Positions 1-64,000 of a stretch of 64,000 nucleotides of DNA are shown here, one piece after another (the first letter of the stretch is position 1; every line of letters starts with the position of its first letter). The DNA is from Octopus bimaculoides (lineage: Eukaryota): positions 135,760,531 through 135,824,530 of the forward strand of contig NC_068983.1 of NCBI RefSeq assembly GCF_001194135.2, in the 5' to 3' direction. A program made the position numbers and the translations under genes. The notes beneath the pieces are model-generated. The model was not told the origin of the DNA. It searched no databases and was given only the letters and a program-made list of their open reading frames with translations.

Positions 1-104
1 CATAGTCTGGAGCAACACAGTTTTGTCCAACATTGATAAGTTTTCCCCAAATGATCCTTTGTGCCACAACTTCCAAGTTACAGTTTTCATCCACATAAAC
101 AGGG
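1..104 (-). CDS. ALDH3: ALDH3-like paralog A, catalytic-Cys exon (runs off the window start)
   Basis: Minus strand ...cttctag|C CCT GTT TAT... translates (C)[34 protein letters not shown]. This matches the ALDH3 NxGQxCxAPDY motif, with the Cys codon at 17-19. Phase-2 start matches the preceding exon and the paralog B exon at 60580. Confidence 0.93.
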
Positions 105-224
105 CTAGAAGGAAGAACCCAGTAAATCTATTAGTTGTTTGTATAAAGTGATCTCTTAACGATTTATGAATGGTTTTGGAAAACATTGTATGACCAGGCC
201 TAGAGTATTTACAACTAAATGGGT

Positions 225-385
225 GTGAGCAGGGAAGTGTAGGTAAGAAGTTTACTTTACAACTATGTAGTTTTAGGTTCAAATCTATTGAGCAGTACCT
301 TGGGCAAATGTGTTTTATCATAGCTTCAGATCATCCAAACTTTGTGAGTGATATTTGGTAGACAGAGGTTGTGTGGAAGTTCATC
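225..385 (+). mobile_element. Degenerate tRNA-derived SINE head (same family as 5614/52030)
   Basis: Shares ggtaagaagttt..., ccttgggcaa and tttgtgagtg..tttggtagac blocks with the better-preserved copies. Confidence 0.55.
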
Positions 386-711
386 AAAGACTTGAATAGT
401 AGATTTAAAGTGTCACTTGATTTAACACAACCACCTGTTCCTTAGGCACCGTTAAGAAAATACATTCTATTTTAAAGATTTGGGTTGAGAATGAATGTCT
501 TAATATTTTTTTTTCTCTTCTGATGCCAGCAATCTTCACTGAAAGCTTTTAATTCTTGTTTGAGGGCAAGTAATTTGCATTCAATTATTCAGTTTTCACT
601 ATCTCCAAACTTCCTTTTTATTTTATTTTTCACTCTTTGTTGATGGGGAATAGTAGTTATTTGTTCATTTGCTTGTGATAAACAATACCATACGACTGAT
701 ATTCAAGCTTG

Positions 712-748
<37 letters not shown>

Positions 749-824
749 GTGTTTATTGATGTTAGGGTGTCTGTTGACATGTATAGGTGTATCTGTAGAA
801 AAACAAAATGAATTTTATGTATAC

Positions 825-988
825 CATTTGCCACTCAGCTGTAAGGTAACAGGTGTGAGGAATTTTGATGCAGCAGCCATAACAGCCCGACCAAAACTTG
901 AACTTCCAGCAAAGAAGATGTGATCAAATCTCTGATCCAGTAGGTCTGTGAGCTCTTCAGTACCTCCAGGATACACACATATACATTC
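825..988 (-). CDS. ALDH3: ALDH3-like paralog A, Rossmann/general-base exon (164 nt)
   Basis: ag|GAA...AAA TG|gtat. Translates [54 protein letters not shown]. Same length as the paralog B exon 55538-55701, with 30/54 aa identical by hand count. Confidence 0.95.
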
Positions 989-1654
989 CTAAAGGAAGGA
1001 AGAAAAGAAATATATGGATCAGCTTTATATAAAGCAAAAAATATTGTTTTAATTACCATTGATATAGAAAAGACAACAGGACCAACCAGTCATTCTTTAA
1101 ACTAAGTAAATGACCTGTCTAGTATGTATGGTTAAATCAGAGGTCAGTATGGTTAGGAGAGTGTCCTGGTCACTGGAATGTCATGTAGCTATTGTTATTT
1201 AGACCCATGTCAGCCCTGGCCAATCAGACTTATGATCAAATGCATTCCAACTCTAACCATCCTATATTGTTATATCAGTGCATATATTGTCTAATGTATC
1301 CTTCTTCAGATGGATATTGTCTTTAGAAGACGATAGGGTGTGATCCGAGGGAGATTTGACTGTTGTGTTTAGTAAGTTGAGTGGTTGCATAGAAGCTCCC
1401 TCGCTGGTTCATTGTATTGTTAGTTTTCTGTAGTGGTCAAGGTTGTATAGACTTTTTGTAATGTTTACCTTCAGAGACTGTTTAATATTGCTTAGTAATG
1501 ACCAACTGTGGTGTAGTATAATTTAGTGATTAAATTTCTGTTATTTTGAGGTCTGTGGTGGTCAATTGAAATATAACATTCAGTGTTGGTCAAAGACCCT
1601 AATGTAGTGGTATGTCATTGTTTAACCCTAGGAAAACTCTCATTGAATAAACCT

Positions 1655-1870
1655 GATACTGGTTTCAAATTTTGGCAAAAAGTCAGCAGTTTCAGTGGAG
1701 GTAAGTAAATCAATTACATCAATTCAGTGCCCAGTTGGTACTTATTTTACAGAGCACAAAAGAATGAAAGGCAAAGTCAACCTCAGTGGAACTGGAACTC
1801 AGAACATAGAGACAAACAAAATACTCCAAAGCATTTTGCTTGGTGTGCTGATGATTCTGCCTGCCATCCA
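1655..1870 (-). mobile_element. SINE family B copy (degenerate)
   Basis: The block ttggtacttattttac...aatgaaaggcaaagtcaacctcag...gaactcagaac is shared with 6040, 11410, 22138 and 61360. Confidence 0.65.
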
Positions 1871-2277
1871 CTTCAGAACAAACCTAATGATAAAGACATT
1901 TCAACTATAACCATCTCATCTTTTTGTACATCTAGGCCAACACTTTTCTGTTATTTCCTATCTTTTTTAAGATGGCAGGATGTGATTTGAGGGAAATTTA
2001 GCTGCTATTTCTAACAGGTTGTAGAACAACATGGAAGTTCCAAGAACAGATCTTGATCCAAGAATTGCAATCATTGTAAAATTGAGGAATCTTTTGTGAA
2101 TCAACCTTTTCTAATCTTATCCAAAAAACTAAATGTGGTGAGGTATGGAATTGGTAGAATGTCAAACAAAACCTCTGGAGTTCTTTTCTATTTGGGTGCA
2201 ACACCTGATAGCATCTACTTTACTGCTCATCCTTATAAAGTCAATAAAATAAGTAGAAAACTTTAGAACTGACTTAC

Positions 2278-2363
2278 GGTGTCCATATATCTAGGTATAA
2301 GGGTTTCTATCAGTTGACTTGTTTGTGGGGCAAATTCTGATGGTTTTAACATTGCACAGTTTC
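2278..2363 (-). CDS. ALDH3: ALDH3-like paralog A, KPSE exon (86 nt)
   Basis: ctctag|GA AAC TGT...GAC ACC|gtaagt. Translates (G)NCAMLKPSEFAPQTSQLIETLIPRYMDT, containing the ALDH GNxxxxKPSE motif. Confidence 0.95.
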
Positions 2364-2411
2364 CTAGAGAAAAGACAAGAAATTGATCAAACAACACATT
2401 TTATATATAAA

Positions 2412-2885
2412 CTAGCTGACTCCGTGCCGTCAAAAATGACGACTAATTGTAGTATTTTATATATAAAATAGATACATAATAATCACACATACAAACATTC
2501 ACATACTTCCCTTGTACACATACACACATATACTCACACTATTTGATTTTTCTTTTCAGTGTTGAATGTTAACTCACACATACAAACATTCACATTTTGT
2601 CATCACCCCTTCCTTCCTTATTCATCTATCACCCCTTCCTTTCTCATTCATATGTTATGACGGAGAAAACACAAGAGTATTATTATGCCACCATCCCACT
2701 TACATTGTGCACGCACATACACATTCACATATCTCCATTTTTACATACACACACTTATACTCACTCAGAGTTGAAAAGCTGTTTGATTTTTTTTTTACCC
2801 CTTCCTTCCTTATTCATCTATCACCTTTTCCTTTCTCATTCATATGTTGTGATGGAGAAAGACACAAGAGTATTATTATAGTAGA
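2412..2885 (-). mobile_element. Non-autonomous Helitron
   Basis: Minus strand begins TCTACTATAATAAT and ends ...CAGCTAG, inserted between A and T. There is a subterminal hairpin (cgtca-aaaa-tgacg) about 11 nt from CTAG, no TSD, and an internal duplication of about 80 bp. Confidence 0.7.
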
Positions 2886-3383
2886 TGCTTAGATAAAATA
2901 TTGCATGTTCATTTACCAAATATTAATTCCTAACAAAGACACATATCACACATGTTGAATGAAGGCATAGTCAGTTATATTGACTGGTATCCTATTTTAT
3001 TGCCTGGGAAAAATTAAAGGCAAGGTTCATCACAGCAGAATTTGAACTTAGGATATAACAGACCATAACTAAATGCTGATTGGCATTTAATTATGGTCTG
3101 AAGATTCTGCCAATCTTCAATAATATTAACTAAATGCAATGTTTATTTATATACATGTGTACATTTACATCAATTCTGAGATAAAATAATTGTAATCTAA
3201 GGCTAATAAGAGAGTAATCAATTTGTTTCAGCTATAATAGGTATTTATATTTATATAGATTTTAAAATAAATACTTTGTTTATAAGCTAAACCTAATAAA
3301 GTAGTAATCTAAATGATCTGTTCACTTATACATACACACACATACAGACACATACATGTATGTATGTATGTGACTGTATATGC

Positions 3384-3850
3384 TGCTCTTCATCATCATC
3401 CCCTCCTCCCCTCCTCCTTCTCCTCCTCTTCTCTTCCTCCTCTTCTCTTTCTCTCTTCTTCTCTTTCTCTCCTCTTCTCTTTCTCTCCTCTTCTCTTTCT
3501 CTCCTCTTCCTTTTCTCTCCTCTTCTCTTTCTCACCTCTTCTCTTTCTCACCTCTTCTCTTTCTCTTCTCTTCTCTTTCTCTCCTCTTCTCTTTCTCTCC
3601 TCTTCTCTTTCTCTCCTCTTCTCTNNNNNNNNNNCTTCTCTTCTCTTTCTCTCCTCTTCTCTTTCTCTCCTCTTCTCTTTCTCTCCTCTTCTCTTTCTCT
3701 CCTCTTCTCTTTCTCTCCTCTTCCCTTCCTCTTCCTCTTCCTCTTCCCCTTCTCTCCTCTTCCTCTTCCCCTTCTCTCCTCTTCCTCTTCCCTTTCTCTC
3801 CTCCTCCTTCTCCACCTCCACTCCCTCTTCCTCCATCATCGTCATCATCG
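3384..3850. repeat. Polypyrimidine/polypurine low-complexity tract (TTCTCTTTCTCTCCTC-like units) with a 10-N gap
   Basis: Direct inspection; almost only C and T on the + strand. Confidence 0.9.
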
Positions 3851-3869
3851 TCACCATTTTGAGGTTCAA

Positions 3870-4170
3870 CATTTTTAGATATTAACCTAGATAACCCATC
3901 TGCATGGCTTAACTTTTTTGAGGGGAGGTATTCCATTTTGAAATTGTAGTTCAACAAAATGGTTCCCCATCTCTGCAATCTATTGACAGTATGTGCTGAG
4001 ATGCTCGTCTTAGAGCCAAATATAGTCAATAAGTGGTGATGATCGGTTTGCAGACAAAACCTTCTGCTATGGATGAACATATGGGACTTTTTTACAGCAT
4101 AAATAATTGCCAAAACTCCTTTCTCAATCTGGCTGTAATTCCTCTCAGTGGGCAATAGTGTATGATGCAT
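3870..4170 (-). mobile_element. Ty3/Gypsy LTR-retrotransposon pol fragment (RNase H region)
   Basis: Translation ERNYSQIEKGVLAIIYAVKK...LQTDHHHLLTIFGSK...NRLQRWGTILLNYNFKMEY...HADGLSRL is the typical Gypsy RNase H signature. Confidence 0.85.
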
Positions 4171-4231
4171 GTGCTACATGTTTTGTATTACTATCTTCAT
4201 AGTCAAGTACATCAACAGCAACAGCAATATC

Positions 4232-4513
4232 AAAATCAAATCAAATGGAAATTGTAGTTGTGACCCCTGTGCCAGTAGCACATAAAAAGCACTATCCGAA
4301 CATGACTGGTTTCCATGCTGGTGGCACGTAAAAAGCACCATCCGATCGTGGTCGATGCCAACTCCTCTGGCCCCTGTGCTGGTGGCACGTAAAAAGCACC
4401 CACTACACTCTCAGAGTGGTTGGTGTTAGGAAGGGCATCCAGCTGTAGAAACTCTGCCAGATCAGATTGGGGCCTGGTGCAGCCTCCTGGCTTCCCAGAT
4501 CCTAGTTGAACTG
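4232..4513 (+). mobile_element. 3' UTR fragment of the RTE-type LINE family
   Basis: gtgctggtggcacgtaaaaagcacc subrepeats and the ggaagggcatccagctgtagaaactctgcc block are shared with 13620-14992. Confidence 0.75.
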
Positions 4514-4791
4514 AGGACACTCAGATTTACCCAGCAAGAAAAGCTACCAGAGCCTAGCAATTTATTTGGACCATTGTGGTTAGCTGGCACCTGAAACCGA
4601 CTTGAGAGAAAACACGGTCACCACTAGGATAATATATCCCTGTAAACTCATTTTTAAATATATATATATATGACTTTTATGGTACAGGTTTGGGTATGTG
4701 GTAGCAAAGTGTTTAAAGGTAAATGTCTTCTGTAGCCTTGAAGTGGTCGATGACTTGTGAGTGAAATTGGTAGTCAGAAAAATAAATACAT

Positions 4792-4965
4792 GTGTGTGTG
4801 TATGTGTGCACACACACACACACACATATATATATACATACAGGCACATACATACATACATATGTACGTACATACATACATACATACATACATACATACA
4901 TGCATGCATGCATGCATGCATACATACATACATACATGCATGCATGCATACATACATACATATGT
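4792..4965. repeat. Compound microsatellite (TG/CA/TACA/TGCA)
   Basis: Direct inspection. Confidence 0.9.
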
Positions 4966-5015
4966 AAGCATGTAGGTAAGATTTTTAGGAGTAACATGGT
5001 GAATGTGAAACCTAC

Positions 5016-5151
5016 CTGCAGCTAATATTCCAATTAAGGGTGAGAAAAGTAATTGAATTGGGTAATTCCATGGTGCAATCACCAAGATCACACCAAATGG
5101 TTCTTTCTTGATAAAACAGTCATCAGCAAGATTAAGGAAATCTTTGGAGAC
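5016..5151 (-). CDS. ALDH3: ALDH3-like paralog A, WNYP exon (136 nt)
   Basis: ttaaag|GTC...GCA G|gtagg. Translates [45 protein letters not shown], containing the EPxGV and PWNYP motifs. Confidence 0.95.
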
Positions 5152-5613
5152 CTTTAAAATAAGAAAATAATTTGTCAGCTTTTGGTGGAGGAATTGCGTG
5201 AACAGAATAAATATGATGTAGAAGAAAAGTTAGGGTTGGTGGTAACAGTGTAGTTAATTTACAAATTCATAGATACTGGTGTTCCAGAAAGGAGAGGAAA
5301 AAGAAGATGGGGGATGAAGAGTAAGTAGAAGGTGAAAAAGAGGAAAGAGGGGCATTGGAAAATCTATATTTTATATTGATCTAAGCATATTCATATTTAA
5401 AAATTTGCAAAGGTCCTGTACACCATTCTCCTCAAAATCAACAATAACAAAATAGCCAAAAATATAAAAATTATAATTCCTTATAACCAACCACGATATT
5501 CTCATTTTTATAAGTTCTATCTCTATTATTCTTATTCACATTACTCCTATATCTAAATACTTATACATAGAAAATATACCTGTTATGGAAAAAACCTTTG
5601 ATTATAACAGATA

Positions 5614-6024
5614 TACTCTTTACTCTTTACCCTTTTACTTGTTTCAGTCATTTGACTGCGGCCATGCTGGAGCACCACCTTTAGTCGAGCAAATCGACCT
5701 CAGGACTTATTCTTTGTAAGCCTAGTACTTATTCTATCGGTTTCTTTTGCTGAACAGCTAAGTTACAGGGACGTAAACACACCAGCATTGGTTGTCAAGC
5801 GATGTTGGGGGGACAAACACAGACACACAAACATACATATATATATACATATACATATATACGATGGGCTTCTTTCAGTTTCCGTCTACCAAATTCACTC
5901 ACAAGGCTTCACTCGGCCCGAGGCTATAGTAGAAGACATTTGCCCAAGGTGCCACACAGTGGGACTGAACCCGGAACTATGTGGTTGGTAAGCAAGCTAC
6001 TTACCACACAGCCACTCCTGCGCC
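5614..6024 (-). mobile_element. tRNA-derived SINE family A, near full length
   Basis: Minus-strand head ggcgcaggagtggctgtgtggtaag...ccgggttcagtcccact (A/B-box-like) and an AGTAAA-repeat tail. Homologous to 42454 and 52030. Confidence 0.85.
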
Positions 6025-6039
6025 TGTATGTATAAATTT

Positions 6040-6252
6040 GGTTCCAAATTTTGACTCAAGGCTAGCAATTTCAGGGGGAAGGGCTAAGTCAATTACATCA
6101 ACTCTAGCTCTCAACTGGTACTTACTTTATCAACCTCAAAAGGTTGAAAGGCAAAGTCAACCCAGCGGAATTTGAATTAAAAATGTACCGATGGATGAAA
6201 TACCACTAAGCATTTTGCCTAGTGTGCTAACAATTCTTCCAGCACACTGCTT
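6040..6252 (-). mobile_element. SINE family B copy
   Basis: Homologous to 22138-22357. Confidence 0.7.
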
Positions 6253-7209
6253 AAGCATGTATAATGAAAAAAAAAAGGAATAAACTTAAAAATAAATATC
6301 AATATTACCTGTAAACCTCCAATTTATATTAACAATAAGTTAAAATCTTTTTGATTTATTGTAAATTATGTGGACAAATTGCCATGTTTAATAGAATTAG
6401 AATGGTTTTTACACTTTTAAACTTGTGCAACTCCTTGGCAAAAATGAATTATATAGATACAAACTTTTTTATCTTCTCATTAATGATAAGGGAAGGGAAC
6501 AAAAAAAATTTCCCTAATATTTTGGTGGTGTTGCAAACTTGGTATAAATCAATTTGAGAACCACTGTACAAAAGGCATCTATGGACCAGGTAATGGCATT
6601 AAATTGGGTTAGTGATTAAGTTTAGCAATCAAGTGGGCCACGGTATGATTTGAACTCATAATACAAAGAGGCAAAATAAATACTGCAAGGCAACTCATCT
6701 GTAACTCTCTAACAAGTTCATTAGTCCACTGCTGTGGGCAAATATTTTATTTCTTGACACTGAAAAGGTGGAAGTCAAAACTGACTTTGCAGGGATTTGA
6801 ACTCAGAATGCAAAGAGCTGGATTAAATATTGCAAGTTATTTCACCACAAAATATTTAGTACTTTTATTTCAACCAATCATTTTTGGTCATTATAATTAT
6901 ATAGTATTATTAGTAATTATAATTGTGTAATAATTATTTACTGAAACTGGATGGAATGTAACCATAATATTGCAACCTCATGTGAGCAAGAAATGTAGCA
7001 TTTTTAGGAATACAACAGTGATCCCAGTCATGAGTTCAGCAAAAATTGCCAGTATAGGGAAATGTAAGTCACTTTCGGGTTTCAGGTAGTAGTGTCTGGT
7101 GGTTGGCTGGAGCAGGAGTTACAATGGCTACCCAACAACAACAATAACAACTAGGATTCATGAAAGAACATTTACCATTTAAAAAAGTAAACAAATATGA
7201 AAGTCTTAC

Positions 7210-7305
7210 CTTTACAGGTGATACCCATGATTCAAAGTTGTTCAAAGTGTAGATAATTTCATTACAAATGAAGTCAATTTCCATCAAAAGACTTTCAAAT
7301 GGGTC
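7210..7305 (-). CDS. ALDH3: ALDH3-like paralog A exon (96 nt)
   Basis: aaccag|GAC...AAG|gtaaga. Translates DPFESLLMEIDFICNEIIYTLNNFESWVSPVK. Same length and phase as the paralog B exon 46178-46273. Confidence 0.9.
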
Positions 7306-7429
7306 CTGGTTGGGAGGAGAAAGAAGGTAAAACAAAATCCACAGTAATTATCATCATGTCCTTATCAACATTATCGTCTTCATCACTGATACCACCACCA
7401 CTAACATCACCATCTCTGGTACTGATTTC

Positions 7430-10243
7430 TGAAGTGCACCAAAGAAGAGAGAGTTGAACTTAGCTCTTTCTCCATGACTCCTTTTCAGTTGATGCCAAGG
7501 ACATATTTTTCAAAGGCTATTGTGAATCTATATCACTATTCGACAAGACCAAAGACATAATCATTGTTGGTCTTTATAGGCCTCCCCAAGCACCTCTAAA
7601 GTGCTTTGAAAAGTGCCTCAACAAAATCAAGTCCTTCCTTCAAAAATACAACTCTGAAAACATACTAGTGATGGGTGATTTTAACCTCCCTCATATAAAC
7701 TGGCCCACAAATACTCTGAAGTTTGGCAAATGCTTTACATCAGATAAAGCAGCAGCAGAATTACTCTTTAATCTAATGAATAAATTCTTCCTGGCTCAGC
7801 TAGGGCTCGAACCAACAAGACAGAATAAAACGATCTTGGATTTAATATTAACCAACCACTCTAGCTCCGTTCTAATATTAACCAACCACTCTAGCTCGTT
7901 TTTCAGTTGAAAAGAACTCTCCTCTCAGACCATGACATGATACTCTGCAATTCTAATTCCCAGCATATCAAAACCAAACCAGCCAATCCCACCCCATGGC
8001 ACTCTTTTGTCAACATAAACCTCCACAAAGCAGACTGGGGAGCAATCAGAAAGGATCTGTCCTTCATCGACTGGTCTTTCACTCTCAGTTCCACTCACAT
8101 TGAGACCGCATGGCAACACTTTGAGAACATTGTCGCCTATACATGCTCAAAATATGCTCCTACGAAATCCACTAACACAAACAGAAACCGGCTCCTTAAA
8201 AAGAAAAAAAAAAACACTCACCAGGCGCATCAAAAGACTCAATAAAAAAATCAACCAATTAAAATACTCCACATACGACATCCACATTCAACAACAAGGA
8301 AAAGGCTGGAGTTGGAAAAACTTTATATGCAGACTGATATGAAAACCTCCATTGAAAATCAAAGAACTGTGGAGGAACAGTAGGTAACCAAAAACATCAA
8401 ACAGAACCCAAAAGTGTTCTACTCTTATGCAAATAAGTATAGAACTGCTGTCTCACCCACTGGGCCATTGATCAATGATAACGGCATTCCCCAACACAAT
8501 GCTAAAGAAATGGCAGAAATACTGCAGAAACAATACTGCTCTGTCTTTAGTGATCCCATTGATATTGATGTAAGAGGAGTGAATGAAGTTGATTCCCAAC
8601 ATAAAATCTCGGACATAACCTTCACTGCCTCAGACATCATAGCAGCAATAAATAAGGTCAAATACTATTCTGCTGTAGGCCCTGATACATTCCCTGCTAG
8701 TCTCCTGAAGGAATGTAGATAACAACTTGCAGTCCCTCTGACCAACCTCTGGAGAAATTCTTTAGACTCAGGTTATATACCAAAACAGCTCCTCTCCCAG
8801 TCTGTCATCCCAGTTTTCAAACAGGGAAACAGACCCCTCTCAGTCAACTACTGCCCAATCTCACTCACGTCTCACATCATTAAAGTGTTTGAAAGAGTGG
8901 TAAGATCAAGGATAGTTGACTTCCTGGAGACCCACAAACTCCTAAATGCAAACTCCTAAATGGCTTTCACTGTGGCAGGGAGTGTCTAACACAGCTCTTA
9001 CACCACATTGAAGATATACTTAAGACCTTGGGAACAGGTTCGAACTCTGATGTCATATATCTTGACTTCAGTAAAGCGTTCGACAGGGTTGACCATAATA
9101 TCTTACTCTCCAAATTGGCAAATGTTGGAATCTGTGAAAAACTTCTACACTGGATTAAGTATTTCCTGGTGAATAAAACACAAGAAGATGTGGTCAATAG
9201 AATCCACTCAAGCTCAGCAAAAGTCACCAGTGGTGTCCCTCAGGGGACTGTCTTGGGCCCACTCCTCTTTATAATTTACATAAATAACCTTTCCAGCGTC
9301 GTAAATCACTGCAAAGTGAAAATATTTGCTGATGACACTAAGCTCCAGCAAATAATTAATGAAGAAGAAGACCGAACCCAAATCCAGTCTGATCAATATG
9401 TTGTGAGTCAATGGGCAGACAAAAATAAAATGCCACTGAACGAGGGAAAATTTGAGCTGATGCATTTTGGAAGAAAGTCTATACTAAAACAACCATACTC
9501 TCTTCCTTCAGGGGAACCGCTTACGGCATCTAATGATATCAGAGACCTGGGTGTAATTGTTGATAACAATCTCAGTTGCAGTGCCCACATCAACAATAAG
9601 GTGGATATAGCTCGTAGGATGGGCTCCTGGATCTTAAGATTCTTCCAGTCCAGAGAACAAAATGTCATCATTCCACTTTTCTCCTCCTTTGTACGGCCAC
9701 ACCTCGAATACTGCTGCCCTTTGTGGTCTCCCCATACAAAAAAAAAAAACATCTCAAGGATTGAATCACCCCAGAGGGCACTCACTAAACGAATTGAAGG
9801 CATGACTGATCTCGATTTCTGGGACCGCCTTAAAACCTTGAAACTCTACTCTCTCCAGCACCGCTACGAGCAGTATATCATTTGTACGATGTGGAGAATA
9901 TACCACCAGCATTGCCCAAACGACCTGAACATTAGTTTCAAGATTCATTCAAGGCTGGGACCATGGGCCATACGTCCCCTGCCCAATTCAGGATTACAAC
10001 ATATAGGCACACTGCAACATAATTTCTTTTCCTCAACACGCCCTGCCCTGTTTAACATTGCCCCAAAACTGATTAAAGAGGAAAAAGATCCCATCATCTT
10101 TAAACGGAGTCTGGACAGATTTCTTCAAGGAATACCAGATAAGCCACCCATACCTGGATACAACTCACTCAACAAGAACTCACTACTTGAATGGACCATA
10201 GACAAAACTTGACTGTAAAAAGGATTTAGATTTAGGTGGTGCT
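7430..10243 (+). mobile_element. CR1-clade LINE, 5'-truncated and disrupted (APE endonuclease + RT), antisense in a paralog A intron
   Basis: Endonuclease remnant (GLYRPP...VMGDFNLPHINW) and RT motifs YLDFSKAFDRVDH, GVPQGTVLGPLLF, IFADDTK in ORF 9028-10212. Frameshifts and stops upstream; ends at an N-gap. 5' boundary approximate. Confidence 0.9.
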
Positions 10244-10547
10244 NNNNNNNNNNNNNNNNNNNNNNNNNNNNNNNNNNNNNNNNNNNNNNNNNNNNNNNNN
10301 NNNNNNNNNNNNNNNNNNNNNNNNNNNNNNNNNNNNNNNNNNNNNNNNNNNNNNNNNNNNNNNNNNNNNNNNNNNNNNNNNNNNNNNNNNNNNNNNNNNN
10401 NNNNNNNNNNNNNNNNNNNNNNNNNNNNNNNNNNNNNNNNNNNNNNNNNNNNNNNNNNNNNNNNNNNNNNNNNNNNNNNNNNNNNNNNNNNNNNNNNNNN
10501 NNNNNNNNNNNNNNNNNNNNNNNNNNNNNNNNNNNNNNNNNNNNNNN

Positions 10548-10610
<63 letters not shown>
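10548..10610. repeat. (CA)n microsatellite at a contig edge
   Basis: Direct inspection. Confidence 0.95.
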
Positions 10611-10614
<4 letters not shown>

Positions 10615-10778
10615 AGTATGTAAAACATAATAAAAATCTAAAACATCGTAAAATAAAAGGTATGAGCATTCCTGAAGTAGCTATTTTATTGTTAAAAAAA
10701 TCTATTTTTAACATTATATTGATATTTAAATGCTGCTTCACTTGTGGGGTACCTGGTATTCATATTCTTGATACTTAC

Positions 10779-10922
10779 TTTACACAAGTCATTTTTCAGA
10801 GCTTCTACAAAAAGATTTCTGTTCTCCTCAAACATTAATAGCATAGCCTTCAGTTGCTTTTGGCGCCAGTCTATATGCTTGGTAATTCCACTCTGGAAAG
10901 ACTGCCGAAGCTTGAAAACTTG
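10779..10922 (-). CDS. ALDH3: ALDH3-like paralog A, N-terminal helical exon (144 nt)
   Basis: ttgtag|CAA...AAA|gtaagt. Translates QVFKLRQSFQSGITKHIDWRQKQLKAMLLMFEENRNLFVEALKNDLCK, a typical ALDH3 N-terminus. Same length as paralog B 45116-45259. Confidence 0.92.
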
Positions 10923-11409
10923 CTACAATATAATAAGAGAGAGAAAATATGAGTCAAAGTGGGATCTACTATAAGCCTGTCAACTTTGTCAAAAAAGCAA
11001 GCAAATGTCATTCAGTAAGCTCCACATATTTTCAATCTTAGCCATGAGACCATATGATATATTTCATAATAAAAATAGGATAATTATTGTTAAAAATATT
11101 GGCTAGTTATTCTTGTGTCACAGGTTTCCCCTACAGAGTTGATTGAGCTGTCTGACAAAAACTATAATGAAAGAATAATGCTTTCTACACCAGGTACTAG
11201 GCCAATAGTTTTGAGGGGATACTATTGATCTCAGTGCTTGATTGATATTTCATTTTAGCAACTCTGAAAGAATGAAAGGAATCTTCAAATCCTGATTTTG
11301 GCAGGATTTGATTTCACAATGTAAAAAGTCAGAAATAATATTGCATAACATTTTTTACAAGGCTTTAGCATTTTCCCCTTCTGCTCACCACATTCCAAAA
11401 TTGAAAGAA

Positions 11410-11628
11410 ATAATTCTTTCTAATTTTGGCACAAGGCTAGCAATTTTGAGGAGAGGGGAAAGTTGATTACATTGACCCCAGTACTCAACTGGTACTTATT
11501 TTATCAACTCTGAAAGGATGAAAAGCAGTCAACGATAATAGCATTTGAACTCAGAACATAAAGAGTCAGAAGTGATACTATTAAGCATTTTGCCCACTGT
11601 GCTGATGATTCTGACAGCTCACCACCTT
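11410..11628 (-). mobile_element. SINE family B copy
   Basis: Homologous to 22138-22357. Confidence 0.75.
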
Positions 11629-11979
11629 TGAAATGAAAGAAATAATGATGTCTGCTTCATAGGCAAAAGGTTCACTTTTTTTTAAGCAGAAGGCATATTA
11701 ATTAATATATTTATATTTTACACAACAACAAGATAACAAATTTGTTGGCTGAATTGTTCCAGCACATGCTTGGTATTTACTTTATCAAATGCAGATAGAT
11801 GAATTTACCAAATCAGTTATATTGGGATTAGACATCTGCTTTCTATTTGATAATATTAATATCATTTCTATTGACATACTATATAATAATCTCTCAAAAT
11901 GATGTTAATTTATGAACTTTTGTATGTAAATACCTTTTTGGAATGATACATAAGTATAATTTCTATTTTTATATGCAGT

Positions 11980-12440
11980 ATTTATTGATTTAACAAAGAT
12001 TTCAATACTATGAAGAGAAATCGATTGTGGTAAACTGGGATAACCTTAAGTTTCTTCACCAACTTCATGGGGGTTGTTGCAGTTGTTTAACCTGAATCAG
12101 TTCTGATAAAACAAATCTATGATCAAAGGCATTCCAGCCATGACCATCCTATATTTTTGTATGACTAGGACTACATTCCCCAATGTGTCGTTCCTGTTTT
12201 AAGATATAGCATATGACTCCAGGGAATTTGTCTATTATTTCTAGCAAGCTGAATGATTTCATAGAGACTTCCTTGATGGCTTGGTAGAGAACTCATGAAG
12301 ATATTTAAATTTTTATTCATTAGGGTTAAAAAAGGGCCTTTGAAACACAATAAAACATTTTCAGTTACACTTCCTATCTCTAAAAGCATGAAGCAAGGAT
12401 GGGTTCTGGATCCAGTATTTTTCACAACCTTCTTCAATTA
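11980..12440 (+). mobile_element. Highly degenerate RTE/BovB-like RT fragment interrupted by another repeat
   Basis: Remnant motifs FIDLTKDFNT (about 11985-12010) and KQGWVLDPVFFTTFF (about 12390-12435) resemble DLTKAFDT and KQGCVLAPTLF. Confidence 0.45.
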
Positions 12441-13064
12441 CATTTGTGCCATTTTATTTTGCTAAACCAAGTACCAAATTAATTTTTATTAGTTTCATTT
12501 CGTCCTATCATATGTAGATTTATCTACAAATTATGGGATATTTTATCATTAAATTGTGAGAAAACCATAGATTTCAAAAAGTTCCATTTTGCAGACCTGT
12601 GTAATCATGCATCAAAGTGAAAATTTTCTTTAGCTGTCTCTTCAGATGTGTTTGCTCAGAATCATTTGCAAGTTTTAGTTTTGTAAATTTACAAGTGCAA
12701 GAAGTAACACTGGGGGTCCTAACTAAATACTTACTAAAATACACATGGTTTTATTTTATTTAAACTGAAAATTAATAGGAAATTTGAAATTATTTCTTTT
12801 TTACACTGTTCAATAATTTTCAATAATTTTGCTTCTTAAACTCATCAATAAGTTTGTATCATTAAAAATCTGTTATAGAAGTCACGGAATTCCAAATCTT
12901 TAAGTCTTATGGATTAATAATGATTTTCTTAAAACATACATCCAACTGAAAGAGAAATGTGAAAGCTATCTTATTAGTAAAAAATGAATGTCTATGAATC
13001 ATCTACAGCAAATATACTTTGATAAGTTTATTTGTATTTTTAGAATTATTTTATCATTTCTTAC

Positions 13065-13083
13065 CAGCTGCAGAGTAGTTCAT
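13065..13083 (-). CDS. Candidate start-codon mini-exon of paralog A (MNYSAA-)
   Basis: ATG AAC TAC TCT GCA GCT G|gtaaga resembles ALDH3 N-termini but is phase 1, whereas the next exon is phase 0 at its first AG. An alternative phase-0 candidate is ATG TGT ATT TTA|gtaagt at 12735-12746. Confidence 0.3.
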
Positions 13084-13159
13084 GTGTTTGATGTGCAGAA
13101 TGTTGGCAGTAAGTGTATAAAGAAATAAATAACCCTTTATCAGTTACTTGATAATACAG

Positions 13160-13520
13160 ACACATGTATGGTTGTGTGGTAAAGAAGTTTGCTTCCCAAC
13201 CATTTGGTTTTGAGTTCATTTCCTCTGTGTGACAACCTGGGCTAAAGTTTTCTACTATAAATTCAGGCTGACCAAAGCTTTGTGAGTGGATTTGGCAGAT
13301 AGAAACTGAAGGAAGCCCAGTGTGTGTGTGTGTGTGTGTGAGTGTATGTGTTTATGTTTCCTTGTCTTGACATCACGTGATTGTTGTAAACAAGCATCAC
13401 TGTCATTTAAGCAGTGTCCCCTGTTTCCAGTCTTTCAAGAAAACATGTCTGGTCATGACAAAATATTACTTTGCTTCGAAAGAGGTGAAGATTAGCATCA
13501 AGAAGGGCATCTGGTGCTAG
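13160..13520 (+). mobile_element. tRNA-derived SINE, family A head with a different 3' body
   Basis: Head ggttgtgtggtaaagaagtttgcttcccaacc...ccaaagctttgtgagtggatttggcaga, a central (TG)n, and a distinct tail ending agaagggcatc. Confidence 0.65.
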
Positions 13521-13619
13521 AGATGTACCCAGTGTAAGCTATGGACACATAAGAGGTGCAGCAATATCAAAGGAAGGTGAACTAGCAAGATAGTTTTTGT
13601 ATGTGGCAGATACTCAGGA

Positions 13620-14944
13620 GCAAGAAACACTGAAAATGTGCAGAGAACAACTTCTGCCACATTCCAGGGAGAAAAACTAGAAGTAGTTGATAGCTTCCAT
13701 TATCTAGGTGACCACGTTTGTAGTGGGGGTGGGTGCGCTGAAAGTGTAGCTGCTAGAATAAGAATAACCTGGGCAAAGTTCAGAGAGCTCTTACCTCTGC
13801 TGGTGACAAAGGGCCTCTCACTCAGAGTAAAAGGCAGACTGTATGATGCATGTGTATGGACCACCATGCTACATGGCAGTGAAACATGGGCTGTGACTGC
13901 TGAGGACATGCATAAGCTCACAAGAAACGAAGTCAGTATGCTCCAATGGATGTGTAATGTTGGTGTGCATACTCGACAGAGTGTAAGTACCTTGAGAGAA
14001 AAGTTAGACCTAAGAAGCATCAGACGTGGTGTGCAAGAGAGATGATTGCACTGGTATGGACATGTGGCAAGAATGGATGAGGATAGCTGTGTGAAAAAGT
14101 GCCACACCCTAGCGGTTGAGGGAAACTGTGGAAGAGGTAGAACCAGGAAGACCTTGGATGAGGTGGTGAAGTACGACTTTCAAACTTTAGGCCTCACTGA
14201 AGCAATGACTAGTGACCGGGACCTTTGGAAATATGCAGTACATGAGACGATCCAGTAAGCCAAGTGAGAGCATAATCTGTGGCCTCTGCCAGAAGTGTAG
14301 CCAGCTCACTTATTCGTATCTTTACTTCATTGGACACTAAATTCTGCTTGCGAAAACCTGTTGAGGCAAGTGAATTTGAAATCGAAATCGAACCAAATTC
14401 GACAACTGGCACCCATACCAACCTCTCCTTCATTGGACACTAAACTCTGCTTGCAAAGACCTGTTGGGGCAAGTGAAATCAAAATCATATTTGAACCATA
14501 TTCGATGACTGGCACCTGTGCCAGTGGAGCACTAACAACACTGTCCGAGCATGATCATTGCCAGAGCAGTTGTCTGGCTTCTGTGCTAGTGGTCCGTAAA
14601 GAGCACAATTTGAGTGTAATCGTTACCAGCTTCGCCTTACTGGCACTTGTGCTGGTGGCACGTTAGAAAATCGTTTGAATGAGGTTGTTGCCAGTGCTGC
14701 TGGACTGGCTCCTGTGCAGGTGGCATATAAAAAATACCATTTTGAGCATGGCCGTTGCCAGTACTGCCAGTGGCACATAAAAGCACCCACTACACTCTCA
14801 GAATGGTTGATATTAGGAAGGGCGTTCAGCTGTAGATACTCTGCCAGATCAGATTGGAGCCTGGTGCAGCCATCCGGTTCACCAGTCCTCAGTCAAATCG
14901 TCCAACCCATGCTAGCATGGAAAGCGGACGTTAAACGATGATGG

Positions 14945-14992
<48 letters not shown>
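13620..14992 (+). mobile_element. RTE-clade LINE 3' portion (ORF2 C-terminus, hairpin-repeat 3' UTR, (GAT)n tail)
   Basis: Translates LEVVDSFHYLG...MLHGSETW...(stop)LHWYGHVARM...RGRTRKT, the RTE C-terminal motifs. One in-frame TGA at 14043-14045; (GAT)n tail at 14937-14992. Confidence 0.85.
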
Positions 14993-14993
<1 letters not shown>

Positions 14994-15131
14994 ATAAACA
15001 CACACAAACATAACAGAAGTAAATAGACACCAGATAAAACATCGTTTTATGTTCATTCTAACTTGTAAAGCTTTATATTTTTTTTCAATTGACGTTTTTA
15101 TGTTTCAGGTTCTATATGTGACTGTTTAATC

Positions 15132-15481
15132 ATGCCATGTACAAAAGAAGCCTTGGAACTGTCTTAATTTCAAAGAGGCCAGATTGTGGGTCAGTCTGAA
15201 GGTGGACATGTCAGCATAAAATCACAGAAGATCTTGGGATCCCACTTTCTACAGTTAATAGAGTGATTGTGCAATTCACCAGAGAGGAGAAGGAGTCCAC
15301 ATCACTCCACTCAGGTTGACCAGGGCTCTCTGACAGGACCCTTCTCTTTGTTAAGAGAAGTGTAGAGGATAATCCTTATTACAAGACCTCTGACATAGCA
15401 GAGCATGTTCATGTCAGTCCCAGAACAGCTGTCAGGTATCTCCACAAACTTGATTACTATGGCAGAGCAGAAGTGAAATGA
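15132..15481 (+). mobile_element. Tc1-like transposase N-terminal (HTH) remnant
   Basis: With one frameshift and stops: ELS*FQRGQIVG...[13 protein letters not shown]...HSG*PG...VKRSVEDNP...VSPRTAVRYLHKLDYYGR. Confidence 0.7.
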
Positions 15482-16613
15482 CTTCACTGTTATGAACTTA
15501 ACTGAAATCATAACTCCTGCCTTTAAAACCAATGTTTACCTATTTTACATATGTTGTCAAAAAGGCATGGATATCATACTTTGATTTCAAATTTATTTGG
15601 TTCTATATCTATTTTCAAACTCAAAATTGTTATTGTTATTTAGGCACATATTTAAAATCAGACACTTCAACCACGTATTTTTTTTTCTCAGAGTGTATCT
15701 AGGGCGACATATCCAAAATGTCCTTTTTTTAAAATGTTAAGGTAATATTTAAGTGAAACTTAGCTACTGTTACTGTTGCAGAGGCTGTAAATAGGTGAAA
15801 AAAGTTGATTGAAATATATCTACAAAAGTTTTAAAATATAAATCTAGTGTAGTGAAAAAGCTGTTACGTTAATATTTCTCTTAGTCAGAGTTCTACATTA
15901 CAAATAAGTATTCACTGAAGAAGAAAATACTCAAACAGTGTTTAGGATTATTGAGGAAAATATTATGGGTTAATATATTAATACTTACTTCAGTAGCTGT
16001 CATGTTGGTATTATTCATCATTTATAATGATACACTACAAATCCAAAATAGTTAATATGAACAGTAGACCAATAAAACAAAATCCTTTACACAAAATGCC
16101 AGAATTATTTTTATGGTGGTTTCGAACAGCTTAAATTCATGATTTAGGTAACTGTTTTTCCTACCAAGAATCCGGTAAAAATGTGCTGGTTGTACAGATT
16201 CTCATACACACACATACATACAAAGGTATATTTGTTTGTATATATATATATATATCTATATATATGTATGTACTTTCTCCTGTCTGACTTGGTTGTCTCA
16301 TTCAACTCATTTGGAAGTTCTTGTTGACATGCAAAATGTATCATGTGACTAAACATTGTAAATTGGTCAGTGGGATCCTACTCAATTACTTAATTACTCA
16401 TTGTGAATAAACTCTTGTGAATAAATGAATCAGTAAGTAATTCACTCCAAATAACTGTCAGAAATTGTTCTGTGAAAGAGTGTATGTTTGAAACACATAC
16501 AACTAATCAATGCTTCCCTCCTGCCCAACACCTGACAATATAGACACAGGTTAATAGAGACATTGAAATAATGAAGTATGAAATTTCAGAAAGCATGTTA
16601 TGTTGATTTCTTT

Positions 16614-16617
<4 letters not shown>

Positions 16618-16650
<33 letters not shown>

Positions 16651-16683
16651 ACGGCTGATATTATTATTATTATTATTATTATT

Positions 16684-16723
<40 letters not shown>
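16618..16723. repeat. Compound trinucleotide microsatellite (GCT)n(ATT)n(ATC)n
   Basis: Direct inspection. Confidence 0.95.
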
Positions 16724-18130
16724 GTAAAAGCCATGGGATCAAGCTGGAAAGTGGTGAAATTACAAAGGAAGTCGGAGAGGAAGGATATAAGTACCTAGGT
16801 ATCATTGAAAGAGATAAAATGAATGAACACAAGATGAAAGAAATGTACAGGAAAGAGTATTTGAGGAGAACTCAGTTTGTTCTCCAATCAAAGCTAAATG
16901 GCCACTATAAGATTAGAGCAATTAACACATGGGCTGTTGCTTTGATGAGATATGGGGCAGGAATAGTATCTTGGAAGAAGCATGGATTTCAAGAGATAGA
17001 CTGGAGAACACATAAATTAATGACAATGAACAAGGTACTACACCCCAAAGTGATGTGTTAAGATTGTATGTAAAGAGGAGGGAGGGAGGATGGGGATTAG
17101 TGTGTTGTGAGGGTTGTGTAGGGGAAGAGGAGAATAGCCTGGCTTGGTGTATCAAGAGAAGTAAAGAAGAAATGATTGAAGCAGTGAAAATACAGGGAAC
17201 CTTAAAAGTGAACAAAGCCATAGATCCAATAAAATTTAAGAAAGACCAGAGAGAGTAGATGAAGATTTGGCAGGACAAGAAATTGCACTGTCAGTTTGTG
17301 AAGAATAAAGATGAGATTGATTGGAATAGAACCTGGCAATGGCTGTAGAAAAGAGACTTAAAAGGGCCCAGTGAAGCATTAGTGTGCAGCACTCAAGAAC
17401 AAGCTCTCAGAACAAGCTACTCCAAATATCACATTGATAAAATCACTGACTCGCCACAGTGTAGGATGTGCTCTGAGAAGAGAGAAAGTATAAGCCATAT
17501 TGTTAGTGAGTGCTGTAAGCTCACACAATGTGAATATATAAAAGGAGACACAACAATGTGGCCAGATATGTCCACTGGCTGTTGTGCAGTAAAGCAAACC
17601 TCGAGAGAGCTGAACAATGGTCTGAACACAAGCCAGAGGGAGTAATGGAAAACAAACATTACAAAATACTCTGGGATTTTAACATGCAGTGCGATCAGGT
17701 CATAGAGGTGAGATGACCAGATATTGTGATCATCCATAAAGATGAAAAAGAAGTAAAGATAATAGATGTTGCAATACCAGGTGATTCGAGGGTGAAATGT
17801 AAGGAAACAGAAAAGATTGAGAAATACCAATCGCTGTGGAATGAAATAGGAAAGTTATGGGTCATGAGGTAAGTAATGGTGATACCAGTGGTAATTGGAG
17901 CATTAGGAGCAGTTTCCAAGGGATTTGAAAAACAGTAAGAATATTGGAGCTGCTGTCGGGCTCGAGGCGATCCATAAGACAGCTTTGTTGGGTACAACTC
18001 ACACTCTAAGGAGAATATTGTCTTTTTGCGTCACAGGAGAAGGCTCTACTTGAAACCTTTGGTAATTTGTTGTTGTCTGCTTTCCAGTAAAGAATAACTG
18101 GCAATTAAGAACTATCTGAGAGGCTTTCAT
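16724..18130 (+). mobile_element. R4/Dong-clade non-LTR retrotransposon, 5'-truncated and decayed (RT thumb, CCHC zinc finger, REL endonuclease)
   Basis: Motifs GYKYLGI, AINTWAV, RLYVKRREGGWGL, CRMC...SHIVSEC, ILWDF, PDIV...IIDVAIPGD...EKIEKY. Followed directly by (AAT)n. Confidence 0.8.
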
Positions 18131-18131
18131 A

Positions 18132-18181
<50 letters not shown>

Positions 18182-18183
<2 letters not shown>

Positions 18184-18574
18184 TGCACTGATGCAGTACC
18201 AGGCAGTGGCTCTCATGGCTTCTGATCTTAACTGATTGGAAGTGCTATCATGTACATTGTTTTGTCTTGGTATAAAAGTTGGGCTACAGCAAATATTCCG
18301 CTCCATACCACAGATTTGCTTTTCAGTTGTTTGACCTTAGCTAGTTGAGCATATGTGCATCTCTGATCATGAGCAGAAGTAGTGAGGGAGCATCATAGCC
18401 ATGTGTTAAGAGGAATTCTTTGGGGTTTGAATAATTCACCTCTGGAAACATGGGTGGTTTGTTCAACATTTTTAAACAACCCTTATTCAGGGACCTTTTG
18501 AGTAGGATGGGTATACTGGGTTTCGTATATTTTACCCCAGTGTCACTTTGATGGCATGCACTGCTCTCTCACTC
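18182..18574. mobile_element. Unclassified non-coding interspersed element bounded by (AAT)n on both sides
   Basis: About 390 bp of complex sequence between AAT runs 18131-18181 and 18575-18640; no ORF recognised. Confidence 0.4.
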
Positions 18575-18587
18575 AATAATAATGATG

Positions 18588-18640
<53 letters not shown>

Positions 18641-18642
<2 letters not shown>

Positions 18643-19420
18643 AAAATTAGCTAGCAGATGTGAACAGAAACCTCTGCATGGCAAGTATGTGGCCTATAGC
18701 AAACAAGCTGATGTCGACCAGAAACACATGCATCAATGGTTACGAAGCTCAGGGCTAAAAGCAGAGTGAAGGTTTCCTATTAGCTGCTCAAGACCAAAGC
18801 TTATTAACCNNNNNNNNNNNNNNNNNNNNNNNNNNNNNNNNNNNNNNNNNNNNNNNNNNNNNNNNNNNNNNNNNNNNNNNNNNNNNNNNNNNNNNNNNNN
18901 NNNNNNNNNNNNNNNNNNNNNNNNNNNNNNNNNNNNNNNNNNNNNNNNNNNNNNNNNNNNNNNNNNNNNNNNNNNNNNNNNNNNNNNNNNNNNNNNNNNN
19001 NNNNNNNNNNNNNNGTCGATTCTCTGGGACTTCCCCATACATACGACAAAACTATAAAAGCTAATAAACCGGATATTATTATAAAAGATTAGACAAAGAA
19101 GATGTATTTATTAATTGACATGAGTATTCCTTGCGGTCATAATATAGTGGCGAAAGAATTTGACAAGATCAGTAAATATACAGACTTGCTAATAGAAATT
19201 GAAAAAATGTGACATCTCAAGGCGACTACCATACCAGTGATTGTAGGATCTCTAGGAATGATAAAAAAAAAAGGTACTGAAACCTATTTGAAAATGATAT
19301 CAGGCTTACTATCCCTACAGGAAGTGCAAAAAATCGTGTTAGCTGGAACAACTCATGTACAGAGAAGAGCATTATCCCTGTGAAAACAACATCCAAATTT
19401 ATTTATTTATTAAATTTTTT
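18641..19420 (+). mobile_element. Second R4/Dong-clade element fragment (spans an N-gap)
   Basis: KPLHGKY...HQWLRSSGLKAE*EGFLLAAQDQSL and ANKPDIIIKD...LIDMSIPC...KISKYTDL...IPVIVGSLGMI. Starts directly after (AAT)n. Confidence 0.8.
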
Positions 19421-19439
19421 TAAATACATATTTTATCTG

Positions 19440-19720
19440 TGAATTTGCAAATCTTCTGCATTTGCAGTTTTGTTTCACTAACATGCAACATTGCAGTTCT
19501 AATACAAGCATCATGCAATCTGTCCTTCATTCTTAGAGAAAAAACATTTGTTGATAGCGGCCGTAATAGTTCCTTGAACTTTTCCAGCTTGTCCTTACGC
19601 TGACCACTATACATTCTGAGAACCCATCTTCCTGGTTAATTATGACTCTTATGTAACAGTAGCTGTCAACTACTTCTATTGATCCATCTTTTATAAATGG
19701 AACCTGAAAAAGTTGATGAG
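19440..19720 (-). mobile_element. Degenerate RTE LINE ORF2 fragment
   Basis: IEVVDSYCY... and LRMKDRLHDACIRTAMLHVSET align by eye to 13660-13885. Confidence 0.7.
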
Positions 19721-21183
19721 AGCAAGGTCTAACACAAAAGTGCCTGCCCTTAGACCCTTTTCTCACAACCTCTTTTGCTATAACCACTTGACAGAAGACA
19801 ACTGCCTTTCCTTTTTGGGTAAAGGAAGGCATGATAGTAAGGTGGTAATAATTAATGGAGGTAATGTATATGTTCACTCTCTTTGCACTACCTTCTCTGG
19901 ATAGTTTCCTCTCCATCAATTTTTGTGTAAGACAACTCCCAATCCCACTTCCCCTGCATATAACCTCATTCTAATTTCCATCCAACTGAAGGTCCACACC
20001 AAACCAGACTCTACATGCACCATTTGTCCAGAGCTTTACACAAGTATGGATTTGCATTTCCAGCCCACCAACTTGTCCAAATTGGTTAACCATATTTTTA
20101 CATTGTTGTACATCTATTTATGTCATTAAAATAAGAATAATCAAAAAAGAAAGTCAATTTAAAGTAGGCTTTAATTCATTGGAAGTTCTAATAATATCCA
20201 CTGACAGATCTATTAGAGACAGTCATTTATAAATTATTTATAGCTGCCACAGCAACAGGAGCAGAATGTCATGGAGATTCACCCATTTCTGTTGTTAATT
20301 ATAATAGCACAGACTTATCACATTCTTCCCCTTACAAAATGCAAAAATACACAATATTGTTAGAATAAAATAACTGACCAACTGAGTCACTCATTAAAAC
20401 AGTATCTCAAAATACCTTTCTCTTTAGTGTAGAAACATCCTTCAATTTACATTCTAATGTGAGTAGAACAATGTGGTACAAAGTTCATAGGATGTTCGTT
20501 AGTTTGATAATGTGTAGATGCTTTATCAAGAGTCAAGATACACAAGTCATGGCAATTTTTCAGGATTTTGGTACATTCAGTTACAGTACTTTTGTCATGC
20601 TCAGCCTTAGCCTTATCTGGGTTTCTCCTGATGGAGCTAGTTCCTAATTACTATATCTCTTCAACAATAAGAACAGAGAGTGTAAGTGCATTGGGGATTT
20701 GATTCTGAATAGTTCAACTTGTAAGAATCATGTATTTCGTCAATAGAACATTACTTGAAAAGAATATTTTGAGGAAAGCCATGCTGGCATGCTCATCTCT
20801 ATCACTATTTTTTGAAGAAAAGCAGAGAAACATTCACAAAGTGTTGAGTTCTGTGATATAAAGTAAAGGAATCACTGTCAGTTTTTACAAGGATGCAGTT
20901 GTTTCGATCATTTAAATTACCTGCTCACTGAATTTGCATGTAAATGGTTGAGTATTCCATAGACATGTGTACTAGTAATGTAATCCTTGGCTAAAATCAG
21001 CATGACATAGTGTGTGACCAGGCTGTATCTTTGAATTATATGTACAATCCATCCAATGAGCTTCCACACAGTTTCCATATACTTAATTTCACTCACAAGG
21101 TTTGGGCTAATCTGAAGTAATGATTAAAGACATTTGCTCAAATGTCCTACCAGGAGATTGAATCCAGGCTCATGATTGCAAAC

Positions 21184-21714
21184 CAGAGGAGAATATGCTT
21201 TATCTGGATACCACATCTGTCAAAAGTTAGTCACAATACCTATCATTTGGAATCACATCAGCTCTTTAGATCTAATCATCACTTACACCACAAAATATTT
21301 GTTCGTTGTTCATGATATTTCTACATCAACTATTATTTTCTATTTCTAGTTTACCAGGATACATCCTCTCAGAATGAGGAACCTCCTTCGTGTCTTCTGA
21401 ACTGAAGTCTTTCCTGCATGATAAAAGATTAATGTAAGTGATGCATTAGTATTGTTTGAAAAACTGACATTAGCTCTAGAATCTAAAAATATAGCAAACT
21501 GTCCCACATGGCAATCTGTTCTGTCTTACAACTTTCACTGTGTAAGTCCAAAAGCTGTGAATGTAGTAAGGCCAAATGGTCAAGAAGTTTAATTTGCAAT
21601 ATTTTTGTGGTGTAAGTGATGATTAGGTCTAAAGAACTGATGTGGTTCCAAATGATAGGCATTGCAACTAACTTTTGACAGATGTGGTATCCAAACACAG
21701 CATGTTCTCCTCTG
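21184..21714. repeat. Long inverted repeat (arms 21184-21298 and 21598-21714, about 90% identical, about 300-nt spacer); foldback/MITE-like
   Basis: Reverse complement of the right arm compared by hand: about 10 substitutions and 1 indel in about 115 nt. Confidence 0.85.
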
Positions 21715-22137
21715 AAAATAGAAGATTTTGGACCTAAATAAAACATGTCACCTTGGTAATGTCAGAGTGGCAGAGAGATTTGAGGAATTGTAAAAGGTTA
21801 CATTGTAAAACAGCATCAAATAAGTCATGTGACAGTGTATCAACAACAGCGTCAAGGGCTCTTGGAAAATGTAAGCCTCATGACAGAACAGTATGAGTTC
21901 TAATTGCCAGTCTGATATTTTCTCATTCTAAATCTTAATTTTACATTCTTTATATCAAACATATAAGCTATAGATTTTTGATAAGTTACTATAGGATATT
22001 GTTTGCCTAAGAGAAAGTGATCCACTTTTTGACAGCTTTAATTATCAGCTAGGCTTCTTTTATATTTTTCTCTGCATAATTTAGTAACCAAGAAAAGAAT
22101 GCTACAGATTCATAATTTTTTATTATGAAGAGCCTGA

Positions 22138-22357
22138 AGGCGGCAAACTGGCAGAACTGTTAGCATGCCTGGTAAAATGCTTAGCAGCATTTCGTCCGTC
22201 TTTACATTCTGAGTTCAAATTCCACCAAGGTCAACTTTGCCTTTCATCTTTTTGGGGTCTATAAATTAAGTACCAGTGAATCCCCGGGGTCGATGTAATC
22301 GACTGGTCCCCTCCCCACCAAAATTTCAGGCCTTGTGCCTTTTGTAGAAAGGATTAT
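22138..22357 (+). mobile_element. SINE family B, best-preserved copy (tRNA-like head, conserved core resembling the Nin-type domain)
   Basis: ggcggcaaactggcagaa...ctgagttcaaattcc (B-box-like)...gcctttcatc...ggggtctataaattaagtaccag. At least 8 diverged copies in the window. Core name is from recall, not searched. Confidence 0.75.
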
Positions 22358-23240
22358 GAGCAGCGTGATAGTAGTCTCAGAGAATCTATTTCAGTGATGA
22401 ATGTGCATCTACTTTACACTTGACAGACTCTATAATGGGTGTTTCTACATCATTAGTGTTGTCATGGCTTCCTCTATGAGCAAAAACTAAGCATTAATTA
22501 GATGTTTTATTCTTTCAGAGAAGCACAGAACCTATCAAGAATTTTAAAAAATGGATAAACCCATTATATAAATTAAGAATCGCTTATTAGTAACCTTGGG
22601 AATTTCTTTAACTGGAATAAAAAGTGATAAAGAAACATTTTCTATTTATTCTTTCAGGATCAATCAGTAAAGTGAATATCAGTAATACGCTTGGATCAAC
22701 TGAATCAATCAATACGCCTCCTCTACAAAAACTGGCATTGTGGTTCAATGAAAGAGAGATAATAAACCAATATAACTTAAAAATAGGATAAAAATATGAA
22801 CTATTTATGTAGTAAATAGAGATTTTTAACATTGACACAAGGCCAGAATTTTTGTGGGGATGATACAAAAGATTTGATTAAATCAACTACTATACTTGCT
22901 GTTTACTTATTTTATCAAAGCTTTTAAAAAGGATAATAGGCAAAGTCCACCATGGAAAGATTTGAACTCAAAATGTTTATTTAGTAAATCTAGCAAACAA
23001 AAAGATAACCATTTCAACAGCTGAAACTGCAGGGTCATAATATTGTGGAAGTGGGAAACATTAAGCAAATAGGTAAAAAGAAACTCTAAAAACAAAACAA
23101 AAATATTATTAATGACTGTACATATGTGAGATGGCAAATGTTCTCTTATCATCTGCTTTCAGAAATATATTGATTTGTCCTTCTCTCATCTAGAAATTAT
23201 CAGCTTGCGTGTGGCATTTTGGCATTTACAAGCTTCCATA

Positions 23241-24533
23241 CATTGTGTCATCCCATAAATAATGCGGTTTTTTTCAGTTGCATGAACTAAAAGTCAGAAG
23301 GGGACAGGATAAACTACCTGTATTAACTTGGTATAAAAGCATGTAGTAATTTTACCTTGTCCTCTTTCTTAGTGCAAGTTTTAAAGAATGCAGTTTGATT
23401 TTAATGGTTATTTTTCAAAGCTATAATGGAAGTGACAAAGGAGCATATTTGGCATATTTTGCTTTATGAGTTCAAAAAAGGCAACAAAGCAACAGAAAGT
23501 GTGAGGAATATTAATGCAGTATATAGGGCTCAAACGATAAGCATAAGCCAGTGTCAACAGTGATTCCAGAAATTCTGAGCTGGAAACTACAGCCTAGAAG
23601 GCGAGCCTTATCCTGGAAGATCTGTAGAGCTTGATGAGGACTTCCTGCAAATCCTGGTGGAACAAAATCCCATTGTAACTGTTGAGAAACTAGCAGAAAA
23701 GCTTGGATTTGGTCATTCAACCATTCATCAACACCTGCGTGCCATTGGAAAAGTCAACAAATTGGGTCAATGGGTTCTTCAGAAACTTCCTGAGTCTAAT
23801 CGCATGCAGAGAGTGAATGTGTGCTCTTCTTTGCTGTCATGTCTTTTGAATGAACCTTTTTTGGACTGAATAGTGACTGGTGACAAGACATGGGTTCTCT
23901 ATAAAAATGTCAAGTGCCGAAGACAGTGGGTAGAGAAAGGAGAAACACCAGTACCTAAGGCTAAAGAAGGTCTTCACTCACGTAAGGCGTTGTTATCTGT
24001 TTGGTAGGATATGAAAGGTTTAGTCCACTTTGAATTTTTAAACCTAAACCAAATAATAACAAAGGAGATGTACTGCGAGCAGCTTGAGCAGCTTTAGTCA
24101 GTGCTAGAAGAAAAATGACCGTCTTTGGTTTCAAGACGAAAGGTGTTCTTCCATTAGGATAATGCTCAGCCACATACAGCAAAGATGACATTCCAAAGGC
24201 TGGAGCAGTTTAAATGAGAAACGATGCCTCACCCACCATATTCGCCGGACATTGCCCCATTAGATTATCACTTATCCCACAGTCTTCAAAATCATTTGGA
24301 TGGAAAAAATATGAATTCTGCAGATGAGGTCAGAATAGTACTGGAGGAGTATTTTTCATCATGGACAAGTGAATTTTGGAAGAGGGGTTTTGCAAGTCTA
24401 CCACATAGATGGAAGAGCATTGTAGAAATTGAAGGAGAATATATTTTAGATTAAAAAAAGGAATTTGTTAATCTTAATTTTGAAAAATAAAAGAAGTATA
24501 AAAAAGCCACATTGTTTATGGGATGACACAATA
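23241..24533 (+). mobile_element. Full-length (1293 bp) mariner DD34D element with a dead transposase
   Basis: TIRs of about 30 bp (cattgtgtcatcccataaa...) flanked by TA. ORF 23426-24454 with IVTGD, DNA.PH and YSPDIAPLDY motifs, and 8 in-frame stops. Confidence 0.93.
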
Positions 24534-24899
24534 TATTGTACAACTTACTATTTTGGTTAATTTTCTTATCTATTAATTTTCTCATCATCATCATTATCAT
24601 CATCATCCATACCATCACCATTGTTTTAACATCTACTTTTCTTTCATGGGTCAGATGGAATTTGCTGAGGCATATTTTCTACATCTAGATTCTCCTCCTG
24701 TTGGCAGCCCTCACCTATTTCCAAGGAAGATAATATTTCCCACAACCAGACACAATTTTCACAGAGGAAATAAATGGAAATAACTGACATCACTTGTATG
24801 GTGACCCTTGTTTACAACTATCATGCAATATCATGACAACACATGTGTATACATGTGTTTGTGTGTACACATAAATATGTGTTGTGTGGTTTTAACAGT

Positions 24900-25245
24900 T
24901 ATTATTTTCATGTATAGATAGCTTCCATTACCTGGGTGACTAAGTTAGTAGCAGTGGAGGATGCTCTGAAAGTATAATTGCTTGAATAAGGACTGGTTGG
25001 GCAAACCTCAGAGATTTCTTACCTTTGTGGGTAACAAAGAGCCTCTCCCTCAGAGTGAAAGGCAGACTGTATGATGCCTGTGTATGGACATGTGAAAGCT
25101 TGAAAGCAATAAAGCCAGCATACTTTGCTGGATGTGGAATGTCAGTGTGCATGTACAACAGAGTGTAAATGTTTTGAGAGAAAAAATGAGTATAAGAGGC
25201 ATCAAATGTAATGTATAAGAGAAAATACTGTGCTGGTATAGTCAC
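24900..25245 (+). mobile_element. Degenerate RTE LINE ORF2 fragment
   Basis: DSFHYLGD...LSLRVKGRLYDACVWT, homologous to 13690-13860. Confidence 0.75.
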
Positions 25246-25272
25246 AAATATTCGCTAAATTTAGCTTCTAAT

Positions 25273-27100
25273 ATGGACAAATTGACAAATGTCAGCTATT
25301 TTGAAAATAGTTCTCCTCTAAAACTTTTATTTTATGGTAAATGTCTTGTATTGTTGTTTGAAGCAAATGTCAATGTTGACTTGAAACTTAAGCCATTGTT
25401 TGTTTTTGATATTTCAACAGTATTGAAAGGTGTTTCCAAATCTAATCTGCTAGTTATATGGAAATCTGGCAGAAAAGCTTGGGTTCTACAAGATTTGTGT
25501 ACTGAATGGCTCATTGAACATTAATGTCCAGCAAATCAAACTTTATGTTAAAAAGAATAATTTCAAGCTCAAGCATAAGTATGGGAGCAAAATTTTCCAA
25601 GGGGATGCAAACCCATGTGCAATCTAGGATGTTCAAAGTATTTTTATAACCCACACAAAATTTTAGGGGGTGTGCTTGCATCCCCTGTACCCATATTCCT
25701 GATCCTATGAAGTCAAGGCACTTTGGCTTTTGAATAATACTTCTGGTAATCTTTAGAATCTTTACTACCTCCAAACATACATATCTACTGAAATTAATTT
25801 GGTGATAGCAGCATGGAAGACATAAATTAGCCGTTCAGAAACACAAAGACTGTCAATTTCACTTAAACATTTATTTGTAATATGATGACAGCTTTTGTGT
25901 GTTTCTGGATGGCTAACTAATGTCTTCCACACTACAATCACTTTAGTTTCAGCACATGATCTTAGATCAAAACACTTACTATGTAGATACATCTCCACAA
26001 AATAACTTTCATTTCATCAAACACAACTTTACTATTACAGCCTATAGATCAAATAATTATTTCCATTTTTCAGGCATATTATCTTAGAAGAACTTTAAAG
26101 CAGTCACTAACAATAATTGATAATAAACATGAATCCATTCAAGAATTCTGGGAAATTCACATTATTTTGTGTTTGTATTTGGTTTGCAAGATTCGAGATG
26201 TGAAAAAGTCTGTTGAAAGAGATTTTGTTCTGTTTCAGTCAGGGATCATTATCCCATTAATAAATACATGCACTGGTTTCTATTTCACTTCTCTTTTTAT
26301 TATTATTATTATTAGTCAACTAGTTAACAATTTGGTGTCCCAAGTTTGAAAGTGCTTCGTTAAGAAAACAAGTGGCGTCTGCCAAATCAGAAAGATCCCA
26401 CTTGTTTAATTAATCACTCAAATAGGTTCATCAGGTTCCTTTCATCACTTTTCATGACTCTCAAGAGCATGTCATTGATGAGGTCATGAATGGCAATAAA
26501 AGGAATCTGATGAACTTAGCTAATCGGTTGACTGAACAATTAATCAAACAATCAATTAGTTAATAGAACCAGTTCATGTGTTTATTATTGGCATTATGAC
26601 CCTCCCAAACAAAATGCAAACAATAAAAAATATTAAAGATACCTTGAAAAAAGTTAAACTTATATGTTGTATTAGTGTTTGTAAAGAAATTGGGCCCAAA
26701 TGTATTTAAGAAAGATCATAAGATAGAAATGAAACAATCTCAACAATAGCTTCAAACAAAAAGCTCCAGTAATGGGATTTGAAGAAGTTGATCCAACTAG
26801 CATTCAGGATTTATTGCATCCTGAAAAGTGAAACCTTCACTAATGCAAATTTAATGACTTAACAAAACTGCAAAATAATAAAGATAATAAAGAAGAGAGT
26901 TCTTAATTGGATTTACCAACAGAGATCTGATCTAAAAGCCTTAGTGAAATAGTTTGTATTTTAGAACAGTTTTCAGAAAGTAAACCAAATTTTTAATGAA
27001 AAATGAAATGTAAAAGATCTCTAATAGAAGTCCTGAATTATTAGAGAATAACGTCTTACAAGTTAAATGTCATCACATTGTGATAGGTTGATATAAACTA
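25273..27100 (+). mobile_element. Fragmented Tigger/pogo-like transposase remnant
   Basis: Collinear pieces: ANVNVDLKLKPL...LLVIWKSGRKAWV...EW (25360-25520), NTT.LLQPIDQ.IISIFQAYYLRRT (about 26020-26095) and GFEEVD..IQDLL (about 26770-26820). All resemble Tigger DDE/C-terminal motifs. Confidence 0.6.
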
Positions 27101-27629
27101 ACATGTACACAAACAGATTGAATTCTTACAAGGAAGGTGATTTTTTCTAATGAATTACATGTAATATTGCTTAAAGGATATTTTGTATATATGCAGAAGT
27201 GTTTGGTAATTGCTCTGAATAGCAACAATGCAGAGATTGAGAAAGCTCTTTAAACTTGCTGATGACAAGGTAACCCTTATAGTGATGGTGCCATGAAAAT
27301 GCTCCTGGTACACTCTATAAAGAGTCAGGAAGGATATCCAACCATAGAAACTAAATATGCTAAATATGAGATTTTTGAGGAAGATGTTGTCCTTCAGCTC
27401 TTTGAATTCTGTTAAACATCCTACCAATACCAGCATGGAAATCAGACATAAGATAATGATGATGATGATGATGTAGAAACTTTGTAAACCTACTGTATTT
27501 TAAACAAGTGTATATTTCTTTCAATAATTAGAATAATTTATCTGTATAAAAACTTTTATCTTTTTCTGATAAAGTTTCTGATAATGAAATAAAAAAGTAG
27601 AACATATGTTTCATTAATTAAGACATTGG

Positions 27630-28310
27630 TATATGTATGCACATACACATGCACACGCACACACACGTGCACACACGCACACACACGCACACACACATAC
27701 ATGCACACACACACGTACACATACACATGTGCATGTGTGTTTATATAGACGTAAACATGTACACATAAATAACCAGACTTCTATAAGTCGATAGTAAGTG
27801 ATTTGGATTTGACAATAATCCCTAATCTTACCTGTAATCTAAAATCTAGGTCAAATCCCACTAATATGTCTGATGCTGATGTTGTTTGGTGCCAGTGAGG
27901 ATGCTGTGCACGACTGCTACCAGTCAACTGATAACATTGTTTACATTTTATCACTTACACAGACACAAATAGAAATCTATAGATATGCCAACATAAACAC
28001 ACACACACACACACACACATACACACACAGTCACACACACACACACACACAGTCACACACACACACAGTCACACACGCACACACACAGTCACACACACAC
28101 ACACACACATACACAATTATATAAATATGCAAATGCATGAACATTCACAAATGCCAATGCACACACATGCCAGTGCACACACACACACATACATTTTTAG
28201 ATACTTGCATGCAGAAATAAATGAAAGTATATGCACAAACTGGTGTAGATAAATATATATACTCAAACTGTCACTTACACACACACACACACACACACAG
28301 GTATATATAC
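27630..28310. repeat. CA-rich compound microsatellite clusters
   Basis: Direct inspection. Confidence 0.85.
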
Positions 28311-28627
28311 AGGTTAGTAATAAATATTGATTGCTATTCATTATCTACAGAGGTTAGATTCAGACCAAACGAAGAGGGCTGATTGTCTCATTATCCGTGT
28401 CTACAAAATTGTTTCCCTCAAACATGACTGATGCCAACAAAGTAAGTGAACATCTATTGTTCCTTCTTATAATTATCATTCAAGTCTTCATCCTCATCAC
28501 CATCATTATTGTCATCATCAACATAACCATTTACCCCATGCTCACAGAACTAGAAGTCTGGAAGTTTTATTAATTATTTATGGCCAAGTCTGGAAGTATT
28601 TAGTTTATAACATGTTTTTAGAAACAT

Positions 28628-28702
28628 ATATACGTATGTGTGTGTATACATACATACATACATACATACATACATACATACATACATACATAAGTACTTA
28701 CG

Positions 28703-28736
<34 letters not shown>

Positions 28737-28935
28737 CATACATAAGTACTTACGTACATTCATACATACATACATATTTATACATACAGTAACAAACATA
28801 CATGGTATGTATGTATCTATGTATGCATATATATTTGTACCATACATATGACGAGTGTGTGACTCTGTGTGTGTGTGTGTGTGTGTTTGTGTGTGTGTGT
28901 GCGTGTGTGCACGTGCACATGTGTGTGTGTGTAAA
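28628..28935. repeat. (TACA)n and (TG)n microsatellites
   Basis: Direct inspection. Confidence 0.9.
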
Positions 28936-29927
28936 TGTTGACATTCTATAGCTTCATTTATCACTATCTGAGTGATATGATGTTTACATTCCTTGTTAAC
29001 AATACAATTGATACCCCTGTCCTTTCAAAGATGATCAAAATAAAAAAAAATCCCTTACTTCAAAAACAGGTTTGGGTTGGTAACAAGAAAGGTATCAGCA
29101 ATAAAATGCTCCCTTAGATAATTCCCTGTCCAACTCATGTAAGTGTGGAAAGCTGGATGTTAAATGGATGAAAGAATAAATGATTGAATGAATGAACATA
29201 TAAACATCATTGATTATATATTTTTCCTGAAACAACTCAGCAATTTTCCAATGAATCTTTACCAAAACTTCCAGACATATCTAAAATCATCCCAGTATGA
29301 TGCATGAAGGCAAAAAAGGAGTTCAAAGGTCTCTGTGGGATAGTATTGGTACATTTCATAAGGTTCATGTTCAATCAGGCACTCAAACATACAGCACAAT
29401 ATGTACCTATGAGTTCAACAAACTATCTCTATGACAACAACAACTGTTGAGAGATTATATATGGATGCAGTCTTTCAATTTCTATATTTTTCAATAAACA
29501 TCCATTACAAACAAGTTAGATTGTATTCTTAATACTAAAAACTTAAGTTTAGGAAGTTAACATAAGTTAAGTTTGAGAAGAGGTGTGCACGCACACACAC
29601 ACACACACAAATATGTATATCGCCATTTAATGTCCTTGTTCCATGCTGGCATGGGTTGGATGGCTTGACAGAATTTGATGGGACCAAGGATTGTATTGTG
29701 TCCCAGAGTTTGTTTGGTGTAGTTTCAATGGTTGGATGTCCTACCTAATACCAGCTACTTTACTTAATGCTTTTTCATGTCACCAGTACTATTGAAGTTG
29801 CTATGCCACTTACAGGACTATGAACCCTGCATGGTGAAGGGGAGCTTTATGTTGGAAGAATAAGGAGGAGGGAGGAATAAACTATGAAATAAAGAGTCCC
29901 GAGTAGAACAGATACCTTGGTGTAGAG

Positions 29928-30194
29928 CAGTGGCTCTCAACTGGGATCAATATGGCTCTTGAAAGTCCATATGACCCATGGGGGTCCATATAAGATTTTG
30001 TTGTTAAAATTTATCTGCAATAAATTGGTTATATCTACAATTCACAAAATATTTTGGCAATTTTTTGTACAGTTCCTAATATTTAGTTACAAAAATATTA
30101 TAGGATTTTTTAGACATTGAATAGCTATGAAAGTCCAGCTGAGTAGAATAAGAATCATAGGAGTTCATAGATTAAAAATGGTTGAGAAACACTG
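29928..30194 (+). mobile_element. hAT (Charlie-like) MITE
   Basis: TIRs cagtggctctcaac / gttgagaaacactg with an 8-bp TSD gtgtagag/gtatagag. An inverted homologue lies at 34960. Confidence 0.8.
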
Positions 30195-30461
30195 GTATAG
30201 AGGAATAACATGTCTACAAGCATTTTAAAAATGAGTTGGGCGGGCAAGATGGATTTGGAAAGTGATGCAAGTGGTGATGTGCTATCAGAGTGGGCCTTCA
30301 AGGTACAGAGTGGGTAGGAATGGGTGGAGTAGGAATGCCAGGAGTGGGTGGGAAAAGTTGGAGATATCTGATAGCAGAATAGAAATGATGATACAAAGAA
30401 GAAGCAGTGGAGGATGAAGAAGTGACAGGTGCAATCTATGAGGAGAGTGAGACATATATAC

Positions 30462-30467
30462 AGTATA

Positions 30468-30534
<67 letters not shown>
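30462..30534. repeat. (AT)n microsatellite
   Basis: Direct inspection. Confidence 0.95.
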
Positions 30535-30537
<3 letters not shown>

Positions 30538-30829
30538 AAGGAATAGAAAAAATGGGACAAGAATGCAAAACATCCAGACAGATGATACAAAAGAGGGATA
30601 AGAAAAAACACGGATGGGTCATTCGAAGTTTTCTTTCCTCAGTCAAGTTCCAGATTATCTTTGCAATTTCAGCTGGTCAGACTCAAGATTGCTCCAATCT
30701 GGCCAGCCCCAAGGAAAAACTAAGCTAAGAGTATTAGATTCCTTGGAAGAAAGCAGTGATATATATATATATATATATATACATTATATACAGTATGCAT
30801 GTATGTATGTATGTATGTATAATACATTT

Positions 30830-31100
30830 GTAGTAACGCCTGCGCATGCGTAGAATTAAACAAGCAAGCGTCTCCCGCTCAATTCATTCTCTTTCTCACT
30901 GGCCAGCGATTGAGCATGGACGTGTGTTTAAAGCTGTCTCTACATCTTTCGGTCTTATACTCGACAGCTCGTTATTCTCACCTCTAAAGATGTATAACTA
31001 AAAGATTTGTATGTTTATCACCTAAATAAATGTTGTTTGAGTTGTTTAGTCTGGAGTTCAGCGTTCCGTCTATTTCTTAAATTTTATAGTAGAAAGTCAG
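30830..31100. promoter_or_regulatory. Candidate promoter: local CpG cluster with an NRF1/EWG-type motif TGCGCATGCG (30841-30850)
   Basis: About 12 CpG in about 240 bp, in otherwise CpG-poor DNA not recognised as a repeat. Lies between the two divergent genes. Confidence 0.4.
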
Positions 31101-31284
31101 GTATACAATCTAAAGATGTATAACCCACTTTCTACTAAACATTGTATATCTTTTTCAGCTATGATTGTTTCTAGTAATGAGTTGTTCATAAAATTATCAT
31201 CAGTAAAACTACATATTTATACCAAACTTTTATTGCCACTAATGTATTTAATAACTGAAGTATTATTCTTATAAATGATAATAC

Positions 31285-31464
31285 TATTGTATAAAAGATC
31301 ATGGGTAAGGCCAAAACAATGCAAAGTAAATGCAAGGTAAATTACAAGAAAACAAATATGTGAATTAATGTAGACTTACCTTGTATTCAATATTTGTTTT
31401 CTTATGATTTACCTTGCATTTACTTTGCATTGTTTTGGCCTTACCTACAATCTTTTATACAATA
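31285..31464. repeat. Inverted repeat: 75-bp arms (31285-31359, 31390-31464), 30-nt loop
   Basis: Hand alignment shows about 5 mismatches, all transitions. Confidence 0.9.
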
Positions 31465-32519
31465 TATTCTCCATAATGCTTCACAGTAATTATTCCATTA
31501 TAATAATACTATAGCAATTCATTACCATAAAATAATTTTAAATCCCATTTTATATGCTAATTTCAACAACTCAAATACACTTATAGAGTTTCTTACAAAG
31601 CAAATCAAGTATATTTGTTTTCTCAGTACTTCAACTGTTTCTTTATACTTCCAGTTACTATATCATGTTGTGTATACACAGTAAAATTCTCATACAGTTC
31701 ACTTGGTAATTCTGCTAAAGATGGCACATACCCACATATTTCTAAGAACATCAGATAGCTACAAATACAATTGTATCGAGAGATGATATAGGATATATTG
31801 CATTTATTTTATTCTGTTGCCTGGTTATGCTTCAAAATGTCTTGTCATCCATCACCTATATCAATATGCTTTGGCTAAGCAACTCAATGCCAGTCAGTTG
31901 AGCAGACATGTTTTTGGATGCAGTCAACATGTTCATATGTGTAGCAACAGTCTGAGGTCAACTTTGTCTTTTATCCTTTCAGGATTGATAAAATAAGTAT
32001 CAGTTGAACACTGGCATCAATGTAATCAAGTTACCCATTCCTCTAAAATTGCTGGCCTTGTGCCAAAATTTGAAATGTGAAGCCATTTGAAACCATGTTG
32101 CTAAATCATAGGCATAGCAACAATATTGTCTCAGCTATGAGTGTTATATCTTATTGTGGGACTCAATTGAGTTTAGTAAAACTATTGCTTAAAGTAGAGA
32201 GAGCAGAGAGAAATCTTGATCTTGAGCACATTTTATAAAAGAGGGAAAAGAATGAGTGGTATGATGTAGTGAAAAGGAGCAACTCTTCAGTTTAATCCAC
32301 AGTTTGGATTCAGAACAAAGTATTTTCCTTGAATGGATGATTGGTTTCTGTATCCTTTCATTGTTTCAGAATATCTGTCTTCTATTTGGGATAAAGATTT
32401 TTTTACATATTCATAAAGCTTTACTATAACATTTTTTTTTATATAATCACTATTATTTTTTAAAAACACTTTTGTAAATCTTTTTCTCAGAAATCGTTTT
32501 GTAGTTTTATTTAGAACAA

Positions 32520-34270
32520 TCAGTAAAGAATCTCGGCAGATGGTACAGAGACTTACTAAATAATAAGTAGCAAAGCAAAGAAACGCATGATTTAGTGGAA
32601 CAAGGACTAAAGGCAATTGACAGAACAACATTACTGGGGAAATTCAAATGTTGGATACTGCAATTTGGACTGTACCCAATGATAATGTAGCCATTGCAAA
32701 TGTATGAAATAGCCTCGAGTAGAGTAGAAAGGATGGAACAAAGATGCAGTGTGTTTATCAGAAAATGGCTGGGTCTTCCAAAACCACTTATTACAACTGC
32801 ACTATATGGAAAACCCTTGCTGCAACTACTGATAACATCAATTGCCAAAGAATATAAGGCAGGAAAGGCAAGGACAATAATGATGCTAAGGTATTCAAAA
32901 GATCAGAACATCCGAAATAACCCTTCAAAGGTATGAACAGGGAGGAAATGGAAAGCGGAAGAGATAGTAAACAGGGTGATCAGAAAGCTAAGGCATGCTG
33001 ATATAGTTGGAGCAATACAAGAAGCAAGAGCCGGTCTAGGGTTGTACAATTTCAAGCCATTTTGCATGAGCAGTGTAAAAGAGATGAAAGTGGCAGTGGT
33101 ACACGAAGTGAGTAAAGAGGAAGAAGAAAGGCAAAATGTACGTTTGGTGCAATGTAATGAACAAGGACAGTGCCTGAGATGGGAGGAATATGTAGTTAGT
33201 CACAGAATCTCATGGAAGGAACTTTGGGCTTGGGAACAAGCAAGAACGTCCTTTTTGATCAAGTCTACCTTCGATGTTTTACCTTCACCAACGAATTTAG
33301 TCTGGTGGAACATACAAACAACTGATGACTGTAGATGCAGAGAGAAAGCGACGGTGAGACATGTTCTGTCAAACTGCAGGCTAACACTAGACAGATATAC
33401 ATGCTGTCACAATCAAGTCCTCGATGTCATAAATGCAACACTCAAGGAGAAGATTAAGGGATATAACAGGGGAGAATACTCAAAAGTGGAAAAGTGTGGA
33501 AAAATATACTTCCAGAAGGTGAGAAAATGACATAAGGACAGGCCTTCAAATAAAATATACAAGACAGACGAAAGATGGAGGGGATACTGGGAGCTGGCTG
33601 CAGATTTGGAAAGACTGTTAATATTTCCATTCATAAAAACAACAAAAAGACCAGACTTAATCCTATAGAACACAGAATAGAAAATTGGAATTTTGCTAGA
33701 GCTGACAGTGCCATGGAAAGAGAATATTGCTAATGCAGAGCAACGGAAGGAGAAGAGGTATGAGAGATTAATTGAAGAATGCGAAGAACAGGGATGGACT
33801 GTCAAGTATTGCCACCTGGCAGTGGGGGCTAGAGGCTTCATTGAAAGGAAAAGTACGACATTATTTAAAAGAAGGTTTGCATTTTCAAGCTCAGAGTGAA
33901 AAACGTAATAAGGAGGAAACAGGTGGCAGTCGAAAAAGCCAGCTTCTATAAATGGCTGAATCGAGAAGACCCAAAATGGCTTGAAAGCCATAACATGCTG
34001 ACTGGGAAATAGTGTCACTAAGTGAGGCTGGCTGACACTTAAGCAGCATCGCTGATTGACAGGTGGGCTAAGGTAGTGATCTCATCCATAGCACACCCTC
34101 CATCTGGTTTGAAGGCTTGTACCACCAAACAGCTGGTCAGCTCTGACTGCTGGAACTGAAAATAACATGACACTGTTGAAAGGCAGGTTTAGAGAGGGCA
34201 CAGGCTAAAACTACGCGTGTCCTCCCCCTCCATTGGCCAGTTGAAGCTTACACAGTGTCATGTGATGGTT
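32520..34270 (+). mobile_element. HERO-clade (REL-endonuclease) non-LTR retrotransposon, 5'-truncated and decayed
   Basis: VKNLGRWY, GKFKCWILQFGL, RKWLGLP, STFDVLPSPTNL, CRC...HVLSNC...RYT..HNQVL, RPDLIL, ELTVPWKENI...RKEKRY, VGARGF. 3' boundary approximate. Confidence 0.8.
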
Positions 34271-34959
34271 AGCTGGTGCTGGCTGCTGGAGCCTACCAGC
34301 AAGTATTTAAAGGGATATTTGGCAGGATGGTCAGTCACCTGCTGACATTTGTTGACACTACATCAAAAAGACCAAAGAACAAAAGGAAAAAAGGAGAAAG
34401 AAGAAAAGCACTCAACACCAGAGGTGAAGACACCTCTGAAAGGCGGGGGGGGGGGCACCAAGTTGGAAATAGCAGAGTTGGGGCCGAAGTCAGACATAGT
34501 TCCTCCTGATGATGTCTTTAGCCACTGGATCTTATAAAGAAGCTGTTGAGGTAACAAACCACAAAACGTGGTTGGAATTCCTTTATTTTTGCAATCTTTT
34601 TCAGTATCTTTAAAGCAAATTACAAAATCCTTATTAATGTTATCAAGTTTTGAACATGAAATATTTTCACCAATTTCAAGTGAATTTTTACTGCACCTCA
34701 AATGCATCTCCATTTTTTTTTTTTCTTTCTGAAATGTGAATAACATTCTTCTGACAATGTAGAATTGTGCTTCTATACTACATCAATTTTGTTTTGTTAT
34801 GGGATTCATTATGTTGTTTCTGATATTTCCTTGATTGTTTTGTCTATTGTGAAGATTATGTGCAGTGTGAGTTATGTTATTGTGTGGGATGATGAGGGTT
34901 ATGTATATGTTGTAAGAGTTGTGTTATGAACTATAGTGTTAGATGGTGTTTATCTAGAG

Positions 34960-35203
34960 CAGTGTTTCTCAACCATTTTTTATCTGTGGACCCTTTGAGT
35001 CCTATTTTACTCAGATGGATCCTCATAACTTTTCAATGTTTAAAAAATCATATATTTTAAGAATTAAATATTATTTGAAATTGTAAAAAGAAAATTGTTA
35101 AAATTTTTTGTGAATTGTAAATTTTAACAACAAAATCTTATATGGACCGGCAAGGGCCATATGGACCTGCAAGGGCCATATGGACACCAGTTGAAAACCA
35201 TTG
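34960..35203 (-). mobile_element. hAT (Charlie-like) MITE, second copy
   Basis: TIRs cagtgtttctcaac / gttgaaaaccattg with an 8-bp TSD atctagag/atctcgag. Carries an internal tandem duplication of about 19 bp. Confidence 0.8.
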
Positions 35204-38109
35204 ATCTCGAGTATGTGCTGTTTAGATTGTTATATTATTGTTGTGGTACTTGTGCAGAATGTGAGTTGTGTGTGTTGTTGTTGGGGTGTAAGATGTGCTT
35301 TAATACAGGTGGTGATTAAGTAAAAAATACATGTTGTGTTATTTGGGGGAAGGGATGGTGATTGTATGTAGAGAATGCTGTGGGTTGTGTTATATAGCTG
35401 TTGTTATTTAATTGCTTGAACAACAAGGTGCAACATACTGTGCCATCTCCCAAGTTATTCCATGTCTCTACCAACCTGGGAACCATATTGTACATTCCAA
35501 AATGCAGTAATGTACTACAGATGGTACAATGCAACAATTTGAACATGTTATACTCTCTTCATTCTTTGGTTTAGTTATATACACCTGCAGATATGTGAAC
35601 TGGTGAATTATTGTTTTTACAAACAAAGGAAAAATACTCAATCCATAGAGTTTGTATATTTTATTAGATGCTGAAACTTCCTGAAACAATACTCTGCATT
35701 TCACATTGGGAATTATTCACAGTAATTTCAAATCTAAGTATACTCAATTTCCTAGACATATTTCTAGATTTAAATACTGGTTAAAAATACAGACTCTATC
35801 ATTAACATAACAGGAAATTGCAATACAGTAATAAATTTTAATTTCCTGTTAGACACTTACCCAAGGTCCATGCAGCAGGATTGAACCCAAAACCACATGG
35901 TTGGCAAGCATACTTCTTAACCATACAACCATGCTTGCATATATGTAGTTGTAAACATTACATTCCAAAATGCATAAATAATTATAAAAAGTTAAACAGA
36001 TTGATTAGAATAATCTAACATTAAATTGATAAAAAAAAAAATCCCAAAGCATTTGATAAGTATAAACATTTAGTTTATCCAGGGATTTAATTTTGCTTAA
36101 CAGCTAAATCAATGTAATTAAAGGAGTCTGTGGATATTAAAGCTTGTACAAAATTTAGATTTGTGTAAAAAGTCAAATTCCAACAGAATTTTAACCTTTT
36201 GCATGGCTAAATATAAGTTGTATAGAAAGTAAGCAAAAAGAGTCTGTTGGAAATAAATATTAATCTTATTAAAATACATGGCTAATGTTAAAGCTAGGTG
36301 GAGTTAAGGATTAAAGTAGTACAAAGAAGTCGATATAAACTTAATATAAAATGTAAATGTCCTGTGACAACATTTAAGAAGAGCCAAGATTAAAACTTGT
36401 CTCTTATTTATGAAAAATTATTCTTTCCTTATAAATTTTATTAACTTCCAGTTTTCACAATGTATATTTCATGACCCAAATTTTACTGTCCATGTTTTGT
36501 TGTTTACATTTCACAATTAATATTCCCCCATGTGCAATAATCAATCCTTTCACAACCAGTCTTTAATTGTCCAGTTTTCTCTGCCAATATTTATTTCACT
36601 ATTCTGCTATGTTAGCAAACTGACTGAGTTGTTACAGTTTTATGGTATTTTTTTTGTTTTGTTTTTGCTCTCAGTGCACTGGGTTCAAATACTGCAAAAG
36701 CCTTTTGTTCTATTAAGATAGGTAAAGTATCAATCAAAAACTTGGGTCATTTTCTTGTTTCTCTTTGTCTCAGAATTAGTATTGTGAAGGGACCAAGAAA
36801 GGACCACTTACATTGTGTCCAACCAATCTTTTCACCATGACTCTGTGTAAACAACAAAACAGAAAGACTATTCAGATTTCAGAGCTATCTTTTTTTAGTG
36901 CTCAAATTTTATTTATCAAGCTTTTACTACACATCTCTCATTGCTTACATTTCACTACCAATATTTCGTTGTTCACGTTTCATAGCTACCTTTTCAGTGC
37001 TCAAATTTCTTTATAAAGCACATTTCTTATTGCCTCTTTTTGCTGTCAAGAGTTCAGATCTTTCAGCTGATGTTTTTAGTGTTCCAATCACCAAATCCCC
37101 ATTTCATGGTCAAACTTTTTCTGTAAGCTTTTCCATTACAAATTTCAACATTTCATTGTCCATACCACACACTGTTAAGCTTTAATAGTTGATATTTTTC
37201 AATTCAAATTTCACTGCCTATGTTCCCCATTCAACCTTTCAGCTTAGGTCACTATGTAGCTTCGTAAAAGATAAATCAATGAAGTCAGTTATATAGGAGA
37301 TATATATGTATATATATTTGCTTCAAATATAAGTGGAAGTTGTTAATAAAAACAAAAACAGAAGCTGATTGCTGAATAAAAGCCACAGTTTCACATAGCA
37401 TTGTCCATTGTAAGATGTCTAGATATGTTTTCTTGCTGTCTCCAAAACAAGTGAGGTGGGGAGATATTTCTTTCTTCACCGTCTTTTGCTTCCTGTTGAG
37501 AATGAAGAACAACAAATTATTAATAGTTATGTTACAATTATTTGTTAGTTGCTTCTAGATTTTATTTCCTCCCCACATTCTCTCTTTTTTTCTGTCTTTT
37601 CTCCCTCTATGGTTTTGTCTCATTTTTTTCTTTTTCAATTCCTGAGGACTAAAGTTTATTGGTTAATAAAGAAAATATTGTAGTTCTAGATAAATAAGAT
37701 GGAATGGTCATAACTTGAAAACTTTTGATCATAAACCTACTTCATCTGGTCTGACCTTGGGCTAAACAAAAGTTTATTTAGCATATCATTTATTTATTTG
37801 TTTATTTATTGTCATTCAGAGAAGCCGATAAAAATAGTTGAGAACCAACTTAAATGTTTTCCCATTATGGTTTTGAGTTCAAATCCCTACTGGAGGCAAC
37901 TTTGCTTTCCATCATTCTGGAGGTGGCACTCCTATTTCTAGAGCTGATAATACAAGTACCAGTAATATAGCAGTGTAAATGTAGTTCCCTATATACCTAT
38001 TTACCAAAATTGCCTTAAAGTAAAGGACAATTTTTGCCTGGCAAGGAAAACTTTTCAGAATGTTACTATTTTAAGCCATAAATAAATTAAGTTTCTTAAG
38101 AAACATTAG

Positions 38110-38493
38110 TTATTGTTGGCACTCCGTCGCTTACGATGTCGAGGGTTCCAGCTGATCCGATCAACGGAACAGCCTGCTCATGAAATTAACGTTCAAGTGG
38201 CTGAGCACTCCACAGACACGTGTACCCTTAACGTAGTTCTCGGGGATATTCAGCGTGACACAGTGTGACAAGACTGACCCTTTGAATTACAGGCACAATA
38301 GAAACAGGAAATAAGAGTGAGAGAAAGTTGTGGTGAAAGAGTACAGCAGGGTTCGCCACCATCCCCTGCCGGAGCCTCGTGGAGCTTTAGGTGTTTTTGC
38401 TCAATAAATACTCACAACGCCCTGTCTGGGAATTGAAACCGTGATCCTATGACCGCGAGTCGACTGCTCTAACCACTGGGCCATTACGCCTCC
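38110..38493 (-). mobile_element. tRNA-derived SINE family C, near full length
   Basis: Minus-strand head ggaggcgtaatggcccagtggttagagcag...ggtttcaattcccag (A and B boxes). CpG-rich body suggests a young copy. Confidence 0.8.
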
Positions 38494-38564
38494 ACTTAAA
38501 AGAAATATTAATGATATATATAAAGCATAAGTCTGAAAAATTTGAAGACTAGAAAATATATTAA

Positions 38565-38929
38565 CCCTTTTGCATTCACATTCTTCTGCCAAATGTAATG
38601 CTTATTTACTCACATTATTATGAATTATCAGGCATTATCTTGTAGCTTTGCGATTTTGATGCAGTAACTGTTAATTTTTAGAATGATATTGTAGACATGC
38701 CCATCACTAAGGGGGTGGACTGGATGGCACTGCCCCCCTCACTATTCATTTTCAGCATTATTACAAATTAGTCCCCATTCACAATATTCTGAAGCACCCC
38801 ACCCGACACCAATGTCTGGCAGCAATGGATCTGATTGTAGGATTGGTGTGAGAGGTCACATCTGACCAGTTTAAACATAAAACAGGTAGAATATTTTGGT
38901 TGCATATAGCTGGTTTAAATGCTAAAGGC
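38565..38929. mobile_element. piggyBac-type MITE (TTAA TSD) containing a nested insertion at about 38695-38833
   Basis: TTAA|cccttttgcatt...aatgctaaaggc|TTAA. The nested GC-rich insert is flanked by a duplicated attgtag. Confidence 0.7.
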
Positions 38930-39254
38930 TTAAGAGCCAGTGTTATTTGTGAGCAAGTATGGCTTGGTAATATATATGCTCACAAGTAGTTTTAAGTGCT
39001 TATGTAATCGTGAGTAGACATAGACATACTCTTGACTCTCCCACCCTTTGACCCAGCAGCACATTCAGCTGGAGGGAGGCCTGCTCCAGGACTCAACTGA
39101 TATTCATTTACAGCTGACTAGACTGGGAATGAAATGCAAAATGAAGTGTCATGGTTAAGGACACATGTCAACCAATCTAGAAATTGAACCGACAACATTA
39201 TGGTTATAATAAAGAAAGCTGCTTATCATCTATATATATAAAAGAGAGTTTGTG

Positions 39255-39347
39255 TATCACTCTCTCTCTCTCTCAGATACACACACACACACATATATAC
39301 AAGAAAGATGTATGCTTGTGTATTTATGTACATGCATATGAAAGATA

Positions 39348-39391
<44 letters not shown>

Positions 39392-39460
39392 GAGAGAGAT
39401 AGATATATATATAGAGAGAGAGCGAGTAAGTGCCACTTACACATACATGACAACACATAC

Positions 39461-39519
<59 letters not shown>

Positions 39520-39560
39520 TGCACACATGCATACACACATACACACACACGTCCATTTCA
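39255..39560. repeat. Compound (TG)n/(AG)n/(CT)n/(CA)n microsatellites
   Basis: Direct inspection. Confidence 0.9.
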
Positions 39561-41204
39561 TATACACATACATACATCTTTCACTTTTTCTTCTCTTTCA
39601 CTTTCTGCTCTCACTTTGAAGCAAATGTCACCTTTTCACTTTCTCCTCTCTTTCAATTTCTGCTTGCTTCAAAGTATAAAGAAATAAAAATGTTTTATGG
39701 AAATTAACAAACAATCATATGATCCCATATGATCAACCATATATGATCTAGTTGACCACAACAAAAGACTGCAATAAAATAACTTCCTTTGGCACACACA
39801 TGCACACACACACACACATACACACACACACACACACACACGGTAAAACTTCTGTATGAATTGTTATTTCTTGTTATGCGCATGTGCAAAATTACAGCTC
39901 AAATCCAATTGAAATGATCTTTTTCTATTCTGTAATTTTTGTTTTTGATGAGCATATTTAAAAATCTGATCTTCCATATAGATTTAAAAGGAAGTTTTTC
40001 CAGAAATCCTGTCCTTTACCTGATGTTCCTAGCATGTCCAAGGACACACTTGCACCCTCCCCCCATTTTTTCCGATTCCTATGTCTTTGATACAGGAGAT
40101 TGGGATTTCACCCAAAAAACACATTCTCAATCTTTTAATTTTCTCCCTCTCCACCCCAATTTCTTCATTTTATTTTTCTTGATAATCCACAGAGAAAAAA
40201 ACAGGGAGTACGAATCTTTAAATTTTTTCTTCTTCCTTTTTCTTAAAGAAACACTAAAATCTCCTTCCCAAACATCCACTCATCACCTCACCATTTTTAA
40301 AAAGCTACAAACTCCCAATGTTTCACTTTTAGCTTTTTGGAAAGTGGAGAAGTTTCTTCAGAAATAATGTCATTTACCTTTTGTTTCTAGCATGTCGGGT
40401 TTTCTGGTGGGGTCTAGTATTTTTTACGTCTGCTATTTCAGTACAATTCTACGCATGTGTGAAACATCAGACGAAAGTGAAACATTGGGAGGTTTTAGCT
40501 TTTTGAAAGCAGGTAGATGATTGGCATTGAGTATTTCTTTAAGGGTTGTGGATAATTAAGTCACAATCCTTAATTTACTTCCTTAGCTTGAATCTAGTTT
40601 TGAACCATGTCCATTGTCAATTGTCATGAGATTTAAGACACCTTGTGGCAATAGATGATTCAACCCAGTAAGACATGCTTATACGCTCTAAAGATGGGAT
40701 TAAAAACCTAGAAAATTATAATCTGTAAACAGCAACTAATCTCAGACATTTAGACATTTCATACAAGATATTTTTTGAAAAGAAATAGTGTTACAAAATG
40801 GAATTATGTGGTGGAAAGAGAGAAAAAAAAAGAGAAAAAGATTCTAGGTAAGGGATGTATTGGAAACTGGAGACATATTTTGAAAGGTAAGATATGAGTT
40901 GAGAGGACAATATGTAGTTGAAGAGGGTGGACATATTGTAAGGTTTACATAAATTGGAAACAGAGACCTGTTGAAAATGAGAATTATGTTGTAGAGGCAA
41001 GATAATCTATTGCAAGGGGACACATGTTAAAGGGAGTAAGTTGAAAGAAGGGCTGACTTAGAAAGAAGATATGGATTGGAAGGAAGGAGACATGATTTAG
41101 AAATTGGGATGTACGTGGGTTAGGTGATCATGGATTGAAAGTGAGGCATGTATTTGAAAGGGTGTATATAATATACTGACATAATTGTTCACTCACCCCA
41201 GTCA

Positions 41205-41640
41205 CCTTGCTATTTCTTTCTCTTCTTCCTCCTTATCTCTTCTTTTTCTCTCTTTTCTCTTTTCCGCCGTTCCTCCTGCTCTTCCTCGTCTTTCTTCTTC
41301 TTCCTCCTCCTGGCCTCTTCCTCTTCCTTTTTCTTCTTTGCCTCCTCTTCCTTCTTCTTTAATTCCTTCATTTCTTTCCTTTCTCTTTCCCTGTCCTCTT
41401 CAGTTCTTGAGTCTTCATCCTCTGTACCGTCCTCTTTCTTTGTCCTTCTCTTCTTCATGCCCCACCTTCCTCCTTTGTCCCTCTTCAGTCACTGCTGCTG
41501 CTAATACACCACAGCTACAACCACCACCACCACCACTACCAAGTCTGCTGCCAATACCACCACCACCACCACCACCACTACTTTTACCACTGCTATTACT
41601 ATGACAACTACTACTGCTACTCTTACTACTACCGCATTGC
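41205..41640. repeat. Low-complexity CT-rich and (CCA)n/(CTA)n tract
   Basis: Direct inspection. Confidence 0.85.
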
Positions 41641-41737
41641 AACTATCACTCTTTCCTCCACAGTTGTCAAGAACCGCCTCCACTTTCTGGAATTCTCTTT
41701 GTTTTATTTGTTGGTGCCTTTAGTTGTTGATATTTTG

Positions 41738-41770
<33 letters not shown>

Positions 41771-42453
41771 GAGTCTCTTTTCTAAGACACTATTATATTT
41801 GAGGACAAACACTATAGCAATGTATCTGCTTGTCCTGCCTTTTCTCTGGCCTCAATACTTCTCAGGCTTCTATAGATAGATAGATAGTAGGTTCAACAAG
41901 TGTCAACAAGGTTCAACTCATTTCAAATGAAATTACTCTACGTTTTGGACTTTGTTACTTACACTGCACCACCTCAACTTAATTACTGTGTATAGAAGAA
42001 ATGTAGAAAACAGTCCCACCCACCTCTCTCTCTCAGATCTTGCTCTCACTGACCTCTAATTGAACAGTGTGTGTGTGTGTGTGTGTGTAGGTGTCTTTTA
42101 TCATTACTTGAGCTGTCAGTCATATGAAGAGTTGTTCCCTCATCAAACAGATCCATGATCAAAGGCATTCCAGCCATGGCTATCTTGATTTTTTATTCAG
42201 ATACAATGTATCTGGGACCACCTTATCCATTAAGGTGTGATTACATGGAGATTTGGTCACTATTTCTAGTAGTCTGAATAACCATGTAGATGTTACCTCC
42301 TTAACTCATGCCCTCACTGTTACTGAGATTTGGCTGCAGTAAGTACTACAATATATGTATTGTATACTGTATATGAAGTAAACTCCTGATCAGCTGAAAC
42401 AAATCTGTAACCTAGTTTCAATTTCTTTGAGATGCTCTCCACTCTACTTGATT

Positions 42454-42826
42454 TACTCTTTTACTCTTTTACTTGTTTCAGTCATTTGACTGCGGCCATG
42501 CTGGAGCACCACCTTTAGTCAAGAAAATCGACCCCAGGACTTATTCTTTGTAAGCCTAGTACTTATTCTATTGGTCTCTTTTGCCGAACTGCTAAGTTAC
42601 GGGGACATAAACACACCAGCATCGGTTGTCAAGCGATGTTGGGGGGACAAACACAGACACACAAACACATACACACACATACATATATGTATATACATAT
42701 ATATGACAGGCTTCTTTCAGTTTCCGTCTACCAAATCCACTCACAAGGCTTTGGTCGGCCTGAGGCTATAGTAAAAGACACTTGCCCAAGGTGCCATGCA
42801 GTGGGACTGAACCCGGAACCATGCTG
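42454..42826 (-). mobile_element. tRNA-derived SINE family A copy (head truncated)
   Basis: Highly similar to 5614-6024. Confidence 0.88.
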
Positions 42827-45115
42827 CTAATATATTTGAAAACAAACAATGAATATTATAACATTCCAGTTACTTTTCTCCTTGAAAGATTTTGAACTCA
42901 GCATTGCAAGTGATTGAAACACTTAAGGATCTTGCTAAAGCTTCTGTGATTGGCTGTATGTCTTCATGGTATCAACATTTGTTAAACAATTGACTGAACC
43001 AATGACAGCTGAATATCATCACCTTGGAAGTATTTGCTCCATTAATTCAGCAAAATTCACAGCTCTGTGCTCCAATACATGCTACCTTAGAAAAAAAAAT
43101 GTTCACAGTATGAAATGTCACTTAACTCTTGGCAGAATTCATTGTCAAAAGATTAGTCTTCATGTTATGTGTCAGAGGCAATTAGTTCTCACTTCTTTAT
43201 CACTCTCTCTTCTACAACACATTCACTCCTAAAACCCTAGTTCTATTCTGTTAGTTTTTCTTCTCTCATCATCTTGTTATGGCTTACTTGCCATTCAATT
43301 GCATAGGGGAAAAAGGAATGAATGGTGACACTACAGGAAAGGAGATCCCTTTTACTCTCACAGAATGAGGGAGACACCCTTTCTGATACTGATGAACAAA
43401 TGGAAACAATGTAGGATAGAATGACTTTTTTGTCTTGGTAAGGACAAGACAATCTCTCCAATGTTGGCACCACAATAAAATGCATCCTGTTTACTCTGTA
43501 AAGTGGTTGGTAAATGGAGATAATGTAAAGCGGAGTCTTTGGTCTTGCTGAGGACAAGTTGACTTTTTCTGTTGCCGGATCAGGCTGTGTATTGTGTTCT
43601 TGAGCAAAATACTTCATTTCATGTTGCTCCTGTTCATTCAGCTGTAGAAATGAGTTGCGACATCACTGGTGCCAAGCTGTATTGGCCTTTGCCTTTCCCT
43701 TGGATAATAGTGGTGGTGTGGAGAGGAGAAGCTGGTGTGTATAACCAACTGCTGGTCTTCTATGAACATCCTTGCTCAGACTTGTGCCTCAGAGAGGAAC
43801 TTTCTAGGTGCAATTCCATGGTCATTCATGATCAAAGGGGGTCTACTTTCTACTTTATACTACACAAAAATATTTATAAGTAAAACTTAATAGGATATAT
43901 TCTTCTAAGTTCATTAGTGAATTGATAAACTGTTTTTACTAAACTGGATTTAGAATTTGGAAAGCAGACTACTGACCAAGAATTTGTATGTAAAATATTG
44001 TCCCACCATTTGTGCAGTTGCTGGAAAGATACATAACTCTTGCTTTCTTTTTTCTTTCTTAAGTTATAGTGTATTTATGAGAACATTATTTAATGGAAGT
44101 AACATAAAGAGAAGTCATTGATCTTGGTTTGGCTGTTAATTTTATAAGGTCATTCAACCATTTAAAGACTTTCTCAACCTGCATTTTGTTAGTTTTTAGT
44201 ACTGAGATGGATTGAATTTTCTCTGTGACTGATTGAAGTGGAAATAGTCCTAACTATGACAGAGCACCTTTTCTTCTGAAATAGTGTACCAAAGACAGCA
44301 TTAATCAATGTGTCCTTTTGTACTGTTATAAGATAGAAGGATGTTGTGTTAGAGAGATTTGCCTGCAATTTCTAGCAGGTTCAGCAAACACATAGAGTTA
44401 CTCTCATTGATCCATGTCCAGTCATGTTATTGTTCAAAGTTTATTACTCATGGCTATCCTCATGATTCCTTGGGCTTAATGAATCATTAAATTCAGTATG
44501 TAGAGACAGTAAAATAGAAGGTTGGAAGGAAAGAAAGAAGGAAGGAAGGAAGGAAGGAAGGAGGGACAGACAAACAAATAAACAAAATTTAGTTTATTCT
44601 CAAAATGTTGTATTACAAAATCATACTTTACAATAAAGGATTCTTGATAAAAAATGAAATATAATTTAGTATCGTATGTGCATGCTTAAAAGAAGACAAA
44701 AGCTTAAAAAGAGTGATAGACATTGAGAAGCTAAAATCAATCAGAATAAGTTGAAAATCATTGAAACATTGAAAATTAGTCAGAAAATATTTAAAAAAAC
44801 AAAGAATTAAACGGAGAACACTCAAGTAATCTTCAATAATCACTCAATATTCAGTTATGATTTAATCTATTTTTTTTATTAAGTATCTAAAATCTTGTTA
44901 TTTAGCTTAAGGATGAAATCAAAGTTTTACTTCTCAAAGTAGAAAAGAAAAGGATGAATGCTGGGAAGATAATATTTTAATGTAATTGTGTCTTAACTAG
45001 AAGATAAGCAATCAAGAGTCACCTATTTCTAGCTTTCTCTTAACTTTTGTTTACATATTTTCTCATTTTGAAGTAAAATTTCAAAGAAATCTTATTTAAA
45101 TTGTTTGTTTTCTAG

Positions 45116-45259
45116 ATTGTCAAAGAGCTGCGGCAGACTTTTTCTACTGGTTGTACACTTCCAGTGGAATGGAGACTTCACCAGCTGTCAAAAATTATGA
45201 AAATGTTGACTGAATGTCAACAAGAAATTGAAGATGCTCTTGTGAAAGATTTACATAGG
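45116..45259 (+). CDS. ALDH3: ALDH3-like paralog B, N-terminal helical exon (144 nt)
   Basis: ttctag|ATT...AGG|gtaagt. Translates IVKELRQTFSTGCTLPVEWRLHQLSKIMKMLTECQQEIEDALVKDLHR. The start exon upstream was not identified. Confidence 0.93.
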
Positions 45260-46177
45260 GTAAGTATTACTGAAATTTTCAAAAATTACCCATATCTATA
45301 ACACTTGCATTAATATTTTTTGTCAATGTTTAAAATGAAAGTCAGAGATAGAATGTTAATAAGAATATAATTTTTTGTTATATCATCTTTAGATTTAGTG
45401 GCCAAAAGTTTAGATTTAGTGGCTTAGTTGATACAGATGTTATTACCGGTAGCTTAGAAATAATGATGCATGGTTAAAGTTGGCAGAGATATTGGAGTGT
45501 CAGTGGCATTTATTCCAGCTCTCTGCTTTCTGAGTTCAAACTTTGCCAATGCCAACTTTACTTTTCATCCTTCAGGGTTTGATATATGAAGTACCAGTCT
45601 AGGGCAGTGAACTGACAATTTTTAGAATAGTATTTATTCTGTCTCCTTGCATTCTGAGCTCAAATCCTGTTATAACCTACATGAGAGATAAATTTAACCA
45701 ATTTAGCAGTACTATATGATCCTTGAATACTTTTAGTGGAGTCCAGTTAGTTGCAAGCATTTGGCTCAGGCTTCTGGTTTAAGGATACTTTCCTCTCTCT
45801 CTTTCTCTCCTCCACCAGGCTTGGAGGCCCTGGAAAGGATTATGAATATTGCCCTTATTCCTATATAAGAAATTAAAGAAAAAACTATGAACTCCACTAA
45901 AAACAAAAAATTCCTAAGATGATCAGAGATCGAGTCAATGAAAGTGTAGTGCAGTTATAAATATTGAACAAATTTTAATTTCAAAATCAACATATCATTT
46001 TACATCACTTTATTCCATGCTGGCATGTGCTGGATTGCAAATTTATAATCTGAAAATTAATGCTTTATTAGTTTTCACTGATGAGCTATTTTTACTTCTT
46101 TATTTTTTTTATTGTTATATTCTCTTATTAAAAAAATTATTTTTTTGTTTATTTTCATTATACCATTGGTGGTACAG

Positions 46178-46273
46178 CCGAAAAATGAGGCAATGTTTTT
46201 TGAAGTGATTTTTGCCAGAAAGGAAGCACTAGATGCTATAATCAGTCTCAAAGAATGGATGGAACCAGAAAAA
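46178..46273 (+). CDS. ALDH3: ALDH3-like paralog B exon (96 nt)
   Basis: tacag|CCG...AAA|gtaaac. Translates PKNEAMFFEVIFARKEALDAIISLKEWMEPEK. Confidence 0.9.
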
Positions 46274-46789
46274 GTAAACCATATTTATTTTCATTTTCAT
46301 TTATTTTTACTTTACATGAAGTAAAATTTCGAATATATGGTGAATATTATCTAAAATTAGATAACTTTCCCTACTACCACACTTCCCTTCTGTTTTTGAT
46401 TGCAGCCACTAAAGGCTACACAAGTATACATAAAATGCACATGCAAAGGAAAGCTGATGTATGTGTAGCATAAGCAATTTAAATTGACTTGGAGCCTCCC
46501 CATATTTTGATACCATAGCCTTTGATGTAGTGTAAAGAAGAAAGTATTCACAACAATAGAAGTCTGCAAGAGCTCTAGTTAAATGAAGAACCGTCTATGA
46601 TATGAGTGCTAAGCTTTTTTTCTTATGGTACACTCACCTACATTTTTATTTTCTAAGGCTGCAGGAGTTGGTAGTTGGATACAAGACTGGACATTGGCTA
46701 TATTGAATTTGTCCATTCTACTTTTTGATAACATTGATTTAACCTTGTCTTGATCTCTGCCCACCCCACATTCTTTTTTAATCTAACGA

Positions 46790-47123
46790 CCATTTTGAGC
46801 GTGGCCGTTGCCAGTACCGCCTGACTGGCTCCTGTAGGATTTTCGAGCGAGATCGTTGCCAGTGCCCCTGGACTGGCTTGTGCGGGTGGCACATAAAAGA
46901 CACCATTTCGAGCATGGCCGTTTTCGTGCGGGTGACACGTAAAAGCACCCACTACACTCTCTGAGTGGTTGGCGTTAGGAAGGGCATCCAGCTGTAGAAA
47001 CTCTGCCAAATCAGACTGGAGCCTGGTGTTGCCATCCGGTTTCACCAGTCCTCAGTCAAATCGTCCAACCCATGCTAGCATGGAAAGCGGACGTTAAACG
47101 ATGATGATGATGATGATGATGAT
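46790..47123 (+). mobile_element. RTE-family 3' end with (GAT)n tail
   Basis: Nearly identical terminal block to 14760-14992 (ccagtcctcagtcaaatcgtccaacccatgctagcatggaaagcggacgttaaacgatgatg). Confidence 0.88.
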
Positions 47124-49258
47124 CTTAAATAGAGCTTAGTTGAAATAACCAACTCATGTATAATAGTTAATATAGAACACAGATATGAGTAGCAAGCAAA
47201 TAAAAATTTGTTTTGATTTATCTTGAAGAATAGATTTTTAGGAAATACTAATTAGGCAAAATGGAATTCTTAATTCCAGAAAAATTACCTAAAAGTCAGA
47301 AAATCTCCAGTTTTATACAGAAAAGATCTATCATTCTGTAAAAGTTGATCCTGAAGAGATGACAGTCAAATATATCTCCAACAGGTATTGAACTCAATAA
47401 TCAAATCCAACAAGTAATATTTTTCATCTTGAATATTTAGATGTTTTGATGTTTTTTCTAGCAAATTAACGTCTATATAGTGTGTTTTATATATTGACAT
47501 TTAAAAATTGTTTAAGTAGTTTCCAACAGCTATAATCTCGTAGACATAAGCTATAAATATAAATTTTGTGGGGTCAATAAGTTTAATTACCTCCCGGGTG
47601 AAGAGTTAATAATTCATATCCTTTTATTCGTTATTCTGTGTTACAGGTGAGATACTTATCTTTTGCTGTGCAACTCAGGCAACTGTAATTAGGTTCCAAT
47701 AAGTCATCATAAAGGTACTGTTATGGCTGGTAAGAGTTTTATGAACTAGCAGGGCTGGGCTCAAATTTTCTAGTGATCTGAGAAATATAAACTATCATTA
47801 ATGTTACATAAAAAATAAACACCTTTCAACATCTTCTGGTGAATTAGAAAATCAGATAGTTTGCATCTATCAAAGAAATATCTATTGCCTACTGCATTTG
47901 AAGAGTTTTATTTTCTGAAACCATTTAAATTTCAGAAAATATTTTATTGATTCCTTTTTTTCTAACTTTGGTTCAAAACTTTAAGTTTTACAAATTAACT
48001 AAAAATCTCAACGTTTTAGTTAAAATCAACCTAGCAAATTTTTTCTTCTTTCTCACCTTATTTCTTTTGCATTATTTTTCTTGGTATTGCTAATAATACT
48101 AATGAGCAAAGCATCACCATCATAACTCATCATATAATACCAAGTGATGGCTGCTTCTCGTTATAAAACGTCAGACAATTTATTTGGTTTGTATGAAATA
48201 AATACAATATTCAATCGATTGCTCTGTCATTTGACAAGATAGTCACAGACTGTAGACTGGTTATTAACCTTGAATTTTTTCATCAAAAGTTGATTGTTTG
48301 GCTACAAGCCTACTGTCTGTTGTCTTTGGTGTAACTGGACTGTACTGAGTGCTCGATGGACTGGCCTTGGAGACAATTTTCCAGTAAAAATACCTAATTA
48401 CAGTGTTTTTTGCATGGGCATAAATTGCTTTGATTGCATCACTATGACCTGTTTTGAAACAACTCAAATAACAGCAACACGACTGAAACTAATTAAATCA
48501 ATATGCAGTCTGAGAAAACTAATTTACAGAACTAATTATTGTTTGGACTTAAGTTTAGCAAACAAATTAAATATGGTTATTTGGTTTATGGGTAGTTGTA
48601 GTAATTATGAGAAAAGATGAAGTAGTTTATTTAAAAAGTCTTTAAGACTTTACCTTTGCATTACATAACTAATTAACAAAATATTAACAATGTTAAATAA
48701 TAAACATTGTTATCCTTTTTTAAAATTACGTTTTCTAAAGTTGAATAAAATTATGACCGCAACTGATATTTAAAGTTTAGAGTGAACAGAGATTTCTTAA
48801 TAGTTCTCTCAAAGATTTCCTCATCTTGAGAACATAATTTAAAGCAAGATTTGAATCAATTTCTTTATATGTTATTGGCACAACAATACATAATTTTCTA
48901 TGTATTTTTCTCTAGTATGTTAATTTGCAGAGTATTTTTCCTATAAAATACAAAATATGGCTATGTCAAGAACGTCTACAACTCTTTCTTTGAAAACCAG
49001 TAAAGAATATTGTCTAGTAGAACTTGGAGATGATTGGTAAATGTGGTATAAACAGGAACACTTATTTGTATGCTTCACTGTTCAATATTGGGTACTCACA
49101 AAGTCAGATAGATAACCAGAACTACAAAAATATATAAACTGATAAGACTTAAAGGAAATGGTCATACAGTGTAGAGCCACTGTAATTTCCAGTATAGGTA
49201 TAGGTATGGGTATGTGGTTGAATAATTCAGTTCACAACCACATACACACACACACATA

Positions 49259-50201
49259 TTAGGTTGGCAACTAAGTTCCTGCCATCTTTTTAAATTAAAA
49301 TATTTTAAAAGGTTTAATAAAAAATAACAACTAATTAATCAATAATGTATTCACCCTTGTTGTTTACAACTTCTTCCCAAGGTTCAACAAGATTTTCAAT
49401 ACCTCATTGGTAGAAATCACCCAATTTTGACTCAAAAAATTGATCCAACCCAGCTCTCAATTCTGCATCAGTATTGAACGAAACTCTGCACATAGCATTT
49501 GAAAGAGATCGAAAGAGTTGGAAATCCATTGGTGCCAAATCTGGAGAGTATAGTGGGTTTGGCAATACTTCCCAGCCATGTGTTTGAATGGCTTCCTTGG
49601 TCATATTGGCGATATGAGGGCAAGCATTGTCATGCAGCAGAAGAACTCCATGCTGCCGATTAGGTCTTTTCTCTTGAATAACCGTTTAAGTCATTCCATC
49701 TGTTCAACATAGAGTTCCGCATTGACCGTTTGGTTCCATTCAAGCAATTCGTAATGGATAATTCTTTTCCAGTCCCACTATACTCACAACATCATTTTAC
49801 GCAGATGAAGATCTTGTTTCACACGCGGTATCGCTTGTTTACTGGGGCTAAGCCATTCCTTATGCTGCTTCATATTGATGTACAGGCACCATTTTTCGTC
49901 ACCAGTAATGATTTGGTAAAGAAATCGTTGCTTGTGTCCATGAGTTGAGCAGTGATGAGCAAGCAAACCAGTGGAGATTGTGGCTCGTTGATTTTTGTTG
50001 TTGCTTAAAGCATGCTCCATACTTCTGAACCTTTCCCACCAAGTAAAGATGCTTCTCTATAGCAGTGTGGGAGCATTCAATTTTCTCTGCCAGTTCCCTT
50101 GTTGTTTGACAAGAATTTTCATGCAAAAGTTGGTTTAATCGCTCTTCATCGAACTCAACTGGACGGCCAGAATGAGGTGCATCTTTGAGGTCAAAATTTC
50201 C
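49259..50201 (-). mobile_element. Second mariner element (different subfamily), decayed, cut by an N-gap
   Basis: TA|ttaggttggcaactaag terminus. Transposase remnants include IITGDEKW, YSPDLAPMDF and GEYIID*. Confidence 0.88.
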
Positions 50202-50632
50202 NNNNNNNNNNNNNNNNNNNNNNNNNNNNNNNNNNNNNNNNNNNNNNNNNNNNNNNNNNNNNNNNNNNNNNNNNNNNNNNNNNNNNNNNNNNNNNNNNNN
50301 NNNNNNNNNNNNNNNNNNNNNNNNNNNNNNNNNNNNNNNNNNNNNNNNNNNNNNNNNNNNNNNNNNNNNNNNNNNNNNNNNNNNNNNNNNNNNNNNNNNN
50401 NNNNNNNNNNNNNNNNNNNNNNNNNNNNNNNNNNNNNNNNNNNNNNNNNNNNNNNNNNNNNNNNNNNNNNNNNNNNNNNNNNNNNNNNNNNNNNNNNNNN
50501 NNNNNNNNNNNNNNNNNNNNNNNNNNNNNNNNNNNNNNNNNNNNNNNNNNNNNNNNNNNNNNNNNNNNNNNNNNNNNNNNNNNNNNNNNNNNNNNNNNNN
50601 NNNNNNNNNNNNNNNNNNNNNNNNNNNNNNNN

Positions 50633-50651
<19 letters not shown>

Positions 50652-50665
<14 letters not shown>

Positions 50666-50860
50666 GAATTTACAAAAAAACAAAAGACGAAGACGAGTGT
50701 GTAAACAACAAACAGGTGTATTAGTTAAACGCTTGGGAAGTGAGAGTTTTTTTATGTTTCGAGCCTACGCTCTTTGACAGAATGGAACACAGAAATAAGC
50801 AGAGAGAGGAAATAAGAAAGGTTTAGTGGCTAGTGATCTATCATGGCGAATGGCCACATG
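50652..50860. mobile_element. Unclassified interspersed repeat adjoining (TA)n
   Basis: Complex, relatively CpG-containing sequence starting directly after (TA)n at a contig edge. Family not established. Confidence 0.3.
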
Positions 50861-50899
50861 AAGAACCTGGATTCTCATTCCTAAGATATCTTTCGATGT

Positions 50900-50985
50900 T
50901 ATTACTATTATTATTCAGGTGACTGCTTGGAATCGAACTAGGAATCTTGGGGTTAGTAGACTGTGCTCTTAACCACTATGCCCCC
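50900..50985 (-). mobile_element. Short tRNA-like SINE head with an (AAT)-like tail
   Basis: ggcatagtggttaagagcacag...ctagttcgattccaagcagtcacctgaataataatagt; A/B-box-like. Confidence 0.55.
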
Positions 50986-51055
50986 CCCCCATATATATAN
51001 NNNNNNNNNTAACCACTATGCCCCCCCCCCATATATATATATATATATATATGCA

Positions 51056-51744
51056 GATGTGTTGTGCAAGAGACAACTGCAATAGTATGGTCATGTAATG
51101 TGTATGGATGAAGATAGTTGTGTTAAGAAGTACCAATTTCTAACTGTGGAGAGAACCTGTGGTAGAGATAGACCCAGGAAGACATGAGACGAGGTGGTGA
51201 AGCATGATCTTCAAACTTTTGGTCTCACAGTGGCAATGACTAGTGACTGAGACCTTTAGCAATATGTCATACTTGAGGAGAACCATCAAGCCAAGTGAAA
51301 TCATAGTTATGTCCAATGCTAGTGTCACATAACTGGCACCTGTGCTGGTGGCACATAAAAAGCACCTTTTGAGCATTAGGCCTCTTGGAAGCAATGTGAC
51401 CAATGCCGGTGGCATGTAAAATGCACCTTTCAAGCATGGGGCCTCATGGAGGCAATGACAAATGACCGAGACCTTTGGCAATATGCCATGCTTGAGAAGA
51501 AGACTTATCAAGCCAAATGAAATTGTAGTTGTGGAAGTGGCATGTAAAAGCACCATTACACTCTCAGAATGGTTGGCATGAGCAAGGGCATTTAGCTGTA
51601 GAAACTATGCCAAATCAGACTGGAGTCTGGTGCAACCCCTAAGCTTACCAGCCCTAGTCAAACTGTCCAACCCATACCAGCATGGAGAACAGACATTAAA
51701 TGATAATAATGATGATGATGATGACGACGACGATGGTGATGATG

Positions 51745-51745
<1 letters not shown>
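51056..51745 (+). mobile_element. Degenerate RTE LINE 3' portion with (GAT)n tail
   Basis: Homologous to 14030-14992. Confidence 0.8.
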
Positions 51746-51777
<32 letters not shown>

Positions 51778-51982
51778 AGAGCAGTCAAAATATTTCTTTC
51801 CATAATAGCTACATCTGATGAGTGCAGGGTTACATAACCAGTTCACTGAATCCCTAGCGCAAAGCTGATTGGTAAGATAGGCTGTAATGGCTATATAATA
51901 CTGTACACTTCGGATAATATACCCACTCAGTTGACAGCTATATGAGTGCATTTTTTCCTTGACTTACGTACTCTTAGATGAC

Positions 51983-52028
<46 letters not shown>

Positions 52029-52029
52029 T

Positions 52030-52429
52030 GGTGCAGGAGTGGCTGTGTGGCAAATAGCTTGCTTACTAACCACATAGTTCCAGGCTCAGTCCCACTGCAT
52101 GGTACCTTGGGCAAGTGTCTTCCACAATAGCTTTGGCTGACAAAAGCCTTGTGAGTGGATTTGGTAGACGGAAACTGTAAAAAGCCTGTCATATATATGT
52201 GTGTGTGTGTGTGTTTGTATGTTTGTGTGTCTGTTTGTCCCCACAACATTGCTTGACAACTGATGCAGGTGCATTTACATCCCTGTAACTTAGCAGTTCA
52301 GCAAAAGAGACCAATAGAATAAGCACTAAGCTTACAAAGAATGAGTCCTGGGGTTGCTTTGCTCAACTAAAGGCGGTGCTCCAGCATGACTGCAGTCAAA
52401 TGACTGAAACAAGTAAAAGAGTGAAGGAG

Positions 52430-52431
<2 letters not shown>
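52030..52431 (+). mobile_element. tRNA-derived SINE family A copy
   Basis: Reverse-complement homologue of 5614-6024. Confidence 0.88.
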
Positions 52432-52505
<74 letters not shown>

Positions 52506-52787
52506 CAAGGTGATGATACATGATACATTGATATATTGGCAACAAGAAGAGCAAATCTTGCTTCTGATAAGTTCCTGTTCTACATGTTAGCATGAATGAA
52601 TGAATATACATACATAAATTTATAGATATGTGCCTCATACACACTTTTAAAAGGTTGGTAGGAAGGGCATTTTCCTTTCGAATTCGTGATTTTGTATTAA
52701 TTTAACAAATCTTTATTCCCCTCATTACATTAGAGTAAAACATTTTTATTTTTCTTTAAAGCCTTCACTTTCTTACTTCAATCACAG

Positions 52788-52923
52788 GTTGATCGAGGCT
52801 TATTAAACATAATGGATGACTGCTTCATTAAACCTGAACCATTAGGTGTTGTTTTAATAATGGGCGCTTGGAACTATCCCTTCCAGCTGTGCATCCTACC
52901 TTTGATCGGAGCCATAGCTGCAG
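52788..52923 (+). CDS. ALDH3: ALDH3-like paralog B, WNYP exon (136 nt)
   Basis: cacag|GTT...GCA G|gtgagt. Translates [45 protein letters not shown]. Confidence 0.96.
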
Positions 52924-53165
52924 GTGAGTATTCACAAACTTATGGCTTAATTCAGTTATGCAGTTATGCAAAAAAAAAAAAGAATAAATAAATAAAAACC
53001 AAAAAAAAAAAAAGAATCAAACAAACCAAACAAAAACTGAATCTGTAGACAATTATTTAGAATTTCTTTACAGTGGCTTATTATTTTTTTTATCTGTTTG
53101 CAACTATGTACATATCTGTATGCATAAATATATTCTGTACTTTTCTTTGAAATTATAATTGGTAG

Positions 53166-53251
53166 GTAACTGTGCTGTGGTGAAACCGTCAGAGTTGGCA
53201 CCTCATTCTGCTGAAGTAATAACAAGAATCCTACGCAATTATCTGGATTCA
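53166..53251 (+). CDS. ALDH3: ALDH3-like paralog B, KPSE exon (86 nt)
   Basis: ggtag|GT AAC...TCA|gtaagg. Translates (G)NCAVVKPSELAPHSAEVITRILRNYLDS. Confidence 0.95.
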
Positions 53252-53396
53252 GTAAGGAAGACTTTTGATATATTTTACAGTAGTTATTCTCAAATATCAT
53301 TTTAATATTATTTTACATACTTTCTAGCTATGTGTGTATGTGTGTATGTGTGTGCACACACATGTACATATGTAAGGGAGCCCTTTCACTCACTCA

Positions 53397-53430
<34 letters not shown>

Positions 53431-53496
53431 GATATAGTTTTCTCATTGTAGAAGTTGAACTTCTTTGAGTTCAATAAACACAGATAAAAGCTTCTA

Positions 53497-53932
53497 ATGT
53501 ATTAAAATACAGTGATAGAATATTTGACAATGATAAGAAAATGTTAAGAGAGGCTTTGTGTTTAAACAGTTTACATAAAAGCATTCAAAATAGGCAGTAA
53601 AATAAGTTCATAATTGTTTATAAGTTCATCAGAAATCATAATTGGAGATGAAGAAAAAAGGTTGGTCATTCCTCTAAAATCCTTATAAACAATTATGATT
53701 TCTGATAAACTTTTGATAAAGCAATACACGCTTTCTTCCTTCAAATACTGTCAACAAATTCTTTCTGTATATATGCTTATAAGCAATTATGATTTCTGAT
53801 GAACTTATAAACAATTATGAACTTATTTTACTGCCTATTTTGAATGCTTTTATGTAAACTGTTTAAGCACAAAGCCTCTCTTAACATTTTTCTTATCATT
53901 GTCAAAGACTCTATCACTGTATTTTAATACAT
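53497..53932. repeat. Near-perfect long inverted repeat: arms of about 148 bp (53497-53644, 53784-53932), 139-nt spacer
   Basis: Hand alignment shows 3 substitutions and 1 indel. The spacer holds a third partial copy of the inner arm end. Confidence 0.93.
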
Positions 53933-54019
53933 CTATGTTCACTAATTTTTAACACAACAAAGGCTACACAAAGCCTTACACTTTACTTTTGAAAAAGAAA
54001 AAAAGACTCACATATTGAG

Positions 54020-54520
54020 CACAGATTGGCAATGCCTGTGCAGAGTTTTAGGTCCAATAAGGCTTGCACAACACCTCATAGACCCTCTCCACTTTATTAA
54101 CATTATCCAGAGACAAGCCGGAGCAAGATGTCTGGTGCCAATATGAGTCGCAGGCTCAGGGATGTGGGAGCACCGTGATCTCTAGCACAAACCAAAGATC
54201 CCCAAAATGTCCAATGCCATTCCCTGCATATCTGGTTTTATATCAGAGTTACCTTCTCCTAGAGACATGCTTCAACAAAAGCTGAGGGGCGCCTCACTCC
54301 CAGTGGTCTTTCAGCACGCCGGACACTATCCCGGAATTTCTGCGTACCCGTGCTATTGCTAGATAGCCATTGAGCCTGCACTAGGTCCATCCGAGCTTTC
54401 AACTGGTCTTGATTTTAATCCTGCTGTGTTTCTAGCAACCCTCCTCACCAGGGTAGCCTGGTGGGGGTGCCAGTTTAGTCGCCGGCAACCCGACCATGCA
54501 ACATGTTGTACTGGATTACA
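54020..54520. mobile_element. GC-rich unclassified segment, possibly a LINE 5' UTR remnant
   Basis: Abrupt rise in GC and CpG content inside an AT-rich intron; no ORF with recognisable motifs. Confidence 0.3.
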
Positions 54521-55537
54521 TGTTACCAGTAGCACTTATGAGAGCCTCATACGTGACCTGACACAAAGCCTCATACGTGACCTGTATGTATTAACCTTAC
54601 TCATTAGTTTAACCACAAATCATGATGGAAAACTTTTGTTCTGTCACTGCTTCAAATTTGGTGGTGGGTGAACTGAAATAACACCGTACACCTCACAGTG
54701 TATTGTATCATAATATGGTACCAGGCATATTGTAGGATAATGGGAGAATGGCAAAAAATTAATGGTGAAGGTTGTGTGACAGCTTTGACAGCATGGTCGC
54801 ATGTTCTCATGGTGAGAAGTTATGCGTTTAAATTAATTTAAAATTCCCAAACTAAAACCATTGTTTTTTACAATAATTTTTTCTTGCAATATCATTATAT
54901 AACTTTGATCTTAATTTGTTTCCAAAACTAATAATAAAGTGCCTCATTGTACAATGAGGTTATTGAACACTTTACATCTCAAAGAAAAAGAATAGAACTT
55001 GCATATAAGTAATTTAAGCAAGTAAAATTATATGGTTTCTTATTTTTCAGTGTGGGTGCATAAGAAAATTATGGCTTATTTTAGAATGCTTGCAATTTAT
55101 AGGGTATTATTTATTCTATTTACTTTTGTGCCATATAACTGTATCCCAATTGAATTAAGTTTATATTATTTACATTTTGGCTCCCGCATTTTGAATAGAA
55201 ATACACAGTTTGTATGCCTAATTTGAGTAATATTAATGTTATTCAGTGTGGCAGCACACCCACTGACAACAACTCCATATGCCACTGATCAGTAACAGCT
55301 AATACAAGTCCATACAGAATAACAAAAAAAAACAAAAAAAGGGAAGAATGTTGGAGCATTGAACAAAAATTTCTTGTGGTATTTACATATTGCAAAGAAT
55401 TATATTTTTAGACTTGAAAATTGTCATACATATATTTTTATAGCACTTTTAGAAACATATATAATTCTTCTAACAACTATAGTCTGCTAATTTTTCTATC
55501 ACATCACACATATATCACTTTTATACTCTTTCATTAG

Positions 55538-55701
55538 GACTGCATTAAAGTCTACAATGGAGGAATTTCAGAAACTCAGGAACTTTTACAAGAAAGATTT
55601 GATCATATATTCTACACTGGTAGTAGTCGAGTTGGTAAAATTATCATGAAAAGTGCAGCAGAACATCTAACCCCTGTTACTTTAGAACTGGGTGGTAAAT
55701 G
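55538..55701 (+). CDS. ALDH3: ALDH3-like paralog B, Rossmann/ELGG exon (164 nt)
   Basis: cattag|GAC...AAA TG|gtaaga. Translates [54 protein letters not shown], with canonical FYTGS and ELGGK. Confidence 0.97.
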
Positions 55702-55843
55702 GTAAGATTTTTCTGAAAACAAATTTTTAAGCATTATTATTTTCATCCTTCTTTATTGTTTTCAGCAATAAATGTGCATCATCATCATCATCATCGTCGT
55801 CGTCGTCGTCGTCGTCATTGTCGTCATCATCATCATCCTTTAA

Positions 55844-56061
55844 TCCTTTTGTTACTGTATTTATTTTGAGTTGCTGTGTTTCTTTCAATTACTTTAAATA
55901 TAACAAAGAATTTAGTAAAATAACTTTGTTATCATTCAGCTAGTGTTAGGAACATAAATTATGACTAAGGTTTGGTGGAAGATTTTAATTCAAAATTTAT
56001 GAAAACATGACATTTGTACTCAGAGCCAGAGCTGGTTTCAGCTGGGTTGGTAACAAAAGGG
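55844..56061. mobile_element. piggyBac-type MITE inserted into the TTAA of a minus-strand RTE 3' tail
   Basis: TTAA|tccttttgttac...gtaacaaaaggg|TTAA. Left flank is (CAT)n; right flank is ttttccatgctggcatg (continuation of the RTE tail). Confidence 0.8.
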
Positions 56062-56562
56062 TTAAAGTTCATTTTCCATGCTGGCATGTGTTGGACTGTT
56101 TGGCAAGCTGGAAAGCTTCACCAGGTTTCAGTCATGTGTTTTGGCTTGGTTTCTAAGGCTGGAGGTCTTTCGTAATTCCAAATATAGATATTCGTATATA
56201 CACACATCATCATCATTTAGCAGGAATGGTATGGTGTCTACATTATAAGAATTTTTGCCCAGAAACTTTGAGAGGTATGAAATTAATCATTTTATCAGTG
56301 TAACTTGAAGTAGATAAAACTATGAGTAATTTCTCATTAGTAACAAAAAAGCTTCTAAAATGTATAAAGAAAATTCAAAGGGTTGGTATAAACTCACATC
56401 TGTTGTGTTCATAGAAGATGTGAATTTGAGTCGCAATGGGCAGCCTTTGGCATTTTTTTTCTATCCAAGATTTTTTTAAATCTAATATTCTACATGCTAT
56501 TATATAAAGCTTTATCTACTTCGAGTTCCAGCATTAAAACAATATATATCAATATATATCAA

Positions 56563-56722
56563 TATATATTTGATAAATAAATTCAAAAAAGGATAAAACT
56601 CTTTTACAAGAATTTTATCAAGAAGCCAGTGTGTAAAAAAAAATGTTTTTACACACTGGCTTCTTGATAAAATTCTTGTAAAAGAGTTTTATCCTTTTTT
56701 GAATTTATTTATCAAATATATA
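56563..56722. repeat. Perfect 77-bp inverted repeat with a 6-nt loop
   Basis: 56563-56639 is the exact reverse complement of 56646-56722. Confidence 0.9.
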
Positions 56723-57275
56723 CACGGAATACATTCAATGTTGAATTTTTCATTCCTGTCTCCACATGGGTACCCAAAAAAACAACCCGGAAGTATTTCC
56801 CGCTTCTTTGATGAAGATATATACAGATAAACTTCATTCCCTTTACTCTGTCGGATACGTAGTTGTTCGGTTTTGGTGAGGTGAGAATTNNNNNNNNNNN
56901 NNNNNNNNNNNNNNNNNNNNNNNNNNNNNNNNNNNNNNNNNNNNNNNNNNNNNNNNNNNNNNNNNNNNNNNNNNNNNNNNNNNNNNNNNNNNNNNNNNNN
57001 NNNNNNNNNNNNNNNNNNNNNNNNNNNNNNNNNNNNNNNNNNNNNNNNNNNNNNNNNNNNNNNNNNNNNNNNNNNNNNNNNNNNNNNNNNNNNNNNNNNN
57101 NNNNNNNNNNNNNNNNNNNNNNNNNNNNNNNNNNNNNNNNNNNNNNNNNNNNNNNNNNNNNNNNNNNNNNNNNNNNNNNNNNNNNNNNNNNNNNNNNNNN
57201 NNNNNNNNNNNNNNNNNNNNNNNNNNNNNNNNNNNNNNNNNNNNNNNNNNNNNNNNNNNNNNNNNNNNNNNNNNN

Positions 57276-57652
57276 AGGTGTGGCTGTGTGGTAAGAAGCT
57301 TACCTGGAACCCCATGGTTCCAGGTTCAGTCCCACTGCATGGCACCTTGGGCAAGCATCTCCAACTAAAGCCTCAGACTGACCAAAGCTTTGTGAGTGGA
57401 TTTGGTAGACATAAACTGAAAGAAGACCATTGTGTGTGTGTGTGTGTGTGTGTGTCTATTATAGCCCCCAGCAATGTTGGTTTGTTTACACCCCCCCCTC
57501 GAAACTTTGCAGTTCAGCAAAAAGAGGCCAATAGAATAAGTACCAGGCTTCAAAAAATGTACTGGGGTCAATTCATTTGACTAAAAATTCTTCAAGGCAG
57601 TGCCCCAGCATGGCTGCAGTCTAATGATTGAAACAAGTAAGAGATAAAAGAT
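57276..57652 (+). mobile_element. tRNA-derived SINE family A variant
   Basis: Family A head and a diverged 3' body ending aacaagtaagagataaaaga. Confidence 0.8.
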
Positions 57653-58079
57653 ATATATATATGTGAATGTGTAAAGTAATTTCAGCAGAATTTGCACAGA
57701 GAAGTAGCATGAAGAGTGAGATAAAAGCTAAAGTAAAATAAATGATAGTTTGAAATAATGTGTCTGATTGTATGAAAGATTATGATGATACATTTCATCC
57801 TCCTGTTATTGTTATTCTCTCAGTGAACGGAGGCCATGAATATTAAGTATCAGGCCAAGGTTAGCATCTTGAGCATAACAGGTCAGTAAGTAACCTTCAT
57901 TACTAGTTGGGTATTAGTAATTTGATCTGTTCAGTTAACTGAATTATCTTTAATCATTGCTTAATCTCTGAATCACTTGACTTGCTTATTTCTGCTGTAT
58001 CAGGAATAAAGCAGCAAGTATATTTACTGATTTAGAAGGTAGTGGAATAGCAGAAATTCTAACCAGCAGCGGTACTTGG

Positions 58080-58215
58080 CCTTGCTCACGTTTCCTCATC
58101 GATATCATCATCATCATCATCATCATTGTTGTCATCGTCGATGTCATCATTGTCATCATCATCATCATTGTTGTTGTTGTCATCATCATCATCATCATTG
58201 TAGTAATCATCATCC
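58080..58215. repeat. (CAT)n-type degenerate microsatellite
   Basis: Direct inspection. Confidence 0.85.
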
Positions 58216-58431
58216 TATGAACCCTGATGGAACAGCTTCATGCTAGGAGATGATGAGTAAAAGTGTGAAAGAAGGACCTGAATGAAATAGGTTCCTTGCT
58301 GCAAATAAGCTGCATGACAACTCACATTTTATAAAAGAGACAGGGTGTAATTGGATGGAGCTGGAAAGAGAAATTGTTATTTATTGTTACCGAAAATAGT
58401 GACTATCACATGAATTAGAGATGTCTGTGAC

Positions 58432-58512
58432 ACATACATACATACATACATACATACATACATGCATACATACATACATACATACATACATACATACATA
58501 CATACATACATA
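58432..58512. repeat. (TACA)n microsatellite
   Basis: Direct inspection. Confidence 0.95.
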
Positions 58513-59871
58513 CTATATTTTTGGGTCAAAAGTCTTGAGCTGGTTGAGAAATGTAGATTCACTCAGAATTGTAGCATTGAAGTCATTCAGAAGATGGTTT
58601 GAGTTGAGCTTCATAAAAATGCACAATGATACAAGCAAATGCAGAGCTTAAAATAAAAATTTACTTTACATTTTTTTCAGAAATTTTCTTGGAAAATATA
58701 CTTTTTTTTTTCAAGATACTGTCCTTGTATATGAAATTACTCTAAATGGGTTACTTTTCTGATTGGTAACTTTTTCCAAAATATATTTCTGTGCTTGGTG
58801 ACACAATAATTTTAGTTTTTCTGTCAGAAACTAAAAAGAACACAGTTCAATAAATATTGCATAACCCATGAGCTTTTCCTTGAAAAGGTATGTCCTTATG
58901 AAAAATTCCAGCTACATACATGCAAACTGTAGCTCACAACTTAGAACATTCATGCATATATTTACTTTATATATGAAAAAAATTTACAATCAAAACTCCT
59001 CCCGTGCTCTTTCTGAGAGTCGTAGATCATGTTTTGTATTCTTTTACTGCAATTATTTCCTTTTTTTGTCAAAGGAAGAAGTGCAGTTGACGTAGTCCTC
59101 TCAGACAGGTGAGGAATAATGTTGAGCTTGAACTTTTGCAGATCAAAGAGAAAACATTGACAGGGAAGGAGTCAAATTATTACTAATGCATTTTTGTATT
59201 GATCAAGGCATATAACTCTACTTGATCTTATTTGCTATTTTAAACACAATATACAATTTTGTATTTTTGAATGAAATCTCTTTTTTCACTATGGCTGATA
59301 CTTAATAATTGATAATTATATGTAATTTATGATTAAAATACTGATAATTGATGCTTGATAATTAATATAGACACAGTCACTCTCTTCTCATTGCAAAACA
59401 AAAGGTTTATGCATTATTATGCATCCTTCTTCACTCATTTTGTTTAACACAAACTACCTTGTGTTTTGTGAGTAAATCTATCAATTTTCCTTTTCTAAGC
59501 AAAAGCAGTAGAGTTTCGAAATAAAAGTTTTACAGTTTCTAGTTCCTTCTCTTGATGTTCTGTATTCAAATCTCATCACAGTCAACTTTGCTTTTTATCC
59601 CATGGTGATTAATTAGTATCAGTAATATACTGAGGTTGAGTCAATCAACTATAGTCCTCTCTTTCCAAACTGGCTTAGTAACAAAAACAGAACCCGTTAT
59701 CAGCACCATATCATTGCCAAATACTGGGTCATTGTATTCACTTGTACTAAATAGTTTTGACTACACTGAAATCTCATGGGATAAAAGCAAAAGTTTATGT
59801 GCAAAAGTTCAAAGCATTGCAAATAAGAGGTGGGTGACTGTTGTATCAAGCAACTGACCAAAATAATCTTA

Positions 59872-59978
59872 CCTTCTCCAGACCTTTATTACTTGTATTT
59901 CTTCTCCAGACCCTTATTACCTGTATTTCTTCTCCAGACCCTTATTACCTGTATTTCTTCTCCATACCTTTATTACCT
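59872..59978. repeat. 29-bp minisatellite, about 3.7 units (cttctccagacccttattacctgtattt)
   Basis: Direct inspection. Confidence 0.85.
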
Positions 59979-59987
59979 AACTGTCTC

Positions 59988-60295
59988 CCATGTCGGTGGC
60001 ACATAAAAAGCACCATCCAACTGCGGTTGATGCCAGTGCCCCCTGACTTGCTCCTGTGCTGGTGGCATGTAAAAAGCACTATCTGAATGTGATTGCTGCC
60101 AGGGCTGCCTGACAGCTCCTGTGCCAGTGGCACGTAAAAAGCACCCACTACATTCTCAGAGTGGTTGGTGTGAGGAAGAGCATCCAGCTGTAGTAAACAT
60201 TGCCAGATGAGATTGGAGCCTGGTGCAACTGCTGGCTTTCCAGACCTCAGTCAAACTGTCCAACCTATGCCAGCATGGAAAACGGGCATTAAACA

Positions 60296-60326
<31 letters not shown>

Positions 60327-60327
60327 C
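59988..60327 (+). mobile_element. RTE-family 3' end with (GAT)n tail
   Basis: Homologous to 46790-47123. Confidence 0.85.
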
Positions 60328-60579
60328 GATTTCTCTCTGCCAAACATTTATTACAGATTATTTTATTGTCCTGGCTCTTATCATCTTCAAGACCTTATAC
60401 TCTATATTACTCCCTTCCACTCTCGCCACTTACCATCATTATCTAAATTACGGAAAACCCTTGCTGCTTGTATTCTTTTTATCCAGTTACTTATTACAAG
60501 TATTTTTTTCCCTCCTGATCATTATTAACTATGATGTTCTACTCCAATACTTCATGCTAGTCATTTTTCTATTTTTCAG

Positions 60580-60706
60580 CCCAGCTTATATTGATGATGA
60601 TTGTAACCTACAGAATGTAGCAAATCGTATTCTTTGGGGGAAGACTGTTAACTGTGGCCAGATATGTATTGCACCAGACTATGTGATGTGTTCAAAGGAA
60701 CTACAG
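60580..60706 (+). CDS. ALDH3: ALDH3-like paralog B, catalytic-Cys exon (127 nt)
   Basis: ttcag|C CCA...CAG|gtacaa. Translates [42 protein letters not shown], with the Cys codon at 60665-60667. NCGQxCIAPDY resembles fatty aldehyde dehydrogenase (ALDH3A2 type). Confidence 0.97.
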
Positions 60707-61174
60707 GTACAATTATTTGTATTAGCATTCTAACATAACACCACGTGGAATTTAAGGAATACTTTCCAAAATATTATTTGTCATTGCTGTTGTTCATTTC
60801 ATGCCAATCCTAAAACATAAAACTCATGATTAAATGTATTCCAGATATGACCATCTTGTCTTTGTTTCTGGCATACTTTATCTAGAACTATCTTAACAAT
60901 TGTCTCTTTCCTTTTTTATATTATTGTAGGGATTTGAAAGATTTAACTCCTTTTTCTAACAACTTTAATGAGCTTATAGAGACTTCCCCATTGGTTGACA
61001 TTTGTATATATATTCTTGTTTTGTCCCCAAATTGATTTATCAACTATTTACAGAATGAATTGGATGCTTTATGTGGCACCAGAACTGTTGGATCTACTTT
61101 GTAGCTCGTAAGGTGAAAGAGAGCACTTTTGATGGATGGAACAAATTTATTATTATGAGAGAATGGTGTATATA

Positions 61175-61221
<47 letters not shown>

Positions 61222-61359
61222 ATGTGCATACACATATGTCTGTGTGCATGTGTCTATATATGTATGTATTCTTGCCCATTTACATACACTGCCTGCAATG
61301 AATTGCAATGTTCTGTTATTTTTACTATATTAAAATTAATTGATAAAGATAATAGTTCT

Positions 61360-61565
61360 TCTTTCTAATTTTGGCACAAGGCCAGAAATGCTGAGGAGAG
61401 AATCAATTACACTGACCTCAGTACTTCACTGGTACTTTATTTTATTGACTTCAAAAAGATGAAAGGCAAAGTTACCCTCAATGAGATTTGAACTCACATA
61501 AAGAGTCAGAAAAACTGTCACTAAGCATTTGATCTGGCTTGCTAGCAATTCTGCCAGCTCACTAT
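61360..61565 (-). mobile_element. SINE family B copy, about 50 nt upstream of the exon 61617 acceptor
   Basis: Homologous to 11410-11628. Confidence 0.75.
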
Positions 61566-61616
61566 CCTCCTCCTCCTCCTAAAAACAGGAATTGACTGTG
61601 GTATTCTTCCTTGCAG

Positions 61617-61720
61617 GGACCATTTGTTGAAAAGTTGATTGAAGCTTTTGAAATGTTTTATAGTGATTCAATCCATGAAACGAAGGACTATGGACGCATC
61701 ATTCATAAAAAGCATTTCCA
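61617..61720 (+). CDS. ALDH3: ALDH3-like paralog B exon (104 nt)
   Basis: ttgcag|GGA...TTC CA|gtaatt. Translates GPFVEKLIEAFEMFYSDSIHETKDYGRIIHKKHF, containing the ALDH3 DYGRII motif. Confidence 0.93.
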
Positions 61721-62200
61721 GTAATTATGAAGCCAATATTATATTTTGTTGTTATTATTTTCTTTTCTTTTCTCCCCCTTCTTATTTTTTCTCCTTTGTT
61801 GTCATCTAAAATTCTTACTTTCTGCTTTTTATAATCATATAATAATTTTATTAACATTACAGAACTGGAAAAAATAGGTGGGATTGGCTGTCTGTCTTTT
61901 TCCATATGTCTCTCACCCACTTCCTCTCCTCTTTTCTCCCCTTCTCTCTCTCTCCCCCTCTACCCTCAGTTTCTATTTCCCCTTTTTTCTTCACTTTTTC
62001 TGAAATTACTATGTCATAAAAAAATGACATCTGTAGAAGTTGGGAGATATCTCTCACAGCAATGTTGTTAATTTAAGTGTAATCTAATTTACATAAGTGA
62101 ATAAACCAAAAACTCAAAATATTCAAGATTAAGTAAAGAAGCAATAAACTCTACATTACACATCGTCATTTTTGGATTCAAAACAATTATTCCATTCTAG

Positions 62201-62327
62201 ACATTTGAAGGAACTTCTGGAAAACCGAAAACCTGCATTTGGTGGGGAATTTTGTGAAGAAAGTCTACTGATAACTCCAACGATTCTGACTGATATCACT
62301 CCAGATGATCCTCTAATGCAAGAAGAG
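62201..62327 (+). CDS. ALDH3: ALDH3-like paralog B exon (127 nt); gene continues beyond the window
   Basis: ttctag|A CAT...GAG|gttagt. Translates HLKELLENRKPAFGGEFCEESLLITPTILTDITPDDPLMQEE. The expected next exon (IFGP) was not found before 64000. Confidence 0.93.
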
Positions 62328-62892
62328 GTTAGTATTAAACATTCACCTTTACTATGAAGTAACAACACTCTCTATACTATCACAGGCTATACTCTCACAT
62401 GTACTCACATATCGACCACTTACTCTCTGTAAAATGTTTGGCATTGGGAAAGGTTTTCAGCCTTAGAAACTATGCTGAAGTAGACACAGAAGCATGTCCA
62501 CTCCTTACCAGCATGGAAGCTGGATGTTAAATGATGATGGTGATAAGAATGTTAAATGTATCCCTGAGATATATTAGAATCACTGTTAATGATTGCTGCA
62601 TTCTCTAGCCTATACAATCATTGCAACAACACATTTCATGGAACATTAACAACACACTAGACTGATCCTGCAGCAATCTTTCAAGTTCACCCAATCTAAA
62701 AAGTACAAAATACATATGTATGCTTCATCATTGCAGTATAAAAACAAATGATTGTGCACCAGGTATAATTCTTGAGAGATAACTTGATTTTACTGTTTTT
62801 ATTTATTCCTGATCAGTTTTGCTTAATTTTATTACAGCTTTCATACAACTGGGTGAATTTACATCTGATTTTACCAAGAAGATATTTTTTGT

Positions 62893-63140
62893 GTGGAGGC
62901 AAGTGGCTTAGTGATTAGGCTGTTAGACTCATGATTGTAAAATTGTGGTTTCAATTCCTGGACTGGGTGATACACTGAGTTCTTGAGTAAAACACTTCAT
63001 TTCATATTGCTCCAGTCCACTCAACTGGCAAAAGTGAGTAATCCTGTGATGAACCAGCATCCCATCCAGATGGGGAATATATATGCCATGGAAACCAGGA
63101 AACCGGCCCTTATGAATCTATATGACTAGGGAAGGATCTT
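62893..63140 (+). mobile_element. tRNA-derived SINE family D
   Basis: ggaggcaagtggcttagtgattagg...ggtttcaattcctgg head and a core cctgtgatgaaccagcatcccatccag. A related fragment lies at about 43575-43640. Confidence 0.6.
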
Positions 63141-63669
63141 CATCCTTTTGTCCTAATAATATAATTAATTATTAAAAAGCTCATAAAACAAAACATATGT
63201 ACCACAGCTAATCACAAACTCAGTTAAGAATATATTACAAAACCACCAGAACGGTAAACCTTTTCATTAATATGAAACCCCAACCTAACAAACCAAAGAA
63301 CCTGTTTCAGAGAACCCATTTAGTATACAAATTCAAATTTAAACATGAAAATTGTAATCAGTTGTACTCAAACTGTTACAAGAGGCACAGAAGTGTGACT
63401 CTCTTTGCTAGCTGATCATGTATTCACTAGAAGCCTTCATAGCTTATCATCATGCAGTACACAAAATATAATTAGAAAAGCATACATTGACAGTGCAACA
63501 GTTTTATACAGAGTTCTACAGAAATAGGAATAATAACTATGGAAGTTTTAATAATAGCAAAATGCAAACTGAAAATCAACACACATGCATCACACATAAA
63601 ATAATCATGAATGTCACTATTGCATGATATTTTAATCAAACATTGATGATTTTATCAGTTACAACAGTA

Positions 63670-64000
63670 CTAGCTGACCCTGTGCTGTCAAAAATGATGG
63701 CTCTCGCTGACATACTACGACGAAATCTCCAAGATGCAGATAAGATAGAGATTTTTTATTTATTTACGGCCTCAAACATCTCATAATACCTTCGCGCTTT
63801 AGTTGCCCCCTATTATTTATCTTGTTTCTCTCCATGAAATTCAATTGAATTCAGTTGTTGTCTTAAATTCATGCTTATTCATTTTCTAAGCTTCCTAAAT
63901 TCATGCTACGTTATATTCTAATCACCCAGAATTCATTGCTCTTTTAAAAATTACGATTTATGCATTGTTGTCTCTCAAATATTTAAAATCTACAATTAAG
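63670..64000 (-). mobile_element. Helitron 3' terminus (same end as 2412), extending beyond the window
   Basis: + strand actagctgaccctgtgctgtcaaaaatgatggc versus actagctgactccgtgccgtcaaaaatgacgac at 2411. The extent of the body is not established. Confidence 0.55.

Follow-up and report, generated by a model that had tools for sequence, protein, structure and literature searches.

A class 3 aldehyde dehydrogenase paralogue with an intact visible reading frame and changes at three nearly invariant sites of its nicotinamide pocket

In aldehyde dehydrogenases (ALDHs), Glu268 (ALDH2 numbering) holds the water for thiol activation and thioester hydrolysis and must shift in concert with the nicotinamide, the swing of this residue being needed for deacylation (PMC8160307; PMC9007972). 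The loop after Thr186 (GxTxxG) contacts the nicotinamide ring (PMC9007972), and V189 and I192 of FALDH are listed by Keller et al. as expected NAD contacts. To judge by the titles of the papers concerned, efficient acylation in GAPN requires the invariant Thr244, a residue that makes a catalytic contribution in ALDH2. For the class 3 ALDHs, the evidence on the replacement of the active-site glutamates by glutamine is contradictory. The E207Q, E331Q, N112A and C241S variants of human FALDH were each without measurable activity, and the identity of the general base is debated (PMC4109017), whereas E209Q and E333Q of ALDH3A1 are credited with only marginal effects in the part of PMC5324060 that cites Mann & Weiner 1999. 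Our search of the literature found no measured effect of a change of the Gly211 equivalent to Ser and nothing informative on ALDH3 in cephalopods.

The window analyzed here is a eukaryotic stretch of 64,000 nucleotides with about 35% G+C, which contains introns, microsatellites, retroelements and N-gaps and carries two ALDH genes, paralogs A and B. The 243 visible residues of paralog A match the Pfam family PF00171 (Aldedh) with 127.9 bits (E 5e-37, cut-off 23). The best solved relatives of A are human FALDH/ALDH3A2 (4qgk, E 2e-71) and ALDH3A1 (1ad3/3sza), with the other ALDH classes at E 1e-22 or weaker, and its top database matches are mammalian ALDH3B1 proteins with about 50% identity. By these sequence matches, paralog A is an ALDH3-class gene. 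The Pfam match and the two best solved relatives also uphold the preliminary description of the locus, which had called it an ALDH3 paralog.

Paralog A lies on the minus strand at the beginning of the window, which contains 243 of roughly 470-490 codons; the equivalent of E333 (the second active-site glutamate, in the EEIFGP motif) and the C-terminus are situated beyond the window start. The first visible coding exon (QVFKLRQSFQSG...NDLCK; 10779-10922, 144 nt) is flanked by the acceptor ttgtag and the donor gtaagt, and its size and phase match those of exon 45116-45259 of paralog B. A short ATG-bearing exon was sought upstream of 10779-10922 and was not found. Next come an exon of 96 nt (DPFESLL...SPVK; 7210-7305), one of 136 nt (5016-5151) with WNYP (5059-5070) and the Asn114 equivalent (5065-5067), one of 86 nt (2278-2363) with KPSE (2335-2346) and the Lys137 equivalent (2344-2346), the cofactor-pocket exon of 164 nt (825-988), which bears all of the unusual residues, and an exon with NVGQNC (1-104), which includes the equivalent of the catalytic Cys243 (TGT, 17-19) and is truncated where the window begins. 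Each of the six visible exons is open, and together they give one continuous frame; the five acceptors are AG with a polypyrimidine tract, and the five donors are GT. Over the 243 codons and 10 splice sites, there are zero stops, frameshifts or broken splice sites of the kind that mark a pseudogene. Re-reading of the minus strand found the positions first given for the Gln, Ser and Cys codons to be exact, and the open exons, the canonical splice sites and the WNYP, KPSE and NVGQNC motifs were all verified. A scan of all six-frame fragments of the window with an ALDH3 HMM detected no second copy of exon 825-988. Mutually exclusive splicing through a hidden alternative exon was thus ruled out, as the scan gave only the six exons of A and the eight of B.

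Paralog B lies on the plus strand (45116-62327), and its eight visible exons encode a canonical active site. The first four (45116-45259, 46178-46273, 52788-52923 and 53166-53251) are followed by an exon with FYTGS and TLELGGK (55538-55701), one with CGQIC (60580-60706), and the exons 61617-61720 and 62201-62327, the latter with PLMQEE, which contains the E333 equivalent. The early remark that paralog B keeps FYTGS is correct, since this motif is read together with TLELGGK at 55538-55701. A and B have identical exon sizes of 144/96/136/86/164 and identical intron phases, and the same is true of L001, a relative of paralog A that is described below. The pair is arranged head-to-head with a distance of about 34 kb (10922-45116) and has only 56% protein identity, so that the duplication must be old. 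In the interval 10922-45116, the ORFs all resemble those of retroelements; 13638-14045 and 32976-33530 are examples, and neither gave a Pfam match.

The introns of paralog A also carry mobile elements. A non-LTR retrotransposon (7668-10212, plus strand) sits in intron 2, antisense to the gene, and consists of an endonuclease fragment (7668-7907, plus strand, PF14529) and a reverse-transcriptase ORF of 394 aa (9028-10209, plus strand, PF00078). The best named relative of this LINE reverse transcriptase is a hypothetical protein of the octopod Argonauta hians with 56% identity; a cephalopod origin of the sequence is plausible but weakly supported. In intron 4 (3313-4170, minus strand), an RNase H fragment of an LTR retroelement (3880-4170, PF17917) adjoins an E/R/K-rich low-complexity repeat (3313-3885), which is S/L-rich on the other strand and has a 10-N gap. 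There are six N runs in the window (3625-3634, 10244-10547, 18810-19014, 50202-50632, 51000-51009 and 56890-57275), several of them beside TG/CA or TA microsatellites. An Rfam scan of the window found nothing.

The unusual residues of paralog A were numbered from the alignment with 1ad3, in which the ALDH3A1 residue equals the query position plus 5. They are Ala186 in FFAGS (GCT, 908-910; T186A), Phe191 (893-895; V191F), Ala194 (884-886; I/V194A), Phe202 (860-862; H202F), and, in TLQLSGK, Gln209 (CAG, 839-841; E209Q) and Ser211 (AGT, 833-835; G211S), all on the minus strand. Positions 191 and 194 correspond to V189 and I192 of FALDH. As residues 186, 191, 194, 202, 209 and 211 are encoded by the same exon, all of them fall in the exon that builds the cofactor pocket. 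Paralog A keeps Cys243, Asn114, Lys137, Glu140 (in KPSE) and the invariant glycines 187, 192, 212 and 240. It therefore has the nucleophile (Cys243) and the oxyanion-hole residue (Asn114) of a canonical hydrolytic ALDH and has replaced the Glu of the ELGG motif (E209 in ALDH3A1, E268 in ALDH2), Gly211 and Thr186. The E-to-Q, G-to-S and T-to-A changes with a retained catalytic Cys, which were the starting point of this analysis, are in this way found to be E209Q, G211S and T186A with Cys243 in place. Against the ALDH3 HMM, exon 825-988 scores 73.1 bits, compared with 97.6 bits for its counterpart in B. The residue after LSGK is a Cys with a split codon (TG/C) and not a Ser, as first written. 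A Cys follows ELGGK or QLSGK in A, B and L001 alike, with an intron-split codon (TG/C or TG/T) at 825-826/104 in A, 55700-55701/60580 in B and 6001-6002/10031 in L001. It is rare at this place (6 of 119 homologues); most ALDH3s have Ser or Asn.

To see how unusual these residues are, we turned to an alignment of the 120 best ALDH3 homologues, which come from mammals, fungi and bacteria. Column 186 is Thr in 119 of 120 sequences, column 209 is Glu in 118 of 119, and column 211 is Gly in all 119, while Phe at position 191 occurs in none of the 120. Conservation reaches 98% or more in 31 columns, and paralog A breaks exactly three of these, namely 186, 209 and 211. By the same measure, L001 breaks none of 28 columns and paralog B only one (P112A). 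Among the 115 fully covered homologues, 98 break no invariant column and only one breaks three. The pattern of three changed invariant sites is, as far as sequence comparison goes, more than chance. An exhaustive HMMER search of 1.84 billion protein representatives with the 54-aa exon as query gave 1810 matches, and Ala186, Gln209 or Ser211 was found in none of the best 150 of them; the natural ALDH3s of the 120-sequence alignment are likewise free of these three residues. One sequence, P0260 (TLNLAG), was considered as a natural variant and rejected, as it is frameshifted right after the motif.

These residues need not abolish the classical reaction. An ordinary active ALDH3 could use E333 as the base and tolerate E209Q, with T186A, G211S, V191F and I194A tuning the kinetics or the preference for NAD or NADP. 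The debate over the general base (PMC4109017) and the marginal effect of E209Q in ALDH3A1, as far as PMC5324060 reports it, leave room for such an enzyme, as do the retention of Cys243, Asn114, Lys137, Glu140 and all invariant glycines except 211 and the low dN/dS given below. Moreover, V191F introduces a larger and I194A a smaller side chain on the same helix, so that these neighbors could compensate for each other. Yet FALDH E207Q is dead (PMC4109017), the three sites show virtually no variation across 270 ALDH3-like sequences, bacterial to mammalian, which suggests a catalytic need, and the three changes are jointly unlikely to be neutral. We therefore regard an ordinary enzyme as somewhat unlikely. 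The preliminary description had mentioned the marginal effect of E209Q in ALDH3A1 as a caveat, which is justified and yet incomplete, because E207Q abolishes the activity of FALDH.

The age of the changes can be approached through L001, an A-type gene located at 461-17482 of a 175-kb ENA contig (ERZ21867824 ctg117111l), with at least six intact exons and with introns present. This contig is filed as 'metagenome', yet it bears an animal intron-containing ALDH3 and thus is host or eukaryotic DNA. Its likeness to the window is confined to the exons (73-80% nucleotide identity), indicating that L001 belongs to a different and fairly distant species. Over 163 aligned residues, L001 shares 77% identity with A, as against 56-60% with B, and the intron positions are common to all three. 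L001 reads FFTGSPNVGRVVM...TLELGGK with FFTGS, V191 and PLMEEE, which is a canonical active site, and the residues specific to A therefore arose on the branch of the window species after the split of A and L001. L001 is the sole A-type relative retrieved. Given its FFTGS and TLELGGK, the QLSGK motif is not fixed across orthologues. No orthologue closer than L001 was obtained: word-indexed protein searches gave one exon-ORF (P0001) and no mollusc ALDH3, the search of the representatives with the 54-aa exon gave nothing above 69% identity, and a scan of JGI metagenomes gave only intronless bacterial ALDH3-like genes with 39-48% identity.

Between A and L001 (489 nt), dN is 0.155 and dS is 1.2-1.8, which gives a dN/dS of 0.09-0.13. 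Averaged over so long a branch (dS >1), this ratio speaks to most of the branch and not to the period after the pocket changes. With B as the outgroup, A has 14 unique amino-acid changes and L001 has 7 (chi-square 2.3, not significant), and the unique nucleotide changes are 23 nonsynonymous and 29 synonymous in A and 13 and 30 in L001 (Fisher p 0.20, not significant), corresponding to a raw branch omega of about 0.23 for A and about 0.12 for L001. By these substitution counts, A has been under purifying selection for most of its long branch, and a trend toward faster change of its protein falls short of significance. The orthologue comparison called for at the outset had a divided outcome: LQLSGK is not fixed, as L001 is canonical, and the dN/dS of about 0.1 is far from 1. 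Together with the six intact visible exons, this ratio to the closest relative agrees with the original view that A is not an old, decaying pseudogene.

A young unprocessed pseudogene, or a duplicate at the beginning of decay, would be a different matter, and in that case the changes at the invariant sites would be the first visible damage. Three of the 14 changes specific to A fall in the 28 invariant among 163 columns, close to the 2.4 expected at random; the unique amino-acid changes in A are twice those in L001, and the visible part is half of the gene, all of which is compatible with recent decay. This explanation is nevertheless unlikely, considering that 243 codons and 10 splice sites are free of stops, frameshifts and breakage, that the raw omega estimated for the branch of A, about 0.23, falls well short of 1, and that the remaining conserved residues, catalytic as well as structural, are intact while the unusual changes cluster in one pocket.

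It is also conceivable that the changes are an artefact or a private allele or haplotype, or that RNA editing partly undoes them. The draft assembly contains six N-gaps, and the change from GGT to AGT is of the G-to-A type that is tolerated under the harm-permitting editing model (PMC6881472). All six gaps lie clear of the ALDH exons. An error would not typically leave five substitutions within about 80 bp, free of indels and in an undisturbed frame. A-to-I editing is abundant in coleoids, and a G on the 5' side of the edited A is disfavored. Such editing would turn the Ser codon AGT (833-835) into the Gly codon GGT and the Gln codon CAG (839-841) into the Arg codon CGG. The A of the Ser codon has a disfavored 5' G, Glu cannot be restored from CAG nor Thr from GCT, and the RNA folds locally with no greater stability than shuffled sequences do (z = 0.18). 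We consider this group of explanations very improbable.

We suggest that paralog A is a maintained ALDH3 paralogue with a remodeled nicotinamide pocket and strongly reduced classical turnover, a reading to which we give a probability of roughly 40%; in more general terms, the pattern of conserved and altered residues indicates that A is probably a slowed or repurposed enzyme. On this proposal, the A-type lineage, separate from the FALDH-like B, would have been kept under selection, and after the split from the L001 lineage A would have gained T186A, V191F, I/V194A, E209Q and G211S in the exon of the NAD(P) pocket. The protein is expected still to fold as an ALDH and might still bind an aldehyde at Cys243. 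With Thr186 and Gly211 no longer there to place the nicotinamide, hydride transfer would suffer, and loss of the Glu209 carboxylate would impair water-mediated deacylation. The outcome would be a strongly attenuated dehydrogenase, kept because it carries out a slow or specialized reaction or because it has a binding or structural function apart from catalysis.

A bolder form of the proposal holds that A is a cephalopod ALDH3 pseudo-enzyme under selection, which captures an aldehyde, binds a ligand or pigment, or gives up its acyl group to a non-water acceptor, the pocket having been remodeled. This is possible but doubtful; if it were true, cephalopods would have recruited ALDHs twice independently, the other case being omega-crystallin. 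In the original interpretation of the locus, the intact ALDH3 with an altered pocket has stood up; a neofunctionalized pseudo-enzyme, crystallin or acyl-transferase would be a further step, and A is outside the ALDH1/2 branch from which omega-crystallin derives. Few positions of ALDH3 are as conserved as Thr186, Glu209 and Gly211, and here all three have been changed naturally, in a protein that seems constrained and has kept the nucleophile. Paralog A could serve as a natural test of what the two active-site glutamates do in class 3 ALDHs, which is a matter of dispute, and also as a candidate for a novel function of the ALDH fold outside dehydrogenation, in a group with the precedent of omega-crystallin. 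Should A prove to be decaying, or to work as a normal enzyme, it would be an ordinary lineage-specific paralogue.

Transfer of the acyl group can also be considered in its own right, with A as an enzyme whose thioacyl-Cys is resolved by an acceptor other than water, by analogy with the CoA-acylating ALDHs. Loss of the ELGG Glu is common to the CoA-dependent ALDHs, of which methylmalonate-semialdehyde dehydrogenase (MMSDH; ALDH6) is an example. Paralog A resembles ALDH6 in that both are without this Glu and keep the Cys and Asn. A clusters with ALDH3, however, and does not belong to the ALDH6 clade. Furthermore, T186A and G211S would hinder hydride transfer, which precedes acyl transfer, whereas ALDH6, unlike A, keeps the Thr244 equivalent and the glycines for hydride transfer. 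No acceptor-binding feature was identified in A, and we regard an acyl-transfer enzyme as extremely improbable.

Compared with the described members of its own class, paralog A belongs to the same fold family as the vertebrate ALDH3A2/FALDH, ALDH3A1 and ALDH3B1, with 50-53% identity over 163-243 aa, and has WNYP, KPSE, GQxC, Cys243 and Asn114 in common with them. However, the vertebrate enzymes have Thr186, Val/Ile191, Ile/Val194, Glu209 and Gly211, where A has Ala, Phe, Ala, Gln and Ser. Paralog B and L001 have F(F/Y)TGS, V191, TLELGGK and the glutamates equivalent to E333, so that of the three genes only A is altered. The engineered FALDH E207Q and ALDH3A1 E209Q carry the same Glu-to-Gln change as A, but they are single mutants made in the laboratory, whereas A is a natural gene that combines this change with four further changes of the pocket.

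As precedents for an ALDH fold that is retained for structure or for binding, there are omega-crystallin and ALDH16A1, although their relation to A would be a functional analogy only. Omega-crystallin of cephalopods and scallop is an ALDH1-type protein; in cephalopods it is enzymatically inactive and is present in the lens, skin and light organ. It derives from the tetrameric ALDH1/2 branch, in contrast to paralog A, which is of the ALDH3 class. ALDH16, which has been termed a pseudoenzyme and for which a function in binding has been proposed, is without the catalytic Cys, whereas paralog A keeps Cys243.
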